Shown here: positions 1 to 64,000 of the stretch, in pieces
How the letters are laid out: every line of letters begins with the position of its first letter
Position numbering within the stretch: the stretch's first letter is position 1
NCBI GenBank assembly: GCA_964187785.1
Contig: OZ076419.1
Location: 35,712,001-35,776,000 of the forward strand
Direction: 5' to 3'
Source: Amphiscolops sp. MND2022
Taxonomy: Eukaryota
DNA: 64,000 bases
The notes under the pieces: generated by a model
Told to the model about the DNA's origin: nothing
The model's database searches: none
What the model saw: only the letters and a program-made list of their open reading frames with translations
Program-made: the position numbers and the translations under genes

Positions 1-1562
1 CCCTACCTGGAACATTGCCTATATAACTGCAATCGTTGATAACTTTGAAAACATTACTTATTTTTGATATTTGCAACACATGTAAAACAATTTATGTATT
101 TGTATTTGTAGTGCGGTTAATATTTGACAGCAAGCTATGCTGACAGGCAGAAAGGAAACAAGTTCAAATGATTGCCTGTTCAGTATAGCTAACATAGCCG
201 CATACGGCGAATTAGCCAATCAGAGCTTTCTAGTCATATTTATAGTTGCTGTAATACATTCATTTACTAATCGGAATGGACCGACACGGCCACTTGGCCT
301 AAGCGGTCTAATTGCATTTTGTTGATATTCTGTGTTATTATTGAATGAATAGAACAAAACGAGTACGGCTTTAATGACTAAATAGCCTCACTCATCAAAA
401 CGTTATTAGTGCTATTATAAAGAAATGAGGCCCGATACGGCCAGCAGACTAAATGAATACTCCCATTCATCAGAACCAAAACGAAATCGATGCTACCTTT
501 GATGATGTTATGATGAAATATATGTTATGAATTGCAGAGTATTCAACCTCATGTAAATATTAATATGTAGTGTTGTTTCCCGTTCATATAATTGAATGGA
601 GTTGAATAGTCCCTTGCGGCCACAAACCGTACAGGGTCAGCATGAATTGTTACGCATGTAAAACTGTTGCATACATGAATTTATGCTTGTAAACTATCTG
701 ACCTATACGCGGTGTGTCCTTGTCGGGCACTTTGATCTAGCCGCCCGCACAAACCTACGGTTGCTATTTATAGTCTTGTTGTATCTATTTTTAGCTTGTG
801 TGCTTTTTTTAGTAGCATGACTGTCAAAATCACGGATGTGATGCTAACTTGCGTATAAATATGCCCTCACAATTAATCATCCTAGGGATACGCTTATTGT
901 TCAGTTGCTCTTATACAAGTTGTACAAGGTTTACTGTGAAACCTAGTTCATATTGTCTACAGGAACAATTTAATTATTTTCTCCTGGTTAAATATTTTCA
1001 ATGCCCTCCACAAGGTGACAAAAGGCCAAGGCCAGAAAGTCAAGAGAACTAGATATGCTTTCTGATTACGGCAATATGGGCGTAATGTTAGATGAAGGAA
1101 ATTCCAATTCTATAGAAAGAGAATTGGACAGTCTGATTAATGTCCCTGAAGGGCAGCATGACTTTCAGTCCTTCCCGAACAGAGAAAATTCATCTCAAGA
1201 ATATGAAATTAGGGATATCGATAGTGAAAATGTGCCTGTTAGAGAAAGTAGACTAATGGAGTCGATAATTAAGTTGTCTGGAGAAATGAATGCTAGGATG
1301 CAAAGTGAAATGGAGACAATGATGGACCTAATGCACACACAAAATGGCAGGGCCATTAGCTCTGCCATAAGTGAGAGATTCATTCCAGAGATACAAAACT
1401 TGGTGGAAAATTTGCCTTTGAGTCAACATGGCGTTGAGCCGTGCACGTCCACAAACGAGGATGGAATTAGGAATGTATGGAAGAACGCAAATACAAAATT
1501 AACAAAGAAGGACTCAAGGTCCGTTTGTGATTTAAGGGATCATGCGGGCAACGTTCCTTACA
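1..1562 (+). repeat. 5' LTR of element A (start not in window)
   Basis: Positions ~780-1562 are repeated at 13436-15901, and homology stops at CA 15901, exactly before the TGG of the PBS. That 1-780 also belongs to the LTR is inferred from the ~1.7 kb LTR length of element B. Confidence 0.8.
854..860 (+). promoter_or_regulatory. Putative LTR TATA box (TATAAAT)
   Basis: About 147 nt upstream of the gag ATG (1001); retained in array copies at 14267 and 15183. Confidence 0.5.
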
Positions 1563-1575
1563 TGGTGACAGGAGC
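1563..1575 (+). promoter_or_regulatory. Primer binding site TGGTGACAGGAGC
   Basis: Directly abuts the LTR-terminal CA; identical in element B; 11/13 match to the PBS expected for metazoan tRNA-Leu(CAG) (TGGTGTCAGGAGT). Primer identity not established. Confidence 0.8.
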
Positions 1576-2655
1576 TAACGAACTCCAACAGCAGGTTCCT
1601 GAATTCCTCACAGGACGAATTCACTCTCAACCAGACCTTCAGAGACAAGAATCCACGCATGATACAACCCTGGACACAACTCTACCTGTGGCGGAGCCCG
1701 TTACAGCCGAACAGCCACAAGACCCCATCAACCGACTGACAGATGTCTTCGTAAATCTCCAAAACAAACCACAATCAATGAAAATTCGACCAGTCACGAC
1801 GAACCCCGTGACTTTCGATGGCAAAACAGAGAAATTCGAACTGTTTGAAGATCTATTTCATACGATGATCAAAATGCAGCCCGCCATGACTGAACAGATG
1901 AAAATTATTCATTTTCATTCACTACTTAGAAAGGGGGCTCTACAAACATTTCGTAACATAAACTCTAGAAACCGTCAAACACTGGAGGACGTATTAGTCA
2001 ACTTTCGCAAAAAATACGTCAAACCCGAGTCTCAAGCCAAAGCTAAACATAAGTGGCATCAACTTATTTTTGATCCCAATACGATGGTATTGCCCAACTT
2101 TCTCGAAGAACTTAACCAGGGTGCCGAGAAAGCCTTTGGAGAGAATGCTAAAAGCATGCCAAATTACCACCCAAACTCAAGCGATCGGTAAATATGGCCA
2201 GGCTAGAAAATGGGACATATGAGGTAATTGTGGCACATCTTGAAAGAGAACTTGAATTAAATGCCTTAGAAGAATCTGACGATTTACCCCTTGCCACAAT
2301 AGCTTCATCGTCAGGTAAGGCGCGAAACTTACTATCCAATGGCATTGATACCAACAAGAATAACCAATGCTCATACTGCCAAGCCGAAGACCATTCCCGG
2401 AAAAATTGCCCAAAACTCAAAAAGAAAGAAAGAAATGGAACCAAAAATGGCAAGAAGCCTCAACGCCCAACTTATCCAGAATGTCCCACCTGCAGCAAAA
2501 CTAATCACCCGGAAGAGAAATGTTGGCGTGGTGCCGGGGCCCACCTTCGTCCCAAACGGAATAGACAGGACTCCAAAAATACGGAGCCCTCTGAAGACGA
2601 AGACACCCGCACCAAAAACGAAAAACCCACAATCCAGTTTAAAGAAGCCTGATTC

Positions 2656-2665
2656 AAAAAACTAA
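2656..2665 (+). promoter_or_regulatory. -1 ribosomal frameshift site A-AAA-AAC followed by the gag stop
   Basis: TCA AAA AAC TAA in the gag frame; the -1 frame reads KKLILPRLQICDR into ORF 2668. Same motif in element B at 34210-34219. Confidence 0.75.
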
Positions 2666-5600
2666 TTTTGCCACGACTCCAAATATGTGATCGAATGTCG
2701 ATACAACAATATGTCATATCCGAACCCCCCAGCGTAACGTACAAACAATATTACAATGACATCAATGGAACACCATCAGTTGTCTGGCAGCAACAGTTGG
2801 AAAATGCCTATATTAAAACGTACAAAATGGTCCATAACGACCGCCCAGACCGATACTACGACATGGACTTTAGTGCAGCTTTTGAAACACGATTCAGACC
2901 GCTTCAACAAATCGAAGGTTATGACCCTCACTATATTGATCCTGAATATGGAGTAGACCCTTACTGGGACAATTCCCTCTATGACCAACAAAATTTGCAA
3001 TTCAAACGTGACGATTATCCACCAACAGATGATGAGGATGACCCCGAAACACCAGATAACAATAAATCAAGGGCGCTCATAGAATTGTGGCAGCCCTAAT
3101 TCTGAAATCACCAATGCAGAGGAAATAGAGGAACCAATTGTTGAGATTGGACTCCAATCCCAACCAGGTCTATTAGACGAATCAGCCTTCTTACATGTCC
3201 TAGTAACTAAAGAAAGGGAACCAGCATTTATACATTATCCACAAACCTTGGACTCAAATACAAAAGTCAGATGCTATATTTCCCGATGGACTTTGGGGAA
3301 CTAACCATAGACGGCCTCATAGACACTGGAGCCTTATCCAATGCACTTTCAGAAGCAGACCTCAGGAAAATACGCCTATTGGCGACCCTATCCTTAGTCA
3401 AAGAAGGACTTGCTCCAACATTTCAAATCATGGTCGCAAATGGGCAATTGGAAACCCCAAAAAGCACTGTTGAACGCAAGTTCGAAGGTAGAGACATTGA
3501 ATTCCATGAAATATTTATAGTAATGGATAAACTGACTGGCTCCATCATAAGCCTAACGTTCTCCAAAGAAATCATACAGTCCTGGACATGCGACAAGGCA
3601 TACTCAACTTCCCATAGGTATCCATGCAACTTTAAACGGCCGACCATAAATACTCTAACTTCATGGAACCTATACTTAACCCAGACGATGTCACAATATC
3701 GCCCAATGACCGTATCCTAGTAGAGATCAAATCCCAGATCTACAATGAAAACACTGTCACAGGGGTGTTACAACCCAGTGATCTCCTCCAAGAGGAACGC
3801 GATATCACATTTTGCGCCGCAAAAGGCACTTTGACTAATGGAACCGTCAACATCCATATCAAAAACTTCACAGATCAGCCTTACAAACTCAAGAAAGGAC
3901 TACACATAGCAAACTTCTCAGTATTAACACCGGAACAAATGAAGCACGTTAAACTAATCGACCCAGAGTCCACTTGGCACCTCCTCAACGAAAATGAGGA
4001 GGATGCGATCTATTATGTCAGTAGTCTACTCAAGGCCAACCGAAAGAATGATCAATACGAACAATACTGGTTTTTAACACCAGAAAACCCATGGGACGAA
4101 GATTCCCACACCACTATACAACGAATAATTCTACGAGAACTACGAAATCTCCGAGAAGCAGATCAACTAAATCCTCAGAATGATAAAGAATCACGCCGTA
4201 AATTTCTCAGTAATTTCGATTGGAAAGACTCGATGCTGCAACAACATGAAATTAAAAAGATCGAATCGCTCCTAGTTGAATGCCACGATATATTTGCAAG
4301 ACACCGATTTGACATCAGGATGAATGAAGAATTCACGGTCAAACTCACCCCTAAAGACGATTCGCCTGCCTATAGCCAAAGTCTTCCAACTACAGTCAAC
4401 CTGAAGGTAGACATACTTGTCGAGCCGGCCCTCCTACACAAACATGGCATAATAACCACACTGCCGTTTTCCAAAGATGCCAGCCCCATATTTGCACAGA
4501 AAAAACCGAACGGGAAGCTATGACTACTAGTCGATCTGAGGAAAATTAACAACCTCATCTCGGATGATTACATGAATAACAATCAGTCAGTTAGTACCCT
4601 AACAGACGCTGCGCAACATATGGCAGGAAAGAAACTGTTCTGTAAACTCGATTGTTCACAGGCATATCACTGCCTTCCAATGGCGAACCAAAAGTCCATT
4701 GAGATGCTTGCGTTCAATTTCGCAAGCCGCCCCTTTGCCTACAGGAGATTCGCGCAGGGCCTTAGCAGAGCCTTATCGGCATTTTCAAGCTTCATGCGAG
4801 AATACCTCGATGAAGTTAATAAAGCCGACCAATGTGCCCAATATGTCGACGACATAGGCATAGCTGCCAATGACGCTAATCACATCATCACCAACCTAAA
4901 AGCAACATTTGAATGCATCAGAAAAGCGGGACTCAAACTAACATTGCATGAATGCCACTTTGGGGCAACAGAAAAACAGAAATCGATTTTCTAGGAAGAA
5001 AAATCACTCCCGAAGGCGCCAAACCACAAAAGGAATGAATGACAACTTTCCTGGAACAACAAAATTCCCTAAATCCAAAAAACACTACAGCGTTACCTTG
5101 GATTCCTGAACTACTACAGGAACTACATCCCAAGGCTGTCTGAAAGTGTAGCCCCTATCTTCCAACTCCTCAAAAAGGACGAAAAGGTCCTAGTGACCAC
5201 AGAGCTAGTACAACAATTTAACGAAATTAATCAAGACCTTGACAAGTGTAGTCAACTGGCCCTTAAGCAACCACTACCAAACAAGCAACTAGTCCTCATG
5301 ACATATGATAGCTTTACAGCGGCCGGATACGCCATAATTACTGAGGACGACCCAAACCAAAAATATTCATACGTCAAAAAATCATACGCTCCAATTGCAT
5401 ATTGCCCAAAGACTTTTACCCCATCACAACTCAAAATGTCAAAATACGCCAAGGAATTCTTAGCGATCTACTATGCATTCAAAGAACTTGGACATATTTT
5501 CTGGGGAGCGACCAAACCGATCACTATTCTTACAGACAACAAATCGGTCACGAGATTCTTTCAGACGAAAATAATTCCTCCGGCACTCTGGAACACAAGT

Positions 5601-7884
5601 GACTATGTAATACAATTCAACTTTGTCATAGCACATTTTCCAGGGAAAAACAATACAGCAGCCGACTATTTATCGCGTACGGAAACGGACCCCAAAAAGA
5701 AACTAGTTCTAAAAATCCGCGAAGATTTAGAGACTAAACCTATTGAGGTAAACGACCAATACGCAGACGTGGCAGAAGAAGAACAGGTTTTCTTCACGGA
5801 ACACGATGATGAGACAGAAGCCCAAATTAGGGAACGTAAAAAACAAAGCCGTAATAACTTGATCGACCAAGAAGTCGTAATTCAAATCGACGCAATATCT
5901 GAGAACATAGTAGATGAAATCACAAACTTTACTCAAAAACTGCGCAGAACGAATCAAATCTTGCACGAACAATCCAAAGACCCTATATTGCGTCAACTCA
6001 AAGCCAAAATTCGGAACGAAGAATATTCTGAATAAGTACTCCAACAAGATTTTCGCTATAAACATTATCTTAACAATTAGGACCGAATAGTCCTGAAAGA
6101 CGAAATATTCACACGACGGTACTATGATGAAACTGGTCAAGTCAATTACCACCAGATACTCCTACCAAAACACTTACTAAAAGAACTTTTATATGCATTA
6201 CATAGAACCGCGCACAAATATCCGGGCATATCTAAAATGCTACAGGAAATTCGCCAGAAATCTTACTACCCCGGAAGAACAAAACATGTCAAACCATGGA
6301 TAGAAGGATGCGAAACTTGCGCGAAAGACAAGCGTGTTCCAAACAACTCAATAACTCCCGAATTGCTCAACTTGCCCGACCAGAGGACGCAATGCAAATT
6401 GACTTCTTATCAAATTAACTAACAAATGGAGGCTACCAAACCGTGATGACAGCGATAGACTTTTTCTCTAGACATCTTTTTGCCTACCCGTTAGTTGAAG
6501 CTATCGCTTCGAACACGGCAAAGGTCTTGATTGACATCATGACAAAACACACATATCTGCCGACTACACTCATCACTGACAAAGGAACTGCTTGCACAAC
6601 AAAACGCTTTGCAGAAATTACGGAAACACTCGGAATTACATAAAAATGTGCAACTACTAAACACCCGTAAACGATTGGCAAACTTGGAAAGACTCATGCC
6701 TCACTCAAAATGAATTTGAAAATAGCCTCAGATGAATATCGCCGACAAGGGCGTTAATACTTATTACTGGACGTACTCAACTACTTACCACTCCAGTATT
6801 GGTTGTGAGCCAAGTAAGGTCTTCCATGGACGGATTCCCTATAATGCCCTAGATCATCAACTTGGAAAAAATCCCAACAAGGATTTCTTGCCTACGACAG
6901 AATTCGCAGAAGAGTTACAACAGAGAACGCAAATTCTCATTGACAAAGCGAAGCATAATAATATGCAGTCATACCTGAAATACAAGGAGTATTACGACCG
7001 AAAAGCCAAGGCAGCTCCTCTGAGTGAACAAGATTTTTGTTTTTTTGCAGCCTAAAGCAGATAATCAGGGATCAAAAATACCGTTCAGGGAGTATCGCTG
7101 GATCGGTCCTTATCGAATTGAAAAGGTATTATCTAATGACAACTATGTTGTTCGCCGGTTAAATACGTATAAAACGCAGATATTACACCGAATCCGTCTG
7201 AAAAAATTTGTTCCAAATACACCTTTAGAGGACAAATGTTCCGAAGAGAAATTGCAACCTGATGATGAAATAATCATTCCGCAAGATGATTTATATGCCA
7301 TCTGATGGGAGGCAAACCTCGATTACCAAGTCTTCGAGCCGAGACGGGACGATAACACGAATGAAGAATCACAAACACCAGACAGCGATGCTAGTGGTAC
7401 AACTAGTGATTACGACATTTATGACAACGCTGATGACGACGCGACAAGGTCGGGAACGGCCACCAGCCGAGACGACATAATCTCGCGAGACGCAAATGAC
7501 GTCATCGAAACGAATGAACGAACCAGTATGAATGAAAATGAAGCAAGACCGCGTACGGCCACTAGCCGCGACGCGCCTGTTTTGAATGACGAAGATGACG
7601 TCAACGATAACACTGCAAAGAATAAACAAAGCAGCGAAATCAAAAGGCCGAATACGGCCACTAGCCAAGATAACCAGAATTCTGGCGACACGCCTACTGA
7701 AGCGCACAATGAAATTGATGATAGTACAAAAGATTCTCCCAAAAGAGGGGAGGATAATCCCAGGCCCGGAATATCCGATGATGCAATGAATGAAAAAATA
7801 GAGGAAAACTCTAGCCCTAGAGGAGGTAAATATAACCTTCGACCTAACTCCAATCCCAACTATACTGATGAATACAGATACTAG
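2666..7884 (+). pseudogene. pol: pol of element A: N-terminal acidic region, PR, dUTPase-like, RT, RNase H, integrase, acidic tail
   Basis: PR LIDTGA (~3320); RT FCKLDCSQAYH and QYVDDIG (~4640-4860); RH TYDSF...KEFLA...TDNK (~5300-5540); INT H..H/CETC then D..D core (6190-6700); WIGPY motif (~7100); tail ends PRGGKYNLRPN..YRY* at 7884. Confidence 0.93.
7451..7680 (+). repeat. Three 99-bp-periodic motifs (RxxTATSRD) in the integrase tail
   Basis: CGGCCAC(C/T)AGCC begins at 7457, 7556 and 7655. Confidence 0.7.
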
Positions 7885-8046
7885 CCAGGAATGTAAATTA
7901 CGGTCCCTTTTTCACTAATAGACGAAAACGGCATGTATTTTTATGGGACTGTTCTGACCAATACAATAACTGAACAATAACTAATAGACAAAACAAAAGA
8001 AATATACAATTACAGAACTGAAAACAGAATGTAGAACTTCCTTCTT

Positions 8047-11000
8047 TCAATTCTTTACGGCCTGTGAAGTTTCTGAAGGAGAAATACTCCCAAAGAAAGC
8101 AAGTTTGTGAGCCCGTCCAGAGCCATGAAGGACAGTACGGCCCACTGTGGAAGAAACGGACGAAGAACGAGATGGCAAAGTGACAACCTTACCTGGAGTA
8201 GATTTGAGCCCTTTGAAAGTGGTGGTCAAACTCTGTAGTAATGTAGACCGTCCAAAGGTATCCACATGTGCCCAAGGGTCCCCAGCGAACTGCCCAGAAT
8301 TAATTTGCTCATCCATCGCTCGCAACTTACTCATGGACGGTTCAGAAGTGCAGAGAAAAAAAGCTCCTGGGCAATTAGCCAGATAGGACTTCGCGGGCAA
8401 AAGCATATCAATAAGTCGGCATTTGGGATTGGAAGTATCCACCTCGTGGAATTTAATAGGTGGAAGACCTGTTCCGCTCTCAGTCAAACAAAGGCAACTC
8501 AGCCGGAAGAGGTAAAACAAATTCTTGCGACTTCGCAAGGCAGGAAGGACGATGAGGAAACCGACTACGTCTTTCACTAGGCCAGGCTGATCCTTAAGAT
8601 GAAGGAAACTAGTGCGGGAATACTCCACAAACTCCATATATTCATCCCGATAGTCGGACTCTGAGGCACGTTGGACACATCCACGCAAGCAGAAGGTTTG
8701 GAATAAGGCAGTAAAGCAAAAGCTTACTTGTTCCATGGGTAAGGAAACGAGAAAATGATGGTCGAAACAACTCATTCCATTGACGATATCAGCAATTAGG
8801 TGGACATCGCGCAACAGAGTCTCCAACAGATATTAAAAAATGCGAGCCTTTGCAGCAGAATTGTCACGTTCGCTAGTTATCAAGGCATCAATATCTCCGG
8901 AACTGCCCTCGACTTCACTTCGGGCATATTGGACTTTAGCCTTGCAGATGACATCAGTTTTGAGCTTCAGACGATTCAAGAAGTCCCGGTCAGAAAGCAT
9001 TCGAAGTCCTTCAGGATACAAATATAGTAACCCGGTCCAGTTGACGTCGCCGGGAATGCACTTGGGCAGGACGGCTCGGGAACAATGTTTTCGCAGGAAT
9101 TGGCAGAACTGTCCATAAACGAAGAAAGCCGCATCTCGGTGCCCAGCCAGACTGCTGTCAAAGCACTTGAAGTCTAAACATTACCTCTTTTCAGAAAGAA
9201 GAACACGGGAGTTGGAAGGTTATGAAAGAGTTATTCTCACAATCGCGAACAAGAAGACTGAAGATCTCCAATTTAATTACGAAGTACTCGTCCATCAGGA
9301 CCATCCACTCCATACTCTGTGGCTGCAATACAAAATAGAATAAAGATTCTGTAAAAGGGAACTCCAAACAAGGTTTTGAAGGTCATTACTTTCATTACAC
9401 TCAAAATTTGAGAAGTCCTGGGCTTATAAAGTGAAACGTGTTGTCTTTGAATTACGCATGTCACTAGATAACAACTAGAGCAGAATATGATATGTAAATT
9501 ACCCGATTTCTAACCCCTTGACCAGCTTGAGACGGAGCGTTCCGTGTTATGAAATCCCGGATGTTATGCCATTGTGTCACCATCTCAGTACATAGTGCAG
9601 GGATGCCCCGGAGATCCAAATCGCAAGCAGTGATTGCCTGGAAAACAGACATTTATCGCTAACAAATGACATCGGAGAGTGTGAAACTTGCTACCGTTAT
9701 AAGTGCCTGAAAACAATTCGCTACAAAAGAGGAAGAATATAACCTTCGAAAAATTTGGGTCCTCAAGCATCCAGACCTGATCCAGACTGTCATTGACGAA
9801 GACGACCATGTACTTCAACTGCGAAAAGAAGTCTATCTTCCCAAAAAAACTTTCGTACTTCTGGTGCATAAAGGCGTGGTAAAGACATAACTTCAAATCG
9901 GAAGGGGAATTGAACGGTGTGTTTGAATAGTCCACATTGGTCAAAGGTTTGCAATATAGCTGAAGGACAGCCGGAGATACTGACGAGATTGGGCTTTGCT
10001 GAGACGAAAGACAACAAACGTGCAACTGCTCCTAGGAAATTCCCTGGATAAGCTGACGCAAGGGGGTGACGACATAACTCCACTCGTTGGATGACATCAC
10101 CACTCCAGAATCGTACTGCCATGAAACAATGGCCTTTGCGGGTCGTAAACTCCAAAGAGTAGGTGCCTTCTTTGGTCACTTGGACAGCAATGTCCTCGGT
10201 ACAACGGAGGAAAATGTGGTGGAAGATTTTCTGGAAATCATTACAAATGAATCAACTAGACATGAGTACTCACCCTACCCGATTAATGAGGTAACACTTA
10301 CGGTGAGTTGTCAGATCCCCAATCGAAATCGGAGAAGAGCACTTGGTGGCTAGTGAAAGTCCCGAAACGAGTCCATAGACTCCGCAGCAAAGCCAAGTCT
10401 CCTCCGTGTGGTACGAAAAACCCGATAAGGGAGATCTGCGTAGTCATTCGCAATTCGTCCTGACTTGACGATCCAGCTAACGTGGAGATGTAGTCATCGA
10501 AGAAAGGAATTTTAACTCCTATGTCCACGAGAGGGACGTCGATGAACAATGGCTTTTCTTTCTCAAATCCTAATGGTGTAAGGATATATCCGTCTTTTCC
10601 TCGGACCTGGTGGGTAACCTTGCCAGTGTCAGTATCGACTTCGCTGAGGTGTTCGAACCTCCAACGTGCGTCCCGACGTAGATGTCCCTCAGTTTTGTAA
10701 TGACGTAAAACTTCCCGGGCACCTTTTGAGTAGATTGATATGTTAGCTTTACATATAGCTAACAGTAAAACTTGTACCGGTTGAGATGGGATCTAACGGC
10801 CCGGAGACGAAGGTTCTTGTCCATTGAATGCCTTTGAAATAGGCGTCTTTCATGACCTTGCCTGGTTTACTCAGCCTTTTCCTTCGTTTCCGTGGAGGGC
10901 TAGTAGTGACTGGCACGGGTGATTGCGCTTGGGAAAAGGACACTAAATGCCTATAGTCTCCACTGCTGTAGCTACTTCCAGAATTTGGGGTCAGTACTCT

Positions 11001-12045
11001 AGCGGGGTCAGGATTTTCAAGTGAGATGTTTAATGTTTTGGAGGGACGTACAAGTGGAGGGTTGCCCTCAGAAGCAGTCGCAATGTTTCCTAGATCCTCG
11101 TCTGAATTTATGGCTCCACTAGTGTACCCGTCACTTTCTGCAGCAGTACTTTCCCCTCTCAAACTCGATTCATACCCTCATACCCGGGGCCGGGCGTGCT
11201 TGCTCTTCGAGGAACATTCCGGGAGAGACGTTTGTCCAATGGAACACCCTCAGTTACCTTTATCACTAGTGACTTCATCATTTGGAATGATGAAATCACG
11301 GATTCGTCGGCGATGGTCCGTAGAATGGTGTGGACTTGGTTCTCACTGAATGCGACGGTTGCATGTCCGGCTGGAAGCTCGACTGGTACGTTGGTGGTGA
11401 AACACTTTCTGATGGCCTCTCTACCACTAGGAGTTAACTGTCTATCCGCAGTCATTACCGTGGTCCGGTAAAGTGCTTGTTCGGCATCACTCTTCCCAGA
11501 TGATTGGTATAACTCGTCATCCAAACTGGGAAAGACATTAGGACCAAGAGTGAACGTACCGGGCTTGGCAGATGGGAGGTCCACTCCGGAACTCTCGTAC
11601 AATTCTTCTACATCACTCGTGTCAAAGTAAAGTCCTCCTTTTGCGGGAGCTTCGGTTTCTACCCCTTCGGGATTTGAGTTGGCCTCAGTGGTTGCCTGTC
11701 CCACGGTTATCATTAGAGGAGAGGTTCAGACTCGGATGTTTTGGCTGCCACAGGAAACCTCTCTGTAACTGTTTGGTGTGTCTGCTCGAGTTGGGGTGCT
11801 GGATAACTAGAAACAGTCCTCTCAATAAAAGCAGTAACGCTCTCATCAGTAGAGCAACTCATGTTGGAAGCCTGAGATTCTGAGCGAACGTCCTTCTGTG
11901 GCTCTCCCTTCTCTTGAGTTTTCTCGTGTTCTTCAACGTCCTGGTTAACTACAGGGTTAGTGGATTCTGGCATGACCCCTTCGTTTGACATATCTGAACG
12001 AAAAGGGATAAACATCAGCGGATAAGTTCCCGAATACAAGTCCAT
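8047..12045 (-). pseudogene. Antisense cargo gene of element A (~1330 codons originally); BED-like zinc finger, putative hAT-transposase derivative
   Basis: Chain of minus-strand ORF pieces (11713-12171, 11159-11713, 10749-11162, 10298-10549, 9790-10179, 9585-10025, 9464-9652, 8976-9161, 8047-8826) collinear with plus-strand pieces in element B. Zinc finger C..ICKANISIYSKGAREVLRHYKTEGH at ~10680-10765. Confidence 0.75.
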
Positions 12046-13147
12046 GATACCACTAAACAAATTTTCTAGAAGTAAATTGAAATATACAACAAAAAGCCGA
12101 TGACGGCCTACTAAAATGGACAGGAAGTGAATGAGCGTGAACAGGTCCCGATCAAACCAATTTCCGCTCAAAATGGAACAAGACCAGATAGCTTACCTGT
12201 TGATGTGTGGGGTTGGACTAGTTGCGATGATGCCCTTGTAGAAGGGACACGGGAGACCTTGGCAGCAACCAGCCGAATATAGAGGAGATGCCCACGATCC
12301 GGTGATGGCAAGAAGATTGGGAATGTAAGTACAAAGAAGACTGTTGTAACTATATCACAGACTGATGGACTCAGAGGAATGAAACAACGAGAGAACTAAA
12401 TAATGTAACAATTGATGAGTTATGAAGTTGATGACAATGCAAAAGAATTGGGAGTTCGTGGCAAACTGGATTTGATGTCAAATATTTACACAATTATGGG
12501 TATTATTCGTGGATGGAATCTGCCAGAGAAATCCAAAGAGATATCTTTCGAAAGTCCTATTTTATCGTGGACTTATTATTTTTTACAATTATCATATTAT
12601 CTCATCTATTTCCTTATTTGGATTATTGTTATTTCTTCCGCCATTTTGAAATGCGGACAGCGAAGACGACTCCTATTGGCTATCGCGGCGATGAGACGTG
12701 CGTGGCCTCAAATCTCGACCATTAACTCTTGAAAGTTTCAAGTGGATATCAAGAGCTGGTAAACACTCAAAGGTGTCATTGATGTCTCCAAGCCGCATTA
12801 GGTAAACGACTGAAGTGATGGCGTTAACGAAGCGGCTTATTGTAATCATCAAAGGATGTTTGGAAGAATTTATCAATACGGATGATTATCGGGAAGGGCA
12901 AAACCCCGGGAAAGGAATCACGAGTCTTGAAGTAAATCTCAAATGAAATCAGGAAAAGAAGTTATCATTCTCTCACTTAAAGCCTACAAGTACAGTTGGT
13001 TTTACAACTAAAATTCATAAAACTAATTTCAATCATATACAAAATTGCAAAACAACGTATAAAAACGCGATACATGGCTGATAGATACCCGCAAGACTTT
13101 TGTGAAGAACAGAGCTGTTCTATTTATCCAGCGATGAAGAGGAGGAA

Positions 13148-13459
13148 ATGGACGCATTTAGTACAACGTTCGTGATGGACCTCCAACTATCGTCAGAAGC
13201 TGAAGAATACGACGACGAAATCATGATGTTGGCGCAGTGCGTCGAAATGCAATTATCGGCGCCTATACCAATCCCCGGGCCTTCGACACCGGAAACGGGC
13301 TGTTCTAACTTATTGGACAAGCCGTCAAGATACAGAAAGCCTAACCTGGCACACAGCCCGAGTCCCGCTCCAGACCAGTCTTTCTCCTTTTTGGGAAGGG
13401 GAAAGGGACCGATAAGGCGCAATGCTGTGATTCCATACAAGATTTGCTGTGAAACTTAG
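13148..13459 (+). CDS. Small sense ORF just upstream of the 3' LTR, unknown function
   Basis: 103-aa ORF preceded by acidic DEEEEMD; an analogous acidic stretch (SSEEEEEMD) lies at the same relative position in element B (~21300-21330, minus). The 3' end is cut by the LTR junction. Confidence 0.3.
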   Translation: MDAFSTTFVMDLQLSSEAEEYDDEIMMLAQCVEMQLSAPIPIPGPSTPETGCSNLLDKPSRYRKPNLAHSPSPAPDQSFSFLGRGKGPIRRNAVIPYKICCET

Positions 13460-15901
13460 TATTGTCTACAGGAACAAATTAATTATTTTCTCCTGATTAA
13501 ATATTTTCAATGCCATCCACAAGGAGACAAAAGGCCAAGGCCAGAAAGTCAAGCGAACAAGATATGCTTTCTGATAACGATATTATGGACGTAATGTTAG
13601 GTGAAGGAAATTCCAATTCCTAGAAAGAGATATGGACAGTTTGATTAATGTCCCTGAAGGGCAGCATGACTTTCAGTCCTTCCCGAACAGAGAAAACTCA
13701 TCTCAAGAGAATGAAATTAGGGATATCGATAAAAGAAATGAGCCTGTTAGAGAAAGTAGACTAATGGAGTCGATCAACATGTTGTCTGGAGAAATGAAGG
13801 CTAGGATGTCACGTGAAATTGAGACAATGATGGACCTCATGCACACACAAGTTGGCAGCGCCATTAGCTCTGCCGTAAGTGAGAGAATTTTTCCAGAGTT
13901 ACAAAACTTGGTGGAAAATTTGCCTTTGAGTCAGCATGGCGTTGAGCCGTGCACGTCCACATCGAGGATGGAATTAGGAATGTATGGAAGAACGCAAATA
14001 CAAAATTAACAAAGAAGGACTCAAGGTCCGTTTGTGATTTAAGGGATCATGCGGGCAACGTTCCTTACATGGTAAGGGAGCTAACGAACTCCAACAGCAG
14101 GTTCCTGAATTCCTCACAGGACGAATTCACTCTCAACCAGACCTTCAGAGACAAGAATCCACGCAGGATACAACCCTGGACACAACTCTACTTGTATCTA
14201 TTTTTAGCTTGTTTGCTTTTTTTAGTAGCATGACTGTCAAAATCACGGATGTCATGCTAACTTGGGTATAAATATGCCCAAGTTGGCCCTCACAATTAAT
14301 CATCCTAGTGATACGGTTATTGTTCAGTTGCTGTTATACAAGTTGTACAAGATTTACTGTGAAACCTAGTTCATATTGTCTACAGGAATAATTTAATTAT
14401 TTTCTCCTGGTTAAGTATTTTCAATGCCCTCCACAAGGAGACAAAAAACCAAGGCCAGAAAGTCAAGAGAACTAGAGATGCTTTCTGATAACGATATTAT
14501 GGACGTAATGTTAGGTGAAGGAAATTCCAATTCTATAGAAAGAGATATGGACAGTTTGATTAATGTCCCTGAAGGGCAGCATGACTTTCAGTCCTTCCCG
14601 AACAGAGAAAACTCATCTCAAGAGAATGAAATTAGGGATATCGATAAAAGAAATGAGCCTGTTAGAGAAAGTAGACTAATGGAGTCGATCAACATGTTGT
14701 CTGGAGAAATGAATGCTAGGATGTCACGTGAAATGGAGACAATGATGGACCTCATGCACACACAAATTGGCAGCGCCATTAGCTCTGCCGTAAGTGAGAG
14801 AATCATTCCAGAGATACAAAACATGGTGGAAAATTTGCCTTTGAGTCAACATGGCGTTGAGCCGTGCACGTCCACAAACGAGGATGGAATTAGGAATGTA
14901 TGGAAGAACGCAAATACAAAATTAACAAAGAAGGACTCAAGGTCCGTTTGTGATTTAAGGGATCATGCGGGCAACGTTGCTTACATGGTGAGGGAGCTAA
15001 CGAACTCCAACAGCAGGTTCCTGAATTCCTCACTGGGCGAATTCACTCTCAACCAGACCTTCAGAGACAAAAATCCACGCAGGATACAACCCTGGACACA
15101 ACTCTACCTGTATCTATTTTTAGCTTGTTTGCTTTTTTTAGTAGCATGATTGTCAAAATCACGGATGTCATGCTAACTTGGGTATAAAAATGCCCAAGTT
15201 GGCCCTCACAATTAATCATCCTAGTGATACGGTTATTGTTCAGTTGCTCTTATACAAGTTGTACAAGATTTACTGTGAAACCTAGTTCATATTGTCTACA
15301 GGAACAATTTAATTATTTTCTCCTGGTTAAATATTTTCAATGCCCTCCACAAGGAGACAAAAAGCCAAGGCCAGAAAGTCAAGAGAACTAGATATGCTTT
15401 CTGATTACGGTAATATGGGCGTAATGTTAGGTGAAGGAAATTCCAATTCTATAGAAAGAGAATTGGACAGTCTGATTAATGTCCCTGAAGGGCAGCATGA
15501 CTTTCAGTCCTTCCCGAACAGAGAAAATTCATCTCAAGAGAATGAAATTAGGGATATCGATAGTAGAAATGAGCCTGTTAGAGAAATTAGACTAATGGAG
15601 TCGATAATTATGTTGTCTGGAGAAATGAATGCTAGGATGCCACGTGAAATGGAGACAACGGTGGACCTAATGCACACACAAATTGGCAAGGCCATTAGCT
15701 CTCCCATAAGTCAGAGAATCATTCCAGAGATACAAAACATGGTGGAAAAACTGCCTTTGAGTCAACATGGCGTTGAGCCGTGCACGTCCACAAACGAGGA
15801 TGCAATTAGGAATGTATGGAAGAACGCAAATACGAAATTAACAAAGAAGGACTCAAGGTCCGGTTGTGATTTAAGGGATCATGCGGGCAACGTTCCTTAC
15901 A
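13436..15901 (+). repeat. 3' LTR tandem array of element A: ~2.7 copies of a 916-bp unit (LTR 3' half + PBS + ~125 bp internal)
   Basis: Junctions CTCTAC(C/T)TGT|ATCTATTTT at 14193 and 15109; ATGs at 14424 and 15340 (period 916); the last copy stops at the LTR-terminal CA. Confidence 0.9.
14424..15149 (+). CDS. Open Gag N-terminal fragment ORF in array copy 2 (241 aa, chimeric C-terminus)
   Basis: ORF track MPSTRRQK...; homologous to 1001-1690. Expression unknown. Confidence 0.45.
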   Translation: MPSTRRQKTKARKSRELEMLSDNDIMDVMLGEGNSNSIERDMDSLINVPEGQHDFQSFPNRENSSQENEIRDIDKRNEPVRESRLMESINMLSGEMNARMSREMETMMDLMHTQIGSAISSAVSERIIPEIQNMVENLPLSQHGVEPCTSTNEDGIRNVWKNANTKLTKKDSRSVCDLRDHAGNVAYMVRELTNSNSRFLNSSLGEFTLNQTFRDKNPRRIQPWTQLYLYLFLACLLFLVA

Positions 15902-15954
15902 CTTATCTTTCGAAAAATCTGCAAAAAAAATCAGGATTTTTGCAAGAGCTGTGA
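15340..15954 (+). CDS. Open Gag N-terminal fragment ORF in the terminal LTR copy (204 aa, runs into flank)
   Basis: ORF track; homologous to 1001-1562. Expression unknown. Confidence 0.45.
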   Translation: MPSTRRQKAKARKSRELDMLSDYGNMGVMLGEGNSNSIERELDSLINVPEGQHDFQSFPNRENSSQENEIRDIDSRNEPVREIRLMESIIMLSGEMNARMPREMETTVDLMHTQIGKAISSPISQRIIPEIQNMVEKLPLSQHGVEPCTSTNEDAIRNVWKNANTKLTKKDSRSGCDLRDHAGNVPYTYLSKNLQKKSGFLQEL

Positions 15955-16088
15955 TTCTTGTAACTTAGAGATTGCGACACCCAATTTTAATTTTATTTTC
16001 ATACCTTGAAAGAGAGATTGAATTTTATTTGCCCAGTGTTTTACATAGACCTAACACAGCATCTCTTTTAGTTGTCTCGTGAAGCACG

Positions 16089-17135
16089 CGTCATGCCTGA
16101 TGCATGAGAACGTTGAACAGAGATGTGGTTAACTACACGACATTCGAGAGTCGAGACATGAAATCAACAAACAGTACATGAACACAGATGAAGGAAAAGA
16201 ATGTAGTTAACCAAACCACATCATCAAACTTGAACTCAAATCTTTCAGATGCATCATATATATTTATTATTCAAATGGCTTCGCTATCTTTTAGCCATAA
16301 TCATACGTTTTCTACATGTACCTTTTAAATCAATTTTATGATACATTATATATGATACATTATATAATTAAACATGTATTGTGGGTGACACACCATCACT
16401 CATCTTCGTAACCAACGCTCAAATTAACCATTTGCTCATACGATGTTGGCAACCTTGCCACATTGCAATACTAAACGAATATACCAACTAGTGAGTCATG
16501 TAACTATAGTAACACATTTACATTATATTTCGGTGCAATATCAAGCTAAAACTCAAATTGCCCAATTTCTAATCGAGGTGCGAATTAACACCACCATAAT
16601 ACTGCAATGCGATTGGTCCATGTGGTCACGTGACAGAAATCGACATACTCAATAGCCAGTACGAGAGTGCCACCAGTAGAATTTGCGAAGGTATAACGTG
16701 CAGTTGCTAACCACATTCATATTCGTATACAACTAACCTCATCATACCAATATTTGAACCGATTTATCACAATAACCCCTTAAAACCTCATGAAACTCCA
16801 GTATTTTTCCATTATGGTTAATACTAGATCTCAGACAACTAAAACTAACCCAACAAGTATGAACGGAACAGATAGAAACAGTGATGCAGAGAGCGAAGAC
16901 AGTGTGCCTGATGTTCTAACAAAAGAACAGATGAACTAAGTTGATGATGGAGACTTACTAGATAATCGAAATGAGGGTGAACGACATACAGTAAATCAAA
17001 GGTTCTCCGAGATGAAAAAACAATTTACCGAAGTGACGAACTTAGTTTTAGTGCTAACAGAAAAGATTTCCTCTAGCAATAGAGAAGCGAACGAGCTAAA
17101 CACGGTCTCAATTGGACATGGGACCCGTGCCGACA
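16089..17135 (+). mobile_element. Solo LTR of a third Gypsy-like family
   Basis: Termini CGTCA(TG->CG)...CGACA flanked by a perfect 5-bp GCACG duplication (16084-16088, 17136-17140). Internal ATG at 16859 opens a gag-N-like frame (one stop) that runs to the LTR end. Confidence 0.75.
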
Positions 17136-18246
17136 GCACGATTGATTCAGACGTCCTCAAGTACTTCAATTCTGGAAGTCAAGTTTTCTATACTTTGGTA
17201 CGTAACGTCTGGAGTAATGTTTCGCTAGGACCACAAAACTAGAACAGTTTATTGATCAACGCGGAAGGTGCCATCACGCTGATCAAGCTGCCCGGTGAAG
17301 ATAGTTTAACCTATGGTTTTCTTCTATGAACTTTTCTCAAACTTGATTTCTCGTTCGAGAGGCTTTAAAAAGTATTGCAACTATTTTCCCTAACTGGATA
17401 GTACCCTATGCAGAATTTCTCAAGGATCCGGAAACATGATGGACATTTTTGAATTGTTTGTGATTTGCAACAGACTCAGTCGGTTTTCGTTGAAAAGTGA
17501 ATTGTAGAACAGAGAGAAACCAACAGCGAAATACAGACAGAAGAAAAAGTGGAAAGAGTGCTAATTGTGCAACTAGGTTCACACAATACAAAGCATGTTG
17601 CCCATTATAAAGCTACATTTTTACATTGCACAACGAGTTTTTGCTGATTTTTTTTTTGCTTTGCCATGTCAGTTTTCGGAAGGAATCGCAGGCTTTCCAC
17701 CTGACTACGATTGGTTACAAAGGTGAAATGTCCCCGCAAAGTAATTAAACAACATGATCGACCAGAGAGTTTCCGGAAAAGCGCGAACACACTTCAAAGT
17801 TTCATGTTATTTGCGTACTATTGATGAAGTCACAACATTGACTCTAGCCCATGCAACAAAATCTCATGTTTCTAGCTGGTTAATTAACACATAAATAATT
17901 AACGTTAAAACATTACCGCATAGTTACAATATTTGATATGTAACGAGAAGCAGTCGTCGTTGCTTCTTCGTCAATGAAGACGGAGAAACTCATGACATGG
18001 GTATTTGCCGGGACAGGCGCCCATGGCCACGAGCCCATTTTGCCTCCTGAGGTAAAACATGTTCCGCCAGGAGAGGATTCCGCCTCTAAAGAGCTTTTGC
18101 CAACCTATCCCAGTCTGCAATTGCTACCAGTAACGGGCATATTGATAGCAGCTTGATAAAAGTTTAAAACAACAGGGAAAGATTTTCGCATGAAAGTTTC
18201 CGTAAGAGTTTTACAAAAACATTAAAAAAGTTGCTGGCAACATTAA

Positions 18247-18443
18247 AGTACATCCAAAAAGTTCAAGCAGTTCCAACAAGGGTATCTCTGGTGGCGGCTT
18301 TTTGTGTTTCTGCTCAGTCTGCTTTTTGCTTTTACCGCTATCAGTTTTACATTTAATTTAATGCAAAATACCTTCAGTCGCGTGATAAACTGCAAATTGG
18401 CGTCGTCTTCAGCGTGCTATTCCAGAAGCGGTAATCACATTAG
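18247..18443 (+). other. Possible host exon with a hydrophobic signal/anchor segment
   Basis: Open frame ...GYLWWRLFVFLLSLLFAFTAISFTFNLMQNTFSRVINC... ending at a strong donor AG|GTGAGT (18444); no in-frame ATG before the hydrophobic stretch. Confidence 0.3.
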
Positions 18444-18970
18444 GTGAGTAGTTGAGAAAACAAATGTGAACAGAAAGTGATTGTGTCGGTAATGAAGTGA
18501 AATTTATTTTCAAAATTAATTGCAGCTGTAGAAAATGCAGTGCAATTGTACTTGATTTGTCACCCGAAGTTCACTGAAATTTCTAGGATTTTTAAAAAGT
18601 TACCCTCCATGCAGGCCTGCAGCATGTAAAAAGTTCCTGCAGTTTCAAGTAAGGAAATGAAAACTTTTGTGTTTGAAGTTTAGAATGAGAAATGCTCAGG
18701 AAAAAATCATTTTTGAAAATGTGAACAAATTGTCAAAGTATTTATTCGTCAACAAAGCGAAGCTCTTGAGAATTGATTGGGTTGAACTTGCAGCTGAAGG
18801 TTATTCATTTTTTTGTGAATTCATTACCCATTTCACTGTTGTTACATTTTTCAGTGTCTGGCAATGGATTATGAGTTGTGTTTTAGAACTAAATCTTTTA
18901 CAAAGATCATTCAATATCAGGACATTTTTGATTTTTTTGCACTTGGAATTCGATCGACTGTTAAAGTTTG

Positions 18971-20685
18971 TGTCGCGATTTTGTTCGCTATTATAAAAAT
19001 CTACTGAACTCTGGCGAGGCATTTGTCTGCCGTTTTGCTGCAAAAAACACCTTTTGGGACGATTTTCCCACGTTTTCTGAGTATTTTCTGCTTCGGGGTT
19101 CCGTTGTAGCCCACTGGACCTTTGGTCCTCCTTGGTGGAATTAGCCACCTTTGGGCCAGAATGTGGCCCGGCAGACCCTCGGTCCACCATGGTAAATTTA
19201 GTTCTCCTCTGCATTTTCAACGTATTTTGAATAGAAGGAAGTATTGTACTAGTTATTGCTGATGTTATTGCATCTTGTATTTGGGAATTCAGACTAGTTT
19301 TGATTTCCTAGAGTCTTCTGGATATTTGATAAAAAATTTCTTCAATAATCAACCCTGTCGTTTCAATAGTTATCTCACTGTTTTCTCTATTATTGGTGAC
19401 AAGTGACCTAAAGTCTTCTCCCGTTAAATTAGAGTTTCTTTGAGGCCTGCCTGACTCTGAATCCAAATTGAGTTCATTACCGCTTTGAACCCTTTCTTAT
19501 CACTTCTCGAGTAACTTCCTAACATTACATCAACATTTTCTACATCAGACATAATGTCTTACTGTCTTGAACGTCTTTCTTTAGCCTTTTGCTTGCTTGT
19601 AGAAGGCATTGAAGAATGTCCAAATTCAACAACAATAAATTACTAGTATAACTTGGATATCTATATAATTGTCAAAAAAAGCGTACAATCAGTATTGAAG
19701 GCAAACTTGTGATAACACAATTGGTGGCAGTAATTTCAAATCAAGTCGTCTCAAGGCAGGATTTTCAAAAAAGATCCCCGGTCTTCCTGCCTTTACTATA
19801 TATACTTTACATTGCATGACAAGCATATTTCCAGTGGTCATAATACTAAAAAGAGCAATTGGGTTGCTTTAGGGCATGTGATATCATAATTACGTCAAGA
19901 TACGTCATGTTATTTATATAGCATCAAAGTGAACCGGGTTCAAAGAGGAAAAAAGGGAAGCGTCTTAGCCTTTCAATTTGAAATGAATATAGTGTAGACA
20001 CACGTAAATATGAATGAGTACATGTCTATCCAAATACTACAAGACAGCTAAATACTATGATGGACGATTTGTCAGTTAATAATAGCGTACCTGACTTAAT
20101 GTCCGAATAACTACCTCACACTTCATGCAAAACCTTTGTTGAATAAATACATCCATCGCGTACCTTAGGTGCGCACAGCTACTGCATAGTATACTTGAAC
20201 TGCTGGGATGACAACAAACAAAACCATGGCAGACTTGTGGTCTGCACAACTTCTGCAAATATATGTAGTAATACAGCGCTGGTATTGGTTGATTAAACAG
20301 GGACGGCGTGTACACCGATCGTCAACAAAAGTTCATTTGAACTCGTTTCCTGATTGCGTTTAATGGAAAGTTTACAGCACCGTTAAATTACATTCAGTTT
20401 GTCATATAACAGTATCTTTCAATCAACTAAACAGGCACAAGACTTTTACTAATTGTTAAACATAACCCCATCGACTAAAGTCACAATATCTAATGTGGCT
20501 GTGTGGACTGCAAGTTTTTCACGGTGAAAACGTAAAATGCTAACAATAGAATAATATCGATTGAAGTTTTAAAGTACTTGTAGTATTAATTGTCTAAATT
20601 GGAATTACTCCGGGTAGCGGGTTAGTTTCTGAGTCTTCTTGGGGAATTTGATAGGAAATCCCGTCGCAAGCGGCAGCCTGCGACA
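18971..20685 (-). repeat. 3' LTR of element B
   Basis: Direct repeat of 35170-36902 (roughly 90% identical by eye); 6-bp terminal inverted repeat TGTCGC/GCGACA. Confidence 0.93.
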
Positions 20686-20694
20686 CTCCCCTAG
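20686..20694 (-). promoter_or_regulatory. Short polypurine tract (CTAGGGGAG)
   Basis: Immediately 5' of the 3' LTR on the minus strand. Confidence 0.55.
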
Positions 20695-22555
20695 GGACAA
20701 AGACAACTGTCCTCTGGTTCATACCTTCTAAGTAAGCATTCCTATGTCATTGTCGTTCTTGATATGATCCGTCTCGTCTCGAAGTTGACTCGAGGTATGT
20801 AAGGACCGCCGTTTCACGGATTTGTTCGTAGGAGCGTCCGCATAAACCGCTGCATTCGGCTCACCGCAGTTGGCCCCCATCCGAACACTGATTCATTGAG
20901 TGTGTGTTTTCAAAGGGACAGTGAAATCCGTGACATTCGGTCCTGCATAGTCATAACGTAAATAACTAGGACCTTGTTAACTCAGCGGGGGAGATAAGGA
21001 CGTGTCCACTAACGGAATCAGATTGGAACACTGACCGATGGGGCAATTGTTTTTCTGTCCCAAATCTTTTGGTCCTGTCTCAAGCTGAACTTTTGTGGGG
21101 TGAAATTCCTCTGGCCACAGGTCCACCAAGTCGTCCCACGGGAATTCAGGCAATCCATCGTCAAAACAAGTTGAGAGATCAGTTGTCATTTTGCGGGGCG
21201 TAGTCGGTTTTGACGATGGGAACGTGTCGATAGCAAGCAATTACCTCGATATCGCTGTCGTCTGAATGACGTGCGGTCCCTCTCCACAGACACCGATAAT
21301 ATGTCCACATCCATTTCTTCTTCCTCTTCTGACGAGAATAGGCCGGGCTCACCAGAGAATGTGTCATTTCGTCAAAGACAAATTGCATTTCCATTTTATT
21401 TTGATATCTCAGGAGAAAGACTTTCTTCGCAATCCAATTTTGGGGTTTATTAAAATCGACTGTGTTTCATTTTTAAATCAGAATGAATGATTCTCTCTTG
21501 GGCTAATGGTCTTCCCGTTTTTGCGGGATTTCTCCGGCGGGGAAAACTGTTTCTGAACTTACCTAAATCTTTACCGAACATTCCATATATGTAATCCTAC
21601 CCAATTTCCCGAATTGATAACTAAGGTAAACTTCATGGTAATTGGTACTTGACGGACTCTGTAGTTGTTTACTTTACCACTTGATAGCAGTGAGTTGGCG
21701 CATTAAGAGTTAACTCAAGGTAACTATCCGTAAATAAATCCACTATCGAAGACCTTCGGTCCGCGTGGCTACATCAACTGAATTGACCAATTGGGTGACG
21801 TTGATGAATGAAAGATGAAAACCTGATAGAGCGAATAAAAGTGGCGATTTTATCTAAACTAATACTGATCTACAAAGCAAGGTATAAACATGGATATCGC
21901 TGGCCGGTTCCATCCATGATGAAGAAGTTAACGATTAAATAATATAACCGAGGGAACATGAAATATGTAGCAAAGAAATATAGACCAAAAAACTAATCAG
22001 TAGGCCACGACGTCTATTCATAAGTCAAATAATTAACCGTCTTCAAGTTTCAACACTCTTAGAGTAATTGGTCTTTGAGTAATAGGAAGGTCTGAAAGTG
22101 AAAGTAATATTCATGCGTGATAGTAAACATTTCTGTGCCTGTCTCCTAGTCTTCTTCACATTTCTCGTCCTTTAAAGTCCTGCAATTTGTATTCGCTATC
22201 ATTTGAGTTGATTGTTACGTCAGTTTGAATTCAACCATCCCCTGTAAATTGGACCCTGAGTCGATACAGCTGCAGTGATAGCCAGATCACCGAGTGGTTA
22301 CCCGCTATACCCAGGAAGCGGAAAATTAAGCTTGGGAATTCGCCAACTATTTCCATAACCACCGACACACTAACTGGGCAAGAAAATTCTGCTTTTCTGT
22401 CATGGAAATAAGAACAGGTTGGTTCTCTAAATGCGTCTAGACTCAACTTGATCAACGTTTAGGTTTGACTAACTTTACTTCCTCCATCGTGAAATGTTTT
22501 CAAACTCCGTTGAATGAATTGAATTGTGCTTCCGGAAGCCATTAAAAGCGGTAAG

Positions 22556-25500
22556 ATGGATTCAATTGCAGGAAGTGAACCGCGCGAAACTATTCCTTTC
22601 TATTTAGCAAAAGGGGCAAACACCCAACCAGCCCAAACGTCAACTGGAAATAATGAGATTGGTGCCATCCCCGAAGCCGTAAATTCCAATGCAGCTCAGG
22701 AGACTGCTGGTACTAATCCCGTAGTAGGTATATCAACAAGTACACAACTGCCTTTACCCCAAACATCTTCTCACGAGTTACTCCCCTCTGGTATTGAGAT
22801 CATCGAGGATATTTCTTCTCAGTCGTCCTCAGGTCATGAGTGTTCTGGGAGGTCCAGTGTAGACCTTCCCACCACTAGAGACCTTGCGTCGCAGCTACCA
22901 CAATCACCAGACCATTCTTCCTCTCTGATCAAAATGTTAGCTTCGGACAATAAAAGTTCAGGAGAAAGTGTCCAAGCTTACTTTTCTTGACAAATCAAAA
23001 GCAGAGAAGGTGAGGAAACGAGCGGAAGTACCATTAGGGGAACTTTGCCCCCCATAAAGGAAAGTGAATGCAGTCCAATTACCACTACTCCTGTCAGTAA
23101 CCTCGCACAGAGAGAGTCCTACTGAAGTGGGTCTCACCAACGTGACCTTCCTTGACCACTACCACAATCCCTTCACACAGATGAATTGGTCAGAACCGAA
23201 GGGCCAACCAAAGACCCAGAATCAGAAAAGCCTCCACGTCATGCACTCGACTCCAAACTGAAGTTCGTTCCCAGTCCACCCTTCACGCAGGATGTGATCC
23301 GAACTGGCGAGTCACTGATGAGATGGAACAGGAACCCTGTACAGGACAGTTAGCTGCCTTCAGCAGTTCTGAGTTTGGGATTGAGACTGACGCCGAATCA
23401 GCGACCAATCCTGCCGGCTCTACTATCGGCCAGGCCATGAACGTGCAGTCTCGAGAGTCTTTACTGGAAGCAGGAGATTCTGCTAGCGCCTTCATACCAG
23501 TCGGTCTCCCCAGCACCTCCAGAAGTTCCAAGTTCCTTGCTTGGGCCTAGTAGTGGCGCTCTCAACAAGGAGTTTTTCTCCAATGCTGAACAGTCCGATT
23601 TCCCCAAAAGCCACCCGACCATTGCCTTCACTGAGGACCAGATCAGTACTGTCCTTAAGGTTGTGGCGGAAGAGACTATCAGGACATTCTGTGACATGAT
23701 GGAGAAGCTCATCCAAAAAGCCAGTGAGTTAAACCTGGGAGTAGGTCCTGGCCGCAACTTTCCTCCTGAGAATTCGACAGTCCATGGGACCCAAAGGTCA
23801 GGAAGTCTGACGTCAGGCCGACACAGTGATACCCGCGGAGCAATCCACAGCGATGATGACTTTTCCAGCATAGGATACTCCTATGAAAATGCAGAGTCGG
23901 AGAGAATTAGTGCACCACCTAGAGCTGGGGTTGAAGCAACATGCAGCTATAAGGTCCACCAGTCCAACACGGATACTTACGATGTTGACAGACCGGGGGG
24001 ACAAATACTAGCTTCTTCAAAGGCTGAGGCGATCAATGACCGTAGCAAGCGTACGCATAATCGTCAAGGACGCTTTTCCACAAGTTCCAGAGGGAGAGGG
24101 ACCAGGCGCACTGTCACGAGATCATGCAAGATATTGAAGGTTGAGTATTTCAAAGGGATGGAGTGGACCCGTACCTTTGTCTCTGGACCAGTAGACCCAC
24201 TGTGGAATCCTTACAAATTCTAGTGCCAGATATGTAAGGCCAACAACTCGATATAAGGAAAAGGAGCCCGTGAAACTGCGCCACAACTCCACAGAGAAAC
24301 ACCTCAGAAAAGACCAAAAGTGGAGGTACGAATACTTGTACAGAGTTGACCCTGTTACTCGTGCCAAAATCCATCAGGTCCGAAGGAGAGATGGGAAACT
24401 GCTGACGCCGTATCAGTTGGAAATGAAATTGCTCAAATTCATTGGTCGAAATCGGGCAGAAGTTGCCGTTTTATGATGAATATGTGGCCGGCGTGGACTA
24501 CATGTCTTCATCATCAGACAATCGTGCCAAGATCCAGCTCTCCATATTAGCCAAGTTCCTTCCGAGAAGTGGTGACTTGGAGCTCTTGAAGTCTTTCTGG
24601 AGCGACATCGGGGTTGTCGTGAATCACCAAACTCTTTTCACCGACGTCAATTGGGGAAGAGAAAGACGCAGCGTTAGTTTAAAATTACTTCCTTATTTAT
24701 CCAATTCATATTTAAGCGACTAGTATCCATAAAACAGTAGATGTTGTTCTAACGCTAAGATCAGCTCTGTCGTGTTTTCCTCAAGAGGACCAGAGGACCA
24801 GCCGTCTACAGGGCCAGGCAAGTGCTGAAGTGTGTCTCCTATCCTACCTTATGGGAGCATTTTCACCTAAACCTAGTTTAATCAGCTGCACTGGTTGTAG
24901 TGTCCGCACGGTACAATTGCTCGATCAAAGCCCGTATAGCAGTTTCAGCATCCAAAGTCCACCTTTGTCAATCTGAAGTCAATCTGTCACAACTAATGCA
25001 CAAAAAGAGTAACAGTGTAATTGACCGGATATATTTCTTCTCCGTGGTGAAATTTGTAGTAGTTTTACTGGGAGGTTGTGTCGAGCTGGATTGGGTTCTT
25101 CTTTCTCCTGAGCTATCCAAGGTACGTTGTATCCTCTTTATCTCTTCTATATTCTACGTATTTAGTCCCACCTGGGAAGATTCCAGTCCACTTTTACATT
25201 ATTCGAGCATTTCCACCTCTAAGGCTCTGTTGTATCCCAGTAGACCTGTGGCCCGCTACCATGAATTCCATCTGGTAATTGTCATATCCATGGTACTTGA
25301 TCATTGAATTCGTTCAGGCCACGAGGTCTTGCCAACATGATGTTAGTGGGCTGCCGGCGCTTTGTCAAGAATTGACCGATAAATGGGCTGAAGTTTGAGT
25401 ATTCTTAGCAAGTATGCACCTACCCAGCAGATGCAAGGAGTCCGTAAAAAGGTAATTCTTACATCTTGTGTTTAGTTTGTTGTACCTTGGGGCTAGTCCA

Positions 25501-26450
25501 GTTCAAATTCCCCAATAATCTCAGCCGCAGAATCTGGAACGGTCGATCGTACATGACAACTTGTTTCTTAGCCGACTGGAGTTGTTTCAGCGCCGTGTCC
25601 GGGACTGTAAGTGGTGTTCTTGTGAACTAGCAAGTATATCATACTAGTGGATAGTCTAATCATTTTTTTCTTTAGATACAGGAGGGAAATTTCATTGTAA
25701 ACCTCAAATCACGACGAGATCGTGGTTTCCACGTCTACAAGGAGTTTTGCCAATTCCTGCTCAAGCTCGGATCCAGGTATGTACGGGCTAACAGTCTTCC
25801 CGCTGATGACAATTACCACGGGATTCTCAGTCTGTCATTTCCCGATGCCAAGGCCCTGACTATTGGAAATTTTATCACTCGTTCAAAACTGGGAACTCGG
25901 CTCAGTACTTGTTGTAGGCGAAAGGCTGAGAAAGAACTGGACGAAGAGCAGAACAAGTCTCTCAGTCTGGATGAACTTACTGCTAATAATCGAGAGGAGT
26001 TTGGGTGGTCTGCCAGAGGGTATGTGGCCGATTTACTCAAGACGACTCAAGGGCTCATCTGATTTACGTCTGATATCGTAAAAGGCTTAGGGTCCTTTGA
26101 CCTTGAGATTATGCTGGTTGACCCAATAAAGCAAGCAACTTATTGTTTGAAGCAGCTGTTTACCAGTTTTCGACTACGCGGGATCTTTCAGGATGACGAG
26201 GAGACCCTTTACTTAAAAGAGTATCTCCCATTTATTGACGCCTTGCGTCGTTCACACCCTGATGTCCAGCAACTTAAATTGCTTATCGTGGATGCCGTGG
26301 AGTTTATCACCAGACAAGATGCAATGAAGTCACGGCGATACTTGAACCGAATCTTTCGTCTCCGTTGTCTCTGTCTTGACGAGCCTCAGTTCTCATTTCC
26401 AGCAGTGAGATTCGGTTCTGTGAATACCGATGACGCAACTTGGTCACTAG
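22556..26450 (+). pseudogene. Antisense cargo gene of element B (homolog of 8047-12045), 3'-truncated
   Basis: HPTIAFTEDQISTVLKVVAEETI ~ HATVAFSENQVHTILRTIADESV; FKGMEWTRTFVSGPVDP ~ FKGIQWTRTFVSGPLDP; CQICKAN..KGARE.LRH.STEKH (24224-24303); IFRLRCLCL ~ LFRLSCLCL. Confidence 0.8.
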
Positions 26451-26558
26451 GTGTGCTTGGTCATTATATCAATAATAACCTTTGCCGTATTTGTGGCCGA
26501 AGCGTCTGTAACTGGGTAAGCAAAAAGGTATCTTGAAAATACGTCCATTGCGGTTGTT
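26451..26558 (-). pseudogene. Integrase core fragment of element B left of the nested transposon
   Basis: Reads TAMDVFSRYLFAYPVTDASATNTAKVIIDIMTKHT, continuing GGYENI from 31301+. Confidence 0.85.
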
Positions 26559-27102
26559 CAGTACGACGCATAACCCTACACTTTTTGTGCAGCTCAAAGT
26601 TGAGCCGCTTGAGCAGTGGAATCCTGGGCCAAGCTTTAAAACATACCAACCGCAAAGAGCGAAATTCGCCGCGTGGAATTCAGGGACTAATACCGCAGTG
26701 TATAATTTCTCGCAATTTCAGTTGACGGTAAGGCAAAATCGCGGAATCCGCTGCATTGATCAGCTCGAAATCGTGGAATCCGCTGCTTACAGCGGATTCC
26801 GGGGCAGTGACAGCGGAATCCGGACCAGTACCAGCGGAATGCGGGGCAGTGACAGCGGATTCCGAAGACTAATGCGTGCAAGTATTAAAATGTTTGTTTT
26901 GTGAAGCGGAATCCACTGACAGCTCTGCGTGACATCTGTTTCAAGTTGTATGACAACGGAATCCGCAGATGAGTGCGGGCTAGTATAAAGCTTGCTGTAT
27001 ACATTTATTATTGTGTTTAATAGGGCGTATACAGTTTCTGGGATTAGGATAAGCAAGTCTCCTTGATGTATTATAGGCCTTCATGAATGGGATCCACTGT
27101 TG

Positions 27103-27220
27103 TCTCTGGGATTAAGATTACTGTCTCCATTATGTATTCTAGTATGGTCTCTGGGATTAAAATTACTGTATCCATTTTGTATTCTACTATGGTCTCTGGG
27201 ATTAAGAATACTGAGACAAA
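27103..27220 (+). repeat. 45-bp tandem repeat with further degenerate copies to ~27730
   Basis: TCTCTGGGATTAA starts at 27103, 27148 and 27193. Confidence 0.75.
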
Positions 27221-29154
27221 TTAAAATCTGTATCATATCTCTGTATTGCTCGTAATGTACTACTGTATTTTGTGTTTAATTGGGTGTGTTTTAATCTAGT
27301 TCTATGATAAGAAACAATTTCATTGAATTCAAACTTTACTCTAACTATTTTGTACTATCTTTTTGGTGAACAATTCTTCATCTGCACTAAATTGGCAGGT
27401 ATTAATAAACGAGCATCAATGAGACAATACAACTATGAAATAAAAGCCGACTAATTAATATACATTGTCTGAAACCTCTACAGGGTGTATTCAGTTTCTG
27501 TCTTTAAGATAATTGTGTCTCCCTGATGTATTATTGGCCTGAATGTAATCTACTAATGCCTCTTGGATTAGGATTTCTGTTTCCATTATGTATTTATTAT
27601 AGGCCTACATGCTATTAATACAACATGTATACAACTTTTGTCTCAGGGATTGAAATTACTGTCTCCATTATGTAATATAGGCCTACATGCTACTAAAACT
27701 ACATGTACTCTACTACTTTCTCTTGGATTAAGATAGATGGTCTTGATTCTAAACTTGATTTAATATTTGATGCTAGCATACAATATATAATACACACAAT
27801 ACAAACAGTACATACATGAATATGTAATCTTCTCAAAGTAACCTAAATTTAGAGTCCCTCATTGTGTTTAGAGTTGACATTGAGGATTTCCCGATATTTT
27901 TCTTCGTTTCGGAAGCGTCCTTCACACGAGTTTATCTGAACCTTAATGGTTCGGAAGAGAAAGTCTTGGGATTCAGAGAATCGGATTGCTCTGATGAGGG
28001 TGTCCAGCGACTCTTCTCCGTCTCCTGGCAAGATGTCCCACCGCTCTCCAAAGAGTGAGTCCCACGAGCGATGGCAACCGCGAAGTCCAGTTTCAAAATG
28101 AGCAGCAAACCTGACCTAAACATTAAAATGAACTCAAAAAACTATCATCTTGTATTGTTTCATTGCTCTCAGTTAAAAAATACCTAATGATTTCCTTAAT
28201 TGACTAATTTTGTTTTCAAATTGAGTCCAGTTTCAATATGAGCAGCAAATCTGACCTAAACAATAACATGAACTCAAAAAATGATCATCTTGAATTGTTT
28301 CATTGCTCTAAGTTAACAATTACTTAATGATCTTCTTAATTGACCAATTTAATTTTGAAATACGTACATTATCCCGCGCTGAGTCTGCTTCGAATCCAAC
28401 ACATCGCCTGGTGAAAGTTGTAGCGGGGCACACATTGAAACTCGCAGAATGTTTTTTTCGACAAAGGCCTATGGCCCGCTTGATGGCAGAAAATACAGCA
28501 TATGCTCGATCAATGGGGCAAACCATGCTGTCTAGACTCACGGGGTCCAATGTTGTGTAATTGTCTTCCAGGAGCCTTACTGAAGACGCTGGAATTCTGC
28601 TAGTGAAGTCTGCATTTTCATCCCATGTTAAACTGACAAATGCTTTCTTCCTTGAAATGACGTACTCCAGCATTTCAATTGTGCATGTGTATCCTCCTCG
28701 GTCTAACGCCTTGTTCCCTTTAACAAGAATGCCGTGTTTGCACGGAGCTGTAATGGGTTAGACGACAGATAGAACCCTTCGAGCAACTACGTTTCGATTA
28801 CGGCGATAAGACAGCCCAAGAACTTTTCACCGAAGAACTCTTTGCTTGTAGAACTGCCATTTTATACATTCTATTTTGGATCTTTCAGTAACCTAGTCAA
28901 GTGTTCGTTCAGCTAAAACCTACTCGTTTTAAATTCTGTTTTGAGTTAAATATAGAGATACAAATAATTATCTTAGATACAGAGATTCCCTTAAATGAGC
29001 CCGGCCCTGTTCTGAATACAGAGATATATATCGTATACGGAGACTAAATCTTGTCCCATGGTATTTTAAATCTTATCCTTAATACATAGGCAAATATATA
29101 TCTTAATTACAGAGATTCCCCTAAATGAGCCCGGTCTCGTTATAAATGCAGATA

Positions 29155-29451
29155 CCGTATATTCCGGCGAATAAGCCCCCCTCCGTATACTATACGGAGG
29201 GCTTAGTAAGCCCCCTCCCCAATTTTGAAAAAGAAGTTTTTGATTTATGGTATGTTCGTCATATATCGAGAAAAATAAAAGAAAATAAAAGTTCAATAAG
29301 TGTAAACTGAATGAAGTTTCTTGGTATAAATTCATTTTTCAATTATACTAAAATCGGAGTTTCATTTCATTACTAAAATCTGTCATTTCTAGCTCTGAAA
29401 TTTCTTCAAAAAGAAAAAATAAAAAAGGGGTTTATTTGCCGGAATATACGG
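29155..29451. mobile_element. 297-bp Tc1/mariner/pogo-type MITE
   Basis: TIR CCGTATATTCCGGCGAATAAGCCCC / GGGGTTTATTTGCCGGAATATACGG, flanked by TA on both sides. Confidence 0.82.
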
Positions 29452-30497
29452 TATATTTGAATATTATATATTATTTATATTTATATATTTTTATCTTTTA
29501 CAGAGATTCCCTCAAATAATCCTGACAATTAGGTTGAAGAGTATAAATGTTACTTACCTTGATTTAGAATCAAAACTTTTTGAAGAAGACTAAATAGGAA
29601 GAATATGTAAGAGGTAAGAAGACTTCGAGAATTCTTCAGCTAAGACTTGCTTATCAATTGTGGATCTTCAAATGAGAGGTATTCAGTAGAAGCAGGCTGG
29701 TCAACTTGTTTTGGAGTAACTAATCACACACTGACAAAACGGTTTGTTTATTTTACTCTGTAATCGAACAATTCCAGTCACGTGACCAATGCATCGTTCT
29801 CTCAAACACAGAGAAGAGTGAGATTGGCGCCAGCTCGTTTATGACGGTCGGCGCGTTGCTATAGTTACCGACACATTAATTTAGCAAAAATTATGAAGTT
29901 AATATTGATGACTGTGATTAATTCTCTCTGAAACTCTAAACTCTTCAAAAACAATTATCACTCATGATTATCAAAACGAATTAGCTGACCGATAAATTTA
30001 ATTAATAACACAACAAGGAATAATTCCTTTTTTCAACAATTTTTTTAAAACCTTTATTTAATTTATGACAATCAATTTTAGATATAGTGTCAAGTATTTC
30101 CACATTCCTCATTATTGAACAATGTTATTTTCAGACAATGTTTGTTTTATTCGTCAAACTGGTAAAAAAAAGTCTTGAGCTATCAAAACTTCTGACCTAA
30201 TGACTTCTGAAGTTAATATTGATGACATTTTCACAAATCAATACAAACAGTGCATTCTCTTAAACACAGAAGTGGTAAATTGTTTTTACAAAGTTCGGAC
30301 AAAATGCAATTTTGACAACTGAATTTTGACTAAAATTGGCTCTTTTCTTCGTTCACAATTCAAGCATACAGAATCTTAATTACAACACATTTGACACAAT
30401 CTAATTGTTACAAAAATTTAGCACAAATGATGAAGTAATGATAACATTCTTACAAATCAATACTATAATTAATATAATTAAATATTACTTTACAAAA

Positions 30498-30600
30498 TCT
30501 TTAAATCACTAGATCAATTGACAAATGCTGAACCAGGTTCGCATCTACAAATTCTTTAAATCACTAGATCAATTGACATATGCTGAACCAGGTTCGCATA
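30498..30600 (+). repeat. 55-bp tandem duplication
   Basis: TCTTTAAATCACTAGATCAATTGACA.ATGCTGAACCAGGTTCGCAT twice (30498, 30553). Confidence 0.8.
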
Positions 30601-31300
30601 GTTTTGAATGCGTTTGATATGCAGATTGAACAATTTGACTAAAATTGATTCAACTAAAAATTATTAAGTTTGAAATACCTAATTAATTAAAACATTTAAA
30701 TAGGCCAAAACCAAATTATGTGTGTCATTCATTGAAGTGTCCTTGATGTGTGCTGATGGGCGATGAACCAGAAGGAATACAAATGGTCCTAAAACATAAA
30801 TATTGTAAGTGCTGAATAAACAAGGTGTGGTACATATTTCGCGATATCTTGCAGTGGAATCCACTGTTAAAAACAGCAGCTGTCAAAAACTGCGGAATTC
30901 GCTTGCACAACAGCGGAATCCACTGGTGCTGTTGCGGAATCCGCTGTCGCAGCAGTGGATTCCACTGTTTTTTCCTCTACATTACGAACGCTTGTCCTTG
31001 GAATCCGCTGTTTGTATGCTGTGTAATATTATGTGACCCCGGATTCCGGTACAGCGACTGCGGAATCCACTGTTGTCTAATATAATAATATATGCCTCTG
31101 AATTCCACCAAAAAGTCAATGTAAAGAGATTTGTCCCCGGAATCCAGAAAAAATCGCAAGCGGAATCCGCTGCACATGTTATAAAGTGTGTCTTTGAAAT
31201 CCGTCATTTTAAACAGCGGATTCCAGGTCTGGTAGGTGCTACCTGCGGTTAGCAGTCAATTCTGCAGTTTTTAAAAAGTGTAGGGATATGCGTCGTAATG

Positions 31301-34212
31301 TTATGTTTTCATATCCTCCACTCGCGGGTAGGGTTGGCAACAAATCAATTTGCATTGAGTCCTCTGGACCTAAGTCCCATTCGGGCAAGTTAAACAAATC
31401 AGGCGTGATGGATGAGTTTGGGATTCTTTTGTCCTTTATACAAATATCGCAACCTTGAACTCATTTTTTAACTATTTTTGCAATGCCAAGATAATAATAA
31501 TTTTGTCGAATTTCGATGAGCATCTTGGATATTCCTGGATGTTTATTTGCTTTTCCGGAAAAGCTAGCGTCAGTCATGTGAGATATTTGTTTGTTCAGTA
31601 AGGTTGATTTGAGTGCCAATTCACAATATCGGTCGAGAGCCTTCTTTATCTCAGTGAATTTTTCCTATAGGTCTGGTGTAACCAGGACTTTTTTGTCTTT
31701 TGTTAGCAATTTGAAAAACGGCGTTAGTTTTTCGGAGAGCCTTGGGATGTAGTTCCGATAGTAGTTGAGGAATCCCGAGTAACGTTTGAGTGCCTTTTTT
31801 GATTTAAGGATTTTCCTATTTTCTAGGAAGTTTGGGACCCGTGGTCTCTGCGGCTTCACTCCAGCAGGAGTGATGGTACGTCCCAGAAAATCAATTTCCG
31901 TCGCGCCAAAAGGGCATTTATGCATCGTAAATTTCAGACCAGCTTGCTGAATGCACTGAAATGTGGCCCTCAGGTTGTTGATAAGTTGTTGTGCGTCATT
32001 GACAGCAAAGCCAATATCATCAACATATTGGGCACCTTGGTCTGGTTAGATGACTTTGTCCAAATTTTCGTGCATGAAACTAGAAAAGGCCAATACTAAA
32101 AGGCTCTACTAAGTCCTTGCGCCAATCTTCTGTATGCGAAGGTTCTGCTGGCGAAATTGAAAGCAAGCATTTCGATGGACCTCAGGTCGGCCATCGGTAA
32201 TCAATGGTATACTAGCGAGCAGTCCAGTTTGCAAAATAGATTTTTACCAGCCATGTGTTCTGCTGCATCTGTGAGTGTACTCACGGGGTGTTTGTTATTT
32301 ATATAATTGTCGGAAATAAGATTATTAACTTTGCGGAAATCGACTAAAAGTCGCAGTTTGCCGTTAGGTTTCTTCTGGGCAAATATTGGGCTTGCGTATT
32401 TGGAGAATGGACGTGTTTTAATTATCCCGTGGCGATGTAGTAGTGCTAATTCTACAAGGATGTTTTCCTTGAGGTTGATTGGTGTTGGTAAACTCTGACT
32501 ATAGGCCGGGGAATCATCTTTTGGTGTCAATTTGACCTTGAAGTCCTCGTTCATGTCTATGTCAAATCGATGTCTTGCAAATATGTCGTGAAATTCGACA
32601 AGTAAGTCCTCTATGCGAGCGATTCCAGCGGGTTGTAGCATAGAGTCTGTGCAGTCAAAATTTGACAAAAACTGTCGTCTTGACACAGGGTTATCCTGAG
32701 GATTGAGTTTCTCTAATTTTTGGAGATGGATTAGTTCGGACAAAATCCTTTGCTGGATTGGCGTGTGATGCCGAGGGTCCCCAGGGTCCTCTGGTGTGGG
32801 AAACCAGTAGTTTTCCTTGAAGTCCTCAGGTTTTGTAGATTCGATCAAGCTACTTGCATAGTAAGCAGCACTCTCACGACTATCATTGCAACAGATGCCA
32901 TGTGGTCACCGGATCTATAGGTTTGACATTATTTATCTGTTCTGGTGTCAGGACAGTGAAAGTGGCTATTTGCGTGCCTCTTTTGAGGGTGTACGGGCTG
33001 TCGGTAAAGCTGTTCAGGCGAATTGATACTTGACCATTGGTCAAAGTGACTAGAGCAGCACAGAGGACAATATCGCCGTCAGCTGTGAGTGTGTTGCTCG
33101 GTTGAAGGATCCGAGTAACTGTAGTATCTTCGTACAGTTGTGAAGCCAGCGGGACCAAGTGTCGGTCATTAGGTGGGATGGTGACATCCTCTCTAATGCA
33201 AATGGGTTCCATGACGTTAGTATATTTGTGGTCTGCAGTGTTTAATTGCATTGAAAAGAAAGGGAAATTCAGGACACCTTGTCTCATGTCCAGAATGGTG
33301 TTGTTCCGTTGGAGGAACGAAAGACCAATCAATGGACTGGTGAGTTTTTCCATAACTATGAATATCTCGTAGAATTCTATGTCGCCGACTTCAAACTTCA
33401 GCTTGACTGTGCCCTTTGGAGTCTCCAGCTGCCCATTAGCAACCATAATTTGGAAGTTGGGTGCCGGGCCCTCTTTGACAAAAGACTGAGAAGCTAATAT
33501 TCGGATTTTACGTAGATCAGCTTCTGGGATTGCACTAGATAGAGCTCCCGTGTCTACAAGGCCATCTAAAGTTAGTTCGCCGAAATCCATCGGAAAATAG
33601 AGTATTCGTCGTTTGTATTTGAGGCCAAGATTGGTCGTCAGCGGCACATAATTGGGTTCGCCAGTTCTGGTGACTACTCGGTTGACAAAACGTGCTGCAA
33701 CTGCTGTAGACAGGGAGACCTGTGGTCCCCCACTTTGAAACTCGGTGTCAGCGCCAGGCTCAGTTAGTTGGCGGGTGAGTTGTTGACGGTGTTGCCATTT
33801 GTCAACTAGGGCGTTCCCAAGGACGGTATTCAGAGCTTGGTCTATTTCGGAAGAATCCGGCTCTACGTCCTGATCTGGTTTGTTCTAATTGTTGTAAAAG
33901 TATAGATGATGTTGATTGTGCAATAAGCTTCCCCGTATGGGTCAAAACCATAGTCAGGGTCAGGGTAATGTGGGAATTAGTCATCAATGAGAGGTATAAG
34001 TCGTATAGTCGGAGTATCGTTTTGTAATCAATTGGACATAGAGTCCAAAGTGGTGGAAAAACTAGGTGGAGTCTTCATCTGCTGCTGCCAGTCAGCTGAT
34101 GATGTTTCTTTAAGAGTTGTATAATACTCAGTGTAATATATATTTGAAGGGTCAGATAATTTTTACTATCTGAAACTGAGTTTTTCATTTAATTGGAGTC
34201 GTGGCAAATCTA
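31301..34212 (-). pseudogene. pol: pol of element B (PR, dUTPase-like, RT, truncated RH, INT N-terminus)
   Basis: LVDTGA in ORF 32883-33647; FCKLDCS in 32201-32848; GAQYVDDIG ~32010-32035; RH cut after TDASFS and fused to NKHPGISKM at ~31555. Confidence 0.92.
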
Positions 34213-35828
34213 GTTTTTTTGAGTTTTTTTGAGATTGATGTCGTTTGTTTATTTTTGCGTCTTTTTGGTTGGCGGACATATCGGCAACGGTGGTGTCCAC
34301 CAGGTTTAAAGTTTTTGGGCTTGAGGTGGTCTCCAGCGCCTTTTCAACACCGTTCCACCGGGTGGTTCATTTTGTCGCAAGTTGAACATTTTGGATATTC
34401 TTTCATGGTATCATGCCCGTCATTTTTTCGGCGTTGTTCCTCCTTTCTTTAGAGTTTTCGGCAGTCATCTTTGACATGCCCGGGTTTTTTGCAATAGTTC
34501 TAGGTGACATTTGGATCAATGCCAGAAGAAAGAAGGCCAGTTCCTGGTCGTGTAGCTGTGGGCATTGTTGGAACTGGAATGTCGTCCCCCTCCTCAAGTC
34601 CATTGAGCTCAAGCTCGCGTTTTAAATGAATGACTAGTTCTTTGTAGGTTGCATTTTCAAGTCTAGCCATATTGACTGAGCTTTTCAGTTTTGGTAGCAA
34701 TTTGGCGTAAAGAAGGCTATCGATCATGGCCTGGGCGTTTTCGCCAAACGCTTTCTCAGCTCCTTGATTGAGTTCCACTAGGAAGTCTGGCGCTTTCATG
34801 GTATTTGGATCAAACACCAACCTGTGCCATTTGTATTTGGCGGTCGCCTGGGACTCGGGCTTGACGTATTTCTGACGAAATACTGCCAAGATGTCTTCCA
34901 AGATTTGACTGTTTGCCATATTTCTCCGATTTGCCCTCAAACGTCAATGTAGTCGTGCTGACTGGGCGTACCATCAGTGTTTGTACTGATGGACGGTTAT
35001 TCATGCCAACTAATACTTCTGCAAGACGGTTGATGGGGTCTGAGGGAGTAGTTTGGATTGCAGGTTCCTGGACTCGGTTCAAAGACGCGTCCACATTAGT
35101 GTTTTGACATTGCATGGGTTCACGGGTGTGCATCAGCCGTCCAGGGGGTAAGGTTGGCTCCTGTCACCATGTCGCAATTTTGTTCGCTATTATAAGAATC
35201 TACTGAACTCTGGCGAGACATTTGTCTGCCTTTTGCCTGCACAAAACACTTCTTTGGGACACTTTTCCCACGTTCTCTGAGGATTTTCTGCTTCGGGGTT
35301 CCGTTGTAGCCCACTGGACCTTTGGTCCTCCTTGGTGGATATAGCCGCCTTTGGGCCAGAATGTGGGTCGGCAAACCCTCGGTCCACCATGGTGAATTTA
35401 GTTCTCCCCTGCATTTCCAACGTATTTTAAACAGAAGGAAGTATCGTACTAGTTTTTGCTGATGTTATTGCATCTTGTATTTGGGAATTCAGACAAGTTT
35501 TGATTTCATTGTGTCTTCTAGACACTTGATTAGAAATTTCCTAAATAATCAACCAGGTCGTTTCAATAGTTATCTCACTGTTTTCTCTACTATTGGTGAG
35601 AAGAGACCTAAGGTCTTCTCCTGATAAATTAGAGTTTCTTTGAGGCCTGCCTGACTCTGAGTCCGAATTAAGTTCATTATCGTTTTGAACATTTTCCTCA
35701 TCGAACATTTTCCTCATCGAGTTTCTCGAGTAACTTCCAAACATTACATCAACACTTTCTACATCAGACATAATGTCTAACTGTCCCGAATGTCTTTCGT
35801 TATCCTTTTGCTTTCTTGTACAAGGCAT
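34210..35828 (-). pseudogene. gag: gag of element B (starts in 5' LTR)
   Basis: ATG 35828 MPCTRKQK; FRQKYVKPESQATAKYKWHRLVFDPN homologous to element A gag; knuckle and AAAAAAC-TAG end. Confidence 0.88.
35157..35169 (-). promoter_or_regulatory. Primer binding site TGGTGACAGGAGC
   Basis: Abuts the LTR end GCGACA; identical to the PBS of element A. Confidence 0.85.
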
Positions 35829-36902
35829 TGAAGAAAGTCAAAATTCAACAACAAAGAATTACAAGTATAACTTGGATATCTATATAATTGTCAAACAAAA
35901 GCGTACAATCAGTATTGAAGGCGGCAATTTTGTGATAACACAATTGGTGGCAGATTTTTCAAATCAAGTCGTCTCAAGGTAGGATTTTCAAAAAAGATCC
36001 CTCGAGCTTCCTGCTCTCACTATATATACGTTACATTGCATGACAAGCAAATTTACAGTGGTCATAATACTAAAAAAAGCAATTGGGATACTTTAGGGCA
36101 TGTGACATCATACTTACGTCACGATACGTCATGTTATATATAGCGTCAAAATGAACCAGGTTCAAAGAGGAAAAAGGGGAAGCGACTTAGCCTTCCAGCT
36201 TGAAATGAATATAGTCTAGACACACGTAAATATGAATGAGTACATGTCTATCCAAATGCTACATGACAGCTAAAAACTATGATGGACGATTTGACAGTTA
36301 ATAACACCGTAACTGACATAAAGTCCAAATAACTACATCACACTGCATGCAAAATCTTTGTTGAATACATGAATCCATTGCGTACCTTAGGTCCGCACAG
36401 CTACATCATAGTATACTTGAACGGCTGGGATGACAACAAATAGTACCATATCAGACTTGTGGTCCGCACAGCTACAGCATATATATGTAGTAAAACAGCG
36501 CTGTGATTGGTTGATTAAACAGGGACGGCGTGTACACCGAGCGTCAACAAAAGTTCATTTGAACTCGTTTCCTAATTGCGTTTAATTGAAAGTTAACAGC
36601 ACTGTTAATTTACATTCAGTCTATTATACTACAGTATCTTTCAATCATCTAAACAGGCACAGGACTTTTACTAATTGGTTAAATAGAGCCCCATCGACTA
36701 AAATTACTATATCTAATGTGGCCTTGTGGACTGCAAGTCCTTCACGGCGAAAATGTAAAAGACTAACAATCAAATAAAATCGATTGAAGTTTTAAAGTAC
36801 CTTTAGTATTAATTGTCTAAATTGGAAGTACTCCGGGCTTAGTTTCTGAGTTTTCTTGGGGAATTTGATAGTAATTCCCGTCGCAGGCGGCAGCCTGCGT
36901 CA
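35170..36902 (-). repeat. 5' LTR of element B
   Basis: Direct repeat of 18971-20685; flanked by TSD GTTTG. Confidence 0.93.
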
Positions 36903-37616
36903 GTTTGACATTTGATGTTTATTTGATTATAATTCTGATTTTTGATTGATTTATTTTTGGTAGGCGCTTTTCCCCTTAAGGAAAAAAGCTCGACTATTAC
37001 AGTGAGTAGTTTTTCTAAGCTGACAATCTCACTCTGAATGGTCCACTTTTCTTACAATCTATGTTTTTCATTTCATCTCACTCTGAATGGTCAACTTTTC
37101 TTACAAACAATGTTTTTCATTTGTTCAACTTCGCCTAATTTTCTGAGAAGAAGGAGAGCGTGGGTTGGATTCTCGCACTAAACCACAAATTTTCTTATGC
37201 TTCCAAAAGTATAGGTAAGACCAAAGAGTCCTCCCTTTGGTTTTTTCAGCACTATTCGACTTGTTTTTCGATTTTTTAAAATTCTATCAAAGGGTACCCC
37301 TTTGCATTTTTTGGTTTGAAAAAAAAACGTTTAATGAACCTAAATGGCCTCTTTTTGTGTTTTTTGGCATTGTGCGACTTTTTTCACTTTTTTGATAATA
37401 CTTTTTTTGTTTTGAATAGTTGTTCCTTGAATAATTTTGAGCCTTAGATATGGCGCCGATTTGGTCCGTTCCCGGCTTGTTTTTTTTCTTCAGCAGAAAG
37501 TTGCTGAGTATCTTCAGTTTCAGGCTATTAGTGTTAGACAACTCATTTTTTTGTTTTCGGGAACTTTCTTCTGCTGCGGAACCAAAACATATCGAGTGAA
37601 ATGCAAGTTGTTTCAG

Positions 37617-37832
37617 ATCCTCGCGAATTGAAGTTCGAAGGACAAGTAGACTTATGTCAAGAGAAAACAGGGATTTGTGTTTCTTGTGGGTCGTTCCAGT
37701 TGATAGTAGCGGGCAATGTCACCGATTGGGAGACGGACTGTTTCAATGGGGGCGCAGTTGCTGATATCCTCAATTGTAGCGTCAAATTTCACGAACTGAT
37801 CGTTTTCAGTGAAATTGAAGTTTTTGGCCAAG
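37617..37832 (+). CDS. Host exon: C-terminal half of an F-type lectin (FTP)/discoidin-like domain
   Basis: Acceptor TTGTTTCAG|; VDLCQEKTGICVSCG...W..DCFNGG...IVFSEIEVFG resembles the FTP C-terminal pattern; phase-1 end at G|GCAAGT. Confidence 0.55.
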
Positions 37833-37901
37833 GCAAGTTGTAGTAAAGTCACGTCTTTTGTTTCAAAATTTCAACCTGTCTAGCCTGATGTCTTTCTCCA
37901 G

Positions 37902-38129
37902 AGTTAGTTGCAGGCGAAGTCCACCAGATGAACGTTCACAGAGGAAACATCATCGTTGATGATAATAATCACACATCAGATAGAAATGCTATACCCAACA
38001 GCAGAGTGTTCTCACAAAGCCCAGAAGAATGCTTCACCTTGAGTAACTCTGGCCGACATGAAGTTTCATTGGAATTTCCTTGGGCGCTTGTGACACATAT
38101 TCGCGTGCTGACTACGGCAGCAGAAGCCA
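37902..38129 (+). CDS. Host exon: N-terminal half of a second FTP-like domain
   Basis: Acceptor TTTCTCCAG|, donor A|GTGAGT, phase 1-1; EECFTLSNSGRHEVSLEFPWALVTHIRVL. Confidence 0.55.
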
Positions 38130-38213
38130 GTGAGTACAATTATCAGACACGAAATCTGCGAAGAAGCGATTTGTCTTTATATTTGGATTCAAACAGTTAT
38201 GAATTAATACGCT

Positions 38214-38607
38214 AGTCAAAAATAGTTTAGCTCCTAAAAGAATAGCCATGTGAACCAGTTTTCAATTAATTCAATGAGAGGGTGATCACGTCGATCCTAT
38301 GCACATTGAGTGAAAGTAACTGAAAAATTATTTTGTTTGGAAACCCAGGTTTCGACCTTTGCAATTCTGTGCAGATCTGCAGGGTTCTCCAAAGATAGTT
38401 GTAGTGACGATTCATACAGATCTACAAAATCTTCACAGAAGTGTGCAGATTTCCTGCATTAATGTTTTTAATTTGGGTTTCCAAACAAAATAGTTTTTCA
38501 GTTACTTTCACTCAATGTGCATAGGATCGACGTGATCACCCTCTCATTGAGTTAATTGAAAACTGGTTCACATGGCTATTCTTTTAGGAGCTAAACTATT
38601 TTTGACT
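38214..38607. mobile_element. 394-bp foldback/MITE with 134-bp inverted arms
   Basis: 38214-38347 is a near-perfect reverse complement of 38474-38607; 126-bp spacer. Confidence 0.85.
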
Positions 38608-40629
38608 CCAAAAAAGTCCAAAAATGAAGTATATTGGTTCATTAGCAGCGCTGCTAATGAACCAATATACTTCATTTTTGGACTTTTTCAACTACTTTAT
38701 CGAGTATGTTACCTGACCAAGGCTCAGTCAGTTGAAACTCTCCATCTCTCAAAATTTTTGAGCAGGATATCTTGTCCCCATCACGGTAATTTTGGTGTTT
38801 GGGGAATGTACGGTGTTGGTTATACACTGTAATTTATCCATTTCACTTGAACTTTCCAGAAGTGGTTGTTGAAATTTGAGAGGCTCGTCTGCTATATTGA
38901 CTTCGTTTTTACGGATGGAATTTGACATGTGGCAATCTTTCGGGTTGGTAGATGTGTTGATAAAGTGTTGTTGTTATACTATTTCGGGAACATGGTTTTT
39001 AGAATAATTTTAGTGATTGCTGGTAACTCGGAAAACATTATAGTAATTTACTGGATCATTGTTTGGCTCTGTGAAGATCTGTAGTCTCGACAGATCTGTA
39101 CTGATTACTGCATTATGACATAAATGAGACTTCTCTCCAGTTTTAAACATCGTTATTATTCGTTCGACGTCGCTGTGGGGTTTTATTGTGCTTCTGAGTA
39201 GATCTTTTTTTATTCTGGGCATATCTGCAAAGTTCTGCAAAAATCCTGCAGATCTGCACAGAATAAAATAAAGATCTACTCAGAAACACATAAAAAACCC
39301 ACAAAGATCGAAAACCAGGGCAGATCAACAAAAAATTGAACAAACCTATCAAGTACTCAAGTTTCAAGTAAGTGTTTGATAAGATTTGACGGATCAAGTT
39401 CCAACTAGGTAACAAATTTTAGCTGTTCCGTAGTGTGTTTTCTAATGATTCAGGAATCCTAATTGTTCGTCCAGATGTTATATTTTATTGCGTAAACTGT
39501 CGAAAGATAATTTTTCGTTCGTGAGCGTCTCTCCAGCTATCAACTTCTTGTTGAAAAAAGTGATAAGTTTTGCCGTAATAACGAACTACTTTTGCCTAAG
39601 TTTAGTCTTCTGTAAATTGTATACTACTTGCTTAAAGATTTTCTCCAAAAGCAAAGCCACAAAAGGTAAATCACATGCATTTGCAAACTCCTGAGAAAAC
39701 CCATATGATTGTCCCACGTTGAATATTTGAATATTTGAATATTTGAATATTTGAATTGATTTTCATATTTTTAGACTGAGGTTTAAGGAAGTCTAACTAA
39801 AGTTAAACTTCAAACATAATTCTGTTAATCAAGTCTACTTAAACGTTGAATTTGATTGTTCGTTGCACGGTTTTCGTAGACATCAAAGACAGGAATGTAC
39901 ACGGAACGACGTTTTTGAGAGATTCACGAACTTTTTTCTTCTCAAGATGTGCACTTTAGGTTATCGGTTTATTCTAACTCCTATCTTCTTCAGTTTTTCA
40001 GGTCGTATTTGCTTCCGATGCTGAGTTTACGTTTCAAGATACCATGTTTACGTTTCAGAAACTATCGAGAAATAATGACAACAGAAACAAACTAGAGATT
40101 GCCGAGTTTCGAGTAAGGAAACATTTCAACAGTGAAGCAATCCAATATGAATATGACGATCAGCAATTAATACGTCCGTCAGTCCATTCTTGGAAAGAAA
40201 CTAAAACTTTTCAGTCGCGCTATAATTTTTTCAAAGCATTTGACGTTTCCCCTGATGATTTACGATAGTCAATGACTGAATGCTCTAGTTTTGGAATAAC
40301 ATAAGGACCGCGCGTACTGAAACCGTGATATGGTGTGAAGAGAGATAGAACTTTTTGCCCTTAGTACATGGAGGGCGTGTCAGTGAAAAGAGTTTGGGTG
40401 TCAGTACGCTGCAAGCCTCCTTACAGTGTCAATAACGGTCCTTTAAAATAAATTTGGAAAACATCGGTTAGTAGAGAGTAATTTATAAATTTGGACAGTG
40501 TATCTCGAATTTTATTGATTGTCGGAAAATATATGGTTTCATGGTATGCACCCGAGGGATTTTCAGATTTATGAACGTGATCCCTCGTGAACTATAGCAC
40601 TGATAGACGAGTCTACGATTGCTTGTTGG

Positions 40630-43270
40630 CGGCGTGTCACTCTACAGCCTTTGAGACAGAGGACGGAACTACGTAGGAGACAAAACTTATCTTGGTTCTA
40701 ATGTAGCTAATCGCGTCGGCGTAGCTTTCTGATCATTTTTTGCTGATTTTTGCAGCTAGTCGGGTAATTTTTTGTGGTTGATGGTCCAGCGCCACCTGTG
40801 CGTGCAAAGATTAGGGTGTTAAAGGTGCTTTTTCCACATTTATGATTCAGGACTGGTATTTGAGTTTCTTTTGAGATTCGTGGAATTTATAAGCTTCGTT
40901 GACTTTTTTGAGATGTGTTCTAGCCAGCGGGTCGAAAATCTTGACGTCAAAAAATGTTCTACAGGAACCAGTCCAAAGTCCGTTTGCTTTAATGTCTAAT
41001 CTCGCCTCATCTTCAGTTGTCATTGTTTTGTGAACGAAGGACTCATCTTTCAAAGGCTGAAGTTTTGGCTCAATTTCAACATCATAGCGGACTTCTTTCA
41101 TAACGGAGGCGAACGTGTCGCGAGTTTTGTTGTGTCGCATCTGGGTGTACCCTCCTTTGTTGCATTGGAGGGAATGCGAAAGACTGAAAAGCTCTCCACA
41201 GGGACACAATGCCGGTTTTTTCAGTGGTTCCCACCCATAGCGAAGGGCCAAACTGTCGCGGAATTCCGTTTTCGTTAGATCAAAGTGTTATCGTTTGAGA
41301 GGCAGCGTCTTAAAACAGCTTGATGCACCTTTTTCAATTGACAGATCTAGTGCGTATCGTTGACTTTGATCGAGTTTTTTTCAAAACTGATACCTTTTCT
41401 TTGATTTTTGTGCACTTTTTTATTTCACGAATAAAGATTGTCGAGCTTCCGGGTCATCGTCATTGTCTAAACGAGCTGCCATTTGTCTCGACCAGTACAA
41501 TTCTTCTACTTTGTTTTCATGATGTACTATGTTAAGTCCACCATCCCTTACAGGCAAGGAAAAAAGAGACTAGTCCTCGTCCGTGATGTCGCTTTTGCCA
41601 GTTATTGCTGGAATCAGGTTTTCCTTGATCTTTCTTTCCGTTTCTTCGAGGTTTCCTATGAATTTGGGAGTCATCCGTGAAACAAAAGTAAATAGTTTTG
41701 GAGACCTTTGGTAAAGCAGTGAAACACATTTTGGTAAGAAACTTATGCGTGTTTTGTCAACTTCTCTACGATCTGGTTGTATTCATTTTGTTTATAGCTT
41801 CTGAGCTTGTCACAAGCAGCTTCTGATCCCATTACCGATGTCCGTCAACAATTTCAACAAGTTTTTTTCTTCTTTGTTTAACAGACTTTGAGCTTGTTTC
41901 ATGTTTTCGGTTTTTGCAATGATGTAACATTTTGTCAGTGTGTAGCCGAAAGCCGGTCCATGGTTTTTCAATTGTTCGTGGACCGTGTTTAGATCTTTGA
42001 GACTGCCTGTTACATTGCCGTCGTCGGCGTACCATTTCTGAGTGATGATTTTTAAATCAGATCAATCAACGGTAAGATAGCAATTCCGTACATCGCCATG
42101 GCAAGGGGATCTCCTTGAGTCGTTCCCTCTTGTAATTGCAAGGTTTTGCCATTGACGAAAATACTGGTCGGAGTTTTGTACGAACTCCTGATAGCTGATA
42201 TAATTGAAAGACATAATTTTTCGATGTTCCGGAGCGTGAGATCCCTGTTCAGGCTATTAAAAGCGTTCTTTACATCTATGATCAAAATGCCTTCATCTTC
42301 AGGGGTCTCGAACTGTGTCCTGAGGCTATATCTAGCTTGTTCGATTCCCCATTTCTGACCGAGACAAAGTTGTTGGTTTTTGCCTAAAAGCTTCAGGTCG
42401 TTCTCTACACAGCGCAGTGTGGTTCTTACTATGATTCGTCTGAGAACTTTCCCAACCCCTATTGGCCGTACCCTTGGTTTCTTGTCGAGGAGTATCAGGC
42501 GGCAGGCATTGTATGGCATCAGTGCTTCATTATCAATTCCTTCACGAGCGATCTTACGGCTAAGCGGGCGCCCGTACGGCAAAGCGATGTCGATGACTGT
42601 CTAAAATTAGACATCCAGCGCCTCCATTCGTTTGCATCCACACCGGATGGTTCGTGGCTCCCGTGTGTTTTCATTCTGGCCCGACGAATAGCTTCTGCTT
42701 GTATTCTGTCGAAGATTACGGATGGTAAGGCAGATTGTTTCCGGAACTCGCAACTACGTAAGCGTCGTCGCAGCTTTTAGCTGGGGGCGTTTATCCTTCA
42801 AAATATCAAAAACAGTCTTGTTGTCATTTTTTTTGATAGAGATAATACTCCGCCTTTTTCACAGACGTTAACACCCCGTAGGGCATTTGAAATTTTTCCA
42901 CCGGACATTTGTGCATCGAAGTCTCGGAACATATCTCTTGTTCTATTGTTCGATTTTGATCTCGTTGTTCGTTTCTGCAATGCCTCTGCTTCCTTGAAAA
43001 GATGCTCGATTTCACCATTTAGCCACATTTTCAGCCCCCCGGTCGTCGTCTTGTTCCTCGACGCATCTGGCTCAGAAGCAGTCCTTGCTAAGACTAAATG
43101 AGGCATTAGCATTGCTGCATACAGAGCTATGTTTTCACTGCATTGTTTCTATGCACTTGCAGCAAGTTCGCGGTCCATTGTTTCAACAAACTTATGCCCA
43201 GATTTGTTTTTAGGTAGCGTAATGAATAGTGGTTTCCAATGAACCACTTTTTATAAAAATCTTCATTACA
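40630..43270 (-). mobile_element. Degenerate non-LTR retrotransposon, CRE-like (RT + CCHC + restriction-like endonuclease)
   Basis: RPIGVGKVLRRII, DVKNAFNSLNR, GTTQGDPLAMAMY, WYADD (~42025); CPCG..SLSHSLQC..GG...RHN; RLDIKANG..FFDVKIFDP; terminal IRTKISFVLLRSSVLCLKG. Confidence 0.85.
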
Positions 43271-45345
43271 ACTGAATGCTCTAGTTGTGAACATCTACGT
43301 GCATGAAAAAAAATCAAAACAATCCAACAACATATCTCATAAGAGACTTGAAATAGTTTAAGCATTGAAGCATTACTGAGCTTTCGTTTTGTGAAATATT
43401 CCTTGAGCTACTATCGAAAGAGCTACTTCAAAAACATACAAAACTAACAACAAACTTTCATGTTACTCAAAAAAACTCGCCGTTGAAAATCTGTTATCAG
43501 TTAGCTTTTTGACCTAATTTGACCTTTCAAAATTATCAATGCTACTTTTGGCGTGTCAGATTTGCCTTCTTTTACCTTCAATTGTAACCTAAAATGAATC
43601 GAGGAAAATCCTAATTGCCCTGGTTGCACCAGGGAGGTTTTTGGTTCCGCGTTTCCTGAAACCGCCAGATCAGAATGAATTTTGCTGACTTTTTTTGTGA
43701 ATTGTTGCACTTTTAGATCTCATTTGATATCAATCTGATTCGACTAAAGTTTGATCTTTGCTGTTTATTTTAGCTGCAGCCCTCGTTGTTTGGTTGAATG
43801 TAAATTTCTGCAAATATAATTGTTTGAAGGTCTTGAAACACTATTATAGTCTATCAGAATTTTCAAGTCTCAGCGTCAAACTTTTCGTAGTTTCCGATCT
43901 TTTAAAATTAAATTAGCGTTGTTTACAAATAGCGTCTTGAAAAGAGCTGCGGATCAATTATATCAGTTTTTAGTTACGATTCAGCTGTGTTGTGGAAGAC
44001 GAGTTGACGCCAACTGACTCTCAAATTTCTTCTGTAACTCAATGTTTTAGTCGCGCTAATGAGTTGGTTGTCTTATCTACAACCATTCAATTAAGACGAA
44101 AAACTCGTTATGGAGACAAAGAACGTCGCCTTGCTGTTCATTTCAAAAGGTGATGAAACGGTTTTGAAAAAACATCCCTGGTCCTAGAGCGTTCTGTTTG
44201 TCTGAAAAAAACGGTCTTTTAAAAAACATGAAAGACCATCATTCATAGAGCGTTTGTTCATACTTGGATCTACAGCAAAATCTTCAAAACAAGAAGGATA
44301 GTATACGTGGGAACAAGAAAATATAATGGCAACTTCAGAGGTTTCTGTCTGGTTTACCCGGTCTTCTCGACCAGATTATTCATACTCTGATCATATATGG
44401 GACCATACAAATCATGCAATTTTTTTCTTACCATGATCAAACTGGAATCATATTTGATTCAGAATATGGTCAGTCTATAACCATAAACGTCTCTGGTCCA
44501 GTCTGAAACCAAAAATGGCCCAAACGATGTTTAAACTGAAATCTAAAAATTTTGTTTCCCACGCATGTGGCTGTGACACGCAATATAGAGATTGAGAACC
44601 GCCAGCTTTATAGGCCGAATGTAGATCATGCAATAGAGCCACGTTCGACATTTTGTATCTCCGAACGATACATTGCAGGCCTCAATTTCGTAACTTTTTG
44701 CGGAGCTAATGACAATTTATATCCACACAAAAATTTCTCAGACACTCCTTTATTACATCGGTACCATATTTATGGAATCAGACGGATCATAAGCTGAACC
44801 ACCGTTTTGAAGTCATTTAGAACATAATTTAGAACATTTAGGCCATATATGGAAACAAGTTAATCATAGATTGAACCATTTATGGTTCAGAGCATTGTCA
44901 GCTTGGAATCATAAAGTTTTATGGTCAAGTGAATAATCAGACTGACATCAACCTTTCCTTATTCTGGTAGAGTATGATCAAGCTGTTTCTGTGTGGTAGG
45001 GAAAAAACCCGTGTAGGCATTAATTCGGACAACAGGTTTGATAAATCAAAGTTAAAGGAAAAAAGATTCAGAGAAAAGTTTCCGCCGCAGAGCGTAGGAT
45101 TCATGCTAGTCATGGTCATTGTCAACTTTTATTCTTTGTAAATTGTTCAAATTATAAAACTGTTGAGTTCTACACGATATGAAAAAGAAGATACACGTGT
45201 AGACAATTGGAACGTCCTAGAGTCATTTCTGACACAACTATCGAAATGACTGTAAAAAAACTAGAAGCGAGTTTTGAGCATTCAAAAATAATCGTCAATT
45301 CAGAGTTTTGAGTTTACTCAGAGTTTTACATAAAATGTTTTCCAG

Positions 45346-45542
45346 GTGGTTACATAGAGGGTATTTGGGTCGATGTTTGCTCGTATGGTAAGCGTTGCTT
45401 ACCTTGTGCAGTTTCCACTCAAACTCCAAATGGTGAGTGGTCTGAGTTATACTGTCTTGGAGGGAAAATTGCAGGCAATGAAGTCCGCATCAGACCCAGT
45501 CTATCGAGTGTCAGTATTTGTGATATCGAAGTGTGTGGATAA
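45346..45542 (+). CDS. Host terminal exon: C-terminal half of an FTP-like domain
   Basis: Acceptor TTTTCCAG| phase 1; IWVDVC..KRCLPCA...GEWSELYCLGGKIAGNEVRI....SVSICDIEVCG*; paralogous to the 37617 exon. Confidence 0.6.
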
Positions 45543-47671
45543 CCAGTTGGTTAGTTCCCTACGTTCTTGAAGAAACAAACCCTTCAAACACTTTCACTGA
45601 TCGATGTGTTCATGCTCATCAACCTTATCAGATAATACCAAAAACGAGCCTGTGGAGTCTAATTTGTTCAGCGACAAGTAAAGCGGTCTTCGAGTAGCTA
45701 TGGGCTTAAATTTTGAGTTACAGGTCTTTCAAGAGCCAACTTGAAGTTTCAATTGTGAGGCTGATCATCAGCAACCTTTTTTATCCTTTTTTGTGACTTC
45801 ATCCATTTTAGCTTCGTACATCACCAAGAAAAAGAGTCAAATCAATTTTCTGTTTTTGACCTTCAGTCAGCAAACGAAAATTTTTGCGAAACCTAACCCG
45901 GAATAGAGGTGGGAATTTCTGGATGCATCCAAAAATCTGGTGCTTAAACTTTAAACCGCAATATCTCTAAAGCTATTCGAGTCCGACAAACGATTTATAC
46001 AGCGTTCGAAAGAGGAGCATGAGGGCTTTTAAATCAGTTTTTAAACTGCTGAGCTGGGGCTTCGCCGCACTGGCCCCGGACTTTGCGCCAAAACTTGGCA
46101 CTCGTGGTGTCTCTGGCTGCAGCTCAGCTTGTTTCAAAACATACTAGGGCTCCTTTGACCTAATCTTGTCCCCAGTATCATAAAGTGGCCACGCAAGAAA
46201 ACAGGAAAATCGGAACATTTGCGCTAATTTTTTTTATTTTTTGGTCCCGTTTTTCTGATTTTGGAGACAGCAAGTCAACAATCCGTGAAAATGCGTGCAA
46301 TTCTATGTTGTTTTGTCTGAAAATCTTATTCAAGAGTTTTCTTTACCATACGGTGGGCTGGTGCCTTTAGAAGTTAGCAGATCTTGAGTGGTGCAAATAC
46401 GTACCACAATGCTAAATAGGGTTAAACTTGTGTTAGGTGTTCGGTGTTTAATATGGTCATATTACAAAAGTCATCAACGTGAAATAAGAAAAATTGTATC
46501 TATTCTATTTGACATTTTTTCTTTATCATATCTCATTTCGGTTTCTTCAAAAACAAGTGAAGAACTATATTTTTCGTTGATATAACCATATCTGTCCCAA
46601 CAGACAGCTTTAACTTCGAGGACTACGTTCAAAACAAGTTGAGATGTTTTACTCCACGAAAAGGTGCCATAGAAGAAGTATAGAAGTTTGAAAATTCAAG
46701 ACAGAATTTTTGTTGCAGAAACTTTTATTTTCGTTTTTCTTGGAAAAAGTGAAAGAGCTTTTATGTTCAGAAATGGTATGGAGCCATTCAAAAGACAAAA
46801 TAGAATGGTCTTACTAACAGAAGTTGAAGTTAGTTGTTGTGAAAGTATGCGGGATTGATTCAAAACTTACTCGAATTTGAGAAGTTTTTGGTTATGGATC
46901 GAATTTTTGGCAATCGACAGGTACTTGAAAATAATTTGGCATTGGAGGTGATTAGTGCCTAATTTATGGATTCGTTTTGAACAGCGATTGTCTGAAATGG
47001 AAATGTTAGAATTGAGTTTACGAGTAACGAGAACAAAAACTAGGGAACATCGAGCGGATTTGTTGAGAGCGTTTCATGATTAATTGAAAGGTAGTTAAAA
47101 ACAAATGAAGAAGAAGTGGTTGAACATTGCTCTCTGTCATGATGGATATACAGAAGGTGAGTATCAGAAGAGATGGTGCTATTGAGTTTAATTGGGTTTT
47201 GGAAGTGGTGTTAACATTTAAAAGAGTAGGGATTTGTTATAATTGTTGAGTTAGATAGGAATATGTGGAGTTATGACTTAGCGTTGGGAGATATTGTTAT
47301 TTTTTGACGTTTAATCCAACTCCAAACTACGTGCTTTCAGGTTGAGTATGAGTATAAAAAACTTGTTAGAAGTAAAATTGAGAATAGTATAATGATATCG
47401 CATTCTGTGAAGCAGTTGCAAAACGTTCGCAAAACTTGATCCTTTCACAATCACTGTCAGTTTCATTAGGCAGAAGATTTTATAGTAGAAGTGCCTTGGT
47501 GTTTTTCGTAAGCCGCTTTAATTTTTAGTACTAAAATAAGAGACAGAATGAGATGAGAAAAAATTGAACGAAGAGTATGTTACTTCATCACCGCTATCTT
47601 GAATTCGGATACTATCTTGGTCATTGCCATAATTAGTGAGTTCAGGATAATAATCGTCTTTTGAATGGAGA

Positions 47672-48387
47672 TGTAACGTCAAGCTAGCAGCTACATCTTA
47701 GAGACGGGACGATGCCTAGAATGCCTGAACAGGAGACCGATACCTTAACACAACCTAGACACTAGTTTTTAGTCCAAAGCGGTCTCCTAGGGGAATTTTC
47801 CAAACGTCTTAGGAGACTCCTCATATGAGAGCTCCGTGGCGACGTGCTGGGGCACTCATAGTCCGGACACGTCCCACAAGTCTGTAAAAACATTCCTCAA
47901 GCTTCCTGAGAGTTCCTACATACTTCCGAGGTCCAAAAGGGTATCTAGCTGAAATACATTGTATTTGGGGAATAGGGACTAAAGTTAAAACCTAGCAGGT
48001 CAAACATCATCCAAATACCTACAAACGGCAACAAAAACATAGAGATAAGCTCAATTAACATAAGAGTTCGAGTTTGATCAGTTCCTGGCATCGGGCATCA
48101 TTCTGCATCTTCAGGGCAAAATGGTCTATTTTGGCATTTCTCGGGTGGAAACAGCAGATCACTGGGTATTGCTCTGTCGCTGCTTCCGGATATCTTCGAA
48201 CATCTACTTCTATAGGTTTTTTAGTCTCTTGGTGGTGGGGTGAGTTGGGCTTTTTCGTGTGTGTTTTTTGTCACTTCTTTATGATTTCAAGGACCTGTCA
48301 GGTCGGCCATTTTGACTCGCACGTTTTTTGCATCTACATCGAATTCTTGGAGTAATTGAAATTTTGGATCGGATGCCTGACGTTACA
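47672..48387. mobile_element. 716-bp LTR-like unit
   Basis: Perfect 10-bp terminal inverted repeat TGTAACGTCA...TGACGTTACA; flanks GGAGA/AGAGG are not a clean TSD. Confidence 0.55.
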
Positions 48388-51300
48388 AGAGGACTTCTTC
48401 AAATTGCTATTATCTAATTTTAACTGTGTTTCTTTGAAATGTAGTTGAAAAGTTTTGCGTTACAATTGCCAAATTTTGTTTTAGAGTGTGGTTTTAATTG
48501 TAGTTATCAGCCCAATTTTTGCATTGGGTTTTGCACGGATTCTAAAATACGATTCCTTTCGACATACAACCTTGCTGTAAGTGCTGTGATGTCATGATGC
48601 ATGACCACAAGTATTTTCATTTTCTGAAATCATAGCTAAACTCTATGACCCAACATCTGACAGATGTCACGATGTCACTTCGTTTAGAAGTTAACACTTC
48701 ATCATTAAGATGCTCACATCTTGTTTTAACTTCATTGCATATCTAAGCTTATCGTCTTCCCTTTGTAATGAACTGAAAGATGTTGAATCTTAGTAATCAT
48801 TGATATAATCACTGTAACTTTATAATCAGAGTAACTTGAATCTTGTAAATCGACAGTGCTCTCGTCCTGAAGAGATAGAAGAAAGAACTAAGATCTCAGA
48901 GTAAAGATAGCCAGCTCGTTAAACAATGTTGTTTAAGACTCAGAAACTTAAAACTCTAAAAAAGAATTAACATATAACAAATCACAATTCTTGACCAGCT
49001 CAAATAGTTCGACCACAAAAATTCTCTTCTCTTTTCCTCTAGTACCACAAACGCACTTCTCTAAAACATTTATTCTGAACTTTTTTATTCGCCTTTCTTT
49101 GTTCGACACACAGTTCCACCACCTCTGTTAATCATCTACTGCTCTAACTTAACCAACAACCGTATCAACTGTGTCCAAAACTGCTGTCCCTGGATCTAGT
49201 GCATGAGACATCTCGGATCAAACATCACGCGCCAACACACGCTATCGCCTTCGGTGTGATAGAATTACACGCCGTCGTTGCGGAACGTGTGGGTTACGTG
49301 ATCTGTATCCAAATTGTTCAGCACGTGATCCCCTTGGACGTATAATCCACAATAAACATCGATAATAAACCACTGCCACGATCGGTTCGGCAAGATTTCA
49401 CTGCAATTAAGAGAGATCACTGTGTTGATGCATACACATTCGACCAACCCACAGGTCGTGAAATAATTTACCCAGGTGCTCTTCGACCACAGCTCGTCGA
49501 CTACATACAATATGACCAATCGCATTTTCTACAAGCACCTATCATCTTGCCCTGTGTTGTCCAGCTACATTAGAAACAAATTCTGCAGCCCGTACGAATT
49601 TCTTGCACAGAAACAAATTCTGATACGTTAATAGCGAAGAAAGCATTGACAATATCTTCCAGTTTGCGCTGATGTTAGGCGCCGCACTAACACTCCATCA
49701 GCAACAATCAATGGACATCAGCGGCTAGGCACCTAGAAATAACCCGCTCTTCACCACGCAATCCATTGACGTCTGACGTACTCGTTAAATGTCTTCAACG
49801 CTTGAAACTTATACTAGAAAGTGATGACGCATCGGAAATTTTTTTCCATTTATCGTTCCGGAACGTCGGGTTCGCAACCTTCATGAACTTTGTTTCTGCT
49901 TAAGGGGTGATTTTGCCGACACATCTCCGTTGTTTTACACGATCGCACGTACGTCTCGATTGTCAGTTTTTCTTTGATACCCCTTACGGTCGCTCTTAAC
50001 AAATAGATCTATTTTGTTAGGCTTCGGGCAATAAATTCGATTTACTAAGTTCGAATGTGAACTAGTGGAATAAGTTCGAATAGGAATAGTTTCGAGACAC
50101 CAAGTTCGAATTTTCACATCGGGCAAATCCGGTGTGTCTAGAATAAAATATTATCTTTCGTAAATGTCTCAGAAAATTTTTAATACTTTTCCTTTCTAAT
50201 GTGGGGCAAATCCGGTGTATGCACGCTCGCCCTCGCCGTCACAAAGACCAGCTCCCACTACGATCGCTTCGCGATCTCCATTCCCGCTGGGTCTTTGCTC
50301 CTGTTCGACCTCGCTTAGTCAGATGGGAACATAAGCGGACCCAAGGGGCCGCGGGGCACTAGATGAATTGGGGAAATATCAGAGGTACGTTTTATACTTA
50401 CGGCGGTTTGTTCAAAATTCGAACACAGTGATTCGAACTTGTTCCGGTTTTTGGAAAATTCGAACTTAGTCCATTCGAAATTAAAATTCGAACTTATGCG
50501 TTCAAACTTATTACCGTGCCCTTTTTGTTACAGTTGTTTACTCCTCTGTTTTGTTATCACTGAAGATAACACTGTTGCTAATACAATGTTTGCCCACACT
50601 ACTACCCTACAACTACCTCATGAATCTTTTCAGCGAAAACTTCGCTGTAACATACATGAACACCAGCTATGATCAACAAAGGTCGTCCACAGATTCTCAC
50701 GGTATGGGGCAGCGGATTTATCATACCACCATTGCGATGCATCTGCCGCAAAAGTGGAACTTATCATAAAGTGTAAAGTGTCTTTTCCGTGAAACGAGAG
50801 CGAACACTTTTCTAGTCAAAGAGTGCATCGTGTTCATTGCGGATTCTGATGCACAGTGTAATCAGAAATTGCGGGTTGTGACCACTGAGCGTAATAAGAG
50901 AAATGTTGAAACCAGTCTAGAAACTTCAACCTAAAATCCGTAACGTGAATTAAGTGTAAATTAGTCAATCCTTTACTAGAATTCGGTTTTTGAGTACTTT
51001 AAAAAACCATTCATTGAAAACGGGGAAACAAATCAAAGTTTGATTACTTTGTACCAAACAAATGATACATCCTATTGCATTCTTTTTTCAAAAAAACGGT
51101 TCAAATTGTAATTGCAGTCGGTAATAAGTTTAGCTGTTTTACACTATTCGATTTGCTTGGTTCACACTAATTTGTCTCGTTTTAATAATTACGTTTGACT
51201 GCTTTACACCAATAGAATTGTTTTTCAATATACACCAAAGAATTATATTTGCAGACATTAATGATTATGTATACATATCACGTAGAAATAATGTAGTTAG

Positions 51301-51479
51301 TTTGTATACGTATTTTATATACATAAACGCCTTTTATATATATTTTTTGTGTAATGATGGAGATTATATTATGCTTCGGTGTATGATGGAAATTAGTATT
51401 TATAATACGACAAAGATAACTGTGGAAAATGTTTTGACAAATTCAATAGACTGCGTTGAGATTCAGTTTATACATAATT

Positions 51480-51950
51480 AAAGTTTCTGAGAATTGTCAG
51501 GGAACGCCAAAACATCGGTGCCTGCGTTCTTGTTTGATGTCTTTGAATTCGCAGTTATTTCGGGGATACCAATTTTAACAGTCTTCTTCCGGTGCTACGT
51601 TTTCTTCTTGTTTTGCCCAGAAGAAATCTCCACGGCTGTGGTAGGTTTTCTGTTTGGGCAGGTATTACTCTTCCCGATAAAGTAAACTTCCCGCAGGTAA
51701 ATTATATATCGGGGCCTGCATTAACCTCTCTTTTGGTAATAGTCTCTATTGCTGATGGCCCGGTTCCCCAGAGAAATCTTGCTTTATTTCAGTATCTTTC
51801 TCCGTCCATCTGTTGTTTGATGGTATTGCTTTTCCTGATGAAGCCAGCTTGATGTCAATGTTGTAGTTCCGTTTAAAGTAGTGTCGCAGTCGTTCGGTCC
51901 ATATTTATGGGTGTATTGTTTTTAAGTCAATTCCGGTGTCATCGAGGTAA
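51480..51950 (-). pseudogene. gag: Isolated retrotransposon gag fragment
   Basis: WTERLRHYFKRNYNIDIK...QDF.WGTGPSAIETITK...YHSRGDFFWAKQEEN with frameshifts; gag-like by eye. Confidence 0.5.
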
Positions 51951-53149
51951 GTTAATAATAGTATGTTGTTCGTAGTGGTTGTCATTGTTTATTTTGTCAG
52001 TTGAAATAAACGTTACACGGTAAGAATAAGTCTTGCTACTACGGTATGTTCTATTCGTGGGTTCTACGGTTAAAACAAATTTTTCTTCTAGGAGTTAAAT
52101 GAATCTTTCTCTGCACAAACAATACTTCATTATCAATCATCATACTGGATACCTTTTGAGGCAACATAAATTGACAACGCTTAGAGTTTTTTGGCAAACA
52201 AGACCAATTCTCTCTGTCTCGACCCGTATACTACGGTGTGTATGAAGGTCACGGTAATAGTATGTCACACTTGGAATAAAAGGGTGACATGCATCAGCCA
52301 GAAAAATGAGACATAGCTTCCGTTGAGGGTTCAATTGATGGAGACAGTTAATTTATTCTCGTTCAATTCATTCTAAACTTGCTTTAACCTTAGGTTCAGT
52401 ATTTGGAATTGTTTATCATTTATTATGACGAAGATTTTGTTCCAGATTTACTATCTGTGATGAACAAGTGTATTGTGAAGTAACTCGTTTTTAACGATAG
52501 TCACAAGTAAATGAATGTTTAACTTTTTTGAACCACTTGTATTCCAATTTTGCTACCTTTGATGAGCATGCATATGCGTTTTGCAGTAGTCCTTTTTTTA
52601 CGTCACTCATAAGAAACTGAGTTTACCGTTTATTTTGTTGAGCAACAATGATCGTTTTAGACACTCGCAGTCGGACAATCAGCAGTACCACCAGACAGTT
52701 TTTAAAACGTGTAATGTTTTAAATTGTACTACTGGTAAATAGTAGAATATGTATAACGTATGATTAGATGTTGAGGTATATGCAGAGGAATAATGAATAC
52801 ATACGCTGTCATTTGACTGCGATTATTTTATAAATCTCATAAGTGTATGTTAGAAAACATACAAAAAGCGTTTATAATACAATAATGATAACTGTTGAAA
52901 TATTTGCTTGGATGAAAGACTGGGTTGGATTTCACATTTAAGAGAAAATAATAGATGGTTCCGAGTGGAAAACTGTCAAAGTTATCACTAATTTACTCCA
53001 TTTGATTGTTTTTTACCTTGAAAGTGATTACTAGTCAAAATGTGTCGCAGGTGTGTCAACTTACGCAATTTTAGAGCGTGTATAGTAGTCATTTACTGTA
53101 TTTTTGATCACTACGCGCAACGACAAATCACACAGTGTAACAAGCAACA

Positions 53150-55800
53150 AACGTGCAACTTCGTCGCGGCATGTGTATCGTTATTACAAGGCTACAACGG
53201 ATTCCACAAGCAGCACTAATTGAGAATCGACTGAAGATTGGCATCTCGCCTTCGAACACTGCCGGTATTGCTGCGATGAAGGCCCAGATGAGATCTCAAA
53301 TGCAAGCTCCACTTGTCACTGCTACGCTGACCTATCTTCCCCGGAGTCCAACGGTCAATGGCTTTTCAAAACGGTGTGTGGTCAAGTCACAACCTGTCCC
53401 ATCAACATCATGATAACAGAGCTCCAATTTCTAATAGCCCCACCAACTGATGAGTACAACAAAATCAATCGCTCGAACTGCTCAGTAATCGTAATGTGCC
53501 AGCAGCAACAATGCACCTCTTCATTCTGGCATTGCCTAAAACGTCTGATCGCCCCATCCCAGAACAGGCGGTGATGTCTGCCCTTCAGACTGTGATAGCC
53601 AATCCAACCTATTCTGATTTTTGGCATACGATAATGCAACATTGGCCGGGCTTACGTACTCTAATTATTCCCAATGTTAACCCGCCAACGGGTCAGCCCG
53701 GGAAGCCGCAGTATCAGGTCCCTGGACGCAGCTGTTCACCATCAACATCATCCACCACACTCAGCAAGGAGGGGAAGTGGAACGAAGACCACAGTCACGA
53801 AAATGAAATGAAACACAATCCTCTACTAGCTCATACTTGCAAGAAGTCAAAAACAGCCCATCCAGCGAACGTTCCCTTGTCAAGAAACCAATAAATCAAG
53901 CTTCCACCAGCCAACAATCTACCTCAAAAAACGGTGCTAGGACGCAAACCAAATGAACTGAACTTAGTGGAGTGAGAAGCATCCGTGCTTCCGCCACCAT
54001 CATCTCAGCAACAATCACAACCTAATGTGGACGATAAGGGCGTTCCTTAACCCCAGAAGACCCTGGAAGAAACTCTAAGGCCCTGACGATGTTCAAATCA
54101 GGAATAGTGGTCCGACTGTTACGCCCCGCTGCGAACAGGCTATCCAAAATCCGGGAATAAAATCAATTTCCAAACAACTGCCAAAGACACTAAAGAGGCA
54201 CTGTCAACCAAAGATGCAAAAAGAATCTGCGAAGCACCTTTTATTGTCTCTCCCGAGGGTCTATATCAGAAGAACCTTCGTTCACATAGTAACGAGTAGT
54301 ACGCAGCAACAAAAAAAGGTCAGTGTCTTCTTTATGAGCAGACCACTGCGACCCAATAGTCGTCTGCAAGCTGAGCCTGCGTGGCTGAGTAGAGCGGCAA
54401 ACCTCCAAGAGTGGAAGATAACTACCTGGACGCATTGACTACAGACTTGCTAGAACAGTTCGCGGAAAGACATAGACTGGAAGCGCGTGAAACTTTTACT
54501 ATAAATAGAAGGTACGCTAGGGACATAGAAGAGCACTTACCCATGCCAAAGGAGAAGCTTCAGCGTGTGCTACTTCCTGAACATCGACTCGATTTTCTTG
54601 AAAACGTGGCAATTGAATTGACAAGGTCTTTTAAGACGTCGTGGTCCTAACCCTGCGATTATCCAGAATATCTGAGATTGTAGAAGTAATGGTGGTAATG
54701 TTTGACCCTAAGATGACGGGAGCGTACAGATACCTCCCTCTTGTCGAACTGTAGTTGGCAGTTTTCGATCATCACTCCTGCGAAAACCTGATGACGCAAC
54801 TGTCGGCTATTGTATTGAAAGAATCAACCCCAGAACTACGTGCTGGAGTAATCAACGCAGCAACCAACATGGCTACGGCCATGGAGAAAAAGCACAACCA
54901 ATACTCATGGACAAAATCCAGACTCCAATATTGTTTGTAACTCCGCCCGGCTTCAACCAAATGCACGCAGATTTGCAAGGTTTCGTGTACGGCTTGGTCG
55001 CCAGATACCTCAATCTGTTGAGAAGACTGGAAATGCAGAGCCAACGCTTGATGATGCGAATGTTTTGATACTGGAACACGAATGAGTTCACCAAGGTTCA
55101 GTGCTGAAGGTGAGCGCAGACCTCAGTGCAACTGCCAGCGGAATGTGACACCGTGCGAATGCACAATTGGATGCAGCGTACGCGCTCCAACCGGGAGACA
55201 AACTCTATCAAGACGGAGTTGTTGGAGGTCTCCGTCTAAGTGGGAAAAGTGCCAAACGTTCCCGAGGTAGAAAAATCAGTCCCGAGGGTGCAATATGTCC
55301 CAAGACGTCGGTATAACCAAACTTGCATTGGACAGGAAGTACCTTGCAGCAAAACCTGGCCAACCAAACCTAGGACGAAATCGAAGCATGTAATAGCACC
55401 TATGACAGCTGCTGTCAAAAAGTGAGAGCCAAAACAGTGTTTTATGTAGCTCACGAGCTAGAACTGATAGTGAACAAATTCGCACTATGCCTGGGCCACA
55501 AATGGTGCCAAGATGTAATTGGAGTCGACTTTGGTTTAGGATAATGCCCGTTGATCGAAATCAGTGATGTCATTGCAATGATGAGCGTCAATGAGGTAAT
55601 TGCTTTGATGCTGGCCTTCGGTCAACAAAGGTTTGCTGCAGGACCCGTGAAGATAGTAGCAGAAATGACCACCGAATGTAAATGAAACCTGGAACAGACC
55701 TTTTCTCTTATTTGGTTCTTGCAAGTGGAGACATGCAAGGCCTGACTGCCTTTGCTCAATTTCTGAAGAAAAAAATGCCTAAGGGTCATCCGACCAACTA
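53150..55800 (+). pseudogene. Large decayed ORF of unknown function
   Basis: Protein-like pieces chain across frameshifts: PINIMITELQFLIAPP, LFILALPK...YSDFWHTIMQHWPGL, MEDNYLDAL..., DVVVLTL...VFDHH, TPILFVTPPGF..LQGFVY, LIVNKFALCLGH..SVNEVIALMLAFG. Confidence 0.5.
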
Positions 55801-56118
55801 GTAGCCATTAAAAAAATCGCTCTGGCACCGCATGTGCTACAGCTTTGTCTTTTCCGCTGGAATATTCGTTAGTACTGACAGTACACAGCTCTTGTATGAC
55901 GGCTGACAACTCATTTAAGAAGTCACTGGATTCCTGCCCTAAATCAACCCGCCGACTTCAACCTATCAGACGTAGAGGATCTAGTTCCAGTGTTAGCACC
56001 CTTGCTGACGCCAATTCATGGTGCCTTCGGCATCTTTAATTACCGACTAAACCGCTGCCCCTGGCTTCTGAAACCCTGAGCTCAGTCATACCGACCGCCT
56101 TCGAGAACAAGAAGCCAC

Positions 56119-58015
56119 TTGACTATTAACAAGTGTTCCTGCAGGTACCACAAAGGTAAAATACAATCAAATCCGAGTTGCTGCAAGACGCAAGACGTGA
56201 ATTTGATGGGTATTCTGAAGGCGAGAACGAAAAGATCCGAGAGTACGGATCCGTCAACTGGTACGTTTCGCCAATTGACAGGGACGGAAATCCCGTCAGA
56301 TACAACTGGAGCTTGACTGCCATACAATTATATGCAACTGAGAACTTACGAGCTCAGAGCGGCCGCACCAACAGAGATTTTGTTTTCAAAATGAAAAAAT
56401 TCCCAACATTTCGTTGCCGACGTTGGCGAGGAGCGATTGGAACCCAAAGAGCAAAGCGAATCAGCTTTGTTGATCGCGCATTTCAAGGAAAATTTTGCTA
56501 CTGCAATCACTACAAACTCAACCTATGGATGTCACGCGCTCTAGAAGATAGAAAGGGCCGCCTAAGAGAAATGTTGATCCCGGCGAAAACACTCCAATCT
56601 GAAACTCTGAAGCGCGAGTGACAATGGGAAGCCACATGCCAGCAGAAACACGCTTCAACATCATTGATCTGTTGAGCAACCCCTTAGCACCAAAATGGGA
56701 ATAATCGCGCAACACAAGCGAGCGGAAAAACTGAGACAGCTGGTCCACAGCCTGTGGGCTACCTAGTTTAGCTCATGATAGGCAAATTCAACCGGCATTG
56801 TATGATTTTGCATAAAATGCTGTAACCATCTGGCTTCAACGGAGCGCGAATCGAAAGAAAATTGCAGAATAAACCCGTGAAGATTCAAATATCAAAACTA
56901 CTAATGACGACGAGACGGACTTTGTTCAAACTGGCGCTTTTCCTATCAAATTGCTACATATAGTGACAATCGCCTAAATGCCCTAAATGCGTCAGTTCGC
57001 TAATGCAAGCATACAGTGCTTGTTCTTCCCTACTAATTCTTGCCATATGATGTTAACCGTATGCCGTATGCTGTATGTTATCATTTTCGCGTTGTATTAG
57101 CACGTGAGCTACTTTTTCATAATGTCTTGTACCCAGAAGAAATTCACATTTAACACCATCTCACCTTTACTCTTGAAAGGCTGTCGAAGAAATTAAAGAC
57201 TGGATCAGGCCGGCGAGTACTCCAGAGAAGCTGAATTCTCCTCTGATAGGGCCGTTTTTGCCCTCAGGAACGGTAGCAGCTTTTATATACCATATCTTGA
57301 TTTGATGATACTGCACCAACCATTGGCAGACATCTTACTCATTGTTCCCTCCAACACCCTTTTCTGCCCCCTCTTTCTACCACAACCTCCGGCGAATGTT
57401 TAACTCCAGAACAAGCCTAACGCCAAAGAGAATAACACCAGCTGAATATCATTTCTCAGTTAGCCGACGGAGACTCAAGGAGTTTATAATGTCACAGGAG
57501 GTTTCTTCGATGAGCGGTACTTTTCATTACGTTTCCAACATTCATATTTGTCTCTATTCCTAAAGTTTTTCACTGCAACTGTTCTGTCTGATTCGACTGT
57601 CAATTGGTTAGCGGATACTAAATCATTATTTTGCAGCCCTTAATAAACTGGCTTTGCTCCAGAATTGTACATCCAATTGAAATGTTCTATCTTTCCAGAT
57701 GAAACTCTTCCTGGAGTAATCAAGATGATAGAAACACGCGATTTTATCCACAGCAAATACCTTGACGGATTTCCGCCACTCCAATATATTTTGCCTATGG
57801 ACTTTTGGCAAGGTGATTTCACTCTTGATCGAGACTGGTCTACCCACTACTTGGAATGTTTAATGACTTACGACCATCTGACGTATGAACTGGGCAACAA
57901 ACGCTTACACTATGTTAAGCTTCTCTCTTCTGGATGGTTCCCTTTTGGTGAGAACCTTTTTCTAACATGTAATTTTTATAGTTTGCAATCAAAAAGCCAA
58001 AGAGAAGAAATTTGA
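56119..58015 (+). pseudogene. Additional decayed ORFs of unknown function (147-aa, 116-aa and fragments)
   Basis: ORFs 56178-56621 and 57665-58015 with ordinary globular composition; same strand as 53150-55800. Confidence 0.35.
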
Positions 58016-58369
58016 ATTGTGCTGTGACTGTAGCAGGATCCGATGTTTCATTCACCCCTAGAACTGTTCTGATTGTGTTGGTCGCCTTAGTGTAAAGAAA
58101 AAAATAAAACTTTCAGTATTCTTTAGGTATACAAAAAACTCGGCGGTCGTTGGAATATTCAGACAAAGACCTTCTTTGCATTGACTAGAAAGTACTTCGA
58201 AAGACTTCGTTAGTTCTAGTCAAAGAACTACCGTCTAAGAGCGAAGATCTCTTCTGACGTATACATATCAAAAAGGACATCATGATTAACAAGATGTTAC
58301 ACTTTGATCGTTAGTCTAGGGCTACGTCAAATCTGGTACCTCTAGATCTGGTATCGATATGTACATAGA

Positions 58370-58760
58370 TATTTAATGTATCATCCGACCGGGTTTAGAA
58401 AAGAAATCCATTTGTTAGAGTCGGTGAATAGTCATCAGAAGATACATGATAAAATCCGAGTTGGTTTTTTTGAAAAAATGAAAATTGGTCCCAAATAAAA
58501 ATTAATTTCCAAGAAGTGGGTCCTTGAATCAGATGAGTTCTTCATATAATAGTTGTTGCTTGAGTATATTTTTTTGAACTTTTCGTACTTCGTGGGTTTT
58601 TGGATTGACAAGAGTTTTGGGAATGTGAGATTTTTCCCAAAACTCGGAGAGAAGTTTCAAGACTTTCTGCAAACTCTTCTGAAGACGGGTTTCATCTAGT
58701 TATAGTTACGGTCTGTTATAAGCGAGAGTGTTTTGTTATGAAAAGAGCCACTCTAAGGCA
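58370..58760 (-). pseudogene. Possible very decayed Gypsy integrase C-terminal remnant
   Basis: SEEFAESL ~ TTEFAEEL and VQKNILKQ..LYEE ~ AKHNNMQSYLKYKE of element A; weak. Confidence 0.25.
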
Positions 58761-59239
58761 TAGACATGAGGCAAAAAAGATACAAATTATTAGGTGCAGA
58801 GTTTAGAGGAGAAAAGAGACAAACAAACGATTTACAAAGTTTAACATTGAAATAATGAATAATAAGCATATTTAGAGGTGGAAAATTGATTTATAGAACG
58901 TTGATAAAAACATATTGTAATAGGTGATTCTAAAATTTGAGGCGTTCGAACCGTCGGCCTGTCCCTGGCATGAAAACTTTTTTGGAATATCAGCAAAGGA
59001 ATTTTTTCTCAGCCGGGTTGAAAACTGAAAAACTTCAACTTCCTAAACGCACTCAATTTTCTTACAAAGTCAATTTGCCGATCTAATATGGTTAAATAAC
59101 ATCTCAGGTGCATCCACCAAAAGAGTAAACAGTAAAGACTCAAATATTTTTTGTATAAAAATGAACTTAAGATAAATAATATTGACTTCAAATATTCAAA
59201 CATTCACAAACAGAGATGCGAAAAAACTCCAGACTGAGT

Positions 59240-60950
59240 TAGAATGTCAAACTCTCGGATTCTCGAAATGACACGTTTTTACCCTTCCAAGGCGGTAAAC
59301 ACCCGCTTCTCCCGATCGTCAAACATCCACACAAGATCATTTTCTTTCAAGTGGGGACGTTCTTTTGACCATTTCTGGCGGAAATTATGCCCCGGGAGGT
59401 ATCTTTTCAAATATCCTGACCAGATTTTGTCGATGTGAGCCTGAGACAAACAGAGCATTTTCCTGTGAATTTGATACTTTTGCGCATTTGGCAAATAAGT
59501 CATCGCGATACTCGGCCGTCCCAAAAGGAGATGGTTGGGTGTTGGCCCTTCCATGTCTGTCGGGTAATTAGACATAGATGTGAGAGGGCGTGCACTTAAA
59601 AGTTGCTCCGTAAGGTGAACAATTGTAGCAAGAAACACCTCTGTAAGTTGTTGTCTCTTCAGGACAAGAAACATGGCTAGTTTGCAAGTCTTCGCAATGC
59701 ACTTCCAAGATCCACCAAAATTTACTGATCTTCCACAGAATCTTCCTTTGTCAACGGTCATCTTGGAAATTACTAGTTTGCGTGAGTGGTGCAAAACGAT
59801 TGACCTCGTTGTTCGCACCAACAATGATTGTTCCATTATCGCTTTTAATTGTCAGTGGGTGACATCGTTTGGCAATGAATAATACTATTGCACTCAAGCA
59901 ATTATCTGTATCTAGCGAATAAACCACATCGAAGTCAATAGTTATCGTTGATAAGTAGGTGAAAACAAAAGCTCATCTTTCCAAAGATTTCAACATTACT
60001 CCACCTCTGAGGGTCCATTAATTACATTCAACTACAAAATATGGGAAAATCACTTACTTCACTCTTTTGCGTGCTTAATCGTCCATACGTGGAAGATTTA
60101 GAATTTCGCACAGTATTTTCTGCAATGAATAATACTATTGCACTCAAGCAATTATCGGTATCTAGCGAATAAACCACATCGAAGTCAATAGTTCTCGTTG
60201 ATAAGTAGGTGAAAACAAAAGCTCATCTTTCCAAAGATTTCAACAGGTACTCCACCTCTGAGGGTCCATAAATTACATTCAACTACAAAATATGGGAAAA
60301 TCACTTACTTCACTCTTTTGCGTGCTCATTCGTCCATACGTGGAAGATTTAGAATTTCGCACAGTATTTTCTGCAAGGAACGCAGCGACTTGCAATGCTC
60401 CGCAACGCATTTCTGAGGCCCAAAATCTAGAACTTTTGTTGTAATTCATGCCACATACTATCAACACCATGATAGTAGTTTGGTGGGACAGTAGGATGTT
60501 TCGTATCGAACTCGAAATCAGCTATGAATATTCGCCCACGAGCTCGCATATAACCATTGTCATCAATATATGGGAAAAGTTGAGAAATGTTTGATTTTGA
60601 AACGTCTTTTCCTTCCATTCCCTCTTTTCCGTCAAACCTCCATGTTCCCCATGTTCCGTCGCAAACGCTTGAATTGTACAAAGAATTTTATAGTTGTATT
60701 GATACGTAATCGTTCTATCATTTTGCACACACAGTCCAGTCTTCGCAAAGATCTTGAAACAATTTAGGCCAGATTCTCAACGCAAAGTTTTTCCGTTCAA
60801 AGTTTCTTTCATCCCACGTATCATCTTCGCACTCACAATTTGCAGTCCTAGTTCAGAAAGGTCGAAACCTTGTAGCATTCGAAACCTTCCTGTTGGCCAG
60901 CAAAAATAGGAACAGTATTAATTTTTCTGGAAAGGAAACGTTATATATTG
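59240..60950 (-). mobile_element. BEL/Pao pol fragment (pre-integrase and integrase C-terminal regions)
   Basis: LFPYIDDNGYMRARGR..KHP; C..C; TPNHLLLGRP...W..YL...RQKW...LKENDLVW. Confidence 0.8.
59872..60375 (+). repeat. 250-bp tandem duplication within the BEL/Pao fragment
   Basis: GCAATGAATAATACTATTG at 59872 and 60122; GCAA microhomology at the junction. Confidence 0.9.
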
Positions 60951-63814
60951 ATGACATATAACTTACTCCTCTGCTCTTTGGCAGATGATTCTATCTAAAC
61001 TCTTGTTGGCACTCATAAAAATTCGGAAAGGGAAAATTACATGACACTTTTTAGACGATGGATTATTCAATGTTACTGTCGACGTATGCAAGTTTGTGGA
61101 AACTGATTGTGAAGTTTGTGGAACGGTGAAGGAGACGCTTCTTACAACTTGGTTCACTTTATTCTGTCCCGGAGGTGGAATTGAGGGTAAATACGCAACG
61201 GTTCGAAATGCAGTTGACGGTAACGGCATTCATTTGTGTGAAATCGAATTTTACGGGCATTAACTGTCCATTTATTGTTAAATAACCCATAACAAAATCC
61301 ACAACAGTTTTCATGTATTTCAAATTCCGCCATTCTTTTCCTTCCCATCAAAAAATTTCATCTCTTTACCCGTCTGAAACTGAATATACCTGTGAAATGA
61401 ATATGCTAAATGTGTTTTTGTTCTGGAACAGTTCCATGATTATTACAATGTGACTAAGTGAAAACAATTTTGAAGAAACTGCAACCTATGCTATGAACAT
61501 ATGAAGTGATATTGACATTGACAAGAAATTTAACTTTTGCAGACATAGTGTGTTTTCATCAATGATACTTTTATCTTCTAAATATCCGTTCAAAAAGTTC
61601 AGTTTTGGGAGGACACGGATGTTATAATCATGATATTTCAACGAATGCAATCTAGCTATCTGAACCGTCCTCTTCCATTGAAATACTGAGGGTGTAAACG
61701 TGGCGATTAAGATACAATGAAACAACTCTGGAAATTATGTTATGTTTAACACAACTTTTTCTTCATTTTAATATTTGAAAAAACATATTTAGAAAATTAT
61801 TCAATCGGAGCTAGAATTTTTTTTATTCAATTTTTGTGAACTCTTACTCAAATTCTTTCAATTCTCCAGGCACGCCCGAAAGAATTTTAGAGATAAACAA
61901 AATTACAGCTGCGCGTCATATGAAAGGGAGAATTCCCCTCTACAAAAGAGAACGCTTGCCACTTGTGCAAACAATTATCTTTTATCTCCCCTGAAAAGAC
62001 AATATGCGACGCCACTTGTGCCAGTAAATATCTCTGAAAAGAGAATAATAGGCGCCACTTGTACGGCCAAATTCTCAATTTTAAACAAAAGAATTCTCAA
62101 GTGGGAACAAAGTCCCCCACTTGAGAGGATTAATTCCCCTGACAAATACAAAGAGTTGCGTCAGCCAACTCGGTTAGCCGAACATATTCGGTAGCTGATG
62201 CAATCCCCGCCGACTTCTATTCGGTTGCATCCAATAGTGAATGCGATTCCAATTATGGACAAAATATTGACGAGATAATGACGAAATAATTTCGTATCCA
62301 ATAAAAAACGCCAATCGATTTGATTGGTTGTACCGTTCGGTCGGCTCGTATAAAAAGCCGGACTCTAGCAAATTGATTCATAATTTTCTCGCATAAATCT
62401 CTCACACACTCTCACTCTGACTCTCCTCTTCGCCTCTGCTATAAATCATCTCTCTCAAAAAATCTCTCTCTTGCGAGAACAAATCTCTCCGACCCAATCT
62501 TTGCTTCAAACTTCAGGTTAGTTATTTTCTTTAACTTAGAAAATAACTTCAAAATTCACAACTCAAAATTTTTCTCTTTTTTCTTTGCTCCCTTTTCCTA
62601 CCTGTCTTTTATAGACAACCCCCAGTCCTAGTGACTGAAGAGACAAACAACCGACAAGGTTCTCCTATGAAAATCATAGGGAAAACTAACTAGAGCTAAA
62701 CGCTCCCAAACAATTCTCGACGGAGATCACTTTCCTCTTAGTACGCGATTGCGTCAAGACTTAGCGACTGCTAGTCTAGATCATTTCAATAACTGCAGCT
62801 AACTTGCAAGTAAAACAAACTGATTAAAAAGTAAAATGCATGTAACCTTATAAAGTATTGAACAGAATTCTGACAATCTTGTCTAAAAAGCAACCTAGCA
62901 AACTGCTGGTTGAAATAAGGCCTTTAACTCACTTAGACTCACAAGACTTCTTCAAAGTCTTTAGACAAACTTGTCCTCCTCTCGACCTAGCAAACTTGCT
63001 GGTCCATTGCAATAGGTTAAAACTCTTAGAACACGGCACCGAACCTCTGGATCGAGCCCAATCGGCAATCTTGTCCGAACAAAAACCTAGCGAATGCTGG
63101 TTAGATAAGACCCTTAACTTACTTAGATTCGCAAGACTTCTTATAAGTCTATGCTCAAGACAATCCTGTCTTCGACCTAGTAATTGGCTGGTCATATAGG
63201 CTAAAACTATTTTATTTAACCCTCAGCTTCCTATAAGCTAGTTCTTCGCTTCCTATAAGCTAGAACGTGTGACAAACCTGTCACGTAAATTGTCAATAGA
63301 CTTAGTAACTCTCACTACATTGTTGAGAACTCTAGGAACCCCAAACCGGTCTGAATAGACTGGAATTCTGGCCAAAAGTCAGCACACTTGTCCTAACCAA
63401 ATTGTTGGACAATAAGATCAGAAAATTCCAGTTTTTATAGTATTTAAACAACTTACCTGAACATTGCTCCATAAATAATTGATGTATTTATTTGTGGTGA
63501 ATGCTAAACAATTCAGATATTATTGATTGGATATTTGTGTCAACTTGGATGATTACATTATTCTGTTTGTATTGTATTCTTGCGTATTGTGTAAAAACAA
63601 ACATTGTTGAATATAATACTCGAACTAATTCAAATTTTTTTTCATATATTCAAACTCTTCTCTCGAAACAAAGTCCTTCCTGCGAACTCGGAAGACCTAG
63701 AGACAACTTTTGTAAAGGTTTAGGAAGGCATAGTCGCAAACTAACTCCTAAACACTATTGATTAAGAATCTCAGAAGGCTAATTTGTCCTAAACCCAATC
63801 GAACCTTTACAAAC

Positions 63815-63830
63815 TGGTGCGACCAGTGAG
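63815..63830 (+). promoter_or_regulatory. Putative PBS TGGTGCGACCAGTGAG
   Basis: TGG 3 nt after a CA dinucleotide and 39 nt upstream of the gag-like ATG. Confidence 0.5.
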
Positions 63831-63853
63831 GCACATTCAAGCAAAAGAGAAGA

Positions 63854-64000
63854 ATGGCAGATAACACAGTTTCATTTCCCGACCTCGCTTTGGACAAATT
63901 TTCAGGGAACGATCCTGAACAAGATGTTAGATCATTCCTAACAACTGTTGAAAACAAAATCAATTTCTCGATGGGTCATGAACCCGACAATGCCGACGAA
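63854..64000 (+). CDS. gag: gag-like N-terminus, open to the window edge
   Basis: MADNTVSFPDLALDKFSGNDPEQDVRSFLTTVENKINF..., typical capsid-start pattern. Confidence 0.55.
   Translation, partial: MADNTVSFPDLALDKFSGNDPEQDVRSFLTTVENKINFSMGHEPDNADE

Follow-up and report, generated by a model that had tools for sequence, protein, structure and literature searches.

A clade of Gypsy LTR retrotransposons of about 16 kb in Amphiscolops sp. MND2022 carries, as a fixed component, a gene that runs antisense to gag and pol. This is a real accessory gene that is under selection and is predicted to bear introns; its ancestry from a transposase is probable and its function putative.

The window, that is, the whole 64,000-nt stretch of contig OZ076419.1 analysed here, belongs to a host genome of 1.07 Gb and holds two elements of the clade. 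In the first, the antisense gene lies 3′ of, and opposite to, the coding sequence for protease, a dUTPase-like protein, reverse transcriptase (RT) and RNase H. Pfam matches were obtained for protease, RT and RNase H, with a dUTPase-like match below the cut-off, and the pol order protease–RT–RNase H–integrase fits Ty3/Gypsy, the integrase being assigned by its HHCC motif and position. Apart from the antisense gene, the layout is as follows:

Positions 1 to 1562, forward strand: 5′ LTR, which starts about 60 nt outside the window; the gag ORF already begins within its 3′ third.
Positions 1563 to 1572, forward strand: primer-binding site TGGTGACAGG, inside the gag reading frame.
Positions 1001 to 7884, forward strand: decayed gag and pol (protease, dUTPase-like, RT, RNase H, integrase).
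Positions 12981 to 13447, forward strand: truncated remnant of ORF3, a second accessory gene, head-to-head with the antisense gene.
Positions 13436 to 15901, forward strand: rearranged 3′ end, in which the 3′ half of the LTR together with the primer-binding site is repeated in tandem (916-nt unit, about 2.7 copies).
Positions 18971 to 36902, reverse strand: another element of the clade, divergent from the first, with LTRs at 18971–20685 and 35170–36902 that are 88% identical, and a GTTTG duplication.
Positions 22556 to 26690, forward strand: the second element's copy of the antisense gene, decayed, with introns 2–4 at the same sites and the intron 1 acceptor not placed.

The two copies of the gene match each other with a tblastx E value of 2e-81, and ORF3 measures about 275 aa in relatives. 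Full-length relatives are 15.7–16.5 kb long, with TG..CA LTRs of about 1.5–1.95 kb that are often at least 99% identical within a copy, 5-bp target duplications, a primer-binding site and a polypurine tract. The element, called a giant Gypsy in an earlier sequence-only reading of the window, is thus large but not extreme.

That reading had also described the gene as a decayed frame of about 1330 codons carrying a series of short motifs. The motifs do occur in the order it gave, all on the reverse strand and spread over three frames, and the window copy is indeed decayed: the frame shifts at four points in exon 1, one of them within the finger, and at one point in exon 2, and exon 5 contains two stops. 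The single long frame, however, gives way to five coding exons and four GT–AG introns:

Positions 10302 to 12045, reverse strand: exon 1, with the start peptide, an acidic S/T/P-rich region containing a conserved helix, the basic cluster (about 10875–10892, reverse strand), the C2H2 finger (about 10682–10765, reverse strand) and a helical segment.
Positions 10231 to 10301, reverse strand: intron 1, GT..AG, phase 0.
Positions 9744 to 10230, reverse strand: exon 2, predicted to form an RNase H-like core; strand 1 holds an invariant Glu, and a near-invariant His follows strand 5.
Positions 9638 to 9743, reverse strand: intron 2, GT..AG, phase 0.
Positions 9503 to 9637, reverse strand: exon 3, 45 codons, with a conserved LC..W.
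Positions 9323 to 9502, reverse strand: intron 3, GT..AG, phase 0.
Positions 9241 to 9322, reverse strand: exon 4, 82 nt.
Positions 9174 to 9240, reverse strand: intron 4, GT..AG, phase 1.
Positions 8047 to 9173, reverse strand: exon 5, predicted all-helical, with a near-invariant LxCxC.

Because introns take up about 424 nt of the 3999-nt span, the product comes to about 1200 aa rather than 1330. In 22 aligned copies the splice sites are identical across divergent subfamilies: for introns 1 to 4, the donor GT is found in 21, 19, 21 and 21 of the 22 copies and the acceptor AG in 18, 21, 21 and 22, and all eight borders are GT or AG in the window copy. Identity to the reference, measured in six copies, was 0.59–0.87 in exons versus 0.28–0.69 in introns. 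In young copies whose pol frames are long and open, the antisense region reads as a frame of about 600 aa, short middle pieces and a frame of about 390 aa, and these copies share interruptions with GT–AG borders, which rules out frameshift decay as an account of the middle of the gene. The four introns are predicted to be spliceosomal.

Proteins already deposited in databases bear on the same borders. Most of them stop right after the first donor, whereas intron 1 is exactly absent from P0002, P0174 and P0273, apparently also from P0220 and P0257, and intron 2 is exactly absent from P0221. These intron-free proteins may be transcripts or intronless lineages; either way they support the intron borders. 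At the reference locus (L017) the open coding sequence is 3570 nt counted from the second ATG, and the first ATG adds 18 codons. The upstream ATG corresponds to position 12045 of the window and gives a product of about 1207 aa; the start peptide it opens (MD..GS.P..F) recurs in conserved form in each of the three clades and among database proteins, which disfavours a start at the second ATG (position 11991). Behind the stop, an AATAAA hexamer was matched in 4 of 9 copies and is not conserved.

The gene belongs to the element. The 50 genomic loci taken for comparison came from match lists and were chosen to span subfamilies, and so form a non-random sample. At 51 of 52 loci, all picked by presence of the antisense gene, the gag and pol of the family lie upstream on the opposite strand; at the single exception an unrelated RT adjoins and ORF3 is still there. 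Another locus, where the most divergent of the database proteins matches best, proved to be a Gypsy copy too, and no host-gene-like copy outside a Gypsy context was found among the 53 loci examined. Searching the genome with exon 2 gave 6150 first-look candidates, and all 150 that were scored had E ≤ 2e-45, placing the feature far above chance; a query from the third clade gave 8333 candidates, 148 of them scored. Among 1.84 billion proteins there were 949 matches at E ≤ 0.001, of which the best 150, with lengths of 90–734 aa, fit the family profile at E ≤ 2e-33. Separate searches for longer homologues gave none, which is weak evidence. The idea that ENA matches come from other species was ruled out, since P0118 is 100% identical to this genome.

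The sequence-only reading had itself named the sign of an independent insertion, its own terminal inverted repeats (TIRs). The best inverted match around the gene was 14 nt for the window and 13–17 nt for ten other copies; five shuffles of each gave 13–19 nt, and a fixed family component is what the loci bear out.

The dN/dS check suggested in that reading points the same way. By the Nei–Gojobori method on 21 chosen pairs, many of them saturated, subfamily pairs with measurable dS (0.3–3) gave 0.03–0.05 for the finger region, 0.05–0.06 for exon 2 and 0.06–0.15 for exon 5, so that values between subfamilies mostly fall within 0.03–0.15; one deep pair reached 0.35 in exon 2. Two young sister pairs spanned 0.10–1.08, as expected from mutation after insertion. 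As read from these codon comparisons, purifying selection acts on the antisense gene between subfamilies. The broken state of the window copy might invite the view that an independent DNA transposon sits nested in this one element, or that the gene is neutral, decayed cargo, but a position common to 51 of 52 loci, inverted matches within the range of the shuffles and dN/dS far below 1 largely refute this, and we attach next to no probability to it.

What the gene encodes can be approached through its parts. Exon 1 begins with some 375 acidic, S/T/P-rich residues containing one conserved island, followed by a basic cluster and the finger. The spacing of the finger, C-x2-C-x16-H-x5-H, and an upstream Trp are invariant. 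The finger had been taken for a BED finger; its spacing stands as described, but it does not match zf-BED (PF02892), and C2H2 models of the ZN292/KIN17 type alone respond, below threshold.

The AlphaFold2 model was made from the natural frame reading through intron 1 and has a mean pLDDT of 48.7. Within it, exon 2 is modelled at pLDDT 54–73 as a helix followed by strand–strand–strand–helix–strand–helix–strand, and VIA-align matched this part to RNase H-like folds, with EutJ at the top (Z 6.9, rmsd 3.5, 84 aligned residues). Two integrases matched at Z 5.8 and 5.5, the former being the SIV intasome (rmsd 3.2, 80 aligned). Residues 143–263 of the Hermes transposase aligned at Z 5.2 (rmsd 6.0, 111 aligned), ranking 39th of 50, under actin-fold kinases; this is the longest alignment of the 50, with about nine aligned residues stemming from translated intron. 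No structural match reached Z 8, so that the general fold alone is suggested. The model thus suggests that exon 2 forms an RNase H-like core, in agreement with the RNase H-like segment proposed from the sequence. Exon 5 is modelled as all-helical (pLDDT 52) with generic matches only, and Hermes was not among the matches listed for it.

We placed the catalytic sites by comparison with the hAT ORFs of this genome and with known motifs, so that their register is inferred. At the inferred first site, 44 exon 2 sequences have Thr (24), Glu (14) or Ala (6) and never Asp, consistent with the earlier remark that the first catalytic Asp is missing; at the inferred second site they have Cys (39), Ser (4) or, once, Asp. 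No Asp of a DDE triad is therefore conserved at either position. hAT transposases have a C/DxxH motif followed by a helical insertion domain; here 43 of 44 sequences have a His past strand 5, without the Cys or Asp of that motif. In exon 5, two Cys are present in all 32 sequences and a Glu near the inferred third catalytic site in 25.

One feature speaks against a dead enzyme: a Glu two residues ahead of the inferred first site, in strand 1, is invariant in all 44 sequences and could be a working acid. Together with the near-invariant His, the two Cys and the strong conservation overall, it could belong to a rearranged active site, as in a nuclease or recombinase that works on the DNA of the element. 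A second or third invariant acid is absent, however, with the exon 5 Glu at only 25 of 32, and there are no TIRs, so we regard an enzyme still at work as very improbable.

The descent of the gene is a separate matter, and here no sequence test gave a link to hAT. A hAT origin, as the sequence-only reading had proposed, was not demonstrated: Pfam zf-BED and Dimer_Tnp_hAT have no match in the gene, searches with PDB profiles returned nothing meaningful, and hhalign against 15 hAT pieces of the same genome, a shallow set covering part of the hAT subgroups, gave probabilities of 0.1–0.2%. When reversed decoys were included, in hhalign and HMMER, they outscored real hATs. The C-terminal dimerisation domain expected under that proposal did not appear, since PF05699 found none of 17 exon 5 members at E ≤ 10, while 150 other loci of the genome do match this Pfam family. 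A DUF4371 profile run against the genome hit none of seven candidates, and its control was equally silent, so that this run says nothing either way.

hAT transposases run from a finger through helices and an RNase H half to a His and a long helical region. This order is that of the antisense gene, and it speaks, with the length of the Hermes alignment, against reading the gene as a captured host gene or as a transposase of another superfamily that combines an RNase H-like domain with a C2H2 finger; MULE, P and Kolobok are such superfamilies. The negative hAT tests and the generic RNase H-like proteins at the top of the fold matches favour a non-hAT source, whereas the lack of any host-gene-like copy outside Gypsy elements at the 53 loci weighs against a host gene, and on balance we find a non-hAT source unlikely. 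In our judgement, the antisense gene likely descends from a DDE transposase, and we lean slightly towards hAT as the specific ancestor.

The gene has a history partly its own within the clade. For the trees, 39 of 42 loci passed the coverage filter; removal of six near-duplicates left 33, of which 20 were taken into approximately unbiased (AU) tests. Clade II (11 loci) and clade III (9 loci) are monophyletic in both the pol tree, which is noisier through decayed copies, and the antisense-gene tree, and to that extent the congruence asked about in the sequence-only reading holds. It fails locally: each alignment rejects the topology of the other (delta logL 178 and 1989; p-AU <1e-100 and 0.0003), and L019 and L020 group with L065–L067 in the pol tree (support 1.00) but with L014 and L017 in the antisense-gene tree (0.99). 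Likewise, L019 and L065 differ by an RT dS of 0.20 but by an antisense dN of 0.38–0.56, and L014 differs from L061 and L062 by a gag dS of 0.13–0.15 with antisense dS saturated. Monophyly of clades II and III in both trees indicates a long-standing presence of the gene in the lineage, and from the conflict the antisense cassette appears to have been swapped among close pol lineages.

Our preferred explanation, which we hold at about even odds, is that the antisense gene comes from a cut-and-paste transposase, probably a hAT, that has lost its catalytic acids and now serves as a nuclear DNA-binding helper keeping the element transcribed or unsilenced. A DNA transposon would once have inserted in reverse orientation and then lost its ends and its catalysis. 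Its introns would persist because the packaged genomic RNA reads the other strand and cannot splice antisense introns. A promoter in the gap of about 1 kb shared with ORF3 would yield a spliced mRNA; its product would reach element DNA by means of the basic cluster and the finger, with the acidic N-terminus serving to recruit host factors. Acting on the element's own sequences, the protein might sustain expression or resist silencing, and template switching could swap the cassette between pol lineages.

A dead transposase could instead act at integration rather than in transcription, by tethering or importing the pre-integration complex or by choosing targets. The finger, the basic cluster and the transposase-like core of the model would suit such a role, which has been proposed for plant antisense ORFs (PMC7264820). 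The cassette, however, combines freely with different integrases, and on inspection the insertion flanks have no obvious target motif in common, so we think a role at integration improbable. The transcription-helper reading can also be extended into a fuller scenario, which we put forward tentatively and at less than even odds: an LTR clade may have domesticated an entire hAT transposase gene, its four spliceosomal introns lying antisense, as a dead factor that binds DNA, and may have swapped this cassette, together with a neighbouring SUMO-binding-like ORF, between pol lineages as an anti-silencing module.

The gene family offers a tractable case, as its scored copies number well above one hundred, it has three deep clades and selection is strong, and cassette swapping supplies natural contrasts for tests of function, in which pol is constant and the cassette differs. 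It indicates that a reverse-transcribed genome can retain spliceosomal introns when they are antisense. ORF-based annotation of transposable elements fragments such genes, and both the first reading and the protein databases that were searched show this. If the candidate DNA-transposon ancestry is true, one class of mobile element has domesticated another. Introns, cassette swapping, the second accessory ORF and the plant precedent had all been absent from the sequence-only reading.

Antisense accessory ORFs in Gypsy elements are already known from plants; what appears new here, on sequence and modelling grounds, are the introns and the predicted transposase-like fold. The statement that nothing of the kind had been described therefore holds in part: we found no report of a multi-intron, transposase-fold or hAT-like antisense gene in Gypsy, in a search of mostly open-access literature without Repbase-type records or supplements, so that an earlier description is possible, while antisense accessory ORFs of plants have been published (PMC11963269, PMC7264820). 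According to PMC11963269, 97% of Retand clusters have antisense ORFs bearing Transposase_28, in flowering plants only and with an unknown role. For Grande, the antisense ORF gives a nuclear protein from its own promoter, and PMC7264820 leaves origin and role of such ORFs open, reports no similarity to other transposable elements and considers spliced antisense transcripts worth seeking. Retand, Grande and RIRE2 resemble the present family as Gypsy elements in which a conserved ORF lies antisense, between pol and the 3′ LTR (here at 51 of 52 loci), and DNA binding, proposed for the plant ORFs, may apply here as well. Unlike theirs, the gene has no Pfam match to PF04195 (Transposase_28), and it differs from Retand in its four introns, C2H2 finger and predicted RNase H-like core, the word "intron" not occurring in the Retand paper (PMC11963269).

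With hAT transposases (Hermes, PDB 8edg) and domesticated ZBED-type genes the gene shares a finger, a helical region, an RNase H half followed by a His, a long helical region and the weak match to Hermes 143–263. It differs in having no DDE triad, TIRs or Pfam or profile match, in lying inside a retrotransposon and in its acidic, low-complexity N-terminus of about 375 aa.

HBZ of HTLV-1 is a small spliced bZIP protein. It is an antisense nuclear accessory protein of a retroelement (as PMC11963269 describes it), and, compared by description only, the gene studied here resembles it in being antisense and accessory, with a nuclear location known for HBZ and predicted here. The LTR elements of bdelloid rotifers, as described in PMC5408684, place a dUTPase between protease and RT and have captured an ORF3, with modular gain and loss; their captured ORFs are of env, GDSL or DEDDy types and show no significant departure from neutrality. 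The dUTPase position, the captured extra ORFs and the modularity are shared with the present clade, whereas its own additional gene is antisense, predicted to bear introns and, by its dN/dS, under purifying selection.

The gag reading frame starts about 560 nt into the 5′ LTR and continues across the PBS (window 1001-1572), an arrangement common to all three deep clades of the family. Downstream, a dUTPase-like domain is predicted, and also appears, at E 0.0006, in the second element of the window, a divergent member of the same Gypsy clade:

Window 3636-3930: sub-threshold (E 0.003) dUTPase-like domain, flanked by protease on one side and RT on the other

In place of its 3′ end, the window element carries a tandem array at 13436-15901, made of about 2.7 units of 916 nt that are 92-95% alike and each comprise the LTR 3′ half and PBS. 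Elsewhere in the window, a MITE-like inverted repeat lies at 38214-38607, with arms of 134 nt that are 99% complementary.

The antisense zinc-finger gene is accompanied by a second accessory ORF, ORF3, of about 275 aa, with a match in 49 of the 52 loci:

Window 12981-13447, plus strand: ORF3, truncated in the window copy
L017:3754-4677, minus strand: ORF3, reference-locus copy

The two genes are arranged head to head, and the end of ORF3 extends into the 3′ LTR. Both are kept in a copy (L063/L073), possibly a non-autonomous form, from which nearly all of gag-pol is gone and whose LTRs are 99.9% identical. Because intron 1 of the antisense gene is stop-free and in frame in some subfamilies (L046:4998-7568; L101:2499-5039), an intron-retaining product is predicted to be possible there. 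Two very divergent database relatives of the antisense protein, P0220 and P0257, whose best match in the Amphiscolops sp. MND2022 genome is at about 28%, have a short N-terminus and appear to lack intron 1; they may be nearer to the presumed DNA-transposon donor.

A Pfam scan of ORF3 returned no match. The protein has a conserved CxxC and two putative SUMO-interacting-like motifs, each a hydrophobic stretch followed by an acidic SSD/E.
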